Below are positions 1-64,000 of a stretch of 64,000 bases of DNA, piece after piece. The stretch's first letter is position 1, and each line of letters begins with the position of its first letter. The notes under the pieces are model-generated. The model was not told the origin of the DNA and ran no database searches. It worked only from the letters and a program-made list of their open reading frames with translations. Both the position numbers and the translations under genes were made by a program. The DNA is from Candidatus Woesearchaeota archaeon (GTDB taxonomy: Archaea > Nanobdellota > Nanobdellia > Woesearchaeales > WJKL01), in contig JAZGHU010000015.1 in assembly GCA_036481345.1 (NCBI GenBank), positions 3,315-67,314 of the forward strand. Reading direction: 5' to 3'.

Positions 1-18
1 AATAATGCATCTAATCTG

Positions 19-672
19 TTATTTTTCATTTTCTAAAATTCTTATATCAACAATAGCTGCTGAAGTTTCATTTACAATTATTGGATTAAGATCAAGTTCT
101 CTGATTTTTTTATTTTCAATTGCAAGTTTTGAAATTTTTGTCAATATATCAACTAAAGCAGAAATCTTAACTGGAGATGTTCCACGAGTTCCTTTTAAGA
201 TTTGATTGGCTTTAATTTCATCTATCATTTCTTCTGCTTGCTGTTTGTCTATTGGAGCAATTCTAAATGAAACATCTTTTAGTACTTCTGTAAAGATTCC
301 ACCTAGACCAAACATTAATACAACATCAAATTGAGGATCTCGTTTCATTCCAATGATTACTTCAATTCCTGATTCCATTTTTTGTATTAAGATTCCATCA
401 ATCTTTGCTTTTGGAAATTTCTTTTTTGCTTTGGTTAATATAGAATCATAGGAAGAAGAAAGTTCTTTTTCATCTTGGATATTTGTTTTAACTCCCCCTA
501 TATCTGTTTTATGGAGAATATCTTTTGAGATTACTTTGAGTGCAACAGGATAACCAATTTTCTTAGCAATCGCTACTGCTTTTTCAGGAGAAGTTGCCAA
601 ATCTGATTTTGCAAATGGCAATTTGTATTTTTCTAAAAGTTTTTTTGTCTTTTGAAAGTCAAGTTGTTGCAT
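19..672 (-). CDS. ATP-grasp domain protein similar to the beta subunit of ADP-forming acetyl-CoA synthetase (acyl-CoA ligase)
   Basis: GYPVALKV...DIGGV...NPII motifs match the ATP-grasp fold of AcdB-like proteins; complete 217-aa ORF. Confidence 0.5.
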   Translation of the reverse strand: MQQLDFQKTKKLLEKYKLPFAKSDLATSPEKAVAIAKKIGYPVALKVISKDILHKTDIGGVKTNIQDEKELSSSYDSILTKAKKKFPKAKIDGILIQKMESGIEVIIGMKRDPQFDVVLMFGLGGIFTEVLKDVSFRIAPIDKQQAEEMIDEIKANQILKGTRGTSPVKISALVDILTKISKLAIENKKIRELDLNPIIVNETSAAIVDIRILENEK

Positions 673-821
673 TTTTATTATGATGGAAGAGGGCGTATTT
701 AAACTTTTTTATAATTTTTAGCAAACCTAAATATTTATATAGGAGTTCTGTTTTTATGACTATTGAGAGATTAACATCACAGTGAAGTGAAAAAAAGTAA
801 TGTATTTATAGTGGTGATATT

Positions 822-839
822 TATTCGTATAAACGAATA
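822..839. promoter_or_regulatory. perfect palindrome TATTCGT-ATAA-ACGAATA about 30 bp upstream of the TrmB-like regulator; candidate operator
   Basis: 7-bp inverted arms read directly from the sequence, placed between an AT-rich TATA-like stretch and the regulator start codon. Confidence 0.3.
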
Positions 840-868
840 GTAAATTTAAAAAAAGAGGGGGGTTTTAA

Positions 869-1675
869 ATGATTGTTAAAGAAGAATTTTTAAGCAACTT
901 AAGACGGTATTTCTCATTGAACTTGTACGAGGTAAAGATATGGACTGCACTACTTTCTCGAGGAGTGAGTACTGCTGGAGAACTATCAGATATTGCAAAT
1001 GTTCCAAGAAGCAGAAGTTATGATGTTCTTGAAAGTTTAGAGAAGAAAGGATTTGTTGTAATGAAGCTGGGAAAACCGATTAAATATATTGCTGTCCCTC
1101 CTACAGAAGTTGTTGAAAGAGTTAAGAAAAATATGAAAGAAGAAGCTGATGAGAAAATCAAAAGGCTGGAAAATTTAAAAGCAGGAGATGTAATTGGAGA
1201 GTTAAATACTTTACACAACCAAGGAATTGAATTGATTGAGCCGTCTGATTTAAGTGGAAGTTTGAAAGGAAGACATAATCTATATAATCATTTAGAACTT
1301 ACAATAAGAAATGCTGAAAGGGCTGTAACAATAATGACTACAGACAAGGGATTGATGAGAAAAGTTGAAGGATTGAAACCAGTGTTTGAGAAATTAAAGA
1401 AAAGAGGGGTTGCAATTAAGATTGCAGCACCAATCACAAAAGAGAACAAGGGAGTATTGAAAGATGTTTCTTCTGTTGCTGAAGTTAGGAATGTTACAAA
1501 TCCAAGTGCTAGATTTTGTGTTGTGGATGATACAGATATTATTTTTATGTTAATGGATGACAAAGATGTGCATCCAACTTATGATGTAGGAATTTGGATT
1601 AAAAGCCCATTCTTTGCATCGGCGATGAGTAGTTTATTTGACACTGCTTGGAAAGACATGAAGCAAGTCAAATAA
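869..1675 (+). CDS. TrmB-family transcriptional regulator
   Basis: N-terminal winged HTH (AGELSDIANVPRSRSYDVLESLEKKGFV) plus C-terminal TrmB-like domain; 268 aa. Confidence 0.6.
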   Translation: MIVKEEFLSNLRRYFSLNLYEVKIWTALLSRGVSTAGELSDIANVPRSRSYDVLESLEKKGFVVMKLGKPIKYIAVPPTEVVERVKKNMKEEADEKIKRLENLKAGDVIGELNTLHNQGIELIEPSDLSGSLKGRHNLYNHLELTIRNAERAVTIMTTDKGLMRKVEGLKPVFEKLKKRGVAIKIAAPITKENKGVLKDVSSVAEVRNVTNPSARFCVVDDTDIIFMLMDDKDVHPTYDVGIWIKSPFFASAMSSLFDTAWKDMKQVK

Positions 1676-1723
1676 ATTTTTTATTTCTTTTTTTGATAAT
1701 CTTTATATAATAATCATGTCTTT

Positions 1724-3247
1724 TTGAATATAATGATAGATAAATTAATCAATAAATTGCATCCACTGGAAAGAAAAGTTTTACCTGTTTTAGATAAAGT
1801 TGATAATTTTGATGATATTGTAAAAGAGAGTGGATTGAAAGATGTAGAAGTTATGCGAGCACTGCAATGGCTTTCTAATAAAGAAGTTCTTAAGATAAAA
1901 GAAGATTTAGAAGAAGTTCTTGAGTTAGGAGAGAATGCGAAAGAAGTATTAGATAAAGGTTTGCCTGAGAAAAGATTCCTAGAGATTATTGGGGGGAAAT
2001 CTGTTAAGGAAGGGGAAGTTAGGAAAGAGCTAAATGCCCAGGAATTTGGAGTTAGTATGGGTATTCTTAAGAAGAATTCTGCTATTATTATTAGCAAGGA
2101 AAAAGAAGGAATGGCTTTTAAAGCAACCCCTGCAGCTAAATTTTTATTAAAGAATTTGAAGAAAGTTGAAGATTTTTTATCTAAGAAGTTTCCTATTGCT
2201 CTTGCAAATCTTTCTGAAGAAGAAAGAAAGGTATTTGAGGAGTTAAAAGATAGAAGGGGTTTTGTTAAATTAGAAGTAAGAAAAACAAAATCAATAGAAT
2301 TAACTGAATTAGGAAAGAAATTAATTAAGTCTGGAATAAAAGGAGATGTTGAAGACAAACTAACTGTAGGAATGCTGAAAGATGGCAGCTGGAAGAAAAA
2401 GAAATTTAGGGGTTTTGATGTAAGTATAAATGTTCCTGCTATTCTCGGTGGAAGAAAGCAGCATTATAGAAGGTTTTTGGATGAAGTAAGGCAGAAATTT
2501 TTATCTTTGGGATTTATTGAAAGAGAAGGCCCAATCGTTGAATCAGATTTTTGGGATATGGATGCTTTGTATATGCCTCAGTTCCATTCTGCAAGAGATA
2601 TTCATGAAGCTTATTATATTAAGGATCCCGAATATGCTGAGCTCGATGAAAAAATTGTTAATAATGTTAAGAAAGCACATGAAGATGGATTTGGTACTGG
2701 AAGTAAAGGGTGGCAGTATAAATTTGATACTCAAAGAACAAAACGAAATGTATTAAGAACACATGATACATCTATTTGTGCTAGAACTTTAGCTTCTAAA
2801 GATTTGCAAATTCCTGGAAAATATTTTCAAATAAGCAGGTGTTTTCGATATGATGTTATTGATGCAACTCATCTGCCTGATTTTAATCAAGTTGGAGGAT
2901 TTGTTATTGAAGAAGGTTTGAATTTAAAACATTTATTTGGATTATTGCAGATGTTTGCAAAAGAATTTGCAGATACAGATGAAATAAAATTAGTTCCTGC
3001 TTATTTTCCATTTACAGAACCCTCTGTAGAATTACATGCAAAACATCCTGAATTAGGATGGATTGAATTGGGAGGGGCAGGAATATTTAGACCAGAATTG
3101 ACAAAACCTTTAGGGGTAAATGTTCCTGTTATTGCTTGGGGATTAGGGGTTGGAAGAGTTGCTATGTTTAAACTAGGATTAAAAGATATTAGAAATTTAT
3201 ACAGTCATGATTTAAATATCTTAAGGAAAACAAAGGTGAATCTATGA
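1724..3247 (+). CDS. pheS: phenylalanyl-tRNA synthetase alpha subunit, archaeal type
   Basis: class II aaRS motifs (FRPELT..., GLGVGR), about 500 aa archaeal/eukaryal architecture with N-terminal winged-helix repeats. Confidence 0.85.
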   Translation: MNIMIDKLINKLHPLERKVLPVLDKVDNFDDIVKESGLKDVEVMRALQWLSNKEVLKIKEDLEEVLELGENAKEVLDKGLPEKRFLEIIGGKSVKEGEVRKELNAQEFGVSMGILKKNSAIIISKEKEGMAFKATPAAKFLLKNLKKVEDFLSKKFPIALANLSEEERKVFEELKDRRGFVKLEVRKTKSIELTELGKKLIKSGIKGDVEDKLTVGMLKDGSWKKKKFRGFDVSINVPAILGGRKQHYRRFLDEVRQKFLSLGFIEREGPIVESDFWDMDALYMPQFHSARDIHEAYYIKDPEYAELDEKIVNNVKKAHEDGFGTGSKGWQYKFDTQRTKRNVLRTHDTSICARTLASKDLQIPGKYFQISRCFRYDVIDATHLPDFNQVGGFVIEEGLNLKHLFGLLQMFAKEFADTDEIKLVPAYFPFTEPSVELHAKHPELGWIELGGAGIFRPELTKPLGVNVPVIAWGLGVGRVAMFKLGLKDIRNLYSHDLNILRKTKVNL

Positions 3248-3471
3248 TAAGATATGTTGGAGCACTGGGAGCAGGAATATTATTGATAGCTTTTGCTCTT
3301 TTGGAATTTAGAAAATTATCAAGAGAAAAGCCAACATTTCATTTATTGAATTTAATTGGGGCTATATTGCTTTTTGGTTATGCTTATACAATAAAAAGCT
3401 ATATTTTTGTTATTTTGAATTTAGCTTGGGCCTTTGTTGCAATATATGAAATACAGAAGGTAAAGAAATAA
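3244..3471 (+). CDS. small two-TM membrane protein lying between pheS and pheT
   Basis: 75-aa ORF, hydrophobic, start overlaps the pheS stop and the ORF ends 1 nt before pheT. Confidence 0.3.
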   Translation: MIRYVGALGAGILLIAFALLEFRKLSREKPTFHLLNLIGAILLFGYAYTIKSYIFVILNLAWAFVAIYEIQKVKK

Positions 3472-3472
3472 A

Positions 3473-5140
3473 ATGCCAACAATAACTTTTACATACAAGG
3501 ATTTGAAGAATTTAGTTGGAAAAGATATCTCTATAGAAGAACTTGCAGATCTGTTAGAATATGGAAAGATTGAATTAGATAGTTATGATGAAGAGACTGA
3601 TGAAATAAGTGTGACTGCAGGAGACACTAATCTTCCTTATTTATGGAGTGTAGAAGGAATTGCAAGATTATTGAAAGGATTGGTTGGAAAGCAGAAAGGA
3701 ATTCCACCATTAGAAGTTTTTAAGAAACCAGAACATAAACTTATAGTTGATCAAAGTGTAAAGAAAGTGAGACCGTTTATTGCTGCATTTGTTGCAAAAG
3801 GATGCAAAGTTACGGACAATTCTATTAAACAGATGATTGATCTACAAGAGAAGTTTTGCGCTGGTTATGGAAGAAAGAGAAAGAAAGTAGCAATTGGTGT
3901 TTATAATTATAAGAAGATTAAATTTCCTATTGTGTATAAAGCAACTGCTCCTGAATCAATTAAATTTACCCCATTAGAATATAAAAAAGAGATGACTCAA
4001 CAGGAAATCTTAGAAGATCACCCCGCTGGACAAGAATATGCTTGGATTTTAGAAGGAATGAAAAATTATCCCATACTTATTGATGCGAATGAAGAAGTTT
4101 TGAGTTTTCCACCAATAATAAACTCTAATTACTCTGGAAAGATTGAGATGGGAGATGAAGACTTATTTTTTGAAGCAACAGGAGAAGATTTAGATTCTGT
4201 TTTGCTAGCTGCAAACATATTTGCTCAGGCTTTTTATGAAAGAGGATTTACAATTGAGTCTGTGGATGTAGAATATCCTGATAGGGAACATGATAAGATT
4301 ATAACTCCTTTCTTGTTTGATGAATCAATGAGGATTTCATTAACTCAGGTTAAGGATATGTTAGGATTGGCTTTGAAGGAAGAGGAAATAAAAAAGTTGC
4401 TTGAAAAGATGCAGTATGGATATAGTAAGGGAATTGTTAAGATTCCAAATTATAGAAGAGATATAATGCATCCTGTTGATGTTATTGAAGATATTGCAAT
4501 TGCTTATGGTTATAAGAACATTGAAATGAAAGCAATGGAATCTTATACAAAAGGAAAAACATTTCCAATTGTAAAATTTGTGGATAAGGTTAGAGAGATG
4601 GCTGTTGGATTAGGTTATCAAGAAGTTATGTCAGCAATACTCGCTGATAGGGAAGTTTTGTTTAAAAAGATGAATGTTGATGAATTTAGTTTGATAGAGT
4701 TAAAAGAATATATTTCAGAGAGATATTCTGTTTTGAGAAATTGGCTTCTTCCTATACTCATGAATGTACTTAGCAAGAACAAAAGTGTTGAATATCCACA
4801 GAAAATATTTGAAGAAGGATTAGTTACAGCCAAAAAAGATGGAAAGGCTGTTGATTATCATAGGATTGCAGTTGTTTCAGCGCATGCTACTGCTGATTAT
4901 ACAGAAGCAAGGCAGGCAATTGACTTTATTTTGAAATCATTTGGAGTTGATTATAAAGTTGTTGAAGTAGAACATTCTAGTTTTATAGAAGGTAGAGTAG
5001 GAAGAGTTGTTGTTGAAGGCAAGAAAGTTGCTTATATTGGAGAAATAAGTCCACAAGTTCTTTCTAATTTTGATTTGAATGTTCCTGTATGTGGATTTGA
5101 ATTGAATTTGACAGAATTGTTTGAAGTAATGAAGAAATAA
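3473..5140 (+). CDS. pheT: phenylalanyl-tRNA synthetase beta subunit, archaeal type
   Basis: 555 aa, B3/B4 and B5 domain-like regions, immediately downstream of pheS. Confidence 0.8.
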   Translation: MPTITFTYKDLKNLVGKDISIEELADLLEYGKIELDSYDEETDEISVTAGDTNLPYLWSVEGIARLLKGLVGKQKGIPPLEVFKKPEHKLIVDQSVKKVRPFIAAFVAKGCKVTDNSIKQMIDLQEKFCAGYGRKRKKVAIGVYNYKKIKFPIVYKATAPESIKFTPLEYKKEMTQQEILEDHPAGQEYAWILEGMKNYPILIDANEEVLSFPPIINSNYSGKIEMGDEDLFFEATGEDLDSVLLAANIFAQAFYERGFTIESVDVEYPDREHDKIITPFLFDESMRISLTQVKDMLGLALKEEEIKKLLEKMQYGYSKGIVKIPNYRRDIMHPVDVIEDIAIAYGYKNIEMKAMESYTKGKTFPIVKFVDKVREMAVGLGYQEVMSAILADREVLFKKMNVDEFSLIELKEYISERYSVLRNWLLPILMNVLSKNKSVEYPQKIFEEGLVTAKKDGKAVDYHRIAVVSAHATADYTEARQAIDFILKSFGVDYKVVEVEHSSFIEGRVGRVVVEGKKVAYIGEISPQVLSNFDLNVPVCGFELNLTELFEVMKK

Positions 5141-5527
5141 TTATTTTTTAACTTCTTTCTTAGGCGCTGTTTCTTTTTTCTTTGTAGTCTCTTTCTTTTT
5201 AGATGAAGAGTCAGACTCCTTCGTCTGGGCATCTGGCTTTACTTTTGCTTTTCTAACTTTTCTTGGCCTTTCTGTAGTATCTTTTGATTTCTTTTCTTTG
5301 ATATCTATTTTCAGTTTTTTGAATTCAGAAACAATATCAGTATGAGATGCTCCTTTTTTGATCTTGATAGTTTCTTTTAGCGGTTCAATATGTTTGATAT
5401 TACAGTTTCTTCTTCTTGTTTCACCATCTATTAAGACTGTATTATCATCTATTACATCTACAACTACACATTTCTTTCCTGCGTCTCTTCCTGCAATTTT
5501 AATACATAGTCTTCCGATTTCAATCAT
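5141..5527 (-). CDS. rpl14e: ribosomal protein L14e with KOW domain and Lys-rich C-terminal tail
   Basis: [27 protein letters not shown] motif; about 50 aa K/E-rich tail. Confidence 0.7.
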
Positions 5528-5591
5528 TTTTCATCCTTTTCGAATCTAAGTTTTATCATCTCTATCAACCAAGTTATTAATGAAATTTTAA

Positions 5592-5903
5592 TCATCTTCT
5601 AGCCCCTTTTATTAGTTTTTTTCTTGTACAACTTGAACATAAATAACCTCCAAATAGTCTTGTTGGACGCTTCTTTGTTTTAGGCAGATTTTTCATCTTT
5701 GAAACAGATTTGTTTGCTGTTCCTGGAAGAACTTTTCCACAGCCAGCACATTTTGCTTTTCCTGTTTTTTTAGCTTTATAATGTGTAACTGTTCTTCCAC
5801 CAGGTGTTTTTACGTATTTTAACTTCTTACTCCTAGATTTAAATCTACCATAACGGCCTTCTCTTTGGATTTTTGCTTTTGTTTTTCTTTTTGATCCTAC
5901 CAT
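5592..5903 (-). CDS. rpl34e: ribosomal protein L34e
   Basis: RYGRFKSRS...CAGCGKVL...SSCTRKKL zinc-ribbon L34e signature. Confidence 0.75.
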   Translation of the reverse strand: MVGSKRKTKAKIQREGRYGRFKSRSKKLKYVKTPGGRTVTHYKAKKTGKAKCAGCGKVLPGTANKSVSKMKNLPKTKKRPTRLFGGYLCSSCTRKKLIKGARR

Positions 5904-5912
5904 GTATATCCC

Positions 5913-6692
5913 TTAATGCAATTTCATTATTTTTCTTAATGTCATACTAAAGATAATTGAAAATATAATATATGTTCCTAGCCAGCCAATTGGCAGCCCT
6001 GGAATTGGTTTTACTTTTTCATTATCAATCTTCAACTGCTGTAATTTGCCTTCTTTTATAACTTTTACGGGTTTTTCGTATGCTTTTTCTTCTGTTATTA
6101 GCAGTTCTTGAGTTTCTTTTTGATCATCAAATTCATATTCTAAAAGATAGTTTCCTGTTACACCTTTTAATATCCATTGAGATTCACATATTTCTTTTGA
6201 ACGAATCCATCCTTTTTCCATACGACATTCAACTTCTTGTGTTGAATCTGAGGTTGTTTCAATTCCTTCTGGTGCAATAAGAGTTATTTCGCCTGAAGTT
6301 CCTCTATCAAACATTGCTGTTGTTGTAAATTCTTGATCAGGAAGAATAGGTTCAAATGCTATATTAGCATTTAACCATCCAAATATCAAAATAATTGGAA
6401 TAAATGTTACTAGAGTTGGCTTCATTGAATGCATCATGTATTTCATGTTTGTTTCCATTGCTCTTTTTTGGACTGCCATGAATTCCTTAGGATTATCTTT
6501 AAGTTCTTTCATCTGTTTTTGGAACTTTTTGATGTCTTCCTTCAAAGCCCTCATAAGATGCTGATCTGTCATCCATTTGTAAACTAGAGTAATTAATACT
6601 GCTACAACTAATGAGATTATTAGAATAGACCAGAATGAAGGTATCCCTAATAATGGTGCCATTATTGGGTTAAGTATAGTTTCAAATGCCAT
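5913..6692 (-). CDS. DUF106 / Oxa1-YidC-like (EMC3-related) membrane protein with an unusual insertion of about 120 aa between TM2 and TM3
   Basis: TM1, cytosolic K-rich coiled coil, TM2, long soluble loop, TM3; it occupies the position DUF106 takes downstream of secY in archaeal operons. Confidence 0.45.
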   Translation of the reverse strand: MAFETILNPIMAPLLGIPSFWSILIISLVVAVLITLVYKWMTDQHLMRALKEDIKKFQKQMKELKDNPKEFMAVQKRAMETNMKYMMHSMKPTLVTFIPIILIFGWLNANIAFEPILPDQEFTTTAMFDRGTSGEITLIAPEGIETTSDSTQEVECRMEKGWIRSKEICESQWILKGVTGNYLLEYEFDDQKETQELLITEEKAYEKPVKVIKEGKLQQLKIDNEKVKPIPGLPIGWLGTYIIFSIIFSMTLRKIMKLH

Positions 6693-6754
6693 TTTTTTAC
6701 CTCGAGTATTCCATAAACTTACGTTATGATTTCATATCGAAATCAAAAGGAAAG

Positions 6755-8143
6755 TTATTCCATAAATTTCCTCATCATTGGATGCATATCATACATATGC
6801 TGCTTTGCAATTTCTTCATATAACTTGTAAATGATCATAACAGTCAATAATATTCCAGTCCCCCTACTTAATGCTCCTGATAAGTCTGCCAATGCTGCTA
6901 TAAATCCAACAGTAATAGCACCCATTACAGTTAAAGGCCAGATGTATCTATTTAATAATCTTTCTAAAACTCTTTGGTCTCTTCTAAAGCCAGGAATTTG
7001 CAGGCCGGAGGACATGATTTGTTTTGCCTGGGATTTTGCATCCATTCCAGATGTCTGCACCCAAAATATTGAAAACATTACAGCCCCTCCGATCATAATA
7101 AGCATATAAACTAAACCATGGGAAACATCTGCAAATGTCAAGCTGCCTTTGATTAATTTTCCAACAAGATCTGGAGAAAATAACCAAGCAACCAAGCCGG
7201 AGGCAGGAGTATTTCCTATAAATGTCCCTAGTATGGGGTGTCCCCAGTTTTGCAAGAGACGCGCCCAGAGCTGAATATTGGCCATCAGCGCGGCAATCAA
7301 TATAACAGGAATGTTAGATGTATATATGAAACTTAATGGCCACCGCATTCCATGGCCCCTAATTCTACCAAAAGATAAAGGAATCTCAACTTTCATTGCC
7401 TGTCCATAAACAGCAATCGCAAATACTAAAATTGTTGATATGACTGCTGCAATCATCAAAGCAGCTGTTATTGGATCTCCTGCTGATAATGATTGGAATA
7501 AAGCTGGAATTGCTCCAGTAGCTATCCCTGGATTAGCTGGAGAGGGCAATGGAGAGAGAGCTCTTATGAATATTTGTTCTGAAACACCTGCTGCGATAAA
7601 TAAGGAGATACCCGAACCAAAACCCCATTTTGATATAACTTCATCCATAAACATAATTAGCATTCCACCAAGGAATAATTGAAATACTAAGATCAATTGT
7701 AATTGGAAATAAATACCTGTTCCAGCAAAAGTTGCTGGCGGAGCTAGGCCTCCCATAAAAACATAGATTATTCCTTCAAATATTACAAAGAAGATTGCCA
7801 ATAGTTTTTGAGTTCCTTGGAATCTTTTTTTGCCTTCATGAGATGTAAGATCAAACTTGATTATCCCTGAACCATTTAATAACTGTAAAACAATAGAAGC
7901 TGTTACTAAAGGACCAATTCCTAATGAAATTATTGATCCAAATTTAGCTCCTAAGATTAAAGATAAATATTCAAATTGTTGTAATGCATTTGATCCTAAG
8001 CCAAACAAAGGTATTAATCCTAAAATGAAGAATATAGCTAAAGTTATGCCAGTCCATTTTAATTTTTCCTTAAAAGCTAATCTTTTTTGCTCAGGACCCT
8101 GGACTTCTGGTAAGTTTGATAATAGATTATCCCACAAACTCAT
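6755..8143 (-). CDS. secY: preprotein translocase subunit SecY
   Basis: 462 aa, 10 TM, archaeal SecY/Sec61alpha sequence, immediately after L15. Confidence 0.9.
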   Translation of the reverse strand: MSLWDNLLSNLPEVQGPEQKRLAFKEKLKWTGITLAIFFILGLIPLFGLGSNALQQFEYLSLILGAKFGSIISLGIGPLVTASIVLQLLNGSGIIKFDLTSHEGKKRFQGTQKLLAIFFVIFEGIIYVFMGGLAPPATFAGTGIYFQLQLILVFQLFLGGMLIMFMDEVISKWGFGSGISLFIAAGVSEQIFIRALSPLPSPANPGIATGAIPALFQSLSAGDPITAALMIAAVISTILVFAIAVYGQAMKVEIPLSFGRIRGHGMRWPLSFIYTSNIPVILIAALMANIQLWARLLQNWGHPILGTFIGNTPASGLVAWLFSPDLVGKLIKGSLTFADVSHGLVYMLIMIGGAVMFSIFWVQTSGMDAKSQAKQIMSSGLQIPGFRRDQRVLERLLNRYIWPLTVMGAITVGFIAALADLSGALSRGTGILLTVMIIYKLYEEIAKQHMYDMHPMMRKFME

Positions 8144-8670
8144 TTTTTAAGTTCCTCAGTCTTTTCAGGAGCAGCTTCTGCTGTTTTCTCTTCTTTGACT
8201 TGAGGTTTTTCAGCAGGAGTCGCCTCCTTTTCTGGTTGGATCACTTCTCCACCTGCAGCTTGTATCTTTTCAATTGCTCCTGCAGAAAATAATGGAGAAG
8301 TTATTTTGAATTTTTTTGTTATTTTACCATTGCCTAAAACTTTATTGAACCCAAGTTTTTTCACATCTACGATGATAATATCTCCTTGTTGTTCAATTAG
8401 TTTTTTTGCTAATAAAGTATTAATTTTTTCTTGAATATAAGAAAGACTAACTGTCTTTATTATCATAAGATTTTTCTTTTTAAATCCGTGCTTTCCAAAG
8501 TAGTTTTTATCTTTCCAGATAGATGGCTTTTTTGCATCTCCTCTTTTGCCTGTTCCAGCCATACCTTTTCCTCCCCTGTTTCCAGCTCCCCTATGTTTTT
8601 TCATAGAGCCCCATCCATGGGAAGTGGATCCACGCCTTCTGGAAAATCTTTTACGTTTGTTTACTACCAT
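8140..8670 (-). CDS. rpl15: ribosomal protein L15 (uL15) with K/E-rich C-terminal tail
   Basis: GRG/GKG N-terminal glycine-rich region typical of uL15. Confidence 0.8.
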   Translation of the reverse strand: MVVNKRKRFSRRRGSTSHGWGSMKKHRGAGNRGGKGMAGTGKRGDAKKPSIWKDKNYFGKHGFKKKNLMIIKTVSLSYIQEKINTLLAKKLIEQQGDIIIVDVKKLGFNKVLGNGKITKKFKITSPLFSAGAIEKIQAAGGEVIQPEKEATPAEKPQVKEEKTAEAAPEKTEELKK

Positions 8671-8671
8671 T

Positions 8672-9073
8672 TTAAATCATCCTTTTGATTAAATCATTAA
8701 TTTTAGTTCCTCTTGGTCCTAATGCTCCACCTTGTTTGAATGGAATTTTTATTCCTTTTCTTTCAAATCCCTTTCTTGGTGGATGTAATCTGAAATATTT
8801 TTTATCTTTTTCTTGTCTTTTTTCTTTTAATAATGAGGCAGTTTCTTCGTCAACTTCTCCCCAAGTTATGTAAGATTGTACTTTTTTGATCATACCAAGC
8901 ATACTTGGAGATGCATTAACAATAACACATGAATTTTGTTTGTAAAGTTTTAACATGTTAAGAGTATCTTTTACTTCTTTTTTGAGTTTAACAGATCCTC
9001 TAATTCTAACTATTGCAATCTTTTTGTATTGCTTCTTTTCTTCTTTTTGTATCTCTTGGTTTTCTTCTGCCAT
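8672..9073 (-). CDS. rpl30: ribosomal protein L30 (uL30)
   Basis: IAIVRIRGSV...position between S5 and L15. Confidence 0.75.
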   Translation of the reverse strand: MAEENQEIQKEEKKQYKKIAIVRIRGSVKLKKEVKDTLNMLKLYKQNSCVIVNASPSMLGMIKKVQSYITWGEVDEETASLLKEKRQEKDKKYFRLHPPRKGFERKGIKIPFKQGGALGPRGTKINDLIKRMI

Positions 9074-9074
9074 T

Positions 9075-10022
9075 TTATTTAGATTTCTTTTTTTCTTTGG
9101 CTTTTTCTTCTTCTCCTTCTTCCTTTTGCGTAGAGTCAGACTCCTTCGTCGTCTGAGTACCTGCTTTAATCACTTCAGCAAAATCTTCCTCTCTTGGCCC
9201 TTCTTTTGCATTCATCTTTCCTTCAACAATACCAAGTGCTGCAATGTCTTGCTCTTTTATTTTGATTTGCATCAAATTTTTCAAAGCAGCAACACAAGCA
9301 TAAACTAAGTTAAGTTTTGTACTTGTTTTACCTAATGTTTTGGACCATACATCTTTGATTCCAGCCATTTTAAGGATTTTTCCTACTTCCCCTTCTACTT
9401 TCAGGCCTGTTCCCTTAGGTGCTGGGATAAGTTTAAGTATTACAGAACCACACTTGCCCTCTACTTTGTAAGGGATTGTATGAGATTCTTTACAACCGCA
9501 CTGCCATGAACCGCAGCCACGTTTAATCTTGATTATATTTAGTTTAGAGTTTCTTATGGATTTTTCTCTTGCTGGAACTGTTTCTTTGCTCTTTCCATAA
9601 CCTATTCCAACATATCCATTTTCATTTCCTGCAACAGCAACAGTTGCGAATTTTGGTTTGTTTCCTTCTCTTGTTTTCTTTTGTGTTTGTCTAAATATCC
9701 TTCTGGCACCCCCGCCAAACTTACCTTTTGATTGTCCTATTAGTAAAAGGTCAACTTGAATGTTTGGAAGCAAAACATCAACTATCTCAGCTTCAAGTAT
9801 ATTAAGTCCATTATCAAGGATAAGATCTATGTCTTTTATTTCTCCTGATTTTACTTTTTTACCTATTTCTGTTTTTGGTTTCCAAGCTTCTTTATCGAAT
9901 TCTTTACCAAATCCTTTCTTTCTTTCTTTCCTTGCTTCTTTTTCTTTTGGTTTTTGAGATTTTTCTACAGCAGCTTTTGATTTCTGCTCAGCTTCTGGAA
10001 GTTTCTTTTTTGCGTTTGGCAT
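9075..10022 (-). CDS. rps5: ribosomal protein S5 (uS5) with long K/E-rich N- and C-terminal extensions
   Basis: dsRBD plus S5 C-domain core flanked by low-complexity KE tails. Confidence 0.85.
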   Translation of the reverse strand: MPNAKKKLPEAEQKSKAAVEKSQKPKEKEARKERKKGFGKEFDKEAWKPKTEIGKKVKSGEIKDIDLILDNGLNILEAEIVDVLLPNIQVDLLLIGQSKGKFGGGARRIFRQTQKKTREGNKPKFATVAVAGNENGYVGIGYGKSKETVPAREKSIRNSKLNIIKIKRGCGSWQCGCKESHTIPYKVEGKCGSVILKLIPAPKGTGLKVEGEVGKILKMAGIKDVWSKTLGKTSTKLNLVYACVAALKNLMQIKIKEQDIAALGIVEGKMNAKEGPREEDFAEVIKAGTQTTKESDSTQKEEGEEEKAKEKKKSK

Positions 10023-10540
10023 TATTCGTTCACCTTGATTTTGTTTTTGATTTCATCAAATATTTGTGTAATTTCAGCAGCTTCTTTTTTGTATTTAGCT
10101 ATGTGGCTGCCATTGATTCTGGTTTCATCTGGAAATATTTCCCCATCATGAGGGATATTCAATCCAGCGTCAACAGCCCCTTTTAAACAAGCATATATTC
10201 TTGAGCCTTTTGTTGGCTTTGCCAATCCTGTATCAAGGATAGCTTCTTTAACTCCTGCTTTGACTGCTTTTGTTCCTGCTAATAATCCAGTCAAATAAGC
10301 AGCTGGAACATTTCCTTTACTAAATTTCCAACCTAGTGCTTCTAGTTCTCTAGAAGTCGCTGCCACGATAATTTTATCCCCTTCTGGACTATATTCTACT
10401 ATTTGAGCATAAGTATTTTTTAGGAAAGTTCTTACTATTAATCTTGGTTTATCAGATAGTAATAGCTTTAACCTTTTCTTGTAATTTGTCTTTCCTTGTC
10501 TCTTTCTTCTGAATTGGACAGTTGCTTTTTTTGATTTCAT
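10022..10540 (-). CDS. rpl18: ribosomal protein L18 (uL18)
   Basis: sequence and operon position (L19e-L18-S5). Confidence 0.8.
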
Positions 10541-10998
10541 TGTTTTTTCTCTTGTATAAGTTTATGTTCTTCTAAGTATAGTTTAATGTGACGTTTGCTT
10601 CTGAAAAATCCTCCCTTGGATTTTCTGTAAAGTCCGTGATAATTAGATTTGCTTATAAATTCCTTGTCACGCAATTCTTTAAGGAATCTTCTTTGGATTC
10701 TTATTTTTCCAATCCACGCTTTCTTTTTTGGAAGTCTTGCTGTTTTTTTACCTTTTGTTGAGCCAGGACCTTTTCTCTTACCTTTGCTCTTCTGAATTGT
10801 TATTTTTCTAGCTCTTACTCTTGAAACCCCTTTGACTGGCTTACGTTTAATAGCTTCTCCTGAGATTAGAGATTTTATATCTAATTTTGTTATTGCTTCT
10901 TTAATATCCTCTAATTTATCTTGATCAAAGACAATCCTTTTTTCAGAACATTTCAATATGTCTGATGCAAGTCTTTTTTGGAGTTTAAGTTGAGTCAT
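10537..10998 (-). CDS. rpl19e: ribosomal protein L19e
   Basis: [15 protein letters not shown]... canonical L19e N-terminus. Confidence 0.8.
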
Positions 10999-11000
10999 TT

Positions 11001-11582
11001 TTATTCCTTCTTAGTCAAGAGTTTATCCTTTTCCTTTTTTTCTTGTTCTTTCTTTTCGTCTTCAGATTTCTCTTCTTTAACTTCTTCTTTTGCTTTTTCT
11101 TCTTTTTTAGCTTCTTTTTTCTTCTTAGCTTCTTTTTTCTCAGTTTTCTTTGTCTTTGCTTCTTTTTTCTTCTTTCGCAATTCTTCGATTTTCTTTAAAT
11201 AATTATCAGGATCTTTTATGTTGAGGATTTTTATTCCAACTTCTTGTGCTTTTTTTATTATTTCAATTCTCTTTTTTCCACCAACTGCAGAAGCAATAAC
11301 AATTCCTTCTGATTCTTTGTTGATTTTTTCTAGTTGAGATAATGAGCTTATTCTTATTGGAGCTAGTCCAGATGGATCTAAGCTATAAACTGATTTCGGT
11401 GAGCCATAACCAGGCCTTACTGTTTTTCTGTAGCCTCTCTTGTTTAGCCTTATCTTTGACTGCCAACCTTTTGGACGCTGCCATCTAGCCCTTATTCTTA
11501 TCCTTTTATGGGAGTCTTGACTAACAAAAGTTGGCTTCTTTGCCTTGATTTTTTTTCTCAATGCTAATTTTTCTTTATTCAT
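11001..11582 (-). CDS. rpl32e: ribosomal protein L32e with long K/E-rich C-terminal tail
   Basis: L32e core plus about 70 aa KE low-complexity tail. Confidence 0.75.
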   Translation of the reverse strand: MNKEKLALRKKIKAKKPTFVSQDSHKRIRIRARWQRPKGWQSKIRLNKRGYRKTVRPGYGSPKSVYSLDPSGLAPIRISSLSQLEKINKESEGIVIASAVGGKKRIEIIKKAQEVGIKILNIKDPDNYLKKIEELRKKKKEAKTKKTEKKEAKKKKEAKKEEKAKEEVKEEKSEDEKKEQEKKEKDKLLTKKE

Positions 11583-12126
11583 TTTTCAAAATTTTTTTGG
11601 ATTTTGTGATTATATATATTCCATCTTGGAAAATTCTTCTATCTCTTTTTGTTATTCTGCAAACTTGTTCAATAGATGCTGCTGTTTGACCAGCTGCCTC
11701 TTTATCGACACTTTCTACCATAATATCCTGACCTTCTATTTTTACTTCAGCATCTTTTTGAATTTTACATTTTCTTGGAATTTTTTCCCCTAAAAAGTTT
11801 TGAACAACAAATTCACCATTTTCTATTGCAACAGTCATTGGAAAGTGTGTTGAACAAACTTTTAGTTTGTATGAATGTCCTTCAGTAACTCCTTGAATCA
11901 TGTTAACAAGGTGTGATTTGAAAGTAAAAATTATTCTTTTTTCTCTTTTTGTTGCTTTTTTTGAGGAGATTGTTAATTTGTTATCTTTAACGTCAACAGA
12001 TACTTTTGGATATGCTAATCTTCTAGAAATTTCTCCTTTTGGACCTTTTGCTGAGATTAGTCCTGAGTCTATCTTAACTTCTACTCCTTCTGGAATTTCT
12101 ATCTGTTCTGTCAAGTCTAGTTTCAT
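11575..12126 (-). CDS. rpl6: ribosomal protein L6 (uL6)
   Basis: two-domain uL6, position between S8 and L32e. Confidence 0.8.
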   Translation of the reverse strand: MKLDLTEQIEIPEGVEVKIDSGLISAKGPKGEISRRLAYPKVSVDVKDNKLTISSKKATKREKRIIFTFKSHLVNMIQGVTEGHSYKLKVCSTHFPMTVAIENGEFVVQNFLGEKIPRKCKIQKDAEVKIEGQDIMVESVDKEAAGQTAASIEQVCRITKRDRRIFQDGIYIITKSKKILKNE

Positions 12127-12129
12127 TTT

Positions 12130-12519
12130 TTAATAACAGTAAGCTAATAATACTCCTCCACTATTTTTTTCAGCAGCTTCTTGCTGAGTCATTATTCCCT
12201 GCGGTGTTGAAACAATTATAATACCAAAGTTTTTAGCAGGAAGATATCTTTTTTCGAATTTTTCAAATCCATCTTGTTTAGCTGAGTAGTGGGGTTTGAT
12301 CACTCCACAATTATTGATTTTACCAATCAATTCTATTTTTATTATGCCCCCTTTGCCATTATCAGTTTCTTTAAATTCTCCAATGAATTTATTTTCCTGC
12401 ATTATTCTAAATACTTCTTTGATAACTTTTGAGCTTGGAGCTATTGAACATGAGTTTTTTCCTAATTTTTCTGCATTTTTTATTTTTGATAATGCATTTG
12501 CGAGTGGATCATTTAACAT
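12130..12519 (-). CDS. rps8: ribosomal protein S8 (uS8)
   Basis: MLNDPLANALSKIKNAE... conserved uS8 N-terminus. Confidence 0.8.
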   Translation of the reverse strand: MLNDPLANALSKIKNAEKLGKNSCSIAPSSKVIKEVFRIMQENKFIGEFKETDNGKGGIIKIELIGKINNCGVIKPHYSAKQDGFEKFEKRYLPAKNFGIIIVSTPQGIMTQQEAAEKNSGGVLLAYCY

Positions 12520-12530
12520 ATTTTTTCACC

Positions 12531-12761
12531 TTAACTGTATTTTTTAAATCCTATTTTATTTGCTATCTCTCTGAAGCATTGTCTGCATAAATCTAGACCA
12601 TATTTGCTTATGTGGCCTCCTCGTCTCCCACATCTGCTGCATTTTTTTAGATTTCTGCCGCAAGTTCTTTTTTTAGGAGCATTATGTTTTCTAAATTTGA
12701 TTAATTTAGCTGGTTTTGCTTTCAATTGTTTGTAAACCTTTTTGTGGTCTGATGCAGTCAT
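12531..12761 (-). CDS. rps14: ribosomal protein S14 type Z (uS14, zinc-binding)
   Basis: CSRCGRRGG...CRQCFRE zinc ribbon. Confidence 0.75.
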
Positions 12762-13273
12762 TCTTCTTCCCCCACTTTAACATTAAATTGTTTAGATATG
12801 AAGTCTATCGCTTCTTCTTTTGTTATTTTGTGTTTTGTTGGAATCTTTTTTTGTTTCAATTTCCTTTTTTTAATTCTAAATCCTGCACGTTCTAATGTAA
12901 CACAAACTTCTAGACCCATTATTCCAATATCTGGATCATAGTTTGCTTCAGGAATATCTATATATTCAGGAATACCAAATGCAAGATTGCCATTAGAGTC
13001 AAATTGATTAGGAGATAATTGATTGTCTTTTGATTCTAATAATCTGATAAGCACTTCTTTTGCAGCTTTTTTTCTTAGAGTTAATTTACAGCCAATAGGT
13101 AGGCCAAGTCTTAAGCCCCATCCAGGAATTCTTTTTGTTGATACTGTTTTAATAGGACTAATCCCAGTTATCATCTTTAATAGTTTCATACCCTTCTCTA
13201 ATCTAGCCTGCTCTTTTCCTGTTCCTATATTTAGGGTGATTTTCTCTATCCTTAAATTCCTCATTGGATTCAT
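12758..13273 (-). CDS. rpl5: ribosomal protein L5 (uL5)
   Basis: sequence, operon position. Confidence 0.85.
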
Positions 13274-13277
13274 TTTT

Positions 13278-13976
13278 TTATTCTTGTAATTGTATCAATG
13301 ATTTTTCTTTTCCGATTACAAAAGCATATTTCTTTAGAGTTTCAACCTTGTCTTTGCCGCTTTTGTATGATATTTTGTTTTCTTTTATATCTTCTATTAC
13401 TCCGGTTCCACCTATGTGTTTTCCACCAACAAGGTAAATAGTAGCTCCTTTTTCAAATTTGATTATCTGTTTGATTTTTTGAGAAGGAAGTTCTATTATT
13501 GCTGTATCTCCTACTTTTGCTTCTTTTTTATCTGATAGGATATTTTTCCCATCGAATAAGTTTAATTGTAATTTACCTTTTTTGATAATAGATTTGCCAT
13601 TTATTTTGCTTGGCTTTATGTTAGCATCATTTTTTATTGGAAATGCTATGAGGTATCCTTTTTTATTAAGTAGAATTCTGAAGTTTTCTTTTGTTTTTGG
13701 AATTGAGATAACATCCATCAATCCAACAAGGAATCTATGATTCGTTCTTCTGATCCCATCAACAAGGATTTCTTGATTTTGAAGGATATTTTTTACTTCT
13801 TTTGTAGTTCTTGCATATTCTAGAACATCTCTTAGTAATACATTTAGAGGCATACCTAGTTTTAAAGAATGCGGGCCTGGATGTGGGCGAGTAACCCACT
13901 TAATTCCTTTTCTTTTTATTTTCCAAGATTTAGGCATTGCCAGTCTTGATAAGTGTCTTTGTATTTTTTCTCCCAT
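13278..13976 (-). CDS. rps4e: ribosomal protein S4e
   Basis: HLSRLAMPKSW...RPHPGPHS S4e signature. Confidence 0.85.
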   Translation of the reverse strand: MGEKIQRHLSRLAMPKSWKIKRKGIKWVTRPHPGPHSLKLGMPLNVLLRDVLEYARTTKEVKNILQNQEILVDGIRRTNHRFLVGLMDVISIPKTKENFRILLNKKGYLIAFPIKNDANIKPSKINGKSIIKKGKLQLNLFDGKNILSDKKEAKVGDTAIIELPSQKIKQIIKFEKGATIYLVGGKHIGGTGVIEDIKENKISYKSGKDKVETLKKYAFVIGKEKSLIQLQE

Positions 13977-13978
13977 TG

Positions 13979-14356
13979 TTATTTCCTCTCTAAACTCTTA
14001 GCTCGTTTTTTATCACTAAGATTTAATTCAATAATCATTAAGTTAGATGGATTGAACGGATAGAATGTCTTTGTTCCATCCTTTTTTGTCGATTCAATTC
14101 CTTGAATATAGACTTTTGTTGATTTCAAGTTGACTCTGTCAATTTTTCCTGTTTTTCCCTTGAATTGTCCTCTTAAAATCTTAACAGTATCGCCTTTTCT
14201 AACTGTGATGTTTCTTTTTTTGTGTTTTTCTTTAAGTTCTTTTGACAGATGAACTGACATGAACTTATTTCTAATATGTAATGGAGCATTATATCTATAT
14301 TTACGCTGCTTTCTAGGCGCTTTGCTTTTAATCCATTCTTTTGAAAATCTTTTCAT
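13979..14356 (-). CDS. rpl24: ribosomal protein L24 (uL24)
   Basis: KOW domain, operon position. Confidence 0.8.
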   Translation of the reverse strand: MKRFSKEWIKSKAPRKQRKYRYNAPLHIRNKFMSVHLSKELKEKHKKRNITVRKGDTVKILRGQFKGKTGKIDRVNLKSTKVYIQGIESTKKDGTKTFYPFNPSNLMIIELNLSDKKRAKSLERK

Positions 14357-14360
14357 TTTT

Positions 14361-14762
14361 TCATACCACGATATTTGCTAATTTTGAAATTGCAGGCCAT
14401 CTATCACAAGCTTCTTTTGCAATAGCACCTTTGAAAATTGTCCCTTTTGGATTTCCTTTATCATCTTTTAATACAACTGCTGCATTATCTTCAAATTTGA
14501 TTCTTGTTCCATCTGGACGCCTGTATTCTTTTCTTTGTCTTACAATAACAGCATAAACAACTGTTTTTCTAATGTCTGGCTTGCCTGATTTTACAGAAGT
14601 GACTACTAAATCTCCAACTCCTGCTGCAGGCATTCTGCCTTTTACTCCTTTGTAGCATTTTACACCAAATATTTTTAATATTTTGGCTCCGGAATTATCA
14701 CAAGTTTTGATTAAAGTTCCTGTTGGCAATCCTCTTGTAACTCTTGCTTTTACTGCTTTCAT
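14361..14762 (-). CDS. rpl14: ribosomal protein L14 (uL14)
   Basis: highly conserved uL14 sequence. Confidence 0.9.
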   Translation of the reverse strand: MKAVKARVTRGLPTGTLIKTCDNSGAKILKIFGVKCYKGVKGRMPAAGVGDLVVTSVKSGKPDIRKTVVYAVIVRQRKEYRRPDGTRIKFEDNAAVVLKDDKGNPKGTIFKGAIAKEACDRWPAISKLANIVV

Positions 14763-15298
14763 TCCTCTTTAGCCTCCTTTTCTTCAACTTTTTCTTTAGG
14801 CTCTTCCTTCTCTTCTGATTTTTCTTCTTTTTTTGACTCTTCAACCTTAGGAGTTTCTTCAACTTTTGGCTCTTCTTCTTTAACTGTTGATTCTCCTTTT
14901 GGTTCTGCTTTTTGTGCTCCTTCTACTGTTGCTTCTTCTCTTGCAGATAATTCTTCTATGAATCCTTTTTTCTTACCTAAATTTTCAACAATAACAAATG
15001 TTTTTGTTTTTGATAAAGGACGAGTTTCAGCAATTCTTACTACATCTGCAACATCAGCATCGATACATGAAGGATTATGAGCGTGAATTTTTGTTCTTCT
15101 TGTTTCAGTTCTTTCATATTTTGGAACAGCAATTGAATAAGACCACTCTATTGTTGCTGTTTTATGGGCATCTTTAGCTAAAACTACTCCTGTGAATATC
15201 TTTCCTCTTGGTTTTACATTTCCATGGAAAGGACATTTTTTGTCTTCACATGCTTTCTTTGGTGCTTTTACATCAATTCCTATGTTTTTCGCTTTCAT
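14759..15298 (-). CDS. rps17: ribosomal protein S17 (uS17) with K/E-rich C-terminal tail
   Basis: CPFHG... OB-fold core, plus about 65 aa KE tail. Confidence 0.8.
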   Translation of the reverse strand: MKAKNIGIDVKAPKKACEDKKCPFHGNVKPRGKIFTGVVLAKDAHKTATIEWSYSIAVPKYERTETRRTKIHAHNPSCIDADVADVVRIAETRPLSKTKTFVIVENLGKKKGFIEELSAREEATVEGAQKAEPKGESTVKEEEPKVEETPKVEESKKEEKSEEKEEPKEKVEEKEAKEE

Positions 15299-15349
15299 TT
15301 TGCTTGACTTTCCTCGTTATTCGTTTTTTCCTCGTAAATTCGGCATCAC

Positions 15350-15598
15350 TTATCGTGATTTTATCCTGTCTTTTGGTTTTCCTTGCAATGTTTTTCCTTT
15401 GATTATTTGATTGTTAATTTTGAGTGTGATATTGTTTTTGAATAATCTTTTTTTGTTTTTTTTATGTTGAATTATGATTGTGTTTTTTGTTTCATCAATG
15501 ATATTTCCTTTGATTCCAATGTTGCCCTTATTTTTAGAGTCAACAACTTCTGTTGTCAAGCCTATTATCTCTCTTTTGATGATGTCTTCTGACTTCAT
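15350..15598 (-). CDS. rnp1: RNase P protein component Rpp29 (Rnp1)
   Basis: IGL...V.S.N..N.GI.G.IIDETKNT..I motif typical of archaeal Rpp29; canonical position between SUI1 and S17. Confidence 0.65.
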   Translation of the reverse strand: MKSEDIIKREIIGLTTEVVDSKNKGNIGIKGNIIDETKNTIIIQHKKNKKRLFKNNITLKINNQIIKGKTLQGKPKDRIKSR

Positions 15599-15623
15599 TC
15601 TATTTCCGTTGTTTTAATCGAGT

Positions 15624-15932
15624 TTATCTAACTTCGATTGTCTCTGGAGCAAAACCAAATTTGATTAAACTTTCTTTGATGTTTTGTTTGTGGTTTCCTT
15701 GCAACTCAATCTTACCTTCTTTTGCTGTTCCTCCGCAAGCAAACTGGCTTTTCAGCTTCTTTGCTAGGTCTCTGAGGTTGATTTCTTTTTCGTCAATGCC
15801 TCTGATAACTGTATTAATTTTTCCGAATGCTTTTTTTACTGTTGTTACAGTTATCTTTTGGCTTTCTTTTGCAATAGTTTCACAAACACAAAGTTCTTTT
15901 GGTAGCCCACAGTCTGGACAAACTTCAGCCAT
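15624..15932 (-). CDS. sui1: translation initiation factor SUI1/eIF1 homologue
   Basis: MAEVCPDCGLP...ITV..++.FGK..T.I.G SUI1 fold. The ORF track extends the N-terminus to 15983, but the likely start is the MAEV methionine at 15932. Confidence 0.7.
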   Translation of the reverse strand: MAEVCPDCGLPKELCVCETIAKESQKITVTTVKKAFGKINTVIRGIDEKEINLRDLAKKLKSQFACGGTAKEGKIELQGNHKQNIKESLIKFGFAPETIEVR

Positions 15933-16224
15933 TATTTTTTTCCTCGTTTTTAGGAGCTTCTTTAGTTTCCTTAGGCTTAGCATCTTCTTTTACTTCTGCC
16001 TTAGGTACTTCGGAAGTTTCCTTTTGTTTACTTGAAACTCTTTGAGTTCCAACTATAGTCAATATCTTGGCTATAGTCTTTTTAGTTTCTCTAACTTGCC
16101 CGGGACTTTTTGGTGTAGTCCCTGTAGAGATTTGAGCATTATGTTTAATCATTTCTTTTCTTAATTCTTCTAACTTTGAATTAAGATCTGACTTGGACAG
16201 TGAACGTAAATCTTTTGCCTTCAT
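15925..16224 (-). CDS. rpl29: ribosomal protein L29 (uL29) with K/E-rich tail
   Basis: LR..S..DL...L.ELR.E coiled-coil N-terminus typical of uL29. Confidence 0.7.
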   Translation of the reverse strand: MKAKDLRSLSKSDLNSKLEELRKEMIKHNAQISTGTTPKSPGQVRETKKTIAKILTIVGTQRVSSKQKETSEVPKAEVKEDAKPKETKEAPKNEEKNNG

Positions 16225-17000
16225 TCTTTATTTTCCTCTGATTTTTCTTCAGATTTCTTTTCTTTAACGTCTTCTTTCTTTTTCTTTTCAACTTTTTTAG
16301 AAGACTTTTCTTCCTTTGCTTTTTTAGTATCTTCTTTACTTTCATCTGATGTTTCAGATTCTTCTTTTTTATCTTCTTCTACTTCTTCAACAATTTCTTG
16401 TTTTTCTTCTATTAATTCAATATGATCTGGAAGCTTTGTTTCTGGAGGCATTATTCTAACTTGGATTCCAACAACACCTGATTTTAGTTTTGCAGCTGCA
16501 TAAGCTGTATCAACCCCAGTTATAGCAATATCTCCACATTTCTTTAGATAGCCTTGATAGAATCTCCAAGACTTTGCTCTTGAACTTGGAACTTTTCCTG
16601 AAATTATTATCTCAATACCTAAAGCACCAGCACCCATAGCATCTGCCATTACTTTATGACCTATGCCTTTGAATCTGCTTGAACCGAATCTTTCTAAAGA
16701 TGAAGCGATTCTTTCTGCAACAATATTTGCATCAAGATTTATTTTTTCAACTTCAGCAATTTCGATTTGAGGATTTTCTAATTTGAATTTCTTTTTTAAA
16801 GCTAATGTTAGATTTTTGATATTTTTACCTTCTCTTCCAACAACAAGTCCTGGACGTGAAGCATGAATTATTATTTTTTCTCCTAATGGAGTACGCTGCA
16901 TTCTTGTCTTTGAGTGGCCTACATTACTTAAAGTGGAAACTACAAATTCTTGAATTTGGAATTCTTTCTTCTTTTGTTTTACAAAATCTCTTTCAATCAT
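16221..17000 (-). CDS. rps3: ribosomal protein S3 (uS3) with KE-rich C-terminal tail
   Basis: KH domain plus S3 C-domain, then about 60 aa E/K tail. Confidence 0.85.
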   Translation of the reverse strand: MIERDFVKQKKKEFQIQEFVVSTLSNVGHSKTRMQRTPLGEKIIIHASRPGLVVGREGKNIKNLTLALKKKFKLENPQIEIAEVEKINLDANIVAERIASSLERFGSSRFKGIGHKVMADAMGAGALGIEIIISGKVPSSRAKSWRFYQGYLKKCGDIAITGVDTAYAAAKLKSGVVGIQVRIMPPETKLPDHIELIEEKQEIVEEVEEDKKEESETSDESKEDTKKAKEEKSSKKVEKKKKEDVKEKKSEEKSEENKE

Positions 17001-17638
17001 TTTTTCTTTTCCTCGGATTTTTCTTCTGATTTTGATTCTTTTTGAATATTATCTTTATTTTCTTCTTTTGCTTCAGTAGCTTTTGGTTCTGGTTGTTTTT
17101 CCTCAACTTTAGGTTGCTCTTTTTTTTCTTCAACTTTTGGGGCCTCTTGTTTTACTTCTTTTACTTTTGCATCTTTCTTCTCTTCTTGTTTCTTTTCAGC
17201 CTTTTCTTGAACAACAACTTCAATATGTGTTCTTTTCATATTTCTTCCACGTTGTCTCCCATATCTTGGTTGATTTCTTGCTTTGTGGGCACAGATATGA
17301 GTTATTACAAGAATGCCTGTGTTTAGCCCCTTGAATTGAGCATTTGCTTCTACTGATTCTAAAATTGAAAGTATTCCTTTTGATGATTTTATTGGATATC
17401 TTCCTACTGAAAGTTTTCCTTTTTTATGGCCCATACCCCTGTCATATCTTTTGTATGGAACTGGTATTTTTTCTGCAATTACATCACTAAGGATTTGTTT
17501 TGCTTTTTGCAGATTCTTATTTCTAAGCAAATTACAGATTTCTACTGATTGTTTTGTAGATATTGCTAGAGTTCTACCTAACGCTTTTGCAGAGTTTTCT
17601 GCATCCAAATCCTTTGTTGCATATTTGTGTTGACTCAT
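16997..17638 (-). CDS. rpl22: ribosomal protein L22 (uL22) with KE-rich C-terminal tail
   Basis: uL22 core plus about 65 aa KE tail. Confidence 0.8.
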   Translation of the reverse strand: MSQHKYATKDLDAENSAKALGRTLAISTKQSVEICNLLRNKNLQKAKQILSDVIAEKIPVPYKRYDRGMGHKKGKLSVGRYPIKSSKGILSILESVEANAQFKGLNTGILVITHICAHKARNQPRYGRQRGRNMKRTHIEVVVQEKAEKKQEEKKDAKVKEVKQEAPKVEEKKEQPKVEEKQPEPKATEAKEENKDNIQKESKSEEKSEEKKK

Positions 17639-17646
17639 TGTCTATT

Positions 17647-18030
17647 TTATTTAACTGACATTGCTGCAGATGACCTTGTAGCACCAATTCCTGGGGCAGA
17701 GTGTGAAACTCCTTTTCTTGTTCCTGCAAATTCTCCAAGATAATGTCCAATCATCTCAGGCAAAATAATTATTTTTATGAATGCCTTGCCATTATAGACA
17801 CTTATTGTTTTGTCCATCATTTCAGGCAAGATTATCATGTTTCTGCAATGTGTTTCTATATTGCTTTCTCCTTTCTTTATTTTTTTAAGTAGTATTTGTT
17901 GTGGATCTGTCAAGCCACGTTTAAGAGATCTTCTTACTCTTGCTGGAGCTATTTCTGCGAATTCATTTAAACTTAAATTCTTTAATTCATCCAATGTTTT
18001 TCCATAATATGTGAATTCTTTTTTAGCCAT
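17647..18030 (-). CDS. rps19: ribosomal protein S19 (uS19)
   Basis: conserved uS19 sequence. Confidence 0.85.
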
Positions 18031-18035
18031 TGTTT

Positions 18036-18749
18036 TTACCTCTTGTGACCAGATCTTCTAGGAGCAATATTTCCAACTTTTCTTCCAGGTGGAGAATGTC
18101 TAGATGCTTGAGTAGGCCTTCCTTTAATATGAGAGCTCTTACTTCCAAATGGATGTGCAACAGCATTCATAGATATTCCCAATACGTGAGGATATATCTT
18201 GTTCTTTGCTCTCATAGCATAAAATTTATTTCCTGCTTTTAGGAATGGTTTTTCTAGTCTTCCAGAGCCTGCAATAATTCCAACATTTGCTCTGCAATTA
18301 GGGTTGAATATTTTTTTCTTGCTTGATGGAAGTACAATAGTAATGCCTGCATCTGTTTTTCCAGCTATTTTTGCAGTGGTTCCAGATGATTTAACGAATT
18401 TTCCACCATCACCAGGGTTTATTTCTATATTATAAATAGAAGTTCCTGGGGGAATATTTTTTAATGGAAGTATGTTTCCTGTTTTTGCTTTAGCTTCTGG
18501 ACCGGACTGTATTGAATCTCCAACTCTTACTCCCTCTGGAGCAATCATCAATGTTTTTTCTCCGTTTTCATATTGAATCTTAGCTAAAGGAGCTGAATGT
18601 CCTTGACATGTTATTAAGTCTAGGATCTTACCTTTTAGAGTTTTATCTGTTAATTTGTTGTGAGTAGTTGCGCCTTTATATCTAAAGCTTGGAGCTCTAA
18701 ATGTAGCTGTTCCTCTTCCACGTCTTTGTTGAATTAATCTTTTTCCCAT
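18036..18749 (-). CDS. rpl2: ribosomal protein L2 (uL2)
   Basis: highly conserved uL2. Confidence 0.9.
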
Positions 18750-18750
18750 G

Positions 18751-19011
18751 TTATATCAATCCTAATTGAGTTGCAATATCTATAGCAGGAGTGTCCATTG
18801 AAAATTGAACATATGCTCTTTTTTCTCCATCTTGTGTTACAAAAGTGTTGACTTTTCTTACTTTTGCTTTGAATAATTTTTCAACAGCTGTTTTTATATC
18901 TTTTTTTGTTGCTTTTTTATTTACAACAAAGATTAGCTTGTTCTCTGATTCCATTAATCTGATTGATTTTTCAGTGGATAATGGGTTTTTGACTATTGAG
19001 TATGGATTCAT
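18751..19011 (-). CDS. rpl23: ribosomal protein L23 (uL23)
   Basis: sequence, position between L4 and L2. Confidence 0.8.
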   Translation of the reverse strand: MNPYSIVKNPLSTEKSIRLMESENKLIFVVNKKATKKDIKTAVEKLFKAKVRKVNTFVTQDGEKRAYVQFSMDTPAIDIATQLGLI

Positions 19012-19018
19012 TTTCTTT

Positions 19019-19825
19019 TTACATGAATAATTTATCTTTTTCTAGTTTTTCTATTGCAGCTTCTGTGAACAATGTTAAACGTCCTGGAACTGTTCCTGGA
19101 GCTAAAAGTTCTGCATTTATGCTGCTAATCATTGTAATATCTAATCCTGGAATATTTCTTGCAGCTTTGTTTAGATTGCAATCTTTTTCAACTACAATCA
19201 ATATCCCTTTCTTTTTTCTGTATTTTCTTCCTCTTCCCTTGCCTTTTCCTGCTCTTATTATCTTTTTTGAGCTTCTTGTTAACTCATCTTTTAAGCCAAG
19301 AGCAACTAAAGCTGTCTTGATTTCTTTTGTTTTTGATAATGATTCAAATGAATTGTCAATTATGAATGGATAAGCTTCTGGCAAAATATGGCCATGCTCT
19401 TTTACTATTTTCTTATCAGTTGTAGCTGCTAGAGCTGATCTTATTGCTTTTCTATTTTCTTTTTTGTTTATTTTCTTGTCCCAATTCTTGTCTGCTTTTG
19501 GAGGGTGAGCTCTTCTACCGCCTACTGTTTGAGGTGCGAATGCTCCAACATAGTTCAATCTTGTCCCTCTTCTTGACATAACTTTTCTAGGAGTTCTAGA
19601 TTGTCCTATCCCATATGTTCCTCTGTATTTTCTTCTTCTTTTTGATAGATTAGCTGAAGCTCTTATTCCTGCTTCTTTTGACGCGCCGTATTTTTGACGC
19701 TTGTTAGATTGTAATGTTAAAACAGCTCTTGCGATTAAATCAGGCCTTACTTTTTCCTTAAATTGAGCTGGCAAGGATTTCTTTCCTTTTTCTTCTGCTT
19801 TTGGTGATAGTATTTTTAATTCCAT
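19019..19825 (-). CDS. rpl4: ribosomal protein L4 (uL4)
   Basis: sequence, operon position. Confidence 0.8.
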   Translation of the reverse strand: MELKILSPKAEEKGKKSLPAQFKEKVRPDLIARAVLTLQSNKRQKYGASKEAGIRASANLSKRRRKYRGTYGIGQSRTPRKVMSRRGTRLNYVGAFAPQTVGGRRAHPPKADKNWDKKINKKENRKAIRSALAATTDKKIVKEHGHILPEAYPFIIDNSFESLSKTKEIKTALVALGLKDELTRSSKKIIRAGKGKGRGRKYRKKKGILIVVEKDCNLNKAARNIPGLDITMISSINAELLAPGTVPGRLTLFTEAAIEKLEKDKLFM

Positions 19826-19826
19826 T

Positions 19827-20792
19827 TTAACTTATTATTTCAGATACTACAGGAGCTTCTGTAGGATGTTTTTTATCTGGCCTTATTGGTGCTGTTAATG
19901 TAATCAGTCTTTTTTTTGCTCCTCCAATAGAACCTTTAAGTAGAATATATTGATTTTTTATGATTCCATATCTTCTAAATCCTGCTTTTGAATTTGCTTC
20001 TTCTGGTTTGTCGCTTATTTTTAGAAGCCATTTGTTTAGTTCTGTTCTTTGTTGATAACCTAATTGGCCTGCTTTAGCAACTCTCCATTGTCTTGAACCA
20101 GTCCATGCTCCCAAGCTTCCGGGATTTCTTATGCTTTTTTCAGATTTATGAGATCTTTTTGCAATACCAAATCTTTTCATTGGGCCAGCTAGTCCTTTTC
20201 CTTTTGTTATTGATTTGATATCAACATGTTGACCTTCTGTGAATATATCTTGAATGTTAATTTCTTTTCCTAAATTTTCTTTTCCCCAGTTGTATTTTTC
20301 CTCTATTTTTCCACCAAGGCCTAATTCAAATAATTCTGGTTTTTTCTTGCCAATAGTTGTTAGTTTTGGCTGTGTATAAACTAAAATTCTAATATCATCA
20401 TATTCTTCAGGCTTGAAATCTTCTATTTTCTTTTTGATGTTCTTTGCTGGAATTATTTTTCTAGCTAATTCCTTATCAAGTTTTTGTGCAAGAACAGCAG
20501 AAGAAGCTCGTAAGCCATATGGTGTTTTTTTGTAAAAAATGATAGAAGCAGTTTTTAGTGGCGGACATTCAATGATCGTGACTGGCATTGAGATGTCTTG
20601 ACCTTTTGTCATTGCGTTAGCTCTGTTGTCTGTAAATATTACATGAGCCATACCCACTTTATAGCCTGCAAACCCTAGTGGCTTAACATCTTTTGCTTCT
20701 GGCCAAGAGCTTACTCTAGCATAAGCTCTTTTGGCTCTTTTTCTTGGCCAAAATTGCAATGATCCGCTTCTTGGTTTATGTCCTTTTGCCAT
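19827..20792 (-). CDS. rpl3: ribosomal protein L3 (uL3), first gene of the operon
   Basis: conserved uL3; preceded by a 235-bp leader. Confidence 0.85.
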   Translation of the reverse strand: MAKGHKPRSGSLQFWPRKRAKRAYARVSSWPEAKDVKPLGFAGYKVGMAHVIFTDNRANAMTKGQDISMPVTIIECPPLKTASIIFYKKTPYGLRASSAVLAQKLDKELARKIIPAKNIKKKIEDFKPEEYDDIRILVYTQPKLTTIGKKKPELFELGLGGKIEEKYNWGKENLGKEINIQDIFTEGQHVDIKSITKGKGLAGPMKRFGIAKRSHKSEKSIRNPGSLGAWTGSRQWRVAKAGQLGYQQRTELNKWLLKISDKPEEANSKAGFRRYGIIKNQYILLKGSIGGAKKRLITLTAPIRPDKKHPTEAPVVSEIIS

Positions 20793-20997
20793 GCTTAATC
20801 TTTCTCGTTATTTTTTCAGAGACTAATCTCTCTATCTTTCTCTTTTATTGAAAGTAACCTTTTAGTAAGACCTTTTTTAGAAAATAGTTTCATCAACCAT
20901 TTGTACTGAAAAAGTCTTTTTTCAGGCTATTGGTGTACTATATGTGTTTAAACACCCTTTAAACACTGTATCGAGGATATGGAGAAACGATGGGGGC

Positions 20998-21005
20998 TTT
21001 ATAAA
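20998..21005 (-). promoter_or_regulatory. TATA-like box (CTTTATAAAG) upstream of the L3 operon leader
   Basis: palindromic TATA-like octamer about 200 bp upstream of the L3 start. The leader also carries a TTTAAACAC direct repeat at 20947-20955 and 20958-20966. Confidence 0.25.
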
Positions 21006-21027
21006 GCTTGCGAAATTATGTTTATTT

Positions 21028-21420
21028 TCATGAAAATGTGTAATCTTTAAGGGTATTTCTTAATAATTCGTTGAATTCTTCATCAATAGATATCTTGTAG
21101 TCATGACTGTCTCCTTGAGGTAATTTGAATATTTTATTAGACTTTGAAATTGAAGCCACGCCCATCCCTGTTACTATATATCTTTCTTCTTCACTTCCTA
21201 AAGAAGGCATGGTTAATGCTTCATCACCAGGTATAGGAATTTTAGAATATTCTATATCCTTGCTCAATAAAAAAGAAGCTAAAAGATCTCGATGATACAT
21301 TTCTTCTTGGTCTGGACGACCACAAAGTAAATAAGGTTTGTTATCTAAATAAAGTTGGACTACTTTGAATATTCCTTCTTCTGGAAGTCTTATAATTTCT
21401 ACTGTTTGATCAATTGTCAT
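21028..21420 (-). CDS. hypothetical protein, translationally coupled downstream of the primase
   Basis: 130-aa ORF whose start overlaps the primase stop by 11 nt; no recognisable motif. Confidence 0.3.
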   Translation of the reverse strand: MTIDQTVEIIRLPEEGIFKVVQLYLDNKPYLLCGRPDQEEMYHRDLLASFLLSKDIEYSKIPIPGDEALTMPSLGSEEERYIVTGMGVASISKSNKIFKLPQGDSHDYKISIDEEFNELLRNTLKDYTFS

Positions 21421-22738
21421 TTTTCTTTTGTGTTTTATTATTATTTAAGAAATAAGTCTTTCTTTTTGAGTATTGCACTGGATTTTTTATACGATTGCAG
21501 AGATTATCTGGATGGCATGCATTGAAATCCTTGTAGTACATAGAGTTTTGGCAATTGGGGGGGAGAATCTTCTTTTTCTGTTGTTTTCTATATCTTAGCT
21601 GGCCTAGAAGAATTACTTCTCTTAGGGGTTCTTTGTTAGCTTTGTTCCATTCTTTTAATCTGGGTTCTATTTTATCATATTCCCAGCCAACAGAAGATAG
21701 GAAATTGTTTAGTATAAATAGGGCACGTTTTCTTCCATCTTCTAATCCTGACAGCATATGCTTGACACAAGGAGGGAAGAACTGCTCTGGAATTGCTTCT
21801 TGAGGTATATCTTCTTTATATTCTGTTTCTTTATGTTCAAATTCTTCTTTGCTTTTCTTTACCACCATCATTTCTGTTGCTTTATCAAACAGTTCTTTTG
21901 CTTGATTTGGCTGGATGTTTTCTCTATTTAGGAATCCTAATTTTTTATCTATTTTTACAGTTGATGGAAGAGCTTGTTCTTTTTCAAATTCCATTACTTT
22001 GTTTGGATCAATTGGGATTGAACATAATCCTGATTTTTCATGTAATGAGTATGGTGCTCTGTACAAGTGCCTTCCAGAGATAAGAATTGTGTCAATATCA
22101 ATCATCTTTTCTGGGTCAACCTTTCCTCCTACTGAGAGTTTTTCTAAAGTTTTTTTCAGGTTGGATGCTATTTTTTCTATATTATTGTTTTCCATTTCAA
22201 GGACTTTTTTTAAGAAGACATTTTTTATCATCTCTTTTAGGTATAAAGCGAGCAATCTTATGTAATCAGGAAACATTTTGCTTGTTTCGTTTTCTCCTAT
22301 TTTTTGAGGGAATGCCTCAAATGGAACACCTATATGAAATCCTTTGTTTCCTGAGAATTTTACACTGACTGCTTCAATATTATAATGTTTTAATGCTTTT
22401 ATAACTAAATCAGTGATTAGTTTAGAGTATGGCCAATAAGGACAGTCAATGTCTATAACTAAATCCCATCCAATCCTTAATGCTTCTATTTCTTGTTTTT
22501 TTAGTAAGGGATCTAGCTGTAGAGGATTGCTCCAAATTTCTTCTGAAGCATGAAAAGAAGTTATTCCTTGCTTTACTAATTCTAGAACATCTCTTGGATA
22601 AGTTAGAGTATCTGGCCGTTTAGCATAACCTTCTCCTTTGAAACTGCCAACTAATTCTTTGTTTTTCGAATGAAGAACTAGTTCATTCTGGATATCTTCT
22701 CTTTTATAATGTCTTAAGACAGTTCCTATATCAATCAT
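21410..22738 (-). CDS. priS: DNA primase in which the PriS catalytic domain is fused to a PriL-type C-terminal 4-Cys (Fe-S) domain
   Basis: AEP motifs DIDCPY (motif I) and SGNKGFHI (motif II). The C-terminal 120 aa carry four Cys (PPC...NC...ACH...NLC) arranged as in the PriL C-terminal domain. Confidence 0.7.
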   Translation of the reverse strand: MIDIGTVLRHYKREDIQNELVLHSKNKELVGSFKGEGYAKRPDTLTYPRDVLELVKQGITSFHASEEIWSNPLQLDPLLKKQEIEALRIGWDLVIDIDCPYWPYSKLITDLVIKALKHYNIEAVSVKFSGNKGFHIGVPFEAFPQKIGENETSKMFPDYIRLLALYLKEMIKNVFLKKVLEMENNNIEKIASNLKKTLEKLSVGGKVDPEKMIDIDTILISGRHLYRAPYSLHEKSGLCSIPIDPNKVMEFEKEQALPSTVKIDKKLGFLNRENIQPNQAKELFDKATEMMVVKKSKEEFEHKETEYKEDIPQEAIPEQFFPPCVKHMLSGLEDGRKRALFILNNFLSSVGWEYDKIEPRLKEWNKANKEPLREVILLGQLRYRKQQKKKILPPNCQNSMYYKDFNACHPDNLCNRIKNPVQYSKRKTYFLNNNKTQKKNDN

Positions 22739-22782
22739 GTTCCCCCATTATGGTGTAAAGAAGTCTTATATAAAAATTTTCA

Positions 22783-23676
22783 CTACATTTTGTCTAATGC
22801 AGTTATTCTTTGGTCTATTGGTGGATGGGTTGCAAAGAGTTTTACCATAAAACTCTGTTTTTTTCTAAAAGGAGTTGAAATAAATAAATGTGCTGTTGCT
22901 TTGTTTGCATAGTCTACTAATGGATCTGGATCTTTTTTTATCTTTCTTAATGCATCTGCCAGCCCTTTTGGGTATCTTGTTAATAATGCTCCATCTGCAT
23001 CTGCTAGGAATTCTCTTTTTCTGCTTATTGCTAATTTTATTGCTTCTCCGATTAAAGGGGAGAGTATTGCTAATACAAATCCAGTTACTATTAATATCAC
23101 TGTCAATCGATTGTTACCGCTCCTCCTCCTGCCTGAACCCCAGAAGAAACTTCTTAATAAGAAATCTGATAACAATACAGTTAAGCCAACCATGACTGCT
23201 GCAAGCATCATGATCCTAATATCAAAATTTTTTATATGGGACATTTCATGAGCAATAACTCCTTCTAATTCTAATCTGTTCATTTTGTTAAGTAATCCTG
23301 TTGTGACTGTTATTGAAGCATGTTCTGGATCTCTTCCAGTTGCAAAAGCGTTCAATGCATCATCATCAATAACATATGTTTTGGGCATGGGGATTCCTGC
23401 TGCGATTGATAATCCTTCAACTGTATGGACTAAATGGGGATATTGTTTTTTATCTACTGCTTTTGCTTTTGTCATTGCTAAAATCATAGAATCTCCTGAA
23501 TAATAACTAACCAAGAAATATAATGTACCTATGATCAAAGCTAGAATTGGGCCAAAGTAGATATTACCATAATATAATCCTATAACTAATCCAATAATAA
23601 TTACTAAAATAAAGAAAAGAAAAATTAAAAAAAAGCTTTTCCTCTTGTTTGAATCAATCTGTTCGTAAATTCCCAT
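22783..23676 (-). CDS. htpX: HtpX-family M48 zinc metalloprotease
   Basis: HEMSH zincin motif, N-terminal TM helices. Confidence 0.75.
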   Translation of the reverse strand: MGIYEQIDSNKRKSFFLIFLFFILVIIIGLVIGLYYGNIYFGPILALIIGTLYFLVSYYSGDSMILAMTKAKAVDKKQYPHLVHTVEGLSIAAGIPMPKTYVIDDDALNAFATGRDPEHASITVTTGLLNKMNRLELEGVIAHEMSHIKNFDIRIMMLAAVMVGLTVLLSDFLLRSFFWGSGRRRSGNNRLTVILIVTGFVLAILSPLIGEAIKLAISRKREFLADADGALLTRYPKGLADALRKIKKDPDPLVDYANKATAHLFISTPFRKKQSFMVKLFATHPPIDQRITALDKM

Positions 23677-24228
23677 TTAAAATTCAACATTAACTGGTTC
23701 TTTTTCTTTACCTGATGTTTTGAAGTAATCTTCTTTTTTGAATCCAAACATCTTTGCAAAGAGATTTTTTGGGAATACTTGAATAGCTTCATTCAATTTC
23801 ATTACAGAGTCGTTGTAGAATTGTCTTGAGTAAGCTATCTTTGATTCTGTTCCTGCTAATTCTTCCTGCAGTAATTTGAAATTTTCATTTGCTTTTAACT
23901 GAGGATAATTTTCAGCTACTGCAAAGATTGATTTCAGAGCTTTTGTTAGGCCATCTGATGCTTTTGTCCTGTCTTCTAATGAGCCTGATACTAATGAGGA
24001 TCTCATCTTTGTTACATTTTCTAGAACAGTTTTTTCGTGTTTAACATAGCCTTTTACTGTCTTTACTAAGTTTGGAATCAAATCATACCTTCTTTTTAAC
24101 TGTACATCTATCTGAGCCAGAGCATTCTTCATCCTAACTCTTAGTTTTATTAGACTGTTATAGATGTAGACAACAAACAATACAACTACTACTGCAATTA
24201 TAATCCATATTGTGCTTGCACTTACCAT
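23677..24228 (-). CDS. lemA: LemA-family membrane protein
   Basis: N-terminal TM followed by the conserved LemA core; the LemA-HtpX pair is a common gene neighbourhood. Confidence 0.7.
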   Translation of the reverse strand: MVSASTIWIIIAVVVVLFVVYIYNSLIKLRVRMKNALAQIDVQLKRRYDLIPNLVKTVKGYVKHEKTVLENVTKMRSSLVSGSLEDRTKASDGLTKALKSIFAVAENYPQLKANENFKLLQEELAGTESKIAYSRQFYNDSVMKLNEAIQVFPKNLFAKMFGFKKEDYFKTSGKEKEPVNVEF

Positions 24229-24323
24229 TTTAGGTTCACCCCAAGAATAGCAATTAGAAGATGTATATAAACTTTATTAAAACTTAAGATAAATTTATAT
24301 AGTTTTGAGTCAATAAAAACAAA

Positions 24324-24743
24324 ATGAGAATAATAATAATTGGAATGATAATTTTGAGTGTTTTACTTATTTCTGGTTGCCAAAAGGATATGCCTCCAGA
24401 AGAATTAATGAAATGTGATGTTGATGAAGATTGTATTGTTGTAGAAGAAAGGGGCTGTTGTGGATGTCCTGCTGTTATTAATAAACAGCACGAGGACTGG
24501 TGGAACAATAGAAAAGTTGTAGAATCATGTCCTGGAAGAGAGTGTGAGCTTTGTGCCCAATATTATGAACCAGCAAGATGTGAAGATAATGTTTGCACAG
24601 CAAATTATGGAAGAAATCCATGTGATAATGAAGGTTATTGTTTATCTTCTGAAACACAAGAATGTGAAGTATGGCATGTAAATGCAGGAGCTGGAATATG
24701 TGGTTGTTCTGAATCAGAATCTTGGTGTGCTAAATTAAAGTAG
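24324..24743 (+). CDS. small Cys-rich secreted lipoprotein (24 Cys in about 115 mature residues)
   Basis: signal peptide with lipobox LLISGC, repeated CxxC/CGC patterns; 3' end overlaps the hef stop, convergent. Confidence 0.4.
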   Translation: MRIIIIGMIILSVLLISGCQKDMPPEELMKCDVDEDCIVVEERGCCGCPAVINKQHEDWWNNRKVVESCPGRECELCAQYYEPARCEDNVCTANYGRNPCDNEGYCLSSETQECEVWHVNAGAGICGCSESESWCAKLK

Positions 24744-26957
24744 ATAATCGCTATCAACTACTTTTCTGATCTCTTTTGCTTTCTTTTCTCCTATTTTTGA
24801 TACTTTTTTTAGCTGTTCTTCTTTTGCATTTACTATTTTCTTTATTGTTTTGAATTTCTTAAGAAGTTCTTTTGCTAAGGAAGGACCTACTAATGGCAAA
24901 GAAGAGACAACATATTCCTGCTGTTCTTTAATTGATAATGGTTTTTTGTCAGCATGCATTGAGAATTCGTTTGATGAAGAATCTTGTTCTCTTTTTGCAA
25001 TTGTATGAATCAGTTCTGCTGATTCTTTTGAGTTTTTTGTGAAAAGGACAGGGATTTTATAGGAGATTGCGATTGTTGCTAACATTCCTCTGATTGCATT
25101 TGGATGTATGTTTCTTGCTGAATAAATATCTGTTTCCCCTTCAACAATTACCAAAGGGCATTCAAAGTTTCTTTTTAATTGTTTTATTTGTTCAAGTAAT
25201 CTGCCATCTATGATTGACTGTGCAAAATCTTCAACTTTTTTGAATTCAACACCGCAACGGCTGCTTAGGATGTAATCAGCTGAATCTAGTTTATCTAATT
25301 TAATTGAAACGTCTTTATCTATCAATTCTTTTATTATTCCAGAAGCTTTTTCTCTGTGATCTGCAAAGACTTTTATTTCTTGTTTTTTCTCATATTTTGC
25401 AACTGTAGATCTTGGAGATTTGATAGTTTCTAATGTCTGTTGTTTTAATGATAATTTTGATTTTAAGTCAGTGAGAATTCTATACATTCTTTTTTCTTTA
25501 TGATGTGCAGACCACCTATACCCTTCATCTCTTGTGTTTTGAGTCATCAATATAGTACATTTCCCTTTTTCTAATCTCCCAGTACGCCCTCTACGCTGAA
25601 TATGACGAATTGCAGATGGAATTGGCTCATAAAATATAACTGAATCTACTTTTGGAATATCTAGGCCTTCTTCTCCAACAGATGTTGCAACAAGAATATT
25701 GAATTCATTATTTCTGAATTGTTCAAGCATTTCTTTTTGCTGTTTTTGAGACAATCCAGATTCTCCTTTTTTCTGCTGTCCTACAAAAAGATTTGCTTTG
25801 ATGTTTTTGAGTTTGTTTAGTTCATCAACAATGTTTTTTGCATTATCACGATACTGGTTAAATATCATTATTTTTACTCCTGGTTTAATCTCTTTTTCAA
25901 CTAATTTTTGCAATTCAATCAGTTTTGGATGTTGGATTCCATCTTCAAACATCTTTTCTGTCTTGATAAATGCAGATCTGAAATTCAAGTCTGCAATGAT
26001 ATTTTTTACTGCTTTTGTTTTTCCTGAATAACCATCATTTTTTAGTTTTGTCAGGTATCCATGTAAAGCAACAACTCCTTGTGTTTCTAATAATTCTAAA
26101 CCATGCTGAACTTTCATAATTTCTGCTAGAACTGAAATTGCTGTCCAAAGAGTAAAATCTTTTTCTCCAGAAGCTGCACGGCCCCTTAATTGTGCCTGGA
26201 GCTTTAGTAAATCTGTTTTACTTACGAAATTAATATCTTTTCTTTGGAGAATTCCCCATTTTTTCAATTTTTGAGTTCTATCTTGGATAATATTCTTCAA
26301 AAATCTTTGAACCTGTTCAAATGGGGGAGTTAGATCAACTTTTATCCAATTGAGTTCTACTTCTTGTATGTATGGCTTAACATCTGGATCATTATCTGTT
26401 CTTACTTCAACTTCTTCTATGAAAAGATTTGAAGTAACTTCTCTTATTTTTTCTAGATCAGACCCAGGAGAGGCTGTTAAAGCAAGGATTCTTGGAAAAT
26501 CTGCTTTTTTATGATATTGTTTTGCCACAAACACATAAGCATATTCTCCAACTGCCCTGTGTGCTTCATCAAAAACTATCAATGAAACTTCTTCTAAGTT
26601 GATTCTTCCTGTTATGATGTCATTTTCAAGACCTTGAGGGGTTGAAAAGATAACTTTTGCTGTTTTCCAAAGTTCTGCTCGTTTTTCAGGCTTGATCATT
26701 CCTGTGAATACTGAAAAAGATTCTTCTGGAAGCTCCATATATTGCTTGAATGTTTCAATGTGCTGCTCTACTAATGGTCTTGTTGGAGCTAAAATCAGAA
26801 CTTTTGAATTAGGGTATTGCTTGAATCTTTGCACTGCAAGCATCATAGATACTGCTGTTTTGCCCATTCCAGTTGGAAGCACAACTAATGTGTTGCTTTG
26901 AACTGCTGTTGCAAGTATTGTTTCTTGATATAATCTTGGAGTAAAATCTTTAAGCAT
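24735..26957 (-). CDS. hef: Hef-like SF2 helicase fused to an XPF/ERCC4-type nuclease with C-terminal HhH2
   Basis: Walker A PTGMGKT, DEAH, helicase C domain, ERCC4 nuclease motif region, HhH tail. The ORF track starts at 27038, but the probable start is MLKDFTPR at 26957. Confidence 0.75.
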   Translation of the reverse strand: MLKDFTPRLYQETILATAVQSNTLVVLPTGMGKTAVSMMLAVQRFKQYPNSKVLILAPTRPLVEQHIETFKQYMELPEESFSVFTGMIKPEKRAELWKTAKVIFSTPQGLENDIITGRINLEEVSLIVFDEAHRAVGEYAYVFVAKQYHKKADFPRILALTASPGSDLEKIREVTSNLFIEEVEVRTDNDPDVKPYIQEVELNWIKVDLTPPFEQVQRFLKNIIQDRTQKLKKWGILQRKDINFVSKTDLLKLQAQLRGRAASGEKDFTLWTAISVLAEIMKVQHGLELLETQGVVALHGYLTKLKNDGYSGKTKAVKNIIADLNFRSAFIKTEKMFEDGIQHPKLIELQKLVEKEIKPGVKIMIFNQYRDNAKNIVDELNKLKNIKANLFVGQQKKGESGLSQKQQKEMLEQFRNNEFNILVATSVGEEGLDIPKVDSVIFYEPIPSAIRHIQRRGRTGRLEKGKCTILMTQNTRDEGYRWSAHHKEKRMYRILTDLKSKLSLKQQTLETIKSPRSTVAKYEKKQEIKVFADHREKASGIIKELIDKDVSIKLDKLDSADYILSSRCGVEFKKVEDFAQSIIDGRLLEQIKQLKRNFECPLVIVEGETDIYSARNIHPNAIRGMLATIAISYKIPVLFTKNSKESAELIHTIAKREQDSSSNEFSMHADKKPLSIKEQQEYVVSSLPLVGPSLAKELLKKFKTIKKIVNAKEEQLKKVSKIGEKKAKEIRKVVDSDYLL

Positions 26958-27055
26958 TGTTTTGATTAGGCAGAATTCTTTTAAATAGTTTATGGGGTGG
27001 TGTCCAGTGACCAGTGGGTAGTGTAAATTCACACTCACTACATTCGTGCAGGCAC

Positions 27056-27223
27056 CTAACCTATCTTCTTATTAACATTAATTTTTGTTTGTCTTGCTAT
27101 TTCTTCTACACTATCTTTTAAATATTCAATTTCAGTCTTTAATTTACCAAGTTCTTCTATCATTAGATCTCTAAATGACTCTACTTCTGCAATGAATTGA
27201 CCGAATTCTTCTTTTGTGACCAT
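27056..27223 (-). CDS. 55-aa coiled-coil ORF (MVTKEEFGQFIAEVESFRDLMIEELGKLKTEIEYLKDSVEE...), below the ORF-track size cut-off
   Basis: read by hand from the minus strand; ATG at 27223, TAG stop ending at 27056; immediately followed by a GC-rich hairpin. Confidence 0.25.
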   Translation of the reverse strand: MVTKEEFGQFIAEVESFRDLMIEELGKLKTEIEYLKDSVEEIARQTKINVNKKIG

Positions 27224-27260
27224 AGAAAGTAAAGAAAGAAGTTGCCATTAATATATTTTA

Positions 27261-27596
27261 TTAAACTCGAATATAGCCATTTTTGTGCACTTGATGACTT
27301 GTTATCCAGCTGGCAATGAATAATATGACAACAACAATCCTGTTGCCAACAACAGAACCAAGAGCATATCCCAGCATAAAACCAATTATTATCAGGAAGA
27401 ATGGAAATAAAGGCTGTCTGCCAATTTTAGTGTAATAATATCTCCCTGCTAAGAATCCTGATAAGATTACAACTATGTAAAGCAAAATAGCACTGCTTAT
27501 TGATAAGGATAATAGAAGTCCAATTACTAATAGTGATAGTGCGAGGAATTCTCCCCAATTTTCCAAAACTGATTCTCCAACTGTCATCCGTACCAA
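27261..27596 (-). CDS. small multi-TM membrane protein
   Basis: 111 aa, three hydrophobic helices, overlaps the upstream gene by 13 nt. Confidence 0.3.
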   Translation of the reverse strand: MVRMTVGESVLENWGEFLALSLLVIGLLLSLSISSAILLYIVVILSGFLAGRYYYTKIGRQPLFPFFLIIIGFMLGYALGSVVGNRIVVVILFIASWITSHQVHKNGYIRV

Positions 27597-28306
27597 ACCT
27601 TTCTTTCAAATCCAACATAATATATTAGCCAAATCAAACCGCCTGCAAGCAAAGCAAAGATCCACGAATAAAATGTGAATACTAGGGCCAATATAACATA
27701 TGTAAATATGGTTCCAAATAAAAATGAATATGTTAGTCTTGATGCATAAAACAGATAATGCCCATCTAATGGTGGAATAGGCAATAGCTGACAAACTGCA
27801 TATGCCAAATTAAATATAAAAATGTTGTGAAAAATAACTGAAGAGCTTGCAAAAAACCAGATATCTATCTGTTTGAAGATTGTAGCAAGGACAATTGATG
27901 CAACAGGGCCTATCAAGCTGATAACACCCATTGCTTCATAATTCAATCCATATCTAAATTTTCCTAGTCTTAATCCAGCCAGCAATGAAAATGTAAGGCC
28001 TCCTGGAATAATCAACCACCAGAGAGTTCCATTTGAGATAAAAACAAATATCAACGGAATGATTAGGCCAACCCACCATACTTTGAATTCAGCTTTATAG
28101 CCATAATGCAAAGCAGCGATTTTTTGAGCAGTTATATGGAATAATACACTTAGTCCTGCTATTAATATTGATACGAATAAATTTGGGACACTCCATTGCC
28201 TGAAAGCAAAAACAAAGCCAAAGAGCAATGCTGCAATAGCCAGTTCAAGAAATTCTTCTTTAGTAAAACTGAGATATGTTTTGGCTCTTTCAAATAACTC
28301 ATTCAT
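27584..28306 (-). CDS. polytopic membrane protein with a site-2-protease-like C-terminal motif (N..P..LDG) but no HExxH
   Basis: NLAYAVCQLLPIPPLDGHYL resembles the M50 third-ligand motif. The expected HExxH position reads HITAQ. Confidence 0.35.
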   Translation of the reverse strand: MNELFERAKTYLSFTKEEFLELAIAALLFGFVFAFRQWSVPNLFVSILIAGLSVLFHITAQKIAALHYGYKAEFKVWWVGLIIPLIFVFISNGTLWWLIIPGGLTFSLLAGLRLGKFRYGLNYEAMGVISLIGPVASIVLATIFKQIDIWFFASSSVIFHNIFIFNLAYAVCQLLPIPPLDGHYLFYASRLTYSFLFGTIFTYVILALVFTFYSWIFALLAGGLIWLIYYVGFERKVWYG

Positions 28307-28325
28307 CTTTTATTCACATTTATCT

Positions 28326-29054
28326 TTATTGTTTATAAACATTTCTTATATTAAAAGAGTATGTTATTTCATGAGAGGATTTGATTAGATTTAGGATTTC
28401 TTGCTCGTGTCCTGCTCCGATAACTGCAATGATTTTTTTATCTGGATATTTTTCCATAATCTGTCTTAGATTGTGCGCCATTACTTTATTTCTTTCATCT
28501 ACTAGAACTCTGTATAATCCAGGATAACGCTTTTTCATTATTCCTATTAGTTTTTTGATTAATTTTTTAGGAGGAACTTTTGTAAGATCCAAATTTTTAA
28601 TTCCTAATTTCCTCATTTCAGATTTTTTAAATAGAAGGCCCTTGAAGATATCTATAACAAAACGAAGTCTTTCTTTTCTTGTCAGTTCTGCTGAGATTCT
28701 TCTTAGTGTCAATTCAATATCCTGGTCAATCAAGGCTAGTTTTATTTTGTATTTTTTTGCAAGTTTGATTGCAGTCACCATTTCAGAGCCAGGCTTAACT
28801 CCAACCATTTTGCCTACTTTTTCTTCAATCCATGCTCCGATTATATTGAACAAGAATCCTTTAACACCCACTCTTTTTATATCACTGATCCTTGTTTTTC
28901 TTTTTACATTATGCGTGAGAGCATAGAACCGTTTTTGATCTAATTCCAATGCAATAATATCAGGATGCTGCTTTTCAATTACATCAGTTACCTCTTTTAA
29001 GGATTCCTTGGCGACGTGAGATGTGCCTATCAATGTTAGATTTTTATGACGCAT
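28326..29054 (-). CDS. TraB/PrgY/GumN-family protein
   Basis: LIGTSHV...ALELD motifs of the TraB family; the start was chosen at MRHKNL. Confidence 0.6.
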   Translation of the reverse strand: MRHKNLTLIGTSHVAKESLKEVTDVIEKQHPDIIALELDQKRFYALTHNVKRKTRISDIKRVGVKGFLFNIIGAWIEEKVGKMVGVKPGSEMVTAIKLAKKYKIKLALIDQDIELTLRRISAELTRKERLRFVIDIFKGLLFKKSEMRKLGIKNLDLTKVPPKKLIKKLIGIMKKRYPGLYRVLVDERNKVMAHNLRQIMEKYPDKKIIAVIGAGHEQEILNLIKSSHEITYSFNIRNVYKQ

Positions 29055-29167
29055 TCTTCTATTGAGATTAATATAGTTTATATACTTTTGCATGTGTAAT
29101 TGATAACAGAAAAATATATAAATAAAGGAATTACAGGTAAGATATAATAATTAACGGGTGATGTTAA

Positions 29168-29467
29168 ATGCTTAAAATGAAAAAAGTGTCTGAAACTTAT
29201 GAAATGAAAGTGTTCACTGATACTGGTGAATATTTTGGTGATATTGAAGAAAGCATAATGACTTCTACTAAGGTATTTGGATGGAAGGTTAAAGCTACTA
29301 AAGGATCTTTCTTGAATAAAGTCCTTGGATCTGCTAAAGGTGTTATTGTTCCACATCAATTAGTTAAAGCTGTGGGAGATATCTTGATTATAAGCAAAAC
29401 AGCAGTGCCATCTTACTCTCCTGAAGAAGCTGGTGGAGAAGAAGCATCTGAAGGAGCTTTAGAATAA
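29168..29467 (+). CDS. PRC-barrel domain protein
   Basis: about 80-aa PRC-barrel-like core followed by an acidic tail. Confidence 0.5.
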   Translation: MLKMKKVSETYEMKVFTDTGEYFGDIEESIMTSTKVFGWKVKATKGSFLNKVLGSAKGVIVPHQLVKAVGDILIISKTAVPSYSPEEAGGEEASEGALE

Positions 29468-29577
29468 ATGAACTGCAAGCAGATGTATCAAGATCTGGTA
29501 GTTACTAATTATTTTCTTTTTAAATATAATGTTTGCATAGAAGAGTCTGAAGATTTTTCTGAATTAGAAATTCCTAA

Positions 29578-30264
29578 TTAATCATCTGATGTAAAAGTTT
29601 TAGTAATCTTCTTTATAAGCTTTTTTCCACTGTAAAGTTCTAGGTTTAATTCGTGGGATTGATCAACATTATTAAATCCAAAAGCAAATTTTGATTCTGT
29701 CAATGTAAGAGTTTCTCCTGCTTCTAATTCATCATAAATAATTATTTTTTCATCTTCTCCACCATATTCAGTGAGGTAGGCAACAACCTTAGGTATAATA
29801 TCTTTATCTTGATTTTTGATTGTGAATTCAACTGAACTTACTTTTGCATAGTCATCTATTTTTGGTTTTGGATCAAGATTTAGCTTGTCAAGTGTAAATA
29901 TTATTTCTCCTGTTATTGGAAGTGTTTCATCTTCTGGCTCTGGTTCTTCCTCTGAAGAATTGGTTTCTGTCTGATTAATTGTTTTGTTTTCTCCTGCTTT
30001 GATTATAGTGATTCCTGAAGAAGTGTTATCTTGTTCTTCTTCATCTTCAGTATCTATTACTTTTGTTGCAGCACCAACTGCATCTCTAGCTGGAATTACT
30101 CCATAATGCTGCAATGAAATAACTAATATTAAAAGGAGAATTACAAGAATATATATAGCATGTTTTAGATGCCCTGTATTAAGTTTGAACTTAATAGTAA
30201 TCTCTTTCTTAGGTTTCTCTTTTTCAAACCATTCTTTTTTAACCATATTTAATATAAGAAACAA
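29578..30264 (-). CDS. N-terminally anchored, acidic secreted or surface protein
   Basis: single N-terminal TM or signal anchor, followed by an E/D/T-rich region. Confidence 0.3.
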   Translation of the reverse strand: MFLILNMVKKEWFEKEKPKKEITIKFKLNTGHLKHAIYILVILLLILVISLQHYGVIPARDAVGAATKVIDTEDEEEQDNTSSGITIIKAGENKTINQTETNSSEEEPEPEDETLPITGEIIFTLDKLNLDPKPKIDDYAKVSSVEFTIKNQDKDIIPKVVAYLTEYGGEDEKIIIYDELEAGETLTLTESKFAFGFNNVDQSHELNLELYSGKKLIKKITKTFTSDD

Positions 30265-30289
30265 AAATTATTTTTAAAGTTTATGGTTT

Positions 30290-31033
30290 TTAGTCGTTTT
30301 CAACCCTAGGAGCTAAAATAAATGACAACATAACTTTATCCACTGCTTTGTATTCTATCTTTAAAGGATAGTCTTTGTTGAACCTTATTGTCACATTAGG
30401 AGCTAGCTTTGACCCAGCAATCATCTTTTTTAAATATTCAATTGAATATTTTGATTTTATTGAGCTAGAACCTTCTGTTTGGATCTTGGTTTCATCTGAT
30501 TCATTTATTTCAATGTTAGCATGGGATAAATCTCCTTCTGCTTGTACTGTGAATTTTTTGGGTTCTACCATCAATGAAACAGAGTCAGCAACAATATCTA
30601 CATCTTCAACAGCATCATTTAAGATAGCTGAAGTTGTCTCTATTGATAATGGAAATGTTAGATCTGGAACTTTTTGTTCTTTTTCATCTAATTCTATGAT
30701 TGGAAGAGAAAAAGTCCTTGTTGAATTTCCTTTTAATTGAATTTTTAACTTATTATCTTGAACTTCCATATTTAGCATATCGTCGGGTTTGGCTCTTCTT
30801 AGGATCTGTTTTAGATTTCCTAAGTTGATAGCTAGTTCTGTTTCTTCTTTAACATCATATTCTGTAAAAGATGATGATAGAAGTTTAAAGATAACCATTG
30901 CTACGTTTGCAGGGTCCATTGCTACTAATTCCACTGCATTTGGAGTTATCTTAAATCTAGCCTCATTAACTAGTTCTGATATGATAGAAACACTATCTTT
31001 AAAGTATTTAGGTTCTGCTAAGCTTAATTTCAT
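30290..31033 (-). CDS. pcn: DNA polymerase sliding clamp PCNA
   Basis: 247 aa, PCNA N- and C-domain pattern. Confidence 0.8.
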   Translation of the reverse strand: MKLSLAEPKYFKDSVSIISELVNEARFKITPNAVELVAMDPANVAMVIFKLLSSSFTEYDVKEETELAINLGNLKQILRRAKPDDMLNMEVQDNKLKIQLKGNSTRTFSLPIIELDEKEQKVPDLTFPLSIETTSAILNDAVEDVDIVADSVSLMVEPKKFTVQAEGDLSHANIEINESDETKIQTEGSSSIKSKYSIEYLKKMIAGSKLAPNVTIRFNKDYPLKIEYKAVDKVMLSFILAPRVEND

Positions 31034-31112
31034 TTTAAAAATCCCCCTCGTAATGTTTATTATTCTAAAGTAACTACTTATTTATAAATTTTTTTATTTA
31101 AAGAAAAAATAT

Positions 31113-31319
31113 TCAAAAAACCACCATGGTTCTTGGCAATACAACGAAAATTAGAAATGCGATAATTGCAACAGATAGTATTGCGATTAAACCCCAAATC
31201 AGATGCTTCCTGTCTTTTGTTTTATAATATTTAATCAAAAGATAAATTCCTAGTGCTACTACAATTAATGGAATGATAATTAATATAGCTAAAATAATTG
31301 TTTTAATCATAAAATACAA
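31113..31319 (-). CDS. small two-TM membrane protein
   Basis: 68 aa, hydrophobic. Confidence 0.25.
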   Translation of the reverse strand: MYFMIKTIILAILIIIPLIVVALGIYLLIKYYKTKDRKHLIWGLIAILSVAIIAFLIFVVLPRTMVVF

Positions 31320-31362
31320 GAGTGAATGCTATTATATATAATTGCCCATAATTTTGGGTGTT

Positions 31363-32694
31363 CTATATAGAAATCCTATTTCCGTCGTTAGAAAGATGTA
31401 CTTTGTTTTTATCATAGCCTATTTCTAGTGCTAAATCTAATAATGCTTCTCTCATTTCTAGATTGCCATGGGCAGGAATTATATGTTTTGGGTTAACCAT
31501 GTTGATTAAGTCTCTTAAGTCTTCTCTTGCAGCATGTCCTGATACGTGAACATCTCTGAAGATTCTTGCTCCTTGACTTTTGATGTTATTTTCTAGTTTT
31601 TCTCTATTGTCAATATTTATTTTTGTGGGGATTACTGAAGATGAGAAAATAACTTGATCTTCTTTTTGAAGAAGGAATGGAAATTCTTTTTTCGCTATTC
31701 TTGAAAGTACTGCTTTTGGCTCTCCTTGATGGCCTGTTACAACTAACAAATATTTGCCTCTGTTTTTTTCAACTTGTTTTAATTTGTCATAAATCTGTCT
31801 TTTGAATCTTAGTATTTGAGCAGAATCTGAAAATTTTATTATTTTAATATCTTGACCTGCATAAACATATTTTGATAATGATCTTCCTATCAATAGAATC
31901 TTTCTGTTCATCTTTTTTCCAAATTCTATTATTGATTTTAGTCTTGCTAAATGTGAAGAGAATGTTGTTACAATAACTGCTTTATCTGTTGAATCTGTTC
32001 CTAACATCACTTCTTTTAACATTTCTTTTGCAACTGCTTCAGATGGTGTTTTTGCTCTTAGTGGAGCATAAGTTGAATCACAGATTAAAGCAAGAATTCC
32101 TTTTTCTCCTAATTCTTTTAGTCTTTTGAAGTTTGGTTTTTTCCCTAGAGTCGGAGTTGAGTCAAATTTGAAATCATTGCAGTAAAGAATAGTCCCATAT
32201 TTTGTGTGGATTGCAAGCATTGCTGTCTGTGGAGTTGAGTGAGTCATATTTATGAACTCAATTTTTATGTTTTTTGTCAGTTGATAGATAGAATTTGGGC
32301 TTAATGTTTTAATTGAATTAGGAATAGACATTTTTTCATCTTTGAGAATTGCTTGGATAACTTGAATAGTGTAAGGAGTTCCTAATAATTCAGCTTTTTT
32401 GAATTTTTTTGCTAAAAAAGGAATTCCTGCAATATGATCTAAGTGAGCATGGGTTGGAATGATTGCCTTTACTTTCTTTTTCCAATCTGCTATTTTTGAA
32501 ATGTCTGGAATAGCCCCTACTTGCATCATTTGATCTGTAGAGATATTGATAATATCTTCATCTTCTGTCAACTTAATATACGGTTCTAAGAAAACCCCCA
32601 TATCACAAAGGATTACTTCATCATCTACTTTGATTGCAGTGCAATTTTTTCCGATTTCATTATAGCCACCCAATGTGCATATTTCTATTGGCAT
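31363..32694 (-). CDS. rnj: metallo-beta-lactamase/beta-CASP ribonuclease, archaeal RNase J-like
   Basis: HAHLDH motif, beta-CASP region, 443 aa. Confidence 0.65.
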   Translation of the reverse strand: MPIEICTLGGYNEIGKNCTAIKVDDEVILCDMGVFLEPYIKLTEDEDIINISTDQMMQVGAIPDISKIADWKKKVKAIIPTHAHLDHIAGIPFLAKKFKKAELLGTPYTIQVIQAILKDEKMSIPNSIKTLSPNSIYQLTKNIKIEFINMTHSTPQTAMLAIHTKYGTILYCNDFKFDSTPTLGKKPNFKRLKELGEKGILALICDSTYAPLRAKTPSEAVAKEMLKEVMLGTDSTDKAVIVTTFSSHLARLKSIIEFGKKMNRKILLIGRSLSKYVYAGQDIKIIKFSDSAQILRFKRQIYDKLKQVEKNRGKYLLVVTGHQGEPKAVLSRIAKKEFPFLLQKEDQVIFSSSVIPTKINIDNREKLENNIKSQGARIFRDVHVSGHAAREDLRDLINMVNPKHIIPAHGNLEMREALLDLALEIGYDKNKVHLSNDGNRISI

Positions 32695-32730
32695 GGTTTT
32701 TATTTTGGAGAAATGCTATATAAATGTTTG

Positions 32731-33177
32731 TTAAAAGAAAGTAGCAAGGTATGCAGGGTTTGTTATTATTCCCATTAGGATTCCTATCAATACAGCATGT
32801 TTTGACTCTATTTTCCACATCTTTTTTCCAACTATGAAATAGCATAGGAAGATTACTGGAAAAGATACCAATCCAAATGTTAGATATCCTCCAAATGTCC
32901 AAGGCTGTATAAGAGAGACTATCAATATTTCTAGAACAAACATTATTGGTGTTATAATCAAGAGTCCTTTTGCAATTGGTTTTGCTTTGATTTTTGTTAT
33001 TAAGTTAGATAAAGGCCAACAGATAATGAAGTTTACACCATAATTTACAAGAATAGCAAGAAAACCAATCATACCATACACTGTTAATCGCATAGAAAAA
33101 GGGGGAGCGATTACATCAGCAAAAACTATTGGTGACAATAAAATTAAAAAAATTAAAGAGAGATTGATTGTTTTCAT
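32731..33177 (-). CDS. four-TM membrane protein
   Basis: 148 aa, hydrophobic. Confidence 0.3.
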   Translation of the reverse strand: MKTINLSLIFLILLSPIVFADVIAPPFSMRLTVYGMIGFLAILVNYGVNFIICWPLSNLITKIKAKPIAKGLLIITPIMFVLEILIVSLIQPWTFGGYLTFGLVSFPVIFLCYFIVGKKMWKIESKHAVLIGILMGIITNPAYLATFF

Positions 33178-33271
33178 AGAATTTAGAATATTAAGCAGTT
33201 ATTTAAATGTTTTCTAGACTTTAAATTGAGTTGAAGTCAATGTAAGAAAAAATATTATAATTTTATGATAT

Positions 33272-33856
33272 TCATTGTATAATCTTAATAAGTTCAGGTT
33301 CTTTTGGTTTGTGATATCCAGAAGATGTACGCAAAACTGCTAATTCTCTTTCTAATTGAATATTTGCCCACCTTGAATCAACAATTGGATGGTCCTTAAT
33401 TTCATTCATTTTAGAACACCATTCATCCATAGAATAAGCATAGTTAGAATAAAAATGATATGAGCGACCAGATAAAAGAATAAACCCCGGATTTAATTTG
33501 TTCTCTTTTATGAAATTTTGAACTTCTTTTAAATTTTCATCACTGCAAGGAACTTTAAAATCTACTAAAAGTAAATGTTCCTCTAATCCATCATTTAGTA
33601 AGACCTTAGATCCAATTCCAGCGTAATAATCATCAAAAGCATTTTCATAATCAGCATTATACCGCATTCTTTCAACTTGTCCTAATTCTTTTTCTATTGT
33701 TGAAACCGGATGAAAATCTTCATAAATTAGTCTATAATCTATCTTCCCTAAGTCAAACGAATCGTCTATAAATTTATACACAATCAAACAGAAATCTTTG
33801 ATATTGTTACCTTCTGCTATTGATCTTAGGATCTCACTCAGTTTTTTGGGTTCCAT
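33272..33856 (-). CDS. hypothetical protein with possible archaeo-eukaryotic primase (Prim-Pol)-like motifs
   Basis: LLLVDFK followed about 50 aa later by LLSGRSYHFY, reminiscent of AEP motif II sG+rGyH; then IVDSRW. Weak, by-eye inference only. Confidence 0.3.
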   Translation of the reverse strand: MEPKKLSEILRSIAEGNNIKDFCLIVYKFIDDSFDLGKIDYRLIYEDFHPVSTIEKELGQVERMRYNADYENAFDDYYAGIGSKVLLNDGLEEHLLLVDFKVPCSDENLKEVQNFIKENKLNPGFILLSGRSYHFYSNYAYSMDEWCSKMNEIKDHPIVDSRWANIQLERELAVLRTSSGYHKPKEPELIKIIQ

Positions 33857-33889
33857 GTTTATAAGAAATAAATATTTTTTAAAAAGCTT

Positions 33890-34426
33890 ATGAAGAAAAA
33901 TATTTATAGTGAAGATATATTCTTTTTAGCTATGGACCCAAACAAAGCTCATTATGTTGTTGTAACTGGTATTATTGTTAAAGATGATAAATTCTTAATT
34001 GCAAAAAGATCTCCGAATGAACATGCATTTCCTAATCTTTGGACAGTTCCTGGAGGGAAATTAGAATCAAAAGATTATGAACATAGAGATGCAGATACTA
34101 CAGCAGGACAATGGTATAATGTTTGTGAAACTTTATTAAGAAGAGAAGTTATGGAAGAAGTTGGATTAGAAATTAAAAAAATTAATTATTTAGCAAGTTT
34201 AGTTTTCAAAAGACCAGATGGAATTCCTACTGTTGTAATTAGTCTTTATGCAGACCATCATAGTGGAGATGTTAAATTATGTGATGATTTAACAGACCAT
34301 GCTTGGGTTACTTTAGAAGAAGCAAAGAATTATGAGTTGATTGATGGGATCTATGAAGAACTAGAAATGCTTGATCAAGTTATGAAAGGCCAGAAAATTG
34401 GAGAATGGTCTAAGAATTCTGAATAA
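33890..34426 (+). CDS. NUDIX hydrolase
   Basis: Nudix box G.....RE..EE.G. Confidence 0.7.
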   Translation: MKKNIYSEDIFFLAMDPNKAHYVVVTGIIVKDDKFLIAKRSPNEHAFPNLWTVPGGKLESKDYEHRDADTTAGQWYNVCETLLRREVMEEVGLEIKKINYLASLVFKRPDGIPTVVISLYADHHSGDVKLCDDLTDHAWVTLEEAKNYELIDGIYEELEMLDQVMKGQKIGEWSKNSE

Positions 34427-34435
34427 AAAATAAAT

Positions 34436-34573
34436 GCGGAGGAAGGGTTTCGAACCCTCGTAGGCACTAAGCCAATAGATGACTTACAAATGGTCGTTTC
34501 ATCGCACTCTTGACGAGCACTCATCACTCAAATGCCTTGAGTCTATCCCGTTTGACCACTCCGGCACCTCCGC
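34436..34573 (-). tRNA. tRNA-Leu(CAA), class II, with a 55-nt intron at the canonical 37/38 position
   Basis: hand-folded. Acceptor GCGGAGG/CCTCCGC, 3-bp D stem, anticodon stem ATAGA/TCTAT with loop CTCAAG|intron|A, 15-nt variable arm, T arm GAGGG-TTCGAAA-CCCTT. Confidence 0.75.
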
Positions 34574-34628
34574 ATAAGCTAAAGAAGAAAATAGATGTTT
34601 TTAAAGATTACTAAAAATAAAGAAATAA

Positions 34629-35036
34629 TTAAGACAGTTTTGTTAATCTGCCTTCGATTTCACTAAGCTCTGCTTCAAGTTTTTCAAGCTCTGACATTTC
34701 TCTTGGCTTTTCCACTTCTATTGGAGGAGCCACTTCTTTCGGAGCTTCTTTTTTTGCAGCAGTCTTTTTGGGCTTTGGCGCTGCTTTATGGGGCTTAGCT
34801 CTTAGGCCTGATTTTGGAAGCTCTGTTTTAAGCTTTCTTACTAATGCCAGGATATCTTTCATAGCTTCTTTTAATTTTATTATCTCTGCTTCTTTCTCTT
34901 TTCTCACTTCTTTGAATCTTTCAAATCTTTGAAGATATTGAAGAGCTTCTTTAGAAGATTCTAGCAGAGATCTTCTTATTTCTATTGGATCTTTCATTCC
35001 AACATAAAACATTGATTCTTCTTTTTCTTTAGGCAT
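34629..35036 (-). CDS. small coiled-coil protein, paralog 1 of a tandem triplet; K/P/A-rich C-terminal tail
   Basis: shares the FYV...coiled-coil core with the two upstream ORFs. Confidence 0.35.
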   Translation of the reverse strand: MPKEKEESMFYVGMKDPIEIRRSLLESSKEALQYLQRFERFKEVRKEKEAEIIKLKEAMKDILALVRKLKTELPKSGLRAKPHKAAPKPKKTAAKKEAPKEVAPPIEVEKPREMSELEKLEAELSEIEGRLTKLS

Positions 35037-35046
35037 TTTCTAACCT

Positions 35047-35274
35047 CTAAAGAGTAGTTGGTTCAAATAATGTTTTGTCTACAAAGACTACTTTTCTTTC
35101 TACTTCTTCTAGACCTGTGTGCCAAAGTTCAAGCTCTGCATCTTCTTCATTTTTTAGCTCGTTGATCTTAGCTAATGTTTCTTTAGCATCTTCTATCTTA
35201 TTCCTTATCATGTTCATTACGTCTAGAACATCTTTGTATTCTTCAATTCTTACATAAACAGGCATTTCTTCCAT
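35047..35274 (-). CDS. small coiled-coil protein, paralog 2 (75 aa, core domain only)
   Basis: P[IV][FY]V.[IL]E.Y ... W ... RK[VL]..DK.LF pattern shared with 35290..35769. Confidence 0.35.
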   Translation of the reverse strand: MEEMPVYVRIEEYKDVLDVMNMIRNKIEDAKETLAKINELKNEEDAELELWHTGLEEVERKVVFVDKTLFEPTTL

Positions 35275-35289
35275 ACTATCGACCTCTTT

Positions 35290-35769
35290 TTATTTTTGTG
35301 CTGCAAATAATGCTTTATCAGCATATAGTAATTTTCTTTGGATATCCTTTAATTGAGATTCCCATTTGTTGAACTCTTTATCTTGATCTTCTTTGAATTC
35401 AGAGACTCTTGATAAGCTATCTGAACCTTCTTTCAGAGTATTTTGAATTGAGCTAACTTCATTCATCAATTCTCTGTATGATTCAAGGTAAACAAAGATT
35501 GGTTTTTTCAATCTAAGATCATCTCTTTCTTCTAATTCATCCCTTGTTTTTTGTATTGCATAATCTTCAGCTCTTTCAGTGGGGCTTGGTCCTTTTGGGA
35601 CATCTGGAAGCTCTAAGTCAGGAGCTTTTTGTTTTTTGAATTCAGGAATCTCTCCTGGAGAAGGAAAGGTAGGCAGTTCATCTTTTGATGGAGGAGCTGC
35701 TGGTACTTCTAATCCTCTTTTTTCTGGTATAGCTTTCTTTCTTGTTTTAAATAAATCTGTAAATCTCAT
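35290..35769 (-). CDS. small coiled-coil protein, paralog 3, with Pro-rich N-terminal extension
   Basis: C-terminal 70 aa align with 35047..35274; the N-terminal 85 aa are P/E/K-rich. Confidence 0.35.
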   Translation of the reverse strand: MRFTDLFKTRKKAIPEKRGLEVPAAPPSKDELPTFPSPGEIPEFKKQKAPDLELPDVPKGPSPTERAEDYAIQKTRDELEERDDLRLKKPIFVYLESYRELMNEVSSIQNTLKEGSDSLSRVSEFKEDQDKEFNKWESQLKDIQRKLLYADKALFAAQK

Positions 35770-35859
35770 AATAATTACACCTCCCCAATAACTAATCTAT
35801 GAATTCTGACATTATTTAAACTTTCGTTAGTATTCTAAAATAGTGACAAAATAAAAGAA

Positions 35860-36759
35860 ATGTTTTTATCTATTCTAGATTTAGTTTACCTTATGAAGGA
35901 AGCAAAGCATTATAAGAAATTGCAAGGAAAGAAAATTCAGTGTGAGATGTGTCCTAGAAAATGCATAGTTAAAAATGGAGAGAAAGGATTTTGCAAAGCA
36001 AGAGAAAATAAAGAAGGGAAATTTTATAGTTTAGTTTATGCTGCGCCATGTTCTGTTAATGTGGATCCAATTGAGAAAAAACCGTTATTTCATTTTTTAT
36101 CAGGCACTAAAACTTATTCTGTTGGAACAACAGGCTGCAATCTAAGATGTAAGTTTTGCCAGAATTGGCAGATCAGTCAAGCTGTTCCAGAGGATGTTCC
36201 TTTTCTTGATTTAAGTCCTGCTTCTGTTGTCGGGGATGCAATTGTAAAAGGATGTGAAAGTATTTCTTATACATATACTGAACCATCAATATTTTTTGAA
36301 TATGTTTTGGACACAGCAAAGCTTGCTAGAAAAAAAGGATTAAAAAATATTATTGTATCAAATGGTTTTGTCAATCAAAAACCACTGAAAGAAATGTGCA
36401 AAGTTATTGATGCTGCTAATATTGATTTGAAATCTTTTTCAAATGAATTTTACAAGAAATATACTGGGGCTTGGTTAAAGCCTGTGCTTGAAAGTTTGAA
36501 GACAATTAAGAAAGAAGGTGTTTGGCTGGAGATAACTAATCTTTTGATTAATAGATTGAATGATGGTCCTGTTGAGATTAAGAAAATGTGCAAGTGGATT
36601 AAAGAAGAATTAGGAGAGGAAGTTCCAATACATTTTTCTAGATTTTTCCCTAATTATTTGATGCAAGATATAAGTCCAACTGATAAAGATAAATTGTATG
36701 AGGCAGAGAAGATTGCTAAAGAAGTTGGATTAAAGTATGTTTATTTAGGCAATATTTAA
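35860..36759 (+). CDS. radical SAM enzyme of the AmmeMemoRadiSam/PFL-activase-like family
   Basis: CEMCPRKC N-terminal Cys pair and the CNLRCKFCQN radical SAM CxxxCxxC cluster. Confidence 0.7.
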   Translation: MFLSILDLVYLMKEAKHYKKLQGKKIQCEMCPRKCIVKNGEKGFCKARENKEGKFYSLVYAAPCSVNVDPIEKKPLFHFLSGTKTYSVGTTGCNLRCKFCQNWQISQAVPEDVPFLDLSPASVVGDAIVKGCESISYTYTEPSIFFEYVLDTAKLARKKGLKNIIVSNGFVNQKPLKEMCKVIDAANIDLKSFSNEFYKKYTGAWLKPVLESLKTIKKEGVWLEITNLLINRLNDGPVEIKKMCKWIKEELGEEVPIHFSRFFPNYLMQDISPTDKDKLYEAEKIAKEVGLKYVYLGNI

Positions 36760-36804
36760 AAAAACTAGTGCTTTATGGAGTTTGTTTGGTGATAGGGGGG
36801 CTTT

Positions 36805-38670
36805 ATGCACAAACTTGTTTTGTGTTTGATTGTATTTTGTTTTATTGAGATAGCAATGGCTGATATTGTTATAACTGAAGTGATGTATAATCCTGGGCAA
36901 TGTGATGATTATGATTGTGAGTGGATTGAATTATATAATACGGATTCTATTAGTGTGAATTTAACTGGTTGGATATTAGATGGTGAGTCCTTAGATGGAA
37001 TAGTTATCAGTGCTCACGAATATATTGTATTAGCTGATGAATTAATAGACGGCAATGACGCAGATAATGAAAGCTTTGAATCATATTGGGGAAATAATGA
37101 TGGAGTATGGAATCCCTTGGATGGCAACTTCGATGCTTATGATATATCTCTTTCTTTAAAAAATACAGAAGACAGCATTATTCTTACAGATAGCACATAT
37201 ACAGATACTTTAAACTATAGTTCTAGCTGGGGTGCAAATGGGAATGACTATACATTAGAGAAAATAAATCCAGATGGGGCAAATACACAAGAGAATTGGG
37301 CGGTTGGTTTTGTTATGAATGGTACTCCAGGGATGCAAAATAGTATTTATGGAACTGGAGAAATTGATTATAGTGTAATAACTATCAATGAATTTTTACC
37401 AGATCCACATGGAGATGATAATGCGCCAATGCCTCAAGGGGAATGGATTGAGCTTTATAATTCTGGAAGCCAAAACATTAATCTAAAGTGGGCTTTTTTA
37501 GAAGATTTACAAGGACATAAAGTTTATATTGCAGATACTACAACAGTTGATACAACAATTATCCCTGCTAATGGATTTTTAGTTATCTATACAAATGGAT
37601 TTTCTGGACTTTTGAATAATGGAGGGATAGAAGAATTAAGATTTTATGATAAGGAAGACAACCTAATTGATTCTGTGAGCTATGAAGGGTCTGATGAGGG
37701 CAGTTCTTGGGCAAATGTTATTGATAATTGGCAGAGAACAATGCCCACTCCTGAAGGGGAGAACATGGATTACACAAAAGTAAAGGATTCTAAATTTGAT
37801 ATAGATACAATTTATGATCTTGGTTCAGATGATGTAGCTAAATTTGGACAGACAATAAGAGTTAAAGTCAACCTCTATAAAGGAGATGAAACCAAAAGCG
37901 TTTTAAGAATGTGGATAGCAGATGGAGATGAAAAGATAAGCAAAGAGTCGAAGATAACAATTTCCACAAAATATACTAATGTTTCATTAGCAGTGCCTAT
38001 TCAGCTTTATCCAAATTGCAATGAAAAATATGATGATGGAGATTATGATATTTTTATTGGATGGACAAGCGAGGATTTTGAAGAGGATTCATTTCCGTTA
38101 GAAGTAGAAGATATTACAGATTCCTTGTGTGAAATAGTAAAGGTAGAGAAAAGCAGCACAACAAGCGCAAAGAAATTTGAATATAACCTTGTTTCAAATC
38201 CAGATGAAATTAAAAGTGGGGAAGAGTTTGACATTAGAGTTGAATTAAATAATCATGATGATGAAGATTATGATATTGATATCTGGAGTTATGTCTATAA
38301 GGGGAATAAAGCTTATAGTGGTGGAAGAGAGGATAATAAGAAATCTTTTGTTTTAGAAAAAGGAAGTTCTGAAACAATTAAGTTAAGGAATACAGTTGAT
38401 GCTGCTCCTGGAGATTATAATCTTAAAATCAAGATAATAAAGAATAATCAGAAGACAGCAAAAGAGATAACAAATACATTGAGAGTCATAGAAGAAGTCA
38501 GTGAAGGGGGATATGCTGAAGGAATTGTTGGAAAAGCTTCTGGAATCTTAAAATGGAGAGAAGCTTTTGTTTATGAATCAACTTCTTTCAAAGCAAAAAA
38601 CTTGGTTCCTTTGTTGTTTATTATTTTATTGAGTTTATTTGTGATTATATTGATATTTACTAAGAATTAG
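36805..38670 (+). CDS. surface protein with two lamin-tail domains (LTD) and a C-terminal TM anchor
   Basis: signal peptide; ITEVMYNP...EWIELYN and INEFLPDP...EWIELYN LTD signatures; C-terminal hydrophobic helix. Confidence 0.6.
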   Translation: MHKLVLCLIVFCFIEIAMADIVITEVMYNPGQCDDYDCEWIELYNTDSISVNLTGWILDGESLDGIVISAHEYIVLADELIDGNDADNESFESYWGNNDGVWNPLDGNFDAYDISLSLKNTEDSIILTDSTYTDTLNYSSSWGANGNDYTLEKINPDGANTQENWAVGFVMNGTPGMQNSIYGTGEIDYSVITINEFLPDPHGDDNAPMPQGEWIELYNSGSQNINLKWAFLEDLQGHKVYIADTTTVDTTIIPANGFLVIYTNGFSGLLNNGGIEELRFYDKEDNLIDSVSYEGSDEGSSWANVIDNWQRTMPTPEGENMDYTKVKDSKFDIDTIYDLGSDDVAKFGQTIRVKVNLYKGDETKSVLRMWIADGDEKISKESKITISTKYTNVSLAVPIQLYPNCNEKYDDGDYDIFIGWTSEDFEEDSFPLEVEDITDSLCEIVKVEKSSTTSAKKFEYNLVSNPDEIKSGEEFDIRVELNNHDDEDYDIDIWSYVYKGNKAYSGGREDNKKSFVLEKGSSETIKLRNTVDAAPGDYNLKIKIIKNNQKTAKEITNTLRVIEEVSEGGYAEGIVGKASGILKWREAFVYESTSFKAKNLVPLLFIILLSLFVIILIFTKN

Positions 38671-39485
38671 CGAAAAATAAGTTGTTCTACAACACATCCG
38701 AAAAAGTTATTGCCTAAACCAAACAATAAAAATATTATCAAAGAGATAAGGAAATATATTATTGTAGTTTTCCAAGATTGGATTGTTTTTGATGGTCTTT
38801 TGAAGATAAAAGGCAGTGCTGACAAAAAGAATGGTATGAAAATTGCCTGGATTACAGCAAATGTACACCAGATTGAAGTTAAATCATAACATATGTTTAC
38901 TGATAGGAATAAAGAACCAAATAAAAGATATAATACAGCAAGTATAAAGGATATATCCATAATTGCAAGAAGGAACCAGAGAATTGTTTTTCTAGATTTT
39001 TGATCTTTTAATTTGCTTCTTGCTGTGAATGCACAGATATGGATATAGATAAAAATAAAAAACCAGAGTGCAGTCCAAAGTTTAGGGGAATAATGTCTGA
39101 TATAAAAACTAACTACCTCGAAAGATACAGGAATGAAAATCTGGACAATACCTACTGCAGCAATTAACCACAAGACAATTTTGCTGCGAAGATTTCTATT
39201 GAGCAAGACTTCCATTGCTCTTAATCCAAAATAAGGGGCGAGTAGTGAAATAATTAGTCCTGTTTTGTAGATAATCTGATTGTTTGTTATTAAAGATAAA
39301 AATTCAAAAAATTGATGCCCCCCTATAAATGCAAAAGCAATGATTACATTACTGAGAAAAGGCATTAGCCATTTTTTCTTGGTTTTAGCATATCTTTTCG
39401 AATAAAAGAAATAAAAGAATATACACGAAAGAAAAATAATAAGTGCAGTTAGTAATTGTACTTCTTTACTATAACACATAATCAT
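38667..39485 (-). CDS. polytopic membrane protein (7 to 8 TM)
   Basis: 272 aa, highly hydrophobic. Confidence 0.3.
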   Translation of the reverse strand: MIMCYSKEVQLLTALIIFLSCIFFYFFYSKRYAKTKKKWLMPFLSNVIIAFAFIGGHQFFEFLSLITNNQIIYKTGLIISLLAPYFGLRAMEVLLNRNLRSKIVLWLIAAVGIVQIFIPVSFEVVSFYIRHYSPKLWTALWFFIFIYIHICAFTARSKLKDQKSRKTILWFLLAIMDISFILAVLYLLFGSLFLSVNICYDLTSIWCTFAVIQAIFIPFFLSALPFIFKRPSKTIQSWKTTIIYFLISLIIFLLFGLGNNFFGCVVEQLIFR

Positions 39486-39552
39486 GAAATAACGCCTTTA
39501 GTTTATATTATTTGCTATTCACGAAAACTTTTTAAAGGACTTTATTCTTATT

Positions 39553-40173
39553 TTGAGTATGGTAGATGTTAAAGAAAGATTAGAACAAGGATATATTCAA
39601 TCAAAAGTGATTGTTGAATTAGTTGGAAAGCCCAAAGAATATGTTGAGAAAACACTTAATGAATATGTAGATCATCTTAAGAAAAGAGAAAATGTAGATA
39701 TAGTTTCAGTTGATTTTAATGAGCCAAAAGAAGTTGAAGGAGAGCAGCAGGGATTGTTTGCTGCTTTTGTTGAAATTGAATTATTAACCAAGGATATTCC
39801 TGCATTGATTCTATTTTGTTTTGATTATATGCCAAGTTCTATTGAGATTATTGCTCCTGAAGAATTTAGGATGAAGAGTAGGGATATAACTAACATCATG
39901 AATGATCTGCAAGGCAAATTGCATAAACTAGATATGGGTGTTAAGCAGCTGACTAATGAGAATCAGTTTTTGAAGAAGAACATTTATTCTTTGTCAACAA
40001 ATATTGTTTCATTAGCATTGAAGGTTGGAGTCAAAAAAGTTAAAGGTTTGGCTAAATTAACTGGAATGCCTGAGAAACATATGGAAGATTTCTTGGAAAG
40101 CTTGATTAAGAAAAAATTTGTAAAAAAAGAAGGTGAGGATTACATTTGGATTAAAGATGAACGAAAAGAATAG
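39553..40173 (+). CDS. hypothetical protein encoded immediately upstream of scpB and overlapping it (not ScpA-like)
   Basis: 206 aa with a winged-helix-like C-terminus; the 3' end overlaps the scpB start. Confidence 0.3.
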   Translation: MSMVDVKERLEQGYIQSKVIVELVGKPKEYVEKTLNEYVDHLKKRENVDIVSVDFNEPKEVEGEQQGLFAAFVEIELLTKDIPALILFCFDYMPSSIEIIAPEEFRMKSRDITNIMNDLQGKLHKLDMGVKQLTNENQFLKKNIYSLSTNIVSLALKVGVKKVKGLAKLTGMPEKHMEDFLESLIKKKFVKKEGEDYIWIKDERKE

Positions 40174-40954
40174 AATTGAAGCATTACTGTTTACTGTTGC
40201 AAAGAGGATAAGTTTAGATGAGATTTCTAAAATTACTGGAATAAGAGATATTGATAAGATCAAGAATGCTTTGAATGAATTGAAGATGGATTATGAAGCT
40301 AAAGGCAGTTCTATGACTTTGAATGATGAAGGAGAAGGTTATTGGAAGATGACTGTCAAAGACCATTATATGCCAATGGTGAGGAAAGTTGTTAGTCAAA
40401 TGGAGATAGACCGGCCTTTGATGGAGACTCTTGCTGTTATTGCATGGAAATATCCAGTACTACAGGCAGATGTTGTTAAGATAAGGCATAACAAAGCATA
40501 TGATCATTTGAAAAGACTTGAAGAATTAGGATTTATTACAAGAGTTAAGTATGGAAGAACTAACAAGTTGACTTTGACTTCTAAGTTTTTTGAGTATTTT
40601 GATTTGCCTTCAAAAGAGCAGGCAAAAGAAGTGTTTAAGAATGTTGTTCCTGAAAAGATTAGAGAGAAGGTAGAGAAAACTGAAGCAGAGATTGATGAGG
40701 CTGAGAAAAAGTTAGAAGAAGCTAAGAGAAAGAAAGAAGAGATGAAGAAAGAAGCTGATAAAAGCAAAACAGAAGGACCTCCTGTTGATCCTACAAGTCA
40801 AGATCCTGAGCCCAAACCAGATGAAGGCCCGGCACCAGTTCCTGAAGTTGAAGAATTAAAAGAAATGCAAAAGGAAGAAGATAAAGAATTAGAGAAAACA
40901 GAGAAAGCAGTTGAAGATTTGGATAAAGAAGAAGATAAAAAATTTTATGATTAA
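40157..40954 (+). CDS. scpB: segregation and condensation protein B (ScpB) with acidic/K-rich C-terminal tail
   Basis: EALLF...L tandem winged-helix ScpB pattern; start chosen at MNEKNRIEALLF. Confidence 0.6.
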   Translation: MNEKNRIEALLFTVAKRISLDEISKITGIRDIDKIKNALNELKMDYEAKGSSMTLNDEGEGYWKMTVKDHYMPMVRKVVSQMEIDRPLMETLAVIAWKYPVLQADVVKIRHNKAYDHLKRLEELGFITRVKYGRTNKLTLTSKFFEYFDLPSKEQAKEVFKNVVPEKIREKVEKTEAEIDEAEKKLEEAKRKKEEMKKEADKSKTEGPPVDPTSQDPEPKPDEGPAPVPEVEELKEMQKEEDKELEKTEKAVEDLDKEEDKKFYD

Positions 40955-40955
40955 G

Positions 40956-41102
40956 ATGTTTCTAATTAAATGCCCTAAATGCAAACAGAATATGAAGTAT
41001 CAAGTGATGAAAGGATTGGTTGCAGGGAAAAGTAAAAGATGTGTTTATTGCGGCAGAAGTTTTCAGGTTAAAGAGAATATTGTTAAGAAAGTCAAAAATT
41101 AG
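40956..41102 (+). CDS. small zinc-ribbon protein
   Basis: CPKC...CVYC, 48 aa, start at MFLIKCPKC. Confidence 0.3.
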   Translation: MFLIKCPKCKQNMKYQVMKGLVAGKSKRCVYCGRSFQVKENIVKKVKN

Positions 41103-41159
41103 CTAAAATTGCGAATTCTGGTAGTACAGGGGCTGAGAAGGTCGAATTCATGCGAAAGG

Positions 41160-41167
41160 TTTATAAA
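41160..41167 (+). promoter_or_regulatory. TATA box TTTATAAA about 40 bp upstream of gyrA
   Basis: archaeal TATA consensus with spacing compatible with a short 5' UTR. Confidence 0.3.
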
Positions 41168-41205
41168 GGAAGATAGTTTCTTTTTAATAGGAAATTCTCG
41201 TCAGA

Positions 41206-43689
41206 ATGGAAGAAAAAAAACAAACAAACGAAAAGCGAGACTCTTCGATGCCTCAGAAATCTGAAAAGATTTCAGAGAAACCAAAAGAAAGAGTCATCCA
41301 GCAAGTTATTGAGGATGAGATGAAGAAGTCTTATCTAGATTATTCTATGTCTGTTATTGTTGGGAGGGCTTTGCCTGATGTTAGAGATGGATTGAAGCCA
41401 GTTCATAGAAGAATTCTTTATGCTATGCATAAGATGGGAATGTTTCACAACAAGGCTTCTAAGAAATCCGCAAGAATTGTTGGAGAAGTTTTAGGAAAGT
41501 ATCATCCACATGGTGATACTGCTGTTTATGATTCTTTAGTTAGGATGGCTCAGCCTTGGAGCCTTCGTTATCCTTTGATCAATGGCCAAGGAAATTTTGG
41601 AAGTGTTGATGGTGATAGGGCTGCTGCAATGAGATATACTGAAGCTAAACTTAAGAAGTTAGCTGAAGAGATGCTGAAAGATATTGATAAGAAGACTGTA
41701 AAGTTTGTTCCTAATTTTGATGGAAGTTTGAAAGAGCCTTTTTATCTTCCTGCTAAAGTTCCTAATTTGTTGGTAAACGGAAGTTCTGGAATTGCAGTTG
41801 GAATGGCTACTAATATTCCACCGCATAATTTGAAAGAAGTTGCTGATGCTTGTGTTTATTTAATTGATAATCCTGAAGCTGCTGTTGACGAACTAATGAG
41901 ATATGTTAAAGGTCCTGATTTTCCAACAGCGGGAATTATTTCTGGAGTTAGTGGAATTAAAAGTGCTTATACAACTGGAAGAGGAAGAGTTATTATCAAG
42001 GCTAAGACGCATATTGAAGAAGGAAAGAATCGGAACAAGATTGTTGTTACAGAAATTCCCTATATGGTTAACAAATCTATGTTAGTTGAGGAGATTGCTA
42101 ATCTTGTTAATGCTGGAAAAGTAAAAGGGATTTCAGATTTAAGAGATGAAAGTTCTAGAAAAGGTATGCGTGTTGTTATTACTCTTAGAAAAGATGCTAA
42201 TCAAGATATTGTATTGAATCAGTTGATGAAACATACAAGATTAAAAACAACTTTTGGAATTATAATGCTGGCTTTAGTTGGTGGAGAACCAAAAGTTTTG
42301 AATTTAAAAGATTTGATTCATAATTATATTATTCATAGACAAAGAGTTGTTAGGAGAAGAACTAAGTTTGATTTGAATAAAGCAGAAGATAGAGCGCATA
42401 TTTTAGAAGGTTTACTAATTGCATTAAAAGATATTGATTCTACTGTTAAGATGATCAAGGAGAGTTCTAATGCTGAAGAAGCGAGGAAAGTTTTGATCAG
42501 TAAATTACAGATAACTGAGAAGCAGGCTGTTGCTATCTTAGAAATGAGACTTCAGAGATTGACTGGATTAGAGCAAGAGAAAATAAAGACAGAACATACA
42601 GAATTATTGAAATTAATTGAAGAGTTAAAAACAATACTTGCTGATGAAAATAGAATCTTAAAGATTATTAAGAAAGAATTAGAAGAAATTAAAGAAAATT
42701 ATGGGGATGAAAGGAGAACAGTAATTATTGAAAAAGAAGAAGAAGATGTTGTTGCTGAAGATCTGATCAAGCCAGAGAATGTTGTTATCTCAATTACTCA
42801 TTCAGGATATATTAAAAGACTGCCAATTGATACATATAAATCTCAGAGAAGAGGGGGCAGAGGAGTGATTGCAGCAACTACAAAAGAAGAAGATTTTGTT
42901 GAAGACTTGTTTATTGCAAATACTCATAGCTATGTATTGTTCTTTACAAATAAAGGAAAATTGAAATGGATGAAAGTTTATGAAATTCCTGAAGCAGGAA
43001 GAACTGCAAAAGGAGTTGCTATTGTTAATTTACTTCGTTTAGGAGAGGGAGAGAAGGTAACTGCTTATATCCCTGTAAAAAGTTTAGAAGAAGGATATTT
43101 GTTTATGGCAACTAAGAAAGGAATTGTTAAGAAAACAGCAATGAAAGAATTTTCAAAGCCAAGAAAAGGAGGAATTATTGCTATAGGATTAAAGGAAAAT
43201 GACGAATTAATAAGTGTTAAAAGAACAACTGGAGAAAGTGTGATATTGTTAGCTACTAAAAATGGACAATCTGTTAAATTTGATGAAAAACATGTTAGAA
43301 ATATGGGAAGAAGTGCTAAAGGTGTTAGAGGAATCAAATTGAAAGTGGATGATGCTGTTGTTGGAATGGAGATTGCAAGAGATGAAAGAACATTGTTTAC
43401 AATTACTGAAAATGGTTATGGTAAGAGAACTTTAATATCTGAATATAGATTGATTAATAGAGGAGGAAGTGGAGTAAAAAATATTATTTGTTCAGAAAGA
43501 AATGGAAAAGTTGTTGGAGTTAAATCTGTTAAAGATGAAGATGAATTGATGCTGATAAGCCAGAAAGGCGTTGGAATAAGAGTTCCTGCAAAAGGCATTT
43601 CTGTTATAGGCAGAGCAACACAAGGAGTTAGAATAATGAAGTTAGGAGAAGGAGATAAAGTTGCTGCTGTTGCTAAGGTAGTTGGTTAA
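41206..43689 (+). CDS. gyrA: DNA gyrase subunit A
   Basis: [33 protein letters not shown], active-site Tyr region, C-terminal beta-pinwheel repeats. Confidence 0.9.
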
Positions 43690-44210
43690 AGAATAATTTC
43701 ATCAATAGATTTTCTTTTTAGTGGTTTTGGTTCTTGTGCCGCATAACCTACAGTAATTACATAAGGAACAACATAATCTTTTGGAATATTTAGTACATCT
43801 TTGATTTTATTTTTTTCCATCCATCCAACCCAACAAGTTCCTAATCCAAGTTCTGTGGCTCTTAATACCAAATGATCAGTTGCAATTGTTAAATCTCTGG
43901 CAGCTCTTGATTCATAAGAATCATCAAAACCTTCTTCGAATTTTGCTTTTGGGTATGCTTCTGGATTTGCACAGCAGACTATAATTACTGGCGCTTCATA
44001 TACAAATTCTTGTTTAAATATTTCATTCTCTCGAAGTTTTTCTTTTTGCTGAGAATCTTTTATTACTTTGTATAACCAAGGTTGAGCATTATTTCCAGAA
44101 GGAGCTAATCTCGCTGCTTCTAACATTTCCTTGATAAATTCTTCTGGAACTTCTTTATCTTGATATTTTCTTATACTTCTTCTTTCTTCAATTGCTTGTT
44201 TAACATCCAT
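43686..44210 (-). CDS. nitroreductase-family protein
   Basis: 174-aa NADH/flavin nitroreductase fold motifs. Confidence 0.6.
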
Positions 44211-44265
44211 GAATGTGATTAATATTACATTGTTTAAAAACCTAACTTTTTTATAGACTGTTAAG

Positions 44266-45165
44266 TTGTTTTTTCTTATGAAAGCATTAGCTATAAGTTA
44301 TTCTGGAATGGAAGATATTACTCAGCTTGAGATAAAAGAGTTAATTGGGAAAGAAAGTGAAGTTAAAGAGAGTTGTGTTGTGTTTGAATGTTCTGAAGAA
44401 GAGTTAGCAAAGTATTGTTATAAATGTCAGGGGGCTAATAGGGTAATTTTGTTATTAGATGAGTTTAAGATTTCTAAAATTGAAGATTTGGAAAGGATTT
44501 CTAAAATTGATTTTTCTAAGTGGTTAGATAAAAAGAGTTTTGCTGCTCGAAGTTGGGTTGTTGAGAATGAACTTGAAAATTCTGATGTTCAGAAAACAAC
44601 TGGAGATTATGTTGAAGGAAAAGTTGATCTGAAGAATCCAGATGTGACTGTTTTTGTTTATATTTATTCTAATGATTGTTATGTTGGAATTGATTTTTCA
44701 GGAGAAATCAGCAAAAGAGATTATAAGATCCGGCTTTGTAGAGATGATTTGAAAGGAACTATTGCTTATGCTTTGGTTAGATTAAGTGGTTATAGTTCTG
44801 AAAAGAGTTTTTTGAATTTGAATTCTAAAACAGGGACAATTGCAATTGAAGCAGCACTGTTTGGAAGTGGTAAGAGTGTTAATTATTATGATAAAAAGAA
44901 ATTTCCTTTTTTGAAATTCATGGATTATGAATTTGAAGATTCTGATTTGAAAGAAGTTAATGTTTATGCTTCTGATTCTCCTGGTTATTTGAAAGTTATT
45001 TCTACTAATGCAAAAGTTGCTGGTGTTAATATTAAATTTGAAGAAGTTAAAGCAGATTGTGTTGTTAAATACGAAAGAGGGAAAGCAGAAGTTTCTGGGT
45101 TGAAAGAATCAAGAGAAATTAAGCATGGAAAAGAAGTTTTGAAAATAGTAAGTTTTATATCTTAA
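44266..45165 (+). CDS. THUMP-domain protein related to Trm14/RlmL N-terminus, with a degenerate SAM-binding motif
   Basis: R.Y+....L+..IAYALVRLSGY ... then NLNSKTGTIAIEAALFG at the position of the DPMCGSGTIxIEAA motif. Confidence 0.45.
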   Translation: MFFLMKALAISYSGMEDITQLEIKELIGKESEVKESCVVFECSEEELAKYCYKCQGANRVILLLDEFKISKIEDLERISKIDFSKWLDKKSFAARSWVVENELENSDVQKTTGDYVEGKVDLKNPDVTVFVYIYSNDCYVGIDFSGEISKRDYKIRLCRDDLKGTIAYALVRLSGYSSEKSFLNLNSKTGTIAIEAALFGSGKSVNYYDKKKFPFLKFMDYEFEDSDLKEVNVYASDSPGYLKVISTNAKVAGVNIKFEEVKADCVVKYERGKAEVSGLKESREIKHGKEVLKIVSFIS

Positions 45166-45183
45166 GTTAATTTATTTCTTAAT

Positions 45184-45504
45184 ATGAAATCATGGCTTAA
45201 AGGCGGATTGATCACTCTATCTATCTTTGCAATTTGTGCTATAATAACATATGTTGGCACCCTTACTTGTGGGTGGAATCCTGTTGAAGGAAGTGTAGTT
45301 AAAGGGGATCTTTGTAAAAATTTAGTTTTAATGGTGGTGCTTTATTTTATTCCAGGAGTCATTGCATTAATTCTGGGTGGCTTTATGCTTTTGCTGACTG
45401 ATATTATTGGTTTTTATCCTTCTGTAATATCATCATTAATTATATCTTTTTTAATAGGGGCTTTAATAGGCTTAATTGTCGATAAAACAAAATCTAAAAA
45501 ATAG
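45184..45504 (+). CDS. small three-TM membrane protein
   Basis: 106 aa, hydrophobic. Confidence 0.3.
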   Translation: MKSWLKGGLITLSIFAICAIITYVGTLTCGWNPVEGSVVKGDLCKNLVLMVVLYFIPGVIALILGGFMLLLTDIIGFYPSVISSLIISFLIGALIGLIVDKTKSKK

Positions 45505-45540
45505 TAACGTTTTTAAAGCCATAAAAATTGATAATTCTTA

Positions 45541-45861
45541 GGTAGGGGCGTACTTAACTGACGGTGATTTATATCGCTGAGGAAAGTCCACCCACTGAGT
45601 ATGTGTCACTGCTGTTATGGCAGATGGGTAATACCATGGCAATGGGTCAGAAATACACGTCCATGTATCGGGATGAAAATGGCGAAGTTTGTTGCGAAGC
45701 AAACGAGTTAACCCAAAGACTATGTTGCGTGGGAACGGTGAAACCCGAATCCTGACTGGTGCAAGTGTCGTTGAACACGCTAAGTAGAATGTTAAGACAG
45801 TCTGCCCATAGCTTTTAGTTGTGGAGACTGACAAAAGGTGGCTTATCACGCTTCTACCTAC
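45541..45861 (+). ncRNA. rnpB: RNase P RNA (archaeal type)
   Basis: P4 5' strand GAGGAAAGTCC, P4 3' strand ACAAAAGGTGGCTTA, P1 pairing GGTAG/CTACC, local GC far above genome average. Confidence 0.7.
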
Positions 45862-45884
45862 TTTATTATTAAGGTGAAAAAACA

Positions 45885-46055
45885 ATGGCTGAAAAGATGA
45901 GAATGCCTAGCGGCATGGGAGGATTAGTAAGGTATTTTGATGAAGTTAAAAGTAAATTTAATTTTAAGCCTGGGTTAGTTATAGTTCTTTGTGTTGTTGT
46001 GATTATAATCATGATTCTTTTGCATTTGTTTGGCAATAAATTGTTAGGAATATAA
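45885..46055 (+). CDS. secG: preprotein translocase subunit Sec61-beta (archaeal SecG)
   Basis: 56-aa ORF MAEKMRMPSGMGGLVRYFDE... with C-terminal TM. It matches the archaeal Sec61-beta signature and is missing from the ORF track because it is under 60 aa. Confidence 0.6.
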   Translation: MAEKMRMPSGMGGLVRYFDEVKSKFNFKPGLVIVLCVVVIIIMILLHLFGNKLLGI

Positions 46056-46113
46056 TCTAAACTATTTTTTCTAAGACATAAATATTTTTATATTCTTTTT
46101 ATTTGGCAAAAAT

Positions 46114-46677
46114 ATGTATCCAATATCTGTTGATGAATTAGTGGATGTAACTTTTTGGGGGGCTTTTTTCAGAGATCCTAAACATGTTGAAGCAGATCTT
46201 AAAGAAGCCCGAGCTGATAATGTAAGGCACCCTGGTGCTCTAGATGCCCATTACAAAAATAGAGGAGTTTTTGATGACCCTTATAAGTTCACTTTTGTTA
46301 TTGGTGATTATAATCCTGAAACAGGGTTATATACAGCTACAATTGATGATTTCTTTGGAGAGTCTAAAGGTGTTGGGGGGATTTTGCTTAAAGATAGATG
46401 GGATAATACGATTAAGTTTGCAAAAGTGTATTCTATAGGTTCTGATCCTCATGCGAGTTTAACAGCAAACCCTAGTTTGTTCCATGATTCACAAAATTTT
46501 AGAGTGATTGAATGTTCTGGAACTATAGACAAAGAACAAGAAACATCAAACAAAATCGCTGCTCAAGGCAAATATATCTATGGCGCTCCTTGTATGGCTG
46601 GATTTTGGTATATGAGCAATCAAGAAGAAGATGAATTTAGGGATGGGATTATGCAAGGTCTTGTAAAAAAACTTTAA
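46114..46677 (+). CDS. hypothetical protein
   Basis: 187 aa, no recognisable motif, GC slightly above the local mean. Confidence 0.3.
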   Translation: MYPISVDELVDVTFWGAFFRDPKHVEADLKEARADNVRHPGALDAHYKNRGVFDDPYKFTFVIGDYNPETGLYTATIDDFFGESKGVGGILLKDRWDNTIKFAKVYSIGSDPHASLTANPSLFHDSQNFRVIECSGTIDKEQETSNKIAAQGKYIYGAPCMAGFWYMSNQEEDEFRDGIMQGLVKKL

Positions 46678-46718
46678 TGTTAGTTCTTAGAAACCTTTTT
46701 ATACAACTTTAAATTCTT

Positions 46719-47069
46719 ATGATTAAAATGATGCCTGGAATGAATCCAAGAAAGATGCAGCAGATGATGAAGAAGATGGGTATTGCCCAGACTGAGTTAG
46801 ATGCTACTGAAGTTATTATTAAATGCGAAGATAAAGAGATTGTTATTACAAATCCTTCTGTTGCAATAGTTAAAGCAATGGGATCAGAACAATATACCAT
46901 TAGTGGCGATGTTGAAGAAAGAGAATTAGCAGCAGAAGCTCCTGAAATCAATGAAGAAGATGTCAAGACTGTGATGGAACAAGCTAATGTTGATGAAGAA
47001 AAAGCAAAAGAAGCATTAGAAGCTGCAGAAGGAGATATTGCAAAGGCTATAATGGATTTGCAGGGATAA
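46719..47069 (+). CDS. nac: nascent polypeptide-associated complex protein (NAC alpha homologue) with UBA-like C-terminus
   Basis: NAC domain plus C-terminal EEKAKEALEAAEGDIAKAIMDL UBA-like region. Confidence 0.7.
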   Translation: MIKMMPGMNPRKMQQMMKKMGIAQTELDATEVIIKCEDKEIVITNPSVAIVKAMGSEQYTISGDVEERELAAEAPEINEEDVKTVMEQANVDEEKAKEALEAAEGDIAKAIMDLQG

Positions 47070-47100
47070 TTACACAAATTTTTTAAATCAAGTTCTATTA

Positions 47101-47607
47101 GTGTTTTTTGGGGCAATGGAAAGATTTCAAGAACATAGTCAGAAAGCTAAAAGAAACATCAAGATAGCAGATCATATGCTATTGGTTACTTTTCCTTTGA
47201 TTAAGGATACAAAGCTGTTATTGGCAGTGATTGAAAATATCTTCTTAGGATATACAAATGCTGTTGCTGCTATCTTGCATTATGAAAGGCTGTTTAAGAG
47301 GATTCCTCCTTTTCAGGATACTTTTGAAAGCAAAATGAATATGTTTAAGGAGAAAATAGTATTGAAACATAGTATTGATAAGAGCTATGTAGCTGAGGTG
47401 CATGATATACGGGATGTCATAATCCAGCACAGAAAAAGCCCTGTTGAGTTCAAAAGAGGCGATAAGTTTGTTATTTGCTCTGAAAACTATAGAATCAAGA
47501 CAGTTTCAGCAAATGACATCAGAAAATACTTGGATAAGGCAAAGGTATTTATAGAAGTAATGGATAATATTGTGAGAAAAGATGAAGGATTATTTAGACA
47601 AACTTAA
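47101..47607 (+). CDS. hypothetical protein, paralog A upstream of minD
   Basis: N-terminal KRNIKIADHMLLV... helix shared with paralog B. Confidence 0.3.
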   Translation: MFFGAMERFQEHSQKAKRNIKIADHMLLVTFPLIKDTKLLLAVIENIFLGYTNAVAAILHYERLFKRIPPFQDTFESKMNMFKEKIVLKHSIDKSYVAEVHDIRDVIIQHRKSPVEFKRGDKFVICSENYRIKTVSANDIRKYLDKAKVFIEVMDNIVRKDEGLFRQT

Positions 47608-48034
47608 ATCAGAGCTTAAAAGAGCAGACCATTTGTTCTATGTAAGTCTAAAATACACAAGAACTGTTGATGTAATTAGAAGTGTAATTGAAAGACTGAT
47701 TAATGCTTTTGATGTAGGCATGGAAGGATTATTGCAGAAAGTAAAGAGAAGAAGGAAGACATTAGAAGTTCCAGAACAGCCAAGGAAACGAGCAGAAGTT
47801 ACAAAAGAAGTGTTTGCTGATGATCCTCAACTAATCAAGTTTATTGATTTTTATTTAGGATTAAGAGATATAATCCAAGCAAGGTATGATAAGGCGAAAG
47901 AGTATAGAAGAAATGTCAGAATGATAACTTATTTGAATCTTGAAACACCTATGGATGTTAATATTGATTTAGTATTGGAATTTTTTGAAGAAACAAAAAA
48001 GTTTGAAGAGTATGTTATAGAAAAATTAGGATGA
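47582..48034 (+). CDS. hypothetical protein, paralog B, overlapping the minD start
   Basis: LKRADHLFYVSL... aligns to paralog A; the stop overlaps the minD ATG by 4 nt. Confidence 0.3.
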   Translation: MKDYLDKLKSELKRADHLFYVSLKYTRTVDVIRSVIERLINAFDVGMEGLLQKVKRRRKTLEVPEQPRKRAEVTKEVFADDPQLIKFIDFYLGLRDIIQARYDKAKEYRRNVRMITYLNLETPMDVNIDLVLEFFEETKKFEEYVIEKLG

Positions 48035-48729
48035 CAAGATTTATTGCAATTGTTTCTGGAAAAGGAGGGGTAGGAAAAACAACAACCGCAATTAATTTAG
48101 GTGCAGCATTAGCCAATCTTGGAAATGATTCACTTGTTCTTGATGGAAACTTAACAACTCCACATATTGGACTATATCTTGGATTTGCAAATCCCCCTAT
48201 TACATTGCATGAAGTTATCAAAGGAAATTCTAATCTTCAAGAAGCAACTTATTTGCATGCATCTGGAATGAAAGTTATTCCAGGGAGCATAAGATATGAT
48301 ATTTTAGATGACCTAAATTTGAGCAGGATAAAAGGAGTGTTTAAAAAATTAAAAGGTTATGGAGAATCAATCCTTATCGATACTGGTGCAGGATTTACAG
48401 CAGAGAACCAAGCTGTGATGAATGTAGCTGATGAAATTTTAGTTGTTACAAATCCAGAGTTTGCAGCTGTGACTGACGCATTAAAAGTAATAAAGCATGC
48501 AGAAAAACAGAATAAATTAGTTCTCGGAGTTGTGTTGAACAAAGTTGGAGAATTTGATGAGATGTCTGTTGAAAATATAGAAGCAATGCTAAATGTGCCA
48601 ATAATTGGAATGGTTCCTAAAAGTGATGCTGTTAAGAAATCTCAAATAGCTAAACACCCTGTTGTTTATTCTGATCCTGATTCAGATGCTGCTGTTGAGT
48701 TTAAGAAGATTGCAGAAAGGCTTAAATAG
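48031..48729 (+). CDS. minD: MinD-type P-loop ATPase
   Basis: deviant Walker A SGKGGVGKTT. Confidence 0.8.
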   Translation: MTRFIAIVSGKGGVGKTTTAINLGAALANLGNDSLVLDGNLTTPHIGLYLGFANPPITLHEVIKGNSNLQEATYLHASGMKVIPGSIRYDILDDLNLSRIKGVFKKLKGYGESILIDTGAGFTAENQAVMNVADEILVVTNPEFAAVTDALKVIKHAEKQNKLVLGVVLNKVGEFDEMSVENIEAMLNVPIIGMVPKSDAVKKSQIAKHPVVYSDPDSDAAVEFKKIAERLK

Positions 48730-48750
48730 ATAATATACTAAAAAAATAAA

Positions 48751-49272
48751 ATGAAAAAAGAGAGCAAAGTGGAGTTAATGAAAAAAGGATGGAGTAAAGA
48801 TGATATTACAAAAGCAGAAGCGATAATTGGCGGAAGAAATGTTCATGATAAAAGCAAATCAGCCAGTTATATTGATAGAGTTCTATTTTGGGGCATGATC
48901 TTAGTTATGATTGTTGGAAATGCATTGATTGCATTTATTTTGATTCCATTATTACTTGTTTTTGATAAATTGGCTGCAGATATTTTTGTGATGGTTATTG
49001 GATTTGTAGTTGGAGTATTATTTAATTTCTTAATCTGGGATATGGAAGAAAGATTGACTGTAAAACATCATGTGATTGCAGCAACAACTATCCCAGTACT
49101 TGCAATTTTTAATTTGTATATAATTGTAAGAATGTCAAATGCAATCAATGTTGTTTTTGATATAAGTGAAGTAAGAGGGGATCCTTTAACAATTAGTGCA
49201 TTGTATGTTATTGCTTTCTTGCTGCCTTATCTTTGGACTCTGTTTGTTAAGAAGAAGATAAAAAAGTATTAA
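48751..49272 (+). CDS. membrane protein (4 TM)
   Basis: 173 aa, hydrophobic. Confidence 0.3.
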   Translation: MKKESKVELMKKGWSKDDITKAEAIIGGRNVHDKSKSASYIDRVLFWGMILVMIVGNALIAFILIPLLLVFDKLAADIFVMVIGFVVGVLFNFLIWDMEERLTVKHHVIAATTIPVLAIFNLYIIVRMSNAINVVFDISEVRGDPLTISALYVIAFLLPYLWTLFVKKKIKKY

Positions 49273-50504
49273 GACTTAATTACTTTAACACTTTTTATTC
49301 CTTGTTTTGTTACACTCTCTACTTCAATTACAACATTTTTTAACTGAATTTTTTCTCCTTTTTTAGGTATTCTTTGGAGTTTATGTTCAATGAATCCAGC
49401 TAATGTATCAAAGTGCTCTCCTTTGAGACCTAACTGGAGCATCTTGTTTATCTCTTCAACTGATGCTCTTGCATCTACTCTTATCAGTTTAGGATGGACT
49501 TTTTTGACATAGACACTTCTCCTTTCACTTCTATCAAATATGTCTCCTACAATCTCTTCTAGAATATCTTCAACTGTCACTAATCCTGAAACATTTCCAT
49601 ATTCATTAACTACAATTGCTAAGGGGGCCTTTTTAGTCTCAAATTCAGAAAGCAAAGCATCGATTTTCTTGGATCTTGGGACAAAGAATGGTTTTTTTGA
49701 GATGTTTTTTACTTTCACATCTAATCTTTTGTTTTTTGCATATTTCAAAACATCATCTACATCTAGAATACCGACAATATTGTCTCTTGTGTTCATATAA
49801 ACAGGATATCTAGAATAAGGAGATTTTACAACAAAGTCAATTATTTCTTTTAATTTTTTATTTCCATCAACCATATCTATATTTGCTTTTGGAGTCATTA
49901 TGCTTATGACTTTAGTTCCTTCGAATTCCAGAACATTGTGTATCATTGCTCCAGCTTCTTTATTTAGAATTCCTTCTTTAACACCCATTGTTACAATTGT
50001 TTTAAGTTCTTCTTCTGAAATCTTTTTTTGTTTCTTTTCTCCAAATAATCTTGAAATCCCTCTTGACATCATTTCAAAGACATATACAATAGGAAGTAGA
50101 GCAAGCGATAATAGTTCAATAGGTCTTGCAACAATTAATGATATTTTTTTGGCATGCTGTGTTGCTAATGTTTTTGGAGTTATTTCTCCAAATATCAAAA
50201 TTAGAAATGTCATTACCCCTGTTGCTATTCCAACTCCTTTTGAACCGAATAAATCTGTGAAAATAACAGTTGCAAGAGCTGCAGCCCCAATATTAACTAA
50301 ATTGTTTCCAATTAAGATTGTAATCAGTAGTCTGTAGGGGTTTTGCTTTAGTCTATGCAGTGATTTTGAGCCAAGTTTTTTTTGTCTAAGCAATGTATTA
50401 ACTTTAATCCTACTTAATGACATCAAAGCTGTTTCTATTCCTGAGAAAAAAGCTGAGAAAATTATTAAGACAACTAGTATTATAATCTGAGTTTGTAATG
50501 TCAT
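49269..50504 (-). CDS. CNNM/CorC-family transporter (DUF21 TM domain, CBS pair, CorC_HlyC)
   Basis: domain order and conserved motifs. Confidence 0.7.
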   Translation of the reverse strand: MTLQTQIIILVVLIIFSAFFSGIETALMSLSRIKVNTLLRQKKLGSKSLHRLKQNPYRLLITILIGNNLVNIGAAALATVIFTDLFGSKGVGIATGVMTFLILIFGEITPKTLATQHAKKISLIVARPIELLSLALLPIVYVFEMMSRGISRLFGEKKQKKISEEELKTIVTMGVKEGILNKEAGAMIHNVLEFEGTKVISIMTPKANIDMVDGNKKLKEIIDFVVKSPYSRYPVYMNTRDNIVGILDVDDVLKYAKNKRLDVKVKNISKKPFFVPRSKKIDALLSEFETKKAPLAIVVNEYGNVSGLVTVEDILEEIVGDIFDRSERRSVYVKKVHPKLIRVDARASVEEINKMLQLGLKGEHFDTLAGFIEHKLQRIPKKGEKIQLKNVVIEVESVTKQGIKSVKVIKS

Positions 50505-50610
50505 TATTTACCTCTTTTTTAATATTTTTGGATTAAAAGTTTTTAAATATATCGAATAATTTGATTAATAGCAATCTTTATAAGGAATAATAGAATTTAA
50601 TTTATTTAAT

Positions 50611-50712
50611 GGCGATCGTAGTTTAATGGTAGAATATAAGGTTGTGGTCCTTATGGCGCGAGTTCGATTTGGTCAAACGGTTCGTTTGGCAACGAAAGTC
50701 TCGCCGATCGCC
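50611..50712 (+). tRNA. tRNA-His(GUG) with genomically encoded G-1 and a 28-30 nt insertion (putative non-canonical intron) in the T-arm
   Basis: hand-folded. G-1 opposite discriminator C, acceptor GCGATCG/CGATCGC, anticodon stem TAAGG/CCTTA with loop TTGTGGT, T stem GCGAG...CTCGC interrupted by TGGTCAAACGGTTCGTTTGGCAACGAAAGT. Confidence 0.65.
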
Positions 50713-50815
50713 CTCTTATCATAATAAAAGCGCAAGGTTTTTAAATCAACCAGCGTTTTCCTAATAAATCAGCCCGAGTTCATTATGAGCGCACAGGGTA
50801 GTCATAATAGACTTC

Positions 50816-51310
50816 TTGGGCTTATACACAATGGAACAAAAAAAAGAATTTAAACATTTAGTAAGAATCGCAAATACTGATTTGCCAGGAGAAAAACCAA
50901 TAGGCTTTGCTCTGAAAAGGATTAAAGGTGTTAATTTTCAATTAGCAAATGCTATTTGCAATATAGCTAATATGGACAAGCAGAAGAAAACAGGAGAACT
51001 TTCTGATGAAGAAATTAACAAATTAGATGCAATAGTCAAAGATCCTTTAAAATCAGGGGCGCCTGTTTGGATGGTTAACAGAAGAAAGGATTCTGAAACA
51101 GGAGAAGATAGACATATTATAACTAATGATTTGATATTCACAAAAGATAATGATATTAAATTAATGAGAAAGATCAAATCTTACAAAGGAGTGAGACATT
51201 CTGCAGGAGCTCCAGTAAGAGGACAAAGAACTAAATCTAATTTTAGAAAATCAAAAGGAAAAGTAATGGGTGTTAAGAGAAAAGCAGGAGCTAAATCAGG
51301 TAGAACTTAA
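50816..51310 (+). CDS. rps13: ribosomal protein S13 (uS13)
   Basis: sequence, operon position. Confidence 0.85.
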   Translation: MGLYTMEQKKEFKHLVRIANTDLPGEKPIGFALKRIKGVNFQLANAICNIANMDKQKKTGELSDEEINKLDAIVKDPLKSGAPVWMVNRRKDSETGEDRHIITNDLIFTKDNDIKLMRKIKSYKGVRHSAGAPVRGQRTKSNFRKSKGKVMGVKRKAGAKSGRT

Positions 51311-51312
51311 AA

Positions 51313-51945
51313 ATGGGAGATCCAAAAAAGCACAGAAAAACCTTTTCAACGCCAAAAAAGGCATGGGAAAAGGAAAGAATTGACGAAGAAAAAGAATTAA
51401 TTAGAGAATATCATTTTAAAAACAAACAGGAAATCTGGAAGCTGAATTCTAAGTTGAGGAATTTTGCAAGACAAGCAAAAAAACTTATTGCATCAACTAC
51501 AGAACAGTCTGAAAAAGAAGAGATACAATTATTGACTAAATTAAAAAAACTAGGATTGCTGCCTGAATCGGGAGATCTGGATGATGTTCTAGGAATTTCT
51601 ACTAAAAATATTATTGAAAGAAGACTTCAAAGTATTGCTTTTAAGAATGGATTAGCAAGAACAATGAAGCAAGCAAGACAATTTATTGTTCATGGTCATA
51701 TTTTGGTTGATGGGAAAAAAGTTACTTCACCAAATTATTTGGTTCCTAAGGATAAAGAAGGAAGAGTTGAATTTTATCAAGGTTCTGCTTTGATTGATCC
51801 AATGCATCCTGAGAGAAAACAAGAAGAAAAACTTCCTAAGAAACCAGTTAAGGAAGAGAAAAAAGTACCTAAGAAAAATAAAGCTGAAGAAAAGAAAGTA
51901 GCTCCAAAGAAAGTGGAGAAAAAAGAAGTAAAAAAGGCTGAATAA
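51313..51945 (+). CDS. rps4: ribosomal protein S4 (uS4) with K-rich C-terminal tail
   Basis: sequence plus KE tail. Confidence 0.85.
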
Positions 51946-51946
51946 A

Positions 51947-52408
51947 ATGGAAAGACCGCAAAGAAATCAAGGAAGAGGACAAAGACCTCAAGGACGTCAA
52001 GGGCCCCCACGATATAGTGGAAATATAAGATGGGGAATAGCTCATATTTATTCTAGTTATAATAATACAATAATTCATATTACAGATATTACTGGAACAG
52101 AAACTCTTGCAATTGCATCTGGCGGACAAGTTGTTAAAGCTGATAGATTAGAAAGCAGCCCAACAGCCGCAATGACTGCTGCTAAAAAAGCTGCAGAGAC
52201 TGCTAAAGAAAAAGGAATACAAGGAATTCATGTTAAGATTAAAGCTCCGGGCGGGCATAATGGTCCAGCAAACCCAGGACCAGGAGCACAGGCAGCTGTA
52301 AGAGCATTATCAAGAGTAGGATTAAGAATAGGAATAATTGAGGATGTAACTCCAATTCCACATGATGGATGTAGGAAGAAAGGAGGAAAAAGAGGTAGGA
52401 GGGTATAA
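51947..52408 (+). CDS. rps11: ribosomal protein S11 (uS11)
   Basis: highly conserved uS11. Confidence 0.9.
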
Positions 52409-52409
52409 G

Positions 52410-53192
52410 ATGGAAGTCAAATTATTAAAGCAGGATAAGGAAAAGAAAAAACTTTCTTTTGTTATAAAAAATTCAACCCCTGTATTTGTTAATACTTTAA
52501 GAAGAACCATTATAGAAGAAGTTCCAACTTTAGCTATAGAAGATGTTGAAATTAGAGATAATAGTTCTGCACTTTATGATGAAATGGTTGCTCATAGATT
52601 AGGATTAATTCCAATAAAGACTGATTTGAAATCATATGATCTGCCTAGTGAATGTTCATGCAAAGGAAAAGGATGTTCAAAATGCACATTAAAGTTGACT
52701 TTAGTTGGAAAAAGCCAAGGATATGTATATTCAAGAGATCTTAAGAGCAAGGATCCTAAATGTGGTTCTGTATATCCAAATATGCCTATTACTAAGTTAT
52801 TGAAAGGACAAAAAATAGAGTTAATAGCAACAGCTGTTTTAGGACAAGGAAAAGAACATGCTAAATGGTCTCCTGGAGTTGTGACTTATAAAAATTATCC
52901 AATAATTGAGATCAATGAAAAAGGAGAAAGCTGTGAAGAAGCATCAATAAAATGTCCTACAAAAGTATTTGAGTTTACTAAAGGGAAATTAACTGTAGCA
53001 AATTTAGAAAAATGTACTTTTTGTAATGCTTGTATAGAAGCATGCCCTGATGGAATAAAAGTAAGTGAAAATAAAACAGATTTTATATTTACAATCGAAA
53101 GCTGGGGTCAATTAGATCCTAGAGAAATGATTAAAGAAGCAGTTAAAAGATTTCAAAAGAAAACAGACGAGTTTGTTAAGCTCCTCAAGTAA
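52410..53192 (+). CDS. rpoD: DNA-directed RNA polymerase subunit D (Rpo3) with Cys-rich insertion
   Basis: conserved RpoD/Rpb3 N-terminus plus Fe-S-like Cys cluster; start chosen at MEVKLLK. Confidence 0.8.
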   Translation: MEVKLLKQDKEKKKLSFVIKNSTPVFVNTLRRTIIEEVPTLAIEDVEIRDNSSALYDEMVAHRLGLIPIKTDLKSYDLPSECSCKGKGCSKCTLKLTLVGKSQGYVYSRDLKSKDPKCGSVYPNMPITKLLKGQKIELIATAVLGQGKEHAKWSPGVVTYKNYPIIEINEKGESCEEASIKCPTKVFEFTKGKLTVANLEKCTFCNACIEACPDGIKVSENKTDFIFTIESWGQLDPREMIKEAVKRFQKKTDEFVKLLK

Positions 53193-53209
53193 GTCGCTTT
53201 CGTAGATAT

Positions 53210-53293
53210 GCGAGGGTGGCAGAGTGGCCAAATGCGCAAGGTTGAGGGCCTTGTTCCTTAGTGGATGCGCGAGTTCGAATCTCGTTCCTCGCA
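53210..53293 (+). tRNA. tRNA-Leu(GAG), class II, no intron
   Basis: hand-folded. GCGAGGG/TCCTCGC acceptor, anticodon stem CAAGG/CCTTG with loop TTGAGGG, 15-nt variable arm, T arm GCGAG-TTCGAAT-CTCGT. Confidence 0.8.
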
Positions 53294-53308
53294 TAATAAT
53301 TATATAAA

Positions 53309-53671
53309 ATGGCAAAACGTACAGGTTCAACAAACCCTTTATTAAAGGGATTGATTCAGGAATTGAGGAAAAAAGCCAATGAACATGGCTGTAATATTTG
53401 GAAAAGAGTAGCTGATGATCTAGAAAAACCTTCAAGACAAAGAAGAATTGTTAATCTGTATAAGATAAATAAGTTTACAAAAGAGAATGAAACTGTGATT
53501 GTTCCTGGAAAAGTGCTTTCAGTTGGAGATCTTGATCATAATGTTACTGTAGCAGCATTCACATTTTCAGGATCTGCTTTAGACAAGATCAACAAAAAAG
53601 GAAAAGCAGTTACAATCAATGAATTAATACAAGAAGATCCAAAAGGAAAGAGGATAAGAATATTAGGATAA
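53309..53671 (+). CDS. rpl18e: ribosomal protein L18e
   Basis: sequence, canonical position after rpoD. Confidence 0.8.
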   Translation: MAKRTGSTNPLLKGLIQELRKKANEHGCNIWKRVADDLEKPSRQRRIVNLYKINKFTKENETVIVPGKVLSVGDLDHNVTVAAFTFSGSALDKINKKGKAVTINELIQEDPKGKRIRILG

Positions 53672-53674
53672 AAA

Positions 53675-54091
53675 ATGATAATCAATGCTGAAAATTTAAT
53701 TGTTGGAAGAATAGGAACTGTTGCTGCTAAGAAAGCTTTAATGGGAGAAAAAGTAAATATTGTTAATTGTGAAAAAGCAATAATGACTGGAAACAAAAAA
53801 GAAATAATAGCAAGATATAAAGAAAAAAGGCAGATGGGGCAAGTATACCATGGACCTTATATCTTAAGAAGACCTGATATGTTTGTTAAGAGAGCAATAA
53901 GAGGAATGCTGCCATATAAGCAAGATAAAGGAAGAAACGCATTTGAAAGAATAAGATGCTATCTTGGTGTGCCTGAAGAATTTAAAGATAAGGAAATGGA
54001 AACAATAAAAAAAGCAAATATTGGAAAAGTTCCTAGTTTAAGATATACTACTGTTAAAGAAATTTGTAAGTCAATGGGGGGAGTTAAATAA
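53675..54091 (+). CDS. rpl13: ribosomal protein L13 (uL13)
   Basis: sequence. Confidence 0.85.
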   Translation: MIINAENLIVGRIGTVAAKKALMGEKVNIVNCEKAIMTGNKKEIIARYKEKRQMGQVYHGPYILRRPDMFVKRAIRGMLPYKQDKGRNAFERIRCYLGVPEEFKDKEMETIKKANIGKVPSLRYTTVKEICKSMGGVK

Positions 54092-54093
54092 AA

Positions 54094-54492
54094 ATGCCAA
54101 AGCTAGTACATATGTCAGGAAAGAGAAAAAGAGCAGTAGCAAGAGCTACATTAAAGCCAGGAGTAGGCAAAGTTAGAATTAATAATAAGATGATTGATGT
54201 TTATGGAACTAAGCTTGCTAGATTGAGAATAAAAGAACCATTGATTTTAGCAGGAGAGATTGCTGCTGGAGTTGATATTATTGTCAGAGTAAATGGTGGA
54301 GGATCAAATTCACAAGCAGAGGCAGCAAGATTGGCAATAGCAAGAGCTTTGGCAAAATATAGCAAAAAATTAGAGAAAGTATTTTTGAATTATGATAGGC
54401 ATATGCTGGTTGCAGATGTTAGAAGAAAAGAACCAGCTAAACCAAATAGACATGGAAAAGCTAGAGCAAAAAGGCAAAAATCTTACAGATAA
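54094..54492 (+). CDS. rps9: ribosomal protein S9 (uS9)
   Basis: sequence, C-terminal ...KSYR. Confidence 0.85.
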
Positions 54493-54505
54493 AGGTGATA
54501 ATAAA

Positions 54506-54703
54506 ATGATAATTCCAATAAGATGTTTCAGTTGCGGCAAACCAGTAGGTCATTTATGGGAAGAGTTTAAAGAAAGATCTAGTGCAGGAGAGCCTAAGAA
54601 AAGAGTTATGGATGAATTAGGACTGGAAAGATATTGCTGCAGAGCTTTGTTCATGGGACATGTTGATCTGATCGATACTGCTGGTAGGTTTAAGAAATTT
54701 TAA
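54506..54703 (+). CDS. rpoN: RNA polymerase subunit N (Rpo10)
   Basis: [12 protein letters not shown]...CCR zinc motif; the ORF-track N-terminal extension overlapping S9 is rejected. Confidence 0.75.
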
Positions 54704-54712
54704 TTTATTTCT

Positions 54713-55477
54713 TTAAATAAATTCTTTGTATTTTTCTATATATTCTTTATCTTCAAAAATAATTTTTTTGAATATTTCTTGAAATTTTTTTAATTGCATT
54801 CTATGAGCAAGATGATCAAGATCATAATGATATGTTCCATCATATCCTAATTTAATTAACATATAATTAACTTGAATCATAAATAGAGAATTATTGATAT
54901 AAGAAAAAGGGCGTGCATTTATAGCATAAAAATAATATGATGCAATCTTCTTTATGGGATGTGAAGAGTTATCTTCAATTTCTTTTTTCAAATCTATTAA
55001 ATGTTTATGACATTCTTTTAAATATAATTCTAGATACACACTTCTTGGATAAATATGGAATCCATTTTTTTTACTATGTGGCCACCCTTGTTTAGGTATC
55101 TTATGAATTTTGATGAATCTATCTGATTTTGAAGACCCAAAGTATTCTGCTAATTTTTGTTTTTTTAATCTTGTTGATCTAACTCTTACATTATCTTTTC
55201 TAAAATCAAAAGGTTTATTTTTGAACCATTTTTTATATAATCTTGAATCAATTTTTCTATAAGGGCCATTATCATTTTTTCCTAATGCAATTATTTTTCT
55301 CATATTTTTTAACATGCTTTTATATTCTTTATATTCTATTTTTTTTGAATTATACCATTTATCGAAGAATTCAAAAGCGCCTATACAATTTCTAATATAT
55401 ATTTCATTAGCATCCTTTAAAAGATGAGGATATCTTATGAATATATTGTTATTTTTTAATGGAGTTTGTGTTTTCAT
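54713..55477 (-). CDS. hypothetical protein, first gene of the AT-rich island
   Basis: 254 aa, N/K/Y/I-rich composition, no recognisable catalytic motif. Confidence 0.3.
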   Translation of the reverse strand: MKTQTPLKNNNIFIRYPHLLKDANEIYIRNCIGAFEFFDKWYNSKKIEYKEYKSMLKNMRKIIALGKNDNGPYRKIDSRLYKKWFKNKPFDFRKDNVRVRSTRLKKQKLAEYFGSSKSDRFIKIHKIPKQGWPHSKKNGFHIYPRSVYLELYLKECHKHLIDLKKEIEDNSSHPIKKIASYYFYAINARPFSYINNSLFMIQVNYMLIKLGYDGTYHYDLDHLAHRMQLKKFQEIFKKIIFEDKEYIEKYKEFI

Positions 55478-55575
55478 TCTAGGATTTTTTTCATTTTAAA
55501 TTTTAACTGCAACATCTTTAATAAATTTTTTGATGAATACCAATATTTTTAAATGAGAATAATAAAACATTAAAA

Positions 55576-57072
55576 ATGAAGGTATTATTTATATATCCTA
55601 ATTTGAAGGGAAATGATGTTAATATAGGTATTAGTCTACTTTCAGCAATTTTAAAAGAAAAGTCACATGAAGTAAAAGTAATACATATCAATGAATCGTT
55701 GGGAATCCCTTTTGATTTTGAATTAATAAAAAAAGAAATAATCTCTTTTAATCCTGATTTGATAGGAATTTCTGCAAATACTACTCATTTTTCTATGGGC
55801 ATTAAAATTGCAAAATTCATTAAGGATAAAATGACAGAAGAAGTCCCCATTGTTTTTGGTGGTGTTCATACAACCCTTAATCCAGACGAAATTTTAAAAT
55901 TTGATTGTATTGATATGTTGGTAGTTGGAGAAGGAGAGGAAGCAATAGTTGAATTAGTAGAAAAACTTGGAAAAAAAGAAGACATTTCAGAAATTCAGAA
56001 TTTATGGCTGAAAAAAAATGACAAAATTATCAAGAATCCATTAAGAAGATTCATACCTTTAGATAAGCTGCCTCCAATGGATGTCAGTATCTGGGATTTT
56101 CAGAAAGTTATTGATTCCAAAAAGGGATGGGTTAATGTTAGTTTAAATAGGGGGTGCCTTAATAATTGCACGTATTGTTTTAATAAATCATATAAAACTA
56201 TTTATTCCAAATATTGTATTAACAAAACAGATAATTATTTGAGGATTGGGGATTACACTACAAAAATCAAAGAAATTAAAGATATTTTAAATTCTTATGA
56301 AGGGGTAAAGATTATACGTTTTGTTGATGATGATTTTTTACTGAATGATTCAATTATTGAATTCATGAATATATTCAAAAAAGAGATAAATTTACCTTTT
56401 GTAATTAATGCCCATATAAACTCTGTCAATGAAGAGAAATTAATAGCACTCAAAAAAAATAATTGTCATCTTTTAGGAATTGGAGTAGAATGTGCTAATG
56501 AAAATATTCGTAAAGAAATTTTAAATAGGCATATGTCAAATCAACAAATTAGAGAAAAAATAAAATTAATAAAAAAAATAGGAGTAAGATTAATGAATTA
56601 TATTATGTTTGGTTTTCCTACTGAAACAAAACAAAATGTAATTGAAACCTTAAAATTAAATTCTGAATCTCAACCAGATATTGTAAGAAGCAGCATATTT
56701 TTTCCGTGTGAAGGAACTGAATTGTATTCTATATGTGAAAAACTTGAGCTTATATCTCATTCAAAGGATCAGAATCTTTTTACTTATTTTGAAAAAAGCG
56801 TGTTAAATTTTAATGATGATTTCAAATTATTTTTAGAAAAAGTTCAAAAATATCTTGATTGTTATTTGAATTATTATAATGAAAATCTTTCTTCAAAATA
56901 TGGTGCTCTTATTGCTATGATTAATAATTTATCTAGGGAACAATGGGGTGATGAAGAAGTTCATAAAGAAATTCAAAAAATGAGGGAGTCTATATCTCAA
57001 GATTTATGTTCAAAAAAAACATTTCATTATGCTATGAGATTCACATCTTATTTTGCAGTAAGAATAAATTAG
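55576..57072 (+). CDS. B12-binding-domain radical SAM enzyme
   Basis: N-terminal B12-binding Rossmann region followed by the CLNNCTYC radical SAM CxxxCxxC cluster. Confidence 0.65.
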   Translation: MKVLFIYPNLKGNDVNIGISLLSAILKEKSHEVKVIHINESLGIPFDFELIKKEIISFNPDLIGISANTTHFSMGIKIAKFIKDKMTEEVPIVFGGVHTTLNPDEILKFDCIDMLVVGEGEEAIVELVEKLGKKEDISEIQNLWLKKNDKIIKNPLRRFIPLDKLPPMDVSIWDFQKVIDSKKGWVNVSLNRGCLNNCTYCFNKSYKTIYSKYCINKTDNYLRIGDYTTKIKEIKDILNSYEGVKIIRFVDDDFLLNDSIIEFMNIFKKEINLPFVINAHINSVNEEKLIALKKNNCHLLGIGVECANENIRKEILNRHMSNQQIREKIKLIKKIGVRLMNYIMFGFPTETKQNVIETLKLNSESQPDIVRSSIFFPCEGTELYSICEKLELISHSKDQNLFTYFEKSVLNFNDDFKLFLEKVQKYLDCYLNYYNENLSSKYGALIAMINNLSREQWGDEEVHKEIQKMRESISQDLCSKKTFHYAMRFTSYFAVRIN

Positions 57073-57095
57073 TTCTATAATTGATCAAATATAAC

Positions 57096-58571
57096 CTAGT
57101 AGTTTTTTATTATATGTGCTATAGATTTTCTAAGACTGTATTCATCATCAAAACCCCCTTTTACTTTAAAATTTCCCCCAATAGGAGAAGGAGCATCTTT
57201 TAATTCGTTTCCTTTTTCAGTAGCCCAACCAAAATCAATTAATTTAATAATGCCATCTTTTACAAGCAAATTATCTGGTTTAATATCTCTATGAACTATT
57301 TTTTTGTTGTTTAATTTTAATAATATTTCTTTTATTTGTTCATTATAATTATTAGGAAGATTCTTTTTTGTTAATGGGATTCCGGAATATTCAATAATTA
57401 TTTTAGAATCATTTACATCTTCAATTAATTTCGGAAAATGAATTGAATCTAATTTTTTTAACGCATTGACTTCATATTTTTTACATCTTAGTAAATTAGA
57501 ATAATTACTATTTTTATTAAAATAAGATTTCATTATTTTATTTTTTGATATTCTACTAACTTTAGATGTTTCTCCTTTGAAATTTAATAAGGGTTTAGTA
57601 CATTCAAAAATTAGCTTTTTTGAATTCTTTCCCTGTTGATATTTGCTCAATTCAATTTTTGTAAAACAGGTATTATTAATTAAGAAATTTTTAATACCTT
57701 CTATATCCCGTATACCCATCTCTTCCATTTCTTCTTGAAGAGAGGTTTCAAAAAATAACATTCTATTAATTTTTTTAGTAAATTTATACATAAAATTTAA
57801 TGCATCTTCCTTTCCAAGAGTTTTTAATAATCTATTAAATTCACCAAACCAAACACAATAATTTATATTGTTTAAATTTTGCAAAATGCTTTTTGTTAAT
57901 GGTCTATTAGAAAAGATTGCATTCTTTTTTTTTATTTCTTCTATTACCATATTGTTATTCCAATGACTTTTATATCTTATAATGTACTTATTTGCGATCT
58001 TCATACGCAACCTACCAAATTTTTCTTTAAATTTATTACAATCAATCCATTTTTCAAATAAGATCAAAGTCTTCTTATCTAATTTATGGTAATCTATTGT
58101 AAAATTAATCTCGGTATCTAAACCTTCCCACATATTTAAAGGAAGATATTTTTTTAGATTCATTTTTTTTAGAATATCTCTTTTATATTTACCAATACTA
58201 GAATTCCAACCCCTTTTATTCAAAGAAAAGGCAATGCTTCTTTCTTTATACTCATTAAAAACTATATCAAATAAGTGAGGATTTACAATTTCACAAGAGT
58301 GTGACAACAAAAGTATATTTTTATAACTGGTTTTATTATATGCTGTGTAAATGGCGCCAAATTCAAATGAGTTTGTATTAATTTTTTCAATAGTGATTGG
58401 AAGTTCTTTAAATTTATTTTGAATTTCTAAAAATTGATTAAATTCTCTTTTTTTATACTCATTAATTACTATTAAGATAGGATATTTAATATACCCTTTG
58501 AATGATTTTAGAAGATTTTCTAGGAATTTAATTCCTGATATGTGGGTAGATATAACAATAACATTATTCAT
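57096..58571 (-). CDS. fusion protein: N-terminal nucleotide-sugar-transferase-like domain plus C-terminal Ser/Thr or sugar kinase-like domain
   Basis: C-terminal HRDIKPDN catalytic loop and DFG motif. The N-terminal VIVISTH...ILIVINE pattern resembles GT-A glycosyltransferases, though this is weak. Confidence 0.5.
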   Translation of the reverse strand: MNNVIVISTHISGIKFLENLLKSFKGYIKYPILIVINEYKKREFNQFLEIQNKFKELPITIEKINTNSFEFGAIYTAYNKTSYKNILLLSHSCEIVNPHLFDIVFNEYKERSIAFSLNKRGWNSSIGKYKRDILKKMNLKKYLPLNMWEGLDTEINFTIDYHKLDKKTLILFEKWIDCNKFKEKFGRLRMKIANKYIIRYKSHWNNNMVIEEIKKKNAIFSNRPLTKSILQNLNNINYCVWFGEFNRLLKTLGKEDALNFMYKFTKKINRMLFFETSLQEEMEEMGIRDIEGIKNFLINNTCFTKIELSKYQQGKNSKKLIFECTKPLLNFKGETSKVSRISKNKIMKSYFNKNSNYSNLLRCKKYEVNALKKLDSIHFPKLIEDVNDSKIIIEYSGIPLTKKNLPNNYNEQIKEILLKLNNKKIVHRDIKPDNLLVKDGIIKLIDFGWATEKGNELKDAPSPIGGNFKVKGGFDDEYSLRKSIAHIIKNY

Positions 58572-58662
58572 TTCTTTATCAAATTGGTGAATTTAATTAA
58601 TATTATAAATAATTCTCTTTTTTCATAACTTTTATAAACATCACTTATTACTTTTCTTTAAT

Positions 58663-61305
58663 ATGGCAGACTTCAAAAAGATACAAGCCAAATGGCAGAA
58701 AAAATGGGCAGAGAAAAAAGTCTTTAAGGTAAAAGAAGATCCAAAGATGCCTAAGTATTACTGTTTAGAGATGTTTCCATATCCTTCTGGAAGTGGGCTA
58801 CATATGGGGCATGCTTTTAATTATTCTATTGGGGATAGTTATGCTAGATTCAAGAGGATGAGTGGATTTAATGTTCTTTATCCAATGGGTTATGATAGTT
58901 TTGGATTGCCTGCTGAGAATGCTGCTATCAAAGCTAAGATTCATCCAAGAAAACATACTGAGAAAACAATTAAAAGATTTATAGAACAGCAGAAAGAGCT
59001 TGGATTAAGTTATGATTGGGATAGAATGCTTAGTACTTGCGAGCCTGAATATTATAAATGGAATCAATATTTCTTTTTGAAATTTATGGAAAAAGGATTG
59101 GTATACAGGAAAGAAGCTCCTGTTAATTGGTGTCCTAAATGCAAGACTGTTTTGGCTAATGAGCAGGTGCATGATGGAAAGTGCTGGAGACATGAAGATA
59201 CTGAAGTTGACCAGAAGATGTTAGAACAATGGTTTATCAAGACAACAGAATATGCTGATGAATTGTTTGAAGATATTCCTAAACTGCAATGGCCTGATAG
59301 AATTAAGACTATGCAGAAGAACTGGATTGGTAAAAGTCATGGGCTTATGGAAGAATGGCCAGTAGAAGGGATGAATTTGAAGTTGAAAACATTTACAACA
59401 GAGCCACACACTACTTATGGTGCTTCTTTTATGGTCTTAGCTCCTGAACATCCTCTTGTTTTAGAATTAGTAAAAGGCACTAAATATGAAAAAGAAGCTA
59501 AAAATTTCATAAAAAAGTGTAAACGTTTTAGAATCGAAGATCCAACAAATACAGAAAAACAAAAAGAAGGATTTTTCATAGGAAAATATGTTTTGAATCA
59601 TCTAAATAGAAGAAAAATGCCCCTTTATATTGCTAATTTTGCAATTATGGATTATGGAACTGGCATTGTAAAATGTACTCCTACACATGATCAAAGAGAT
59701 TATGAATTTGCAAAGAAATATGATTTAGGATTCTATCCTGTTATTGAACCACCAAATGAAAAACTAGATCCAAAGAAAATGAAACAGGCTTATACTGATC
59801 TAACTGTTGGAAAAATGGTTGATGCTGGAAAATTTACAGGTATGGATGCTAAAGAAGCAAAAATAGCTGTTGCAGATTATACTGTTAAGATAGGACATGG
59901 AGAGAAGACAGTTAATTACAAATTAAGAGATTGGCTTGTTTCAAGACAGAGATATTGGGGAACTCCAATTCCTGTTATTCATTGTGCAAAATGTGGGTTA
60001 GTCCCTGTTTCTGAAAAAGATCTTCCTATATTGTTGCCAGAGAAAGTTAAATTTGGAGAAGGCAATCCATTGCTTTCTAGCAAAGAATTTGTTGAGGTTA
60101 AATGTCCTACGTGTAAAGGAGATGCAAGAAGAGAGACAGATACAATGGATACTTTTTATGATTCTTCATGGTATTTCTTAAGATATTGTGATAACAAGAA
60201 TAAGAAAGCTCCTTTTGACAAGAAGAAAGTAAAGTACTGGATGCCTGTTGACCAATATATTGGAGGAGCAGAGCATGCTTGCATGCATCTTATCTATGCA
60301 AGATTTTTTACAAAAGCTTTGAGAGATTTGAAATATGTGAATTTTGATGAACCTTTTACTAAATTGTTTAATCAAGGCATGCTGCATGGTGATGATGGGC
60401 ATGTTATGAGCAAGTCAAGGGGGAACGTTGTATTGCCTGAAGAAGTTGGTGATAAATATGGAATTGATACTGCAAGATTCTTTTTGATGAGCATTGCTTC
60501 TCCTGATAAAGACCTGGAATGGAGCGATCAAGGAATAGAAGGCAGTGCAAGATTCATGAAAAGATTATTTGCTTATTTTGATTCAGTAAAGATTGGCAAA
60601 TCTTCGAAGAAAGTTGAGAGCAAACTAAACAAAGCAATAAAAGGAGTAACAGAAGATATTGAAGAATTTAGATATAATCTTGCAATCATAAAGATAAGAG
60701 AATTATTTGATGCTCTTGAAGAAGAAGTGAGCAAAAAGACTCTTGAAAATTTCTTAAAGTTATTACATCCTTTCTGTCCACATTTTACAGAAGAGTTTTG
60801 GGAAAAGATAGGAAATAAACCTTTTATTACATTGGCTGGCTGGCCAAAGTATGATGAATCAAAGATTGATCTGAAAGCAGAAGAGATTGAGAAATTTATT
60901 GAGGGTGTTGTTGGAGATGTAAGAAGAGTTTTGAAACTTGTCGGGAATGATAAGCCTGAAGAAATTATTTTATTTGTTTCAAATGAATGGAAGTACAAGT
61001 TTATGGATAAGATCAAGCAGGAAATGGAAAAAACAAGGAATATTGGAGAATTGATTAAGAAGACAATGGACAAGAAGCATGGAAAAGATATTTCTGCAAT
61101 GATTCCTAGACTAGTCAAGGATCCTGCTAAGATTCCAGAAATTGTATTGGACCAGAAAACCGAAGTTGATGCTTTGAAAAAGAATTTAACGATATTGAAG
61201 AAAGAATTTGGAACAGAGAATATTGCTGTGTTTACAGCTGATGAGAGTCATGAACCAAAGGCAAAGCAAGCAATGCCTGGCAAGCCTGCTATATTGATAA
61301 AATGA
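58663..61305 (+). CDS. leuS: leucyl-tRNA synthetase, bacterial type
   Basis: HMGH motif embedded in MFPYPSG.LHMGHAFNYSIGD...YPMGYDSFGLPAEN, together with KMSKS (VMSKS). This N-terminal pattern is typical of bacterial rather than archaeal LeuS. Confidence 0.9.
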   Translation: MADFKKIQAKWQKKWAEKKVFKVKEDPKMPKYYCLEMFPYPSGSGLHMGHAFNYSIGDSYARFKRMSGFNVLYPMGYDSFGLPAENAAIKAKIHPRKHTEKTIKRFIEQQKELGLSYDWDRMLSTCEPEYYKWNQYFFLKFMEKGLVYRKEAPVNWCPKCKTVLANEQVHDGKCWRHEDTEVDQKMLEQWFIKTTEYADELFEDIPKLQWPDRIKTMQKNWIGKSHGLMEEWPVEGMNLKLKTFTTEPHTTYGASFMVLAPEHPLVLELVKGTKYEKEAKNFIKKCKRFRIEDPTNTEKQKEGFFIGKYVLNHLNRRKMPLYIANFAIMDYGTGIVKCTPTHDQRDYEFAKKYDLGFYPVIEPPNEKLDPKKMKQAYTDLTVGKMVDAGKFTGMDAKEAKIAVADYTVKIGHGEKTVNYKLRDWLVSRQRYWGTPIPVIHCAKCGLVPVSEKDLPILLPEKVKFGEGNPLLSSKEFVEVKCPTCKGDARRETDTMDTFYDSSWYFLRYCDNKNKKAPFDKKKVKYWMPVDQYIGGAEHACMHLIYARFFTKALRDLKYVNFDEPFTKLFNQGMLHGDDGHVMSKSRGNVVLPEEVGDKYGIDTARFFLMSIASPDKDLEWSDQGIEGSARFMKRLFAYFDSVKIGKSSKKVESKLNKAIKGVTEDIEEFRYNLAIIKIRELFDALEEEVSKKTLENFLKLLHPFCPHFTEEFWEKIGNKPFITLAGWPKYDESKIDLKAEEIEKFIEGVVGDVRRVLKLVGNDKPEEIILFVSNEWKYKFMDKIKQEMEKTRNIGELIKKTMDKKHGKDISAMIPRLVKDPAKIPEIVLDQKTEVDALKKNLTILKKEFGTENIAVFTADESHEPKAKQAMPGKPAILIK

Positions 61306-61721
61306 ATAAAGAAGGAATAAAAAAAAGTCTTAAGAATCCTTATTTTAATTGGGGATTGGTTGTTGCTTATGCTGCATTGATATTTTATATGTCTAGTCTG
61401 CCAAGATTGATTCCTCCAAGTTTAGAAGGAGGATTAATTGATCTGATTGCAAATTATTCTATCCATATTGGATTAGCTCATTTTATTGAATATGCAATCT
61501 TAAGTTTGTTGTTGTTCAGAGCATTGTATGTTAGTAAAGTGAAAAATCCTGCTGTTTATGCTGTTGTTATTGCTATTGTTTATGGAATTACAGATGAATT
61601 TCATCAATTGTTTATTCCAAACAGAATGTTTGATGTAATAGATTTATTTTTCAATACAATCGGAGCAATAGCTGTTCAGTTTATTGGGAAAATTAAAACT
61701 TGGTTAATTGTCATTTCTTAG
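61302..61721 (+). CDS. VanZ-family membrane protein
   Basis: ITDEFHQ.F.P.R conserved VanZ motif, 4 TM. Confidence 0.6.
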   Translation: MNKEGIKKSLKNPYFNWGLVVAYAALIFYMSSLPRLIPPSLEGGLIDLIANYSIHIGLAHFIEYAILSLLLFRALYVSKVKNPAVYAVVIAIVYGITDEFHQLFIPNRMFDVIDLFFNTIGAIAVQFIGKIKTWLIVIS

Positions 61722-63281
61722 AATTAAATTTAACATCTTCTCTGTTGCTTTGACAGCTGCAAATGTCTGGTCTGTTTCAACTCCTTCTGTGTTCAGACTG
61801 TTATCGTCTTTTTTCCAGCCGACAAATGCTTGGGTTAGGGCAGATGTTCTTCCTCCTGGAGGGATGTCGATTCTATAATCAACTAATTCAGGGATCTCTA
61901 TATTTTTTTCTTTGAATATGTATCTTAATGCATTCATAAATGCATCATATTGGCCGTCTCCTTTTGCATTTGCTGTTAATATCTCCCCTTTGTAATCTAG
62001 TTTAACATGTGCTTTTCTTTCTCCATTAAGGTCTGCGTCTATTTTGCATTCCAGGATCCTTAGTGGGACCATTTCAGGCTGTTCAAACAAATCTGCTATC
62101 AAGAATAATAGGTCTGCTTGGGTTATCTGTTCTTTTCTCTGGCCAAGTTCTGCTATTTCATCCCTTAGAGTTTTGATTTGTTCTAGTGTCAAGTCTATTC
62201 CCAGTTCTTTTAGATTCATTTCAATGCTGGCTTTGCCTACGTTTTTGCCTAGAGCGTATCTTGTAGTTTCTTTGCCAAATCTTCCAGGGGCTGTTAGTTT
62301 TGTTTGATAGAGTCCTGCTTTTTTGTCTCCGTCTGCATGAACCCCACAGGTTTGAGTCATTACATTATCCCCCACTATTGGAGCATTGTAAGGAAGTCGT
62401 TTTCCTGAGAATTCTCCTACTAATTCACTGAGTTCTTGATAGCTTAATTCATCTAATTTGAGATCAATATTATACAGGTCTTTTAATACAACAGCGATTT
62501 CTATTAATGAAGTGTTTCCTGTCCTTTCTCCTAGGGTGTTTATTGTTGTGTGGATTCCATTGACTCCTGCAAGAACTGCTTGAACTGTGTTTGCTGTTGC
62601 TAATCCATAATCATTGTGTGCATGGAAATCATATTTTCCTGGAAAGTGCTTTTTTATCTCTTTGATAAATGTGTATGTTTGCTCTGGTGATAAGATTCCT
62701 AATGTATCTGGAAGCATTATTCTTTCTATCCCCTGTTCTTGTATCTCTTTGAGCATATAATAAACATAATCTTTTGAATCTATCATCCCATTTGACCAAT
62801 CTTCTAAATAGACATTGACCTTTATGCCTTTTGATTTTGCATATTGGATTGTTCTTTTGATATCTTCTAGATGCTGCTCTTTTGTTTTCTTTAATTGTTT
62901 TTCTGTGTGTTTTAAAGAGCCCTTGCATAGGAGGTTTGCTGTTCTGCAGCCTGTTTCATAGATCCAATCAATGCTTTGCTCATTAACAAAAGCCAGAACC
63001 TCAATACTTTCTAAATAATTGTTTTCCTTAGCCCAACTGCAGATTGATTTAACTGCTTCGGATTCTTTTGTTGTTGTTCCTGCTGAGGCTATTTCTATTC
63101 TATGGACTCCTAATTCTAACAGCTTTTTAGCAATTGCTAGTTTTTCCTGCTTTGGAAAAGCCACACCTTCTGTTTGTTCCCCATCTCTTAGGGTTGTGTC
63201 AAGTATTTCCATGTAATCTTCCTCTAAGGTGGAAATATTATTTTCTTTATAAAGTGTCGCTATTTTATTTTCTAGTTTCAT
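61704..63281 (-). CDS. 2-isopropylmalate synthase / (R)-citramalate synthase family enzyme (LeuA/CimA)
   Basis: LDTTLRDGEQ, HxH motifs of the DRE-TIM aldolase and a C-terminal LeuA-dimerisation/regulatory domain. Confidence 0.75.
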   Translation of the reverse strand: MKLENKIATLYKENNISTLEEDYMEILDTTLRDGEQTEGVAFPKQEKLAIAKKLLELGVHRIEIASAGTTTKESEAVKSICSWAKENNYLESIEVLAFVNEQSIDWIYETGCRTANLLCKGSLKHTEKQLKKTKEQHLEDIKRTIQYAKSKGIKVNVYLEDWSNGMIDSKDYVYYMLKEIQEQGIERIMLPDTLGILSPEQTYTFIKEIKKHFPGKYDFHAHNDYGLATANTVQAVLAGVNGIHTTINTLGERTGNTSLIEIAVVLKDLYNIDLKLDELSYQELSELVGEFSGKRLPYNAPIVGDNVMTQTCGVHADGDKKAGLYQTKLTAPGRFGKETTRYALGKNVGKASIEMNLKELGIDLTLEQIKTLRDEIAELGQRKEQITQADLLFLIADLFEQPEMVPLRILECKIDADLNGERKAHVKLDYKGEILTANAKGDGQYDAFMNALRYIFKEKNIEIPELVDYRIDIPPGGRTSALTQAFVGWKKDDNSLNTEGVETDQTFAAVKATEKMLNLILRNDN

Positions 63282-63394
63282 ATTAACCTCTCATCTACTA
63301 ATTGAAATTTGCAAGTCCAGAATTAGTAGATTATTGTGGACTTTACAGTATAATAATGATAATAAAAAACGAAATTGTCTTTAATTTCTTAAGC

Positions 63395-63754
63395 TTATTC
63401 CTGGAGGATTTGTTCTGCTTTATCATATCCTTGTGGGACTATGTGGCCTACTAAAAAGTATGGTTTGTCACATATAGTTATATTGCACTCTGCTGTTTTT
63501 ATTTCCTTTCCTGCTTCTTTTGCTCTTTGTTCTAATGATCCATTAGTTGAAGCTTCAATTCTGTCTTCAAATCTTATGTATTTATCTCCTGGATTTAACC
63601 AGTAAGCTATGTTCCTGATTCCATCTTCTGTTGGTTGCTGAAATCTACCTATATAGATATTTTCTTCCATTTTATCTCCTCCATCTTTTATGTAGCAAGG
63701 GTTACAACTAACAAGACAAGCTCCTTCTTCCTCTATTATTTTGCATTGTAACAT
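63395..63754 (-). CDS. hypothetical Cys-containing protein
   Basis: 119 aa, C.VSCNPCY and CNITICD motifs. Confidence 0.25.
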   Translation of the reverse strand: MLQCKIIEEEGACLVSCNPCYIKDGGDKMEENIYIGRFQQPTEDGIRNIAYWLNPGDKYIRFEDRIEASTNGSLEQRAKEAGKEIKTAECNITICDKPYFLVGHIVPQGYDKAEQILQE

Positions 63755-64000
63755 TTTGCTAATATATTTCTAGAACTCTGACAAGAATAAATTTTCATGC
63801 AAAGCCCAGAAACAATATTTTTTTGGCTCTACAGTGCTTTAATAACTAGCACTAAGACTACTAAAATCAGTTTCAATAGTTTTTGTGTACTAGTTTGATT
63901 CATTTTAACGAGTTATGATATAAGGGGTATATAAAGATTATCTTTTTCAGGCGGGGAACATGAAAAGTAGGCAAGCACGCCCTGAAATGGACAAAGACTA

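Follow-up and report, generated by a model that had tools for sequence, protein, structure and literature searches.

Woesearchaeota, one of the DPANN groups, are abundant and uncultured; the genomes of these archaea are very small, and almost nothing is known of how their cells work. Among the described systems that come closest to the locus analysed here, SepF joins a terminal membrane motif to an oligomerising domain through a flexible linker (10.1101/2020.10.06.327809). In the MatP-ZapB-ZapA Ter linkage, a coiled coil joins DNA-bound partners to membrane- or division-bound ones, and ZapB itself (E. coli, 81 aa) is essentially one long coiled-coil helix. The DivIVA/GpsB N-terminal domain, in a small membrane-associated scaffold, places a short N-terminal element ahead of a long coiled-coil helix. 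The window, a stretch of 64,000 nt from a Candidatus Woesearchaeota contig, carries three adjacent small genes, A, B and C, that share parts of these layouts. Like ZapB, B (about 75 aa) is little more than a single helix; A follows the SepF order of a short hydrophobic and basic motif, a flexible linker and an oligomerising part; and the short element followed by a long helix recalls DivIVA/GpsB. Literature searches returned no prior description of the trio.

Gene order, expression signals and neighbourhood

The three genes lie on one strand, with gaps of 15 nt between A and B and 10 nt between B and C, exactly as an earlier note on this DNA had given their coordinates, strand and spacing (Table 1). 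Of 87 loci drawn from about 80 species, 85 retain the order A-B-C; the intergenic gaps have a median of 6 nt (65 loci), and the trio stays intact where either flank is replaced. A BRE/TATA-like element upstream of A is a putative promoter: when the 120 nt preceding A are searched with a relaxed BRE/TATA motif, 27 of 63 loci contain it, compared with 2.2% of random windows of that length. The relaxed pattern and this random-window background control were used in place of a strict TATA pattern, which under-counted promoters. GAGGT is found ahead of B and of C as well as A, and 58 of 65 loci have an SD-like site before B. The T-rich tract after C, which has counterparts downstream of C in other loci, is likely an archaeal oligo-T terminator. 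Together, the short gaps, the SD sites, the one upstream TATA-like element and the oligo-T tract 3' of C support the earlier reading of the trio as a single operon. The intron-containing tRNA-Leu reported beside it is real by its Rfam score; ARAGORN did not detect it at 34435-34573. Its intron of about 55-58 nt sits in the anticodon loop, after position 37, and at least 25 other loci likewise carry both exons immediately 3' of C. This tRNA is a neighbour, outside the protein function of the operon.

Table 1. Features of the trio and its surroundings; all coordinates are positions within the 64,000-nt window, with the trio on the minus strand.
Feature	Position	Strand	Description
Gene A	35290..35769	(-)	ORF, 159 aa: N-terminal putative anchor motif, Pro-rich spacer, C-terminal coiled-coil core
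Gene B	35047..35274	(-)	75 aa: bare core, one long helix, residues 10-70
Gene C	34629..35036	(-)	ORF, 135 aa: N-terminal helix module, Lys-rich linker, terminal helix
BRE/TATA-like element AAAGTTTAAATA	35813..35824	(-)	44-55 nt upstream of A start codon; sequence reading
Shine-Dalgarno-like GGAGGTG	35778..35784	(-)	8 nt 5' of A ATG; sequence reading
A residues 1-12 MRFTDLFKTRKK	35734..35769	(-)	Hydrophobic patch, then polybasic run
A spacer, residues 13-88	35506..35733	(-)	Pro-rich, net-acidic, disordered; conserved [DE]-hydrophobic-P sites (P23, P33, P42)
A core, residues 89-156	35302..35505	(-)	Paralogous to B; polar positions K45/Q48 (core numbering)
C helix, residues 9-75	34812..35012	(-)	FYV start, about 8 heptads, polar R45/K48, ends LPKxxLR
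C linker, residues 76-112	34701..34811	(-)	Lys/Ala/Pro-rich, disordered; low pLDDT
C terminal helix, residues 113-135	34632..34700	(-)	Near-invariant, acidic, amphipathic; AF2 helix 116-134
T-rich tract	34613..34628	(-)	Abuts C stop codon; sequence reading
tRNA-Leu(CAA)	34435..34573	(-)	Rfam RF00005, 41.6 bits; long variable arm

Orthologues of A were present in all loci of the set, and A itself is 100% identical to a Woesearchaeota hypothetical protein. A profile search with the A/B core retrieved 916 proteins, and 2,741 representatives at E-values up to 1e-3; the corresponding search for the C family gave 218 matches. B is the most conserved of the three, with a median identity of 58% versus 39% for C and 31% for the A core.

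The conserved neighbours of the trio encode an LTD protein, an MJ0538-like protein, ScpB, GyrA, RNase J and PCNA, and RFC, Hef and an AEP-like protein are also encoded nearby. The commonest is the LTD protein (58 of 82 loci), which is divergently encoded on the opposite strand, in most cases at position -1 or -2; it matches Pfam LTD (E = 6.5e-29), begins with a signal peptide and is membrane-anchored at its C-terminus. A PCNA gene follows the trio at a distance of 2-5 genes in 37 of 82 loci. This neighbourhood survey showed no gene for FtsZ, SepF, Min or SMC next to the trio, which counts against the scaffold model proposed below, and the conserved neighbours included no AAA ATPase, Vps4/CdvC, CdvA or other cdv gene and no arl gene. 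The housekeeping, single-copy character of the trio and its DNA-related synteny (ScpB, GyrA, PCNA, RFC, Hef and the AEP-like protein) speak for that model. The conserved neighbourhood may instead reflect slow genome rearrangement in one order rather than a common function.

Sequence relationships and architecture of A, B and C

The earlier note described the three proteins as divergent copies of one domain with a common core of about 70 aa. This held for A and B, whose cores share 29% identity over 68 aa (BLASTP E = 3e-17) and align by hhalign with a probability of 99.6% (E = 1.5e-24, alignments of 70-77 sequences); judged from these comparisons, A and B are true paralogues. It did not hold for C, which had no significant BLASTP match to A or B (E = 0.13-1.6) and reached hhalign probabilities of only 0.2-8.5% with deep profiles, shallow alignments likewise not being significant. 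Neither method demonstrates paralogy of C, and what remains is gapless co-linearity. The first 75 residues of C follow the A/B core in the register B(i) = C(i+4), which was the top offset in both independent comparisons, B with C and A with C. Its score corresponds to z = 3.4-3.9 against full column shuffles and to z = 2.4 (p ~0.015) against heptad-preserving shuffles. This co-linearity is suggestive of distant paralogy or of a geometry matched to that of A and B. There is also a weak similarity between the terminal helix of C and residues 42-65 of B (hhalign E = 0.004).

None of the proteins could be placed in a described family, as had been anticipated. Pfam gave only coiled-coil noise for the three single proteins at E-values up to 10 and for 43 C, 46 B and 93 A-type members, and NCBIfam, PADLOC and PHROGs gave no known-family match. 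Profile searches of the PDB with shallow and deep alignments found nothing under E = 0.03. Foldseek against the PDB, for which single helices are poor queries, found no match for C and one non-significant match of B to GpsB (E = 8.5, probability 0.05). Three families that might have claimed the trio, prefoldin, ESCRT-III and archaellum components, had no match in Pfam or NCBIfam. Prefoldin families were absent at E-values up to 10 for the three proteins and up to 0.01 for the 46, 43 and 93 members, Snf7/PspA appeared in no Pfam or NCBIfam scan, and ArlC/D/E and other archaellum components were likewise absent from both. Nor did Pfam match DivIVA, ZapB (for B at E-values up to 10, or in 46 members) or SepF (DUF552; in A or 93 diverse A-type members). 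On the strength of these profile searches, the A/B core and C are two new protein families.

The domain layouts proposed earlier were borne out: A has about 88 aa of Pro-rich sequence added N-terminally, B consists of the core alone and C carries a Lys/Pro/Ala-rich tail. All three proteins have a short hydrophobic N-terminal stretch (PIFV, PVYV or FYV) followed by a helix of about 57 residues. Each helix keeps an unbroken register with 17 heptad core positions, of which the ninth and tenth are always polar throughout the three families, so that polar core pairs (K/Q in A, K/E in B and R/K in C) occupy the same place. A and B both match an A/B-core signature, with a P-hydrophobic-F-V start, Y, a central E-x-K-x-x-E-D, W and a terminal K-L-x-hydrophobic-x-D-K-x-L-F; invariant columns are P5, Y13, E39, K41, D45, W51, K61, D66, K67, L69 and F70, and in B K41, E44 and D45 are invariant. 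The AF2 model of B is a single helix over residues 10-70 (pLDDT 86.7), while that of C has helices at 17-72 and 116-134 joined by a disordered linker, in which confidence is lowest at 92-105. B is very acidic (net charge -8) and the C helix is basic (+9). The core of B is Leu-rich at a positions and Ile/Val-rich at d positions, with Trp, Phe and Tyr within it; by the GCN4 rule of thumb, such usage favours more than two strands.

The flanking segments differ between A and C. The A N-terminus has the family consensus M-G-[FLW]-[LF]-x-[FL]-[LF]-K-K-K-K (MGFLxFLKKKK); 132 distinct N-termini were profiled. Of 77 locus copies, 59 carry the motif, and the exceptions are mostly mis-called starts. The helical hydrophobic moment of the motif is no greater than that of shuffled sequence, and it is not a classical amphipathic helix. 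We infer that this hydrophobic-plus-polybasic motif binds the membrane. The spacer that follows has a family median of 93 aa (range 54-300), 15% Pro and a net charge of -6; across 93 diverse members, conservation of P23, P33 and P42 reaches 90% or more. Long A-type members contained no domain fusions save one apparently chimeric TPP-enzyme fragment. In C, the linker has a family median of 33 aa (range 14-92), 34% K/R and a net charge of +6. A C2H2 zinc finger is inserted in the linker of P0221 and P0250, that is, in only 2 of 43 members scanned. The Lys-rich tail and the insertions favour the scaffold proposed below, whereas the rarity of the insertions counts against it; the tail could bind RNA or acidic lipid rather than DNA. 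The C-terminal helix of C (residues ~113-134) was overlooked in the earlier note. Its family consensus is TELEKLExELxxIExRLxKL, with L120, E121, E123, L124, I127, E128 and L131 invariant in 43 sequences.

A proposed membrane-tethered scaffold and rival explanations

We tentatively propose, with somewhat less than even confidence, that the operon encodes a hetero-oligomeric coiled-coil scaffold of three chains, cytoplasmic but tethered to the membrane and specific to Woesearchaeota-type DPANN. The parts of this proposal differ in strength. Geometry, charge and co-inheritance suggest that A, B and C probably form one complex; its tethering to the membrane through A is close to an even call; and a specific DNA-membrane or division role is rather unlikely. 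The hetero-oligomer reading draws on the matched heptad geometry and the charge complementarity of B and C, and the single long helices in the AF2 models imply that partners are needed. The three helices would zip up, aligned in register, to form a bundle with at least three strands, with acidic B (net -8) pairing with basic C (net +9) and the matched polar layers fixing register and partner specificity. An in-register parallel bundle puts the like charges K, K and R in its first polar layer, which counts against the model. The N-terminal motif of A would attach the bundle to the anionic membrane surface, oligomerisation strengthening this binding as it does for the membrane-targeting sequences of MinD and SepF, and the variable-length Pro-rich spacer would hold the bundle off the membrane. 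C would supply a histone-H1-like Lys/Ala/Pro tail to engage a polyanion, DNA being the likeliest, and its invariant acidic terminal helix may be a docking or self-regulating peptide. The whole would then serve as a housekeeping membrane-nucleoid link or as a division-site scaffold.

The neighbouring genes are consistent with two other readings. With the LTD protein as the most conserved neighbour and a putative membrane anchor on A, the trio might be a cytoplasmic envelope partner that organises or anchors the divergent LTD surface protein, for example as a sub-membrane lattice. We regard this as improbable: the cytoplasmic tail of the LTD protein is about 3 residues long and would leave the trio little to bind, one locus (L088) has a flank without the LTD gene and an intact trio, and the Lys-rich tail and zinc finger of C are left unexplained. 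The frequent downstream PCNA gene, with RFC, Hef and the AEP-like protein near, could instead point to a replisome- or PCNA-associated DNA-binding scaffold, in which the A N-terminus is a PCNA-interacting peptide and the C tail binds DNA. A N-termini such as MGFLDFLKKK resemble the archaeal RFC-L PIP box. However, the full Q-x-x-[LIM]-x-x-[FYW]-[FYW] occurs in none of the 132 N-termini, and the h-x-x-a-a core in 16 of them, never with Gln. Because variable spacing is tolerated in the A motif, a generic hydrophobic-polybasic anchor fits it better than a PIP box. The PIP-box reading was rejected on spacing, and we consider a PCNA-associated scaffold quite improbable.

It also seems improbable that A, B and C are independent, co-transcribed coiled-coil homo-oligomers acting in unrelated processes without a common complex. 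Homology of C to A or B is not significant, and coiled-coil similarity can come from convergence (PMC3695513). Against this stand the co-inheritance of the trio in a fixed order in about 80 species, its movement as a unit, the matched helix length, register and polar-layer position, and the opposite net charges of B and C. A system that resembles ESCRT-III or binds MIT domains, subject to remodelling by a Vps4/CdvC-type ATPase, would have likenesses at the motif level only to build on: a CHMP6-like A N-terminus of the MGxLFGKKK type, a MIM2-like Pro stretch in A and, in C, a basic linker with a MIM1-like terminal helix (IExRLxxL). Snf7 or PspA matched at no threshold, the neighbourhood contains neither an AAA ATPase nor a cdv gene, and the trio cores are single helices of about 57 residues, unlike the five-helix ESCRT-III core of about 150-200 aa (an alpha1-alpha2 hairpin plus alpha3-alpha5). 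SepF is present in Woesearchaeota, and DPANN divide using FtsZ according to a review (PMC7617429). Such a system is exceedingly improbable here. The short hydrophobic, strand-like stretch ahead of the helix in each chain might also suggest a prefoldin-like or other holdase chaperone with beta-strand-plus-helix subunits. Prefoldin, which is built as helix, beta-hairpin and helix, had no Pfam match, and the AF2 models contain no strands or hairpin, with one helix in B and a helix plus the terminal helix in C; the anchor motif and the Lys-rich tail would be left unexplained. The probability of a chaperone is close to negligible.

Retained in all genomes examined, the trio is a promising candidate for a lineage-specific component of core cell architecture; its neighbours are replication and segregation genes, it has a likely anchor and a likely DNA-binding tail, and no described family contains a relative. 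Should it anchor the chromosome at the membrane or label the site of division, it would close the gap left by missing Min/Noc-type systems, and it would also offer a small, tractable protein set (75-159 aa) for biochemistry. If it is a generic scaffold only, the A/B core and C are still two new families deserving family entries.

Comparison with SNAREs and division scaffolds

The trio resembles SNAREs in design only. Its helices have the heptad motif of about 60 aa and the central polar layer of SNAREs, with 57-60 residues, 16-17 layers and conserved central polar layers that include Arg/Gln at the position of C residue 45, and several distinct chains come from related genes. The trio could be a prokaryotic SNARE-like multi-chain zipper, in which register-matched helices with central polar layers (K/E, K/Q, R/K) assemble at the membrane of these tiny symbiotic archaea and drive or control a membrane event such as division, vesicle formation or host contact, without ESCRT or eukaryote-type SNAREs. 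We find this highly improbable. In Pfam, SNARE, syntaxin and synaptobrevin families gave only a noise-level Syntaxin_2 match (E = 0.007) in 1 of 43 C members and none for A or B. Unlike SNAREs, the trio has two polar layers rather than one and no transmembrane segment beside the helix. The putative anchor of A is N-terminal and lies 54-300 disordered residues away from the helix, too far for zippering to draw membranes together.

The scaffold that we favour compares more directly with SepF, Noc and ZapB. Unlike SepF and Noc, the trio has no DUF552 or ParB domain, and its oligomerising part is a single coiled-coil helix; unlike the membrane-targeting sequences of SepF, MinD and FtsA, the A motif does not score as an amphipathic helix. 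It differs from ZapB in having three distinct chains, a polar double layer, a built-in putative membrane motif and an archaeal host. As in Noc, however, the trio would pair a membrane motif with a DNA-binding element. The proposed role would thus be analogous in logic to that of Noc or of the adaptor in the MatP-ZapB-ZapA linkage, with unrelated sequences.

A conserved locus of three small coiled-coil genes

Genes A, B and C, three neighbouring minus-strand genes each encoding a small coiled-coil protein (the trio), lie in the window sequence exactly where an earlier note had placed them, with gaps of 15 nt (A-B) and 10 nt (B-C). The sequence of A matches, at 100% identity, a hypothetical protein from a 'Candidatus Woesearchaeota archaeon' MAG. 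The archaeal RNase P RNA in the window confirms its archaeal origin, and the DPANN affiliation first guessed is correct. A profile of the A/B core, the ~68-aa coiled-coil segment that forms the C-terminal part of A and the whole of B, matched 916 proteins in a word-indexed database and 2,741 representatives at 50% identity in an exhaustive HMMER search, while a C profile matched 218 proteins. All named matches of both were Woesearchaeota or Nanoarchaeota hypothetical proteins. The comparison set comprised the window, eight contigs from metagenomes or MAGs, and the loci of 80 GTDB species. Two cores followed by C, in that order and on one strand, were found in 85 of 87 loci; of the other two, one is cut off by the end of its contig and one has C disrupted by frameshifts. 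The trio was also intact where the upstream (L088) or downstream (L089) flank had been replaced. There is robust support for the trio locus being real; it occurs across the order, and its anatomy is suggestive.

Many GTDB records with a typical Woesearchaeota trio locus are titled 'uncultured Methanosarcinales archaeon' (L010, L014, L017, L018, L020, L022, L023 and others) and one 'Acidobacteriota bacterium' (L061); these titles look wrong.

Across the compared loci, the A-B and B-C gaps each had a median of 6 nt. GAGGT precedes both B and C in the window and an oligo-T tract lies 3' of C. An SD-like site was present 5' of B in 58 of 65 loci. For A, 27 of 63 loci have a BRE/TATA-like element on the 5' side, compared with 2% for random windows. 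Because of the fixed order, the tight gaps, the SD- and promoter-like signals and the persistence of the trio despite flank replacement, we conclude that it is a single-copy, co-inherited operon rather than a chance cluster. In one clade (L063, L064, L068, L073, L075, L076) a near-identical element, AATACTAAACAAAGTTTTTAAAC, is found ~25-45 nt upstream of A and is probably the operon promoter (BRE plus TATA).

Features of the trio and its surroundings in the window
Feature	Position	Strand	Details
Gene A	35290-35769	-	ORF, 159 aa
Gene B	35047-35274	-	ORF, 75 aa
B residues 42-65, ELELWHTGLEEVERKV	35080-35151	-	helix part right after the polar layers
Gene C	34629-35036	-	ORF, 135 aa
C terminal helix, ELEKLEAELSEIEGRL	34632-34700	-	near-invariant, acidic; consensus TELEKLExELxxIExRLxKL
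BRE/TATA-like element, AAAGTTTAAATA	35824-35813	-	upstream of A; read from window sequence
SD-like GGAGGTG	35784-35778	-	before A; read from sequence
tRNA-Leu(CAA)	34435-34573	-	long variable arm, ~58 nt inserted in anticodon loop; Rfam 41.6 bits; identity read directly
Second tRNA	50612-50681	+	Rfam 31.6 bits; not reported by ARAGORN
Archaeal RNase P RNA	45541-45858	+	RF00373, 113 bits
AmmeMemoRadiSam-system radical SAM enzyme	35860-36759	+	TIGR04337, E=1.4e-100; between trio and LTD gene
Small PRC-barrel protein	29168-29467	+	Pfam 21.4 bits, cut-off 21.2; few genes downstream of trio
Stand-alone AEP-like primase-domain protein	33272-33856	-	194 aa; E=3.4e-13
Hef-type helicase + ERCC4 nuclease + HhH protein	24735-27038	-	767 aa

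Relatedness and architecture of A, B and C

The three proteins had been proposed to be paralogues, which holds for A and B. Residues 5-70 of B align without gaps to residues 90-155 of A (29% identity, BLASTP E=3e-17), and the two families, at 70-77 orthologues each, match in hhalign with 99.6% probability (E=1.5e-24). Since P5, Y13, E39, K41, D45, W51, K61, D66, K67, L69 and F70 are invariant in both subfamilies, a likeness that exceeds heptad hydrophobics, A and B are paralogues. The claim fails for C, which showed no significant match to A or B in BLASTP (E=0.13-1.6) and reached only 0.2-8.5% probability in deep-profile hhalign.

Despite this, the first 75 residues of C are built like the A/B core. 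In family-wide hydrophobicity profiles, A, B and C alike run through 17 core positions in a 3-4 heptad register without a break, and positions nine and ten are polar throughout (K41/E44 in B, K45/Q48 in A by core numbering, R45/K48 in C). The gapless register B(i)=C(i+4)=A-core(i+4) was the top offset in independent B-vs-C and A-vs-C comparisons, and aligns FYV of C with PVYV/PIFV, the polar layers together and the helix ends together. Its profile score had z=3.4-3.9 when columns were shuffled in full and z=2.4 (p ~0.015) when the shuffling kept the heptad phase. We read this co-linearity as a sign of paralogy at a very great distance, or else of selection that matched the geometry. As coiled coils are known to mislead homology searches (PMC3695513), we do not call C a paralogue.

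B is the best-conserved member, with a median identity to the window copy of 58% versus 31% (A core) and 39% (C). It is predicted to be a single helix (residues 10-70, pLDDT 86.7) and is very acidic (median net charge -8). Ahead of its core, A carries M-G-[FLW]-[LF]-x-[FL]-[LF]-K-K-K-K in 59 of 77 locus copies, the others mostly having mis-called starts; we profiled this motif over 132 distinct N-termini. A Pro-rich, net-acidic segment (median 93 aa, range 54-300) with three conserved [DE]-hydrophobic-P sites separates it from the core. In C the co-linear module has a basic character (net +9), with LPKxxLR at its end. The module is followed by a disordered Lys/Ala/Pro-rich linker (median 33 aa, range 14-92, 34% K/R) and a terminal helix weakly similar to B residues 42-65 (hhalign E=0.004, probability 8.5%), which might occupy a strand position in a bundle. 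Two members of the C family (P0221, residues ~95-120; P0250, ~90-115) have a C2H2 zinc finger within the Lys-rich linker, the sole domain-level functional hint for the trio.

Searches of Pfam, NCBIfam, PADLOC and PHROGs with the three proteins and 43-93 members per family gave sub-threshold coiled-coil noise only. PDB profile searches returned no match below E=0.03, and Foldseek a lone non-significant one to the GpsB N-terminal domain (E=8.5). Literature searches found no description of the trio proteins. The domain thus belongs, as first suspected, to no described family in these resources, and the trio proteins define two undescribed families. Prefoldin, ESCRT-III and archaellum identities, named beforehand as possible refutations, were excluded by family match, architecture and neighbourhood.

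Genomic neighbourhood

Divergent upstream neighbours in 82 loci included an LTD-domain surface protein (58), ScpB (53), an MJ0538-like protein (52), GyrA (34) and, as in the window, the AmmeMemoRadiSam radical SAM enzyme located between the trio and the LTD gene (24). RNase J (44) and PCNA (37) were found downstream on the same strand, and a PRC-barrel protein, RFC, a Hef-like helicase-nuclease and an AEP-like protein further away. The PRC-barrel gene was near the trio in nine loci; an RFC-like clamp-loader subunit is encoded after the L088 copy (14305-14568). In haloarchaea, PRC-barrel proteins function in archaeal cell division (10.1101/2023.03.28.534520). The region is a housekeeping one, rich in replication and segregation genes, but gene-order conservation confined to a single order is a weak guide to function.

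Gene orientation and GC skew both flip sign just upstream of A (~35.8 kb in the window). In all 82 loci the upstream neighbours are on the opposite strand and the downstream neighbours on that of the trio. This switch could be mere coding-strand bias or a replication-related divergence point.

The intron-containing tRNA-Leu reported beside the trio is real, and was found only by a sensitive local scan, having been missed by ARAGORN and by a whole-window Rfam scan at gathering thresholds. Other species share this arrangement: at least 25 of them have both exons just 3' of C and on its strand (L004, L010, L011, L013, L016-L019, L029, L035, L036, L039, L042, L047, L053, L060, L062, L064, L072, L074, L082, L084-L087), the L039 copy apparently without an intron.

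A candidate complex and its alternatives

We propose a hetero-oligomeric bundle in which the helices of A, B and C pack in register. The findings behind the overall model are the operon, two paralogues and a third protein co-linear with them, long helices that are single in each core, registers and polar layers that match, the opposite charges of B and C, the hydrophobic-polybasic N-terminus of A and the Lys-rich tail of C with its occasional zinc fingers. By a GCN4 rule of thumb, a/d residue usage predicts strand number. The B core, which also contains Trp, Phe and Tyr, is Leu-rich at a positions and Ile/Val-rich at d positions, which suggests a bundle of more than two strands. The N-terminal motif of A would tether this bundle to an anionic membrane, with avidity arising from oligomerisation and the Pro-rich segment acting as spacer. 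The C tail would bind a polyanion, most likely DNA, and the terminal helix would dock a partner or fold back on the bundle. A common complex of A, B and C seems fairly probable; its putative membrane tethering is a more tentative proposition. A membrane-nucleoid or division-site scaffold is the leading candidate among roles, though of low probability. The earlier interpretation of the trio is supported in part, and the observation beneath it is confirmed in part. Two weak points count against the proposal: the first polar layer of an in-register bundle would bring three like charges together, and the motif of A has no classical amphipathic helix character.

Less likely readings of the trio are three independent proteins sharing no complex, an envelope scaffold linked to the divergently encoded LTD protein, or a prefoldin-like chaperone. 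An ESCRT-III/MIT-type system is favoured by motif resemblance and nothing further, whereas DPANN archaea divide with FtsZ according to a review (PMC7617429) and Woesearchaeota encode SepF (10.1101/2020.10.06.327809). The case for a PCNA-associated factor is weakened by the A N-termini, just 16 of 132 of which have PIP spacing.

DPANN genomes contain many comparable unannotated families. The polar layers of the trio helices resemble the central polar layer of SNAREs. Like ZapB, DivIVA/GpsB and SepF-type anchors, the proposed bundle would be a small coiled-coil scaffold with a terminal membrane motif, which is putative here.

Follow-up and report, generated by a model that had tools for sequence, protein, structure and literature searches.

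An AT-rich three-gene insertion between rpoN and leuS of a Woesearchaeota archaeon, and its possible role in cell-surface glycan tailoring

The window analysed here, a 64,000-nucleotide stretch of a Candidatus Woesearchaeota contig, carries a three-gene block which, together with its two short flanking spacers, occupies positions 54704..58662 (strand unassigned) between the stop codon of rpoN and the start codon of leuS. To the left, rpoN (RNA polymerase subunit N; 54452..54703, + strand, stop codon 54701-54703, PF01194 on the source contig) is the final gene of an S13-S4-S11-rpoD-L18e-L13-S9-rpoN block that is syntenic in the related loci L012, L016 and L034; to the right lies leuS (58663..61305, +; tRNA-synt_1, tRNA-synt_1_2, Anticodon_1). 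An earlier, sequence-only reading of this locus had recognized informational genes on both sides, and Pfam matches on the source contig bear this out for S13, S4, S11, RpoD, L13, S9 and RpoN upstream and for LeuS downstream, the L18e ORF (120 aa) having no Pfam match and being identified only by its position and 86% identity in the syntenic L012 block. The three ORFs are intact, and lie exactly where that reading had placed them, at 54713-55477 (ORF1, -, 254 aa), 55576-57072 (ORF2, +, 498 aa) and 57096-58571 (ORF3, -, 491 aa). Their description as divergently arranged is apt for ORF1/ORF2 (98-bp spacer) and for ORF3/leuS (91-bp spacer), the only divergent pairs, but not for ORF2/ORF3, which converge with 23 bp between them, nor for ORF1 and rpoN, which are also convergent. 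With these orientations, the genes form three separate transcription units.

The reported AT-richness of the block is pronounced: its ~3.86 kb have a GC content of 24.1%, compared with 32.7% in the remaining window (z = -8.7), and the lowest value among 1049 other 3859-bp segments is 29.8%. Individually, ORF1, ORF2 and ORF3 have GC contents of 22.7, 26.1 and 23.4%, compared with at least 29.0% in every other long ORF (69/69). The block is a strong outlier in GC, but not in synonymous codon usage, which, like GC3, falls within the host range. As the deficit is carried by codon positions 1 and 2, the low GC is attributable to amino-acid composition, FYMINK residues making up 43-50% of the three ORFs relative to 35% in host genes. 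Homologues of the block's families are likewise AT-richer than their own host loci, by 2-12 GC points (1.2-11.8), and AT-richness relative to the host is usual for surface-polysaccharide genes.

Synteny with relatives demonstrates, in agreement with the sequence-only reading, that the block is an insertion. In L012, the closest relative found (LeuS 71% identical), and in the more distant L016, the CNNM/S13...S9-RpoN series is followed at once by leuS, and none of the three block genes (0/3) is present; the rpoN-leuS spacer in L012 measures 94 bp. In L034, a third relative, this junction holds a different, unrelated insert of 3.7 kb. We detected neither an integrase nor a tRNA target at the block and no significant repeats flanking it, and no relatives of its genes were found in viral, phage or plasmid records. 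The rpoN-leuS junction is best read as a permissive site which holds accessory glycan-tailoring genes, and the block as a fairly ordinary flexible-genome island in which some protein architectures are unusual. Compared with L012 and L033, a VanZ-like gene has also been gained between leuS and leuA.

ORF1, in which no recognizable motif had been seen, turns out to be a stand-alone, AvrB-like Fido-fold protein of an uncharacterized family. At the place of the Fic motif HPFx[D/E]GN[G/K]R it carries NARPFSYINNSLF (aa 187-199; 54881..54919, -), where the family consensus is NARPFxxINNSLFMxQVN, and the family profile puts this motif onto IHPFEDGNGR of the Fic protein 3cuc. The closest structure is that of AvrB from P. 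syringae (PDB 1nh1, 8txf), a Fido-fold protein O-rhamnosyltransferase which uses UDP-rhamnose as donor (PMC10866546), sequence identity being just 10-12%. In contrast to AvrB, a secreted bacterial effector, ORF1 is an archaeal, stand-alone protein, and the family to which it belongs is a separate one, marked by NARPFxxINNSLF. The relatives seen are domains within giant effector-like proteins of 2000-5500 aa, one of them from Omnitrophota, and do not lie in glycan clusters.

ORF2 is a cobalamin-binding (class B) radical SAM enzyme (PF02310, 1.5e-19; PF04055, 1.3e-19), as had been proposed from its CLNNCTYC cluster. The B12-binding domain (PF02310) spans aa 15-127 (55618..55956, +), and the CxxxCxxC radical SAM cluster motif CLNNCTYC, at aa 194-201 (56155..56178, +), lies within the PF04055 match (aa 189-361). 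An N-terminal B12-binding domain and CxxxCxxC core are shared with cobalamin-dependent class B radical SAM methylases such as MgmA and TokK, and also with BchE and HpnJ; MgmA (1.8e-9; PDB 9ccb; PMC11796369) and TokK (3.1e-7; 7kdx) are the best solved relatives. None of the NCBIfam equivalog cut-offs is approached by ORF2 (BchE comes nearest, at 106 bits against 481), which belongs to a clade of its own. This uncharacterized clade occurs in DPANN and CPR genomes, often beside GT2 genes, and includes full-length homologues with 45-58% identity in Woesearchaeota and Patescibacteria. Two of the three close homologues sampled lie within glycosyltransferase/dTDP-sugar clusters, one (P0072, 56% identical) with YdjC, GT2, a second radical SAM and RmlA/B/C/D-like genes as neighbors, and the other (P0077, 50%) with GT2, GT9 and many radical SAM genes; the Patescibacteria homologue stands alone amid SecDF, NUDIX and SecA genes.

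ORF3 is a mosaic, resolved by domain-wise BLAST into three parts: a GT-A-like domain is followed by what remains of a truncated methyltransferase and then by a kinase. We found this full-length architecture nowhere else, the sole full-length match among 5.8 billion proteins being ORF3 itself. Its AF2 model has a pLDDT of 87.9 (86-88 for both structure models made for block proteins). The fusion of a GT-A-like domain to a kinase had been anticipated, and both folds are upheld, but the N-terminal 350 aa singled out there comprise a GT-A-like domain (aa 1-205; 57957..58571, -) and the methyltransferase remnant (aa 236-327; 57591..57866, -). For the former, Foldseek retrieves GT-A-fold proteins including RmlT (4e-8), TarS, TarP, GfsA and WrtF; the predicted fold resembles the wall-teichoic-acid/glycan glycosyltransferases RmlT (8bz5), TarS (5tz8) and TarP (6h1j) with E values of 4e-8 to 3e-6, but a conserved HSCE replaces the DxD of GT-A enzymes, and no sequence match to Pfam or to solved structures in the PDB was detected. 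The domain belongs to an unannotated family of ~285-aa proteins known from bacterial O-polysaccharide clusters. It keeps all 54 family-invariant residues (54/54, family alignment), with a conserved 36-aa segment and the last ~55 aa of the family sequence missing. Stand-alone homologues reside in Wzm/Wzt ABC-transporter polysaccharide clusters, beside methyltransferases and DUF5672, and in other proteins the domain is fused to GT2, Glyco_transf_7C or FkbM modules.

Homology of ORF3 to a methyltransferase-kinase family begins near aa 219. The remnant, assigned by alignment and model secondary structure, is a class I methyltransferase fold reduced to its C-terminal half; the first ~100 aa are missing, and with them both motif I, which binds SAM, and the acidic post-I loop, where homologues have G[IL]DLGC[SN]VGGF and GYDYD. 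The small eukaryotic-like kinase domain (aa 330-491; 57099..57584, -; Pkinase 3.7e-10) retains all catalytic motifs, including the previously noted HRDIKPDN (aa 427-434; 57270-57293, -) and DFG (aa 446-448; 57228-57236, -), and gives Bud32/RIO-like matches. The C-terminal half of ORF3 is 45-51% identical by BLAST to two methyltransferase-kinase proteins (P0002 and P0003), one encoded with an epimerase, GT2, a Wzx-type flippase and methyltransferases, and the other with GT2, GT9, DUF5672, a CMP-sugar synthetase, NeuB and GT1. In the PDB, the profile of this family matches WbdD best (1.2e-14; next match 2.5e-9), and the ORF3 model matches WbdD 4uw0 in Foldseek at 4.3e-7. WbdD, from E. coli O9a and K. 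pneumoniae O3 (PDB 4azs, 4azw, 4uw0), is a bifunctional methyltransferase-kinase chain terminator which acts on the terminal sugar of the O9a O-antigen first by phosphorylation and then by methylation (PMC3482155), and terminator modules of this kind vary in their fusion to GT modules (PMC11231755). ORF3 aa 209-491 come from this family, whose domain order, class I methyltransferase then eukaryotic-like kinase, is that of WbdD and whose homologues lie in glycan clusters. ORF3 differs from WbdD in lacking the SAM-binding methyltransferase half, the coiled-coil ruler and the membrane helix at the C-terminus (a helix of 15 residues closes the protein at aa 491), in carrying a GT-A-like domain instead, in its much smaller, RIO/Bud32-like kinase, and in having no Wzm/Wzt transporter nearby.

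Low-GC, strain-variable surface-polysaccharide and glycosylation islands exist in bacteria and archaea, and the block is like them in being a compositional outlier, in its absence from the syntenic site of relatives, and in encoding glycan-type enzymes. It is unlike them in its tiny size, in lacking core glycosyltransferase, flippase and sugar-nucleotide genes, and in being wedged into a conserved informational gene block; within ~20 kb either side, where all genes are housekeeping, there is no known-family glycosyltransferase, flippase, oligosaccharyltransferase or nucleotide-sugar gene. We consider it about an even bet (probability roughly 0.5) that this flexible-genome insertion contributes three accessory genes for cell-surface glycan tailoring. 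The suggestion of surface-glycan modification, already raised by the sequence-only reading, fits the neighborhoods (3 + 2 + 3 examined) in which homologues of ORF2 and of the two ORF3 halves are found. In such a scheme, ~3.86 kb would have entered the short rpoN-leuS spacer known from related DPANN archaea, in one event or several, and the independently transcribed genes would encode group-transfer enzymes of a glycan-tailoring kind, possibly with a common target. The intact, WbdD-like kinase domain of ORF3 may phosphorylate a sugar hydroxyl on a lipid- or protein-linked glycan, and its GT-A-like domain may bind or transfer a nucleotide-activated residue; having lost the SAM-binding half, ORF3 is presumably unable to methylate the phosphate itself, and this loss, together with that of the 36-aa segment, means that parts of the protein may be inactive. 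ORF2 could then perform a radical modification, most likely methyl, of a sugar or sugar-phosphate, and ORF1 a group transfer from a nucleoside-diphosphate-linked donor, of either a sugar (as AvrB) or a phospho-group (as AnkX and Fic).

It is possible, if on balance unlikely, that unrelated accessory genes without a common pathway have gathered at a permissive intergenic site, maybe in separate events, and that ORF1 is a stand-alone Fido enzyme of effector or toxin type, with a protein of the archaeon or its host as target. The alternating orientations, which imply three separate promoters, are consistent with this, as are the unrelated insert of L034 at the same junction, the VanZ-like gain, and the giant proteins which house ORF1 relatives; moreover, the other loci sampled gave no case (0) of two of these families side by side. 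Against this, the genes are contiguous, with spacers of just 98 and 23 bp and equally extreme composition, two of the three are independently linked to glycan clusters, and the closest structure to ORF1 is a glycosyltransferase. It seems improbable that the block is what is left of a formerly larger glycan cluster now in decay, with ORF3 a deletion-fused relic and the genes no longer functional. The singleton architecture of ORF3 and its truncated GT-A-like and methyltransferase parts would suit such decay, and extreme FYMINK richness is what an AT-rich genome should produce where constraint is relaxed; but all three frames remain intact over 254-498 codons at 24% GC, where stops arise easily, the invariant GT-A-like residues and kinase motifs of ORF3 are preserved, and both structure models are confident.

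We are more skeptical of an anti-virus defense or toxin island, whose Fido toxin, kinase and radical SAM enzyme would have nucleic acids, nucleotides or host proteins as their targets during infection. Toxins are common among Fic/Doc proteins, the block is a low-GC insertion at a hot-spot site, and PADLOC models match the ORF3 kinase (PD-T4-6 and mad6, 1e-9 to 5e-11) and ORF2 (PDC-M51A, 1.3e-9). However, the kinase matches span only 35-50 residues round the generic HRD/DFG core, ORF2 matches ordinary B12-radical SAM families better than it does the PADLOC model, ORF1 has no PADLOC match, no antitoxin-sized neighbor was found, and the closest homologues lie in glycan clusters and not in defense islands, viral, phage and plasmid records again yielding no relatives. 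The other proposal of the sequence-only reading, a RiPP cassette whose radical SAM enzyme and kinase modify a ribosomal precursor peptide, is scarcely credible: RiPP clusters can contain both enzyme types, and weak NCBIfam matches exist (ApyD, 2.6e-20, 72 bits against a cut-off of 750; LanKC/LanL, 3e-4 to 7e-4), but every RiPP-family score is far under its cut-off, ORFs of at least 20 aa in the 98-, 23- and 91-bp gaps are low-complexity overlaps only (in keeping with the earlier remark that no precursor was obvious), genes for PqqD/RRE, a lyase, a cyclase, a protease or a transporter are absent, and the kinase falls in the WbdD-like methyltransferase-kinase family instead of with LanKC/LanL.

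The block at 54713-58571 holds three genes, and the boundaries assigned to them by the sequence-only reading proved exact: ORF1 (54713-55477, minus strand, 254 aa), ORF2 (55576-57072, plus strand, 498 aa) and ORF3 (57096-58571, minus strand, 491 aa). The database entries for the predicted proteins are V3V78_01735, an unnamed 'radical SAM protein', and V3V78_01745. Upstream lie the genes for S13, S4, S11, RpoD, L18e, L13, S9 and RpoN, and downstream those for LeuS, a VanZ-like protein and a LeuA/homocitrate-synthase-like protein; these assignments are supported by Pfam on the source contig, apart from the 120-aa L18e ORF, which is identified from its position and its conservation in the related locus L012 only.

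Synteny was assessed by a LeuS scan of one genome per species, after which all flanking proteins were mapped by tblastn. In L012 (Woesearchaeota Bin_187; LeuS 71% identical), the series CNNM, S13, S4, S11, RpoD, L18e, L13, S9 and RpoN is followed by a 94-bp spacer, and then by LeuS and LeuA. This is the closest relative with usable upstream sequence, as L033 is slightly closer (LeuS 72%) but extends only ~100 bp upstream of leuS. The rpoN-leuS junction is equally direct in L016, from a more distant Nanoarchaeota SAG, and all three island genes are absent from both loci. A further relative, L034 (SM23-78), shares the block, but carries another insert, of 3.7 kb, at the same junction. Adjacency of rpoN and leuS in L012 and L016, together with the different insert in L034, indicates that direct adjacency is the ancestral state and that the junction is a recurrent landing site. 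The proposed insertion of the island between rpoN and leuS is therefore real. The L034 insert (5218-8970 of LSSJ01000035.1, 'Euryarchaeota archaeon SM23-78') encodes an amidohydrolase (PF01979, 1e-56), a 450-aa protein with weak PP-loop/QueC similarity and, on the opposite strand, a 310-aa multi-pass membrane protein. The adjoining LeuS of that locus (8971-12249) is 1092 aa long, with an alpha/beta-hydrolase domain (PF00561, 1e-10; GxSxG = HSMGG) inserted mid-synthetase at ~10300-10950, and the LeuS match likewise falls into two pieces in L032 and L036.

Like integrative mobile elements and classical genomic islands, the block is atypical in composition and missing from the syntenic site of relatives, but it lacks an integrase or transposase, a tRNA target and significant flanking repeats. 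None of its three genes encodes a recombinase, and no tRNA lies at its edges; the sole tRNA of the window, tRNA-Leu(GAG) at 53209-53294, is 1.4 kb away between rpoD and L18e, within the ribosomal block. No convincing direct or inverted repeats flank the island. One repeat was seen at the edges, the 9-mer ATTTCTTTA (54707-54715 and 58570-58578), but it is no evidence of a target-site duplication, since chance alone gives a shared 9-mer in ~12% of window pairs of comparable AT-richness. When the spacer upstream of leuS was aligned with its L012 counterpart, the signal (score 10; null 0 +/- 4.8) was too weak to fix the exact point of insertion. An Rfam scan of 54000-59200 returned a single sub-threshold match (SpR14, 34.7 bits, cut-off 50). 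Viral contigs scanned with ORF2 and with the ORF1 motif yielded no match, nor did tblastn against plasmids (ORF1 and ORF3) or phages (ORF1 only), and the PHROGs matches of the island proteins were to generic kinases only.

The visibly low GC of the island in the sequence-only reading was borne out by windowed analysis: GC is 24.1%, compared with 32.7% for the remaining window (z = -8.7), and the lowest value among other 3859-bp windows is 29.8%. ORF1, ORF2 and ORF3 have GC contents of 22.7, 26.1 and 23.4%, respectively, while all 69 other long ORFs reach at least 29.0%. The deficit sits at codon positions 1 and 2 (GC1 0.29-0.36 in the island genes vs 0.44), and FYMINK residues make up 43-50% of the island proteins vs 35%. 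As GC3 (0.14-0.18 vs 0.21 +/- 0.04) and a score for synonymous codon use (z +0.6 to +2.6, shifted in the host-like direction) both stay inside the host range, the anomaly is one of amino-acid composition rather than a foreign codon dialect. In other organisms, homologues of the island families are likewise poorer in GC than the loci that host them, by 2-12 points (1.2-11.8), and low GC looks like a trait of such genes. The compositional anomaly is real, yet alone it neither dates nor proves transfer.

The identification of ORF2 as a B12-binding radical SAM enzyme stands: PF02310 covers aa 15-127, PF04055 covers aa 189-361, and the CxxxCxxC motif reads CLNNCTYC (aa 194-201). The B12 domain and radical SAM core are those of class B cobalamin-dependent radical SAM enzymes, but ORF2 belongs to no subfamily of defined function (BchE, HpnJ, PhpK, MgmA, ApyD and others), since all 39 of its NCBIfam matches fall far under the cut-off, with BchE best (106 bits vs 481) among families that also include HpnJ, ladderane-type, PhpK, MgmA-type and ApyD. 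The nearest solved structures are MgmA (9ccb, 1.8e-9; PMC11796369) and TokK. Homologues number 337, and full-length ones that are 45-58% identical come from Woesearchaeota, Patescibacteria and unbinned metagenomes. ORF2 is assigned to an uncharacterised clade of class B radical SAM enzymes. Three homologue neighbourhoods were inspected. The first (P0072) contains YdjC, two GT2 genes, a CDP-alcohol-transferase-like membrane protein, a second radical SAM gene and RmlA/B/C/D-like genes; the second (P0077) contains GT2, GT9 and seven other radical SAM genes; and the third (P0074, Patescibacteria) is isolated among housekeeping genes. Unknown ~250-aa genes beside ORF2 homologues were considered as ORF1 relatives and proved to be unrelated membrane proteins.

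ORF1 had been described as lacking any recognisable motif, a view that did not survive more sensitive comparison. A word-indexed search returned only ORF1 itself, and exhaustive phmmer recovered 259 relatives (54 below 1e-10) sharing the sharply conserved motif NARPFxxINNSLFMxQVN...G...HG.LDH. Searched against the PDB, the family profile has a single match, the Fic protein 3cuc (E 0.84), in which the family motif aligns with the Fic motif IHPFEDGNGR; only P, F and one N agree within the motif, and ORF1 itself reads ARPFSYINNSL at this position, where the family consensus is NARPFxxINNSLF. The AlphaFold model of ORF1 is confident (pLDDT 86.3, pTM 0.88), and its best 50 Foldseek matches are all Fido proteins (FICD, AnkX, AvrB). 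The Pfam Fic model does not match ORF1, which shares the alpha-helical fold of the Fido superfamily but not the canonical Fic motif HPFx[D/E]GN[G/K]R (PMC2686095). Together the motif alignment and the modelled fold identify ORF1 as a Fido-fold protein nearest to AvrB, and the family bearing the NARPFxxINNSLF motif as a new, uncharacterised Fido branch. In bacteria, domains of this type mostly form part of giant proteins. The carriers in L039 (11-7150; 2379 aa) and L041 (1096-7086; 1996 aa) contain repeats and almost no Pfam annotation. A third carrier, P0207 (5567 aa), comes from an Omnitrophota MAG, and in P0196 an ORF1-type domain is joined to an APH-type kinase.

Domain-wise BLAST and the structural model (pLDDT 87.9) divide ORF3 into three parts, in an architecture that is a singleton among 5.8 billion proteins. 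The first part (aa 1-205) has ~40 homologues, with ~35 stand-alone matches of roughly 285 aa at 44-56% identity, and its suggested GT-A-like character is upheld by Foldseek matches in the PDB to RmlT (4.4e-8), TarS (3.2e-7) and TarP (2.6e-6), and also to GfsA and WrtF; TMt to 6p61 is 0.53, and pLDDT is ~90 across aa 1-110. It shares the alpha/beta/alpha fold of GT2-like GT-A glycosyltransferases but falls in no curated GT family: none of 22 members of its family matches Pfam, and a PDB sequence search was also empty. Where GT-A enzymes carry DxD after strand beta4, a motif that binds metal and nucleotide-sugar, this family has an invariant H91-S92-C93-E94. ORF3 keeps all 54 family-invariant residues, TNSFE and HSCE among them, and lacks 36 aa that form a conserved segment of the family as well as its basic C-terminal stretch of ~55 aa. 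The three stand-alone members examined belong to Wzm/Wzt ABC-transporter polysaccharide clusters, where they immediately follow methyltransferase genes; in two cases DUF5672 is also adjacent. Other members are fused to GT2, Glyco_transf_7C, FkbM or TPR modules. Both this unannotated GT-A-fold family and the architecture of ORF3 are new elements. In polysaccharide clusters, DUF5672 genes recur beside a GT-A-like or methyltransferase-kinase gene (L009 8845-9675, L011 8869-9678, L008 5953-6789), and strand motifs look alike (IVIPTHR/LLSHSCEIV vs AIVTPxHR/LVYQLDCLVF in DUF5672) at non-significant profile similarity; a reading of the domain as divergent DUF5672 is unsupported (hhalign probability 0.75%, E 0.075). 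Nor is ORF3 explained as a fusion of genes adjacent elsewhere, as the 294-aa gene upstream of its relative P0003 (L008) is not a homologue of the N-terminal domain.

The remainder of ORF3 (aa 209-491) matches P0002, P0003 and P0033 at 42-51% identity, and P0056 and P0059 at 27-30%. The methyltransferase-kinase family has ~30 homologues. In all five of these proteins, a class I methyltransferase with the SAM motif G[IL]DLGC[SN]VGGF and GYDYD precedes a small kinase. ORF3 lacks both motifs, and in alignment A4 its homology begins near aa 219, with the GT-A-like domain in place of the missing portion; aa 236-327 thus represent only the C-terminal half of a methyltransferase fold. The C-terminal kinase reported from the sequence was confirmed, and is intact across aa 330-491, with G-loop, lysine, glutamate, HRDIKPDN (aa 427-434) and DFG (aa 446-448), a Pkinase match at 3.7e-10, and a Foldseek match to WbdD (4uw0) at 4.3e-7. 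Against the PDB, the methyltransferase-kinase family profile also places WbdD first (1.2e-14; runner-up 2.5e-9). WbdD stops polymerization of the O9a O-antigen by phosphorylating, and subsequently methylating, its terminal mannose (PMC3482155), and terminators of this kind occur in varied fusions with GT modules (PMC11231755). ORF3 is therefore a mosaic of GT-A-like domain, truncated methyltransferase and kinase, related to WbdD-type enzymes. It shares their eukaryotic-like kinase with HRD...N and DFG, but lacks the N-terminal class I methyltransferase with SAM motif I, and also the long coiled-coil ruler and C-terminal membrane-binding region, as the protein ends at aa 491 and helix 476-490 is the sole element after the kinase core. 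The Wzm/Wzt polysaccharide-cluster setting is likewise absent: no ABC2_membrane, Wzt, GT or further glycan genes lie within ~20 kb of the island. P0002 and P0003 both reside in glycan clusters, one with an epimerase, GT2, a Wzx-type flippase and methyltransferases, the other with GT2, GT9, DUF5672, CMP-sugar synthetase, NeuB and GT1. The locus of P0002 (L007 410-14800), the methyltransferase-kinase protein nearest to ORF3, echoes the window, as its glycan cluster abuts a conserved informational operon (L7Ae-S28e-L24e-NDK-EF2...EF1a) on an archaeal contig.

From the neighbourhoods of homologues and the chemistry of the closest characterized relatives, we infer, with a probability of about one half, that the island genes tailor a surface glycan by phosphorylating it, altering it through radical chemistry (probably methylation) and possibly attaching a further residue. 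As only eight homologue neighbourhoods were examined, the functional link is offered as a hypothesis. Its main rival, which we consider a serious though clearly less probable alternative, holds that unrelated accessory genes have gathered at a permissive site; the three genes form separate transcription units, none of the other sampled loci has two of their families together, relatives of ORF1 resemble effector domains, and the surrounding ~20 kb is devoid of other glycan genes. That the island is a decaying remnant seems improbable, and a defence or toxin island marginally more so, given that PADLOC matches comprise the generic kinase core only, plus one weak radical SAM match. The RiPP-like maturation system suggested at the outset is very unlikely, as a search of the three intergenic gaps for ORFs of at least 20 aa found only low-complexity overlaps and no credible precursor, and RRE/PqqD-type components, lyase, cyclase, protease and exporter are absent from the three proteins and their neighbors.

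A bolder reading, to which we attach little weight, is that the three genes constitute a single, hitherto undescribed system for surface or host-interaction modification in an ultrasmall symbiotic archaeon, installing a capped phospho-sugar epitope. An AvrB-like Fido glycosyl- or phospho-transferase, a cobalamin radical SAM methylase and the GT-A/kinase fusion would then work together on a glycan of the S-layer or of a pilus, or perhaps even on a host protein, and the radical SAM enzyme would stand in for the lost SAM-methyltransferase half of a WbdD-type terminator. If so, the ORF1 family, otherwise found within giant proteins of other ultrasmall bacteria, would be a new catalytic Fido branch.

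Lineage-variable low-GC islands with surface-glycan genes are familiar, and a glycan-type example at a permissive site is, as a phenomenon, to be expected and no surprise. The surface glycans of DPANN archaea, which need contact with host cells, have received almost no study. Genes that vary from one close lineage to another are marked out by a compact cassette inserted at a defined site, which makes it a tractable spot to look for surface variation. Of wider use, perhaps, are the uncharacterised AvrB-like Fido branch, with 259 relatives, many in giant proteins, and the unannotated GT-A-fold family recurring in ABC-transporter-dependent polysaccharide clusters.

Two further regions of the window merit mention. 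The VanZ-like gene at 61302-61721 (139 aa), whose GC of 0.29 ties for the lowest outside the island, separates leuS from leuA. The two are directly adjacent in L012 and L033, and it looks as if another small gene had been gained here, a few kb from the island, or had been lost by the relatives. At 35860-38670, a second, small radical SAM gene (299 aa, lacking a B12 domain) is followed by one encoding a 621-aa lamin-tail (LTD) protein, possibly a surface protein.
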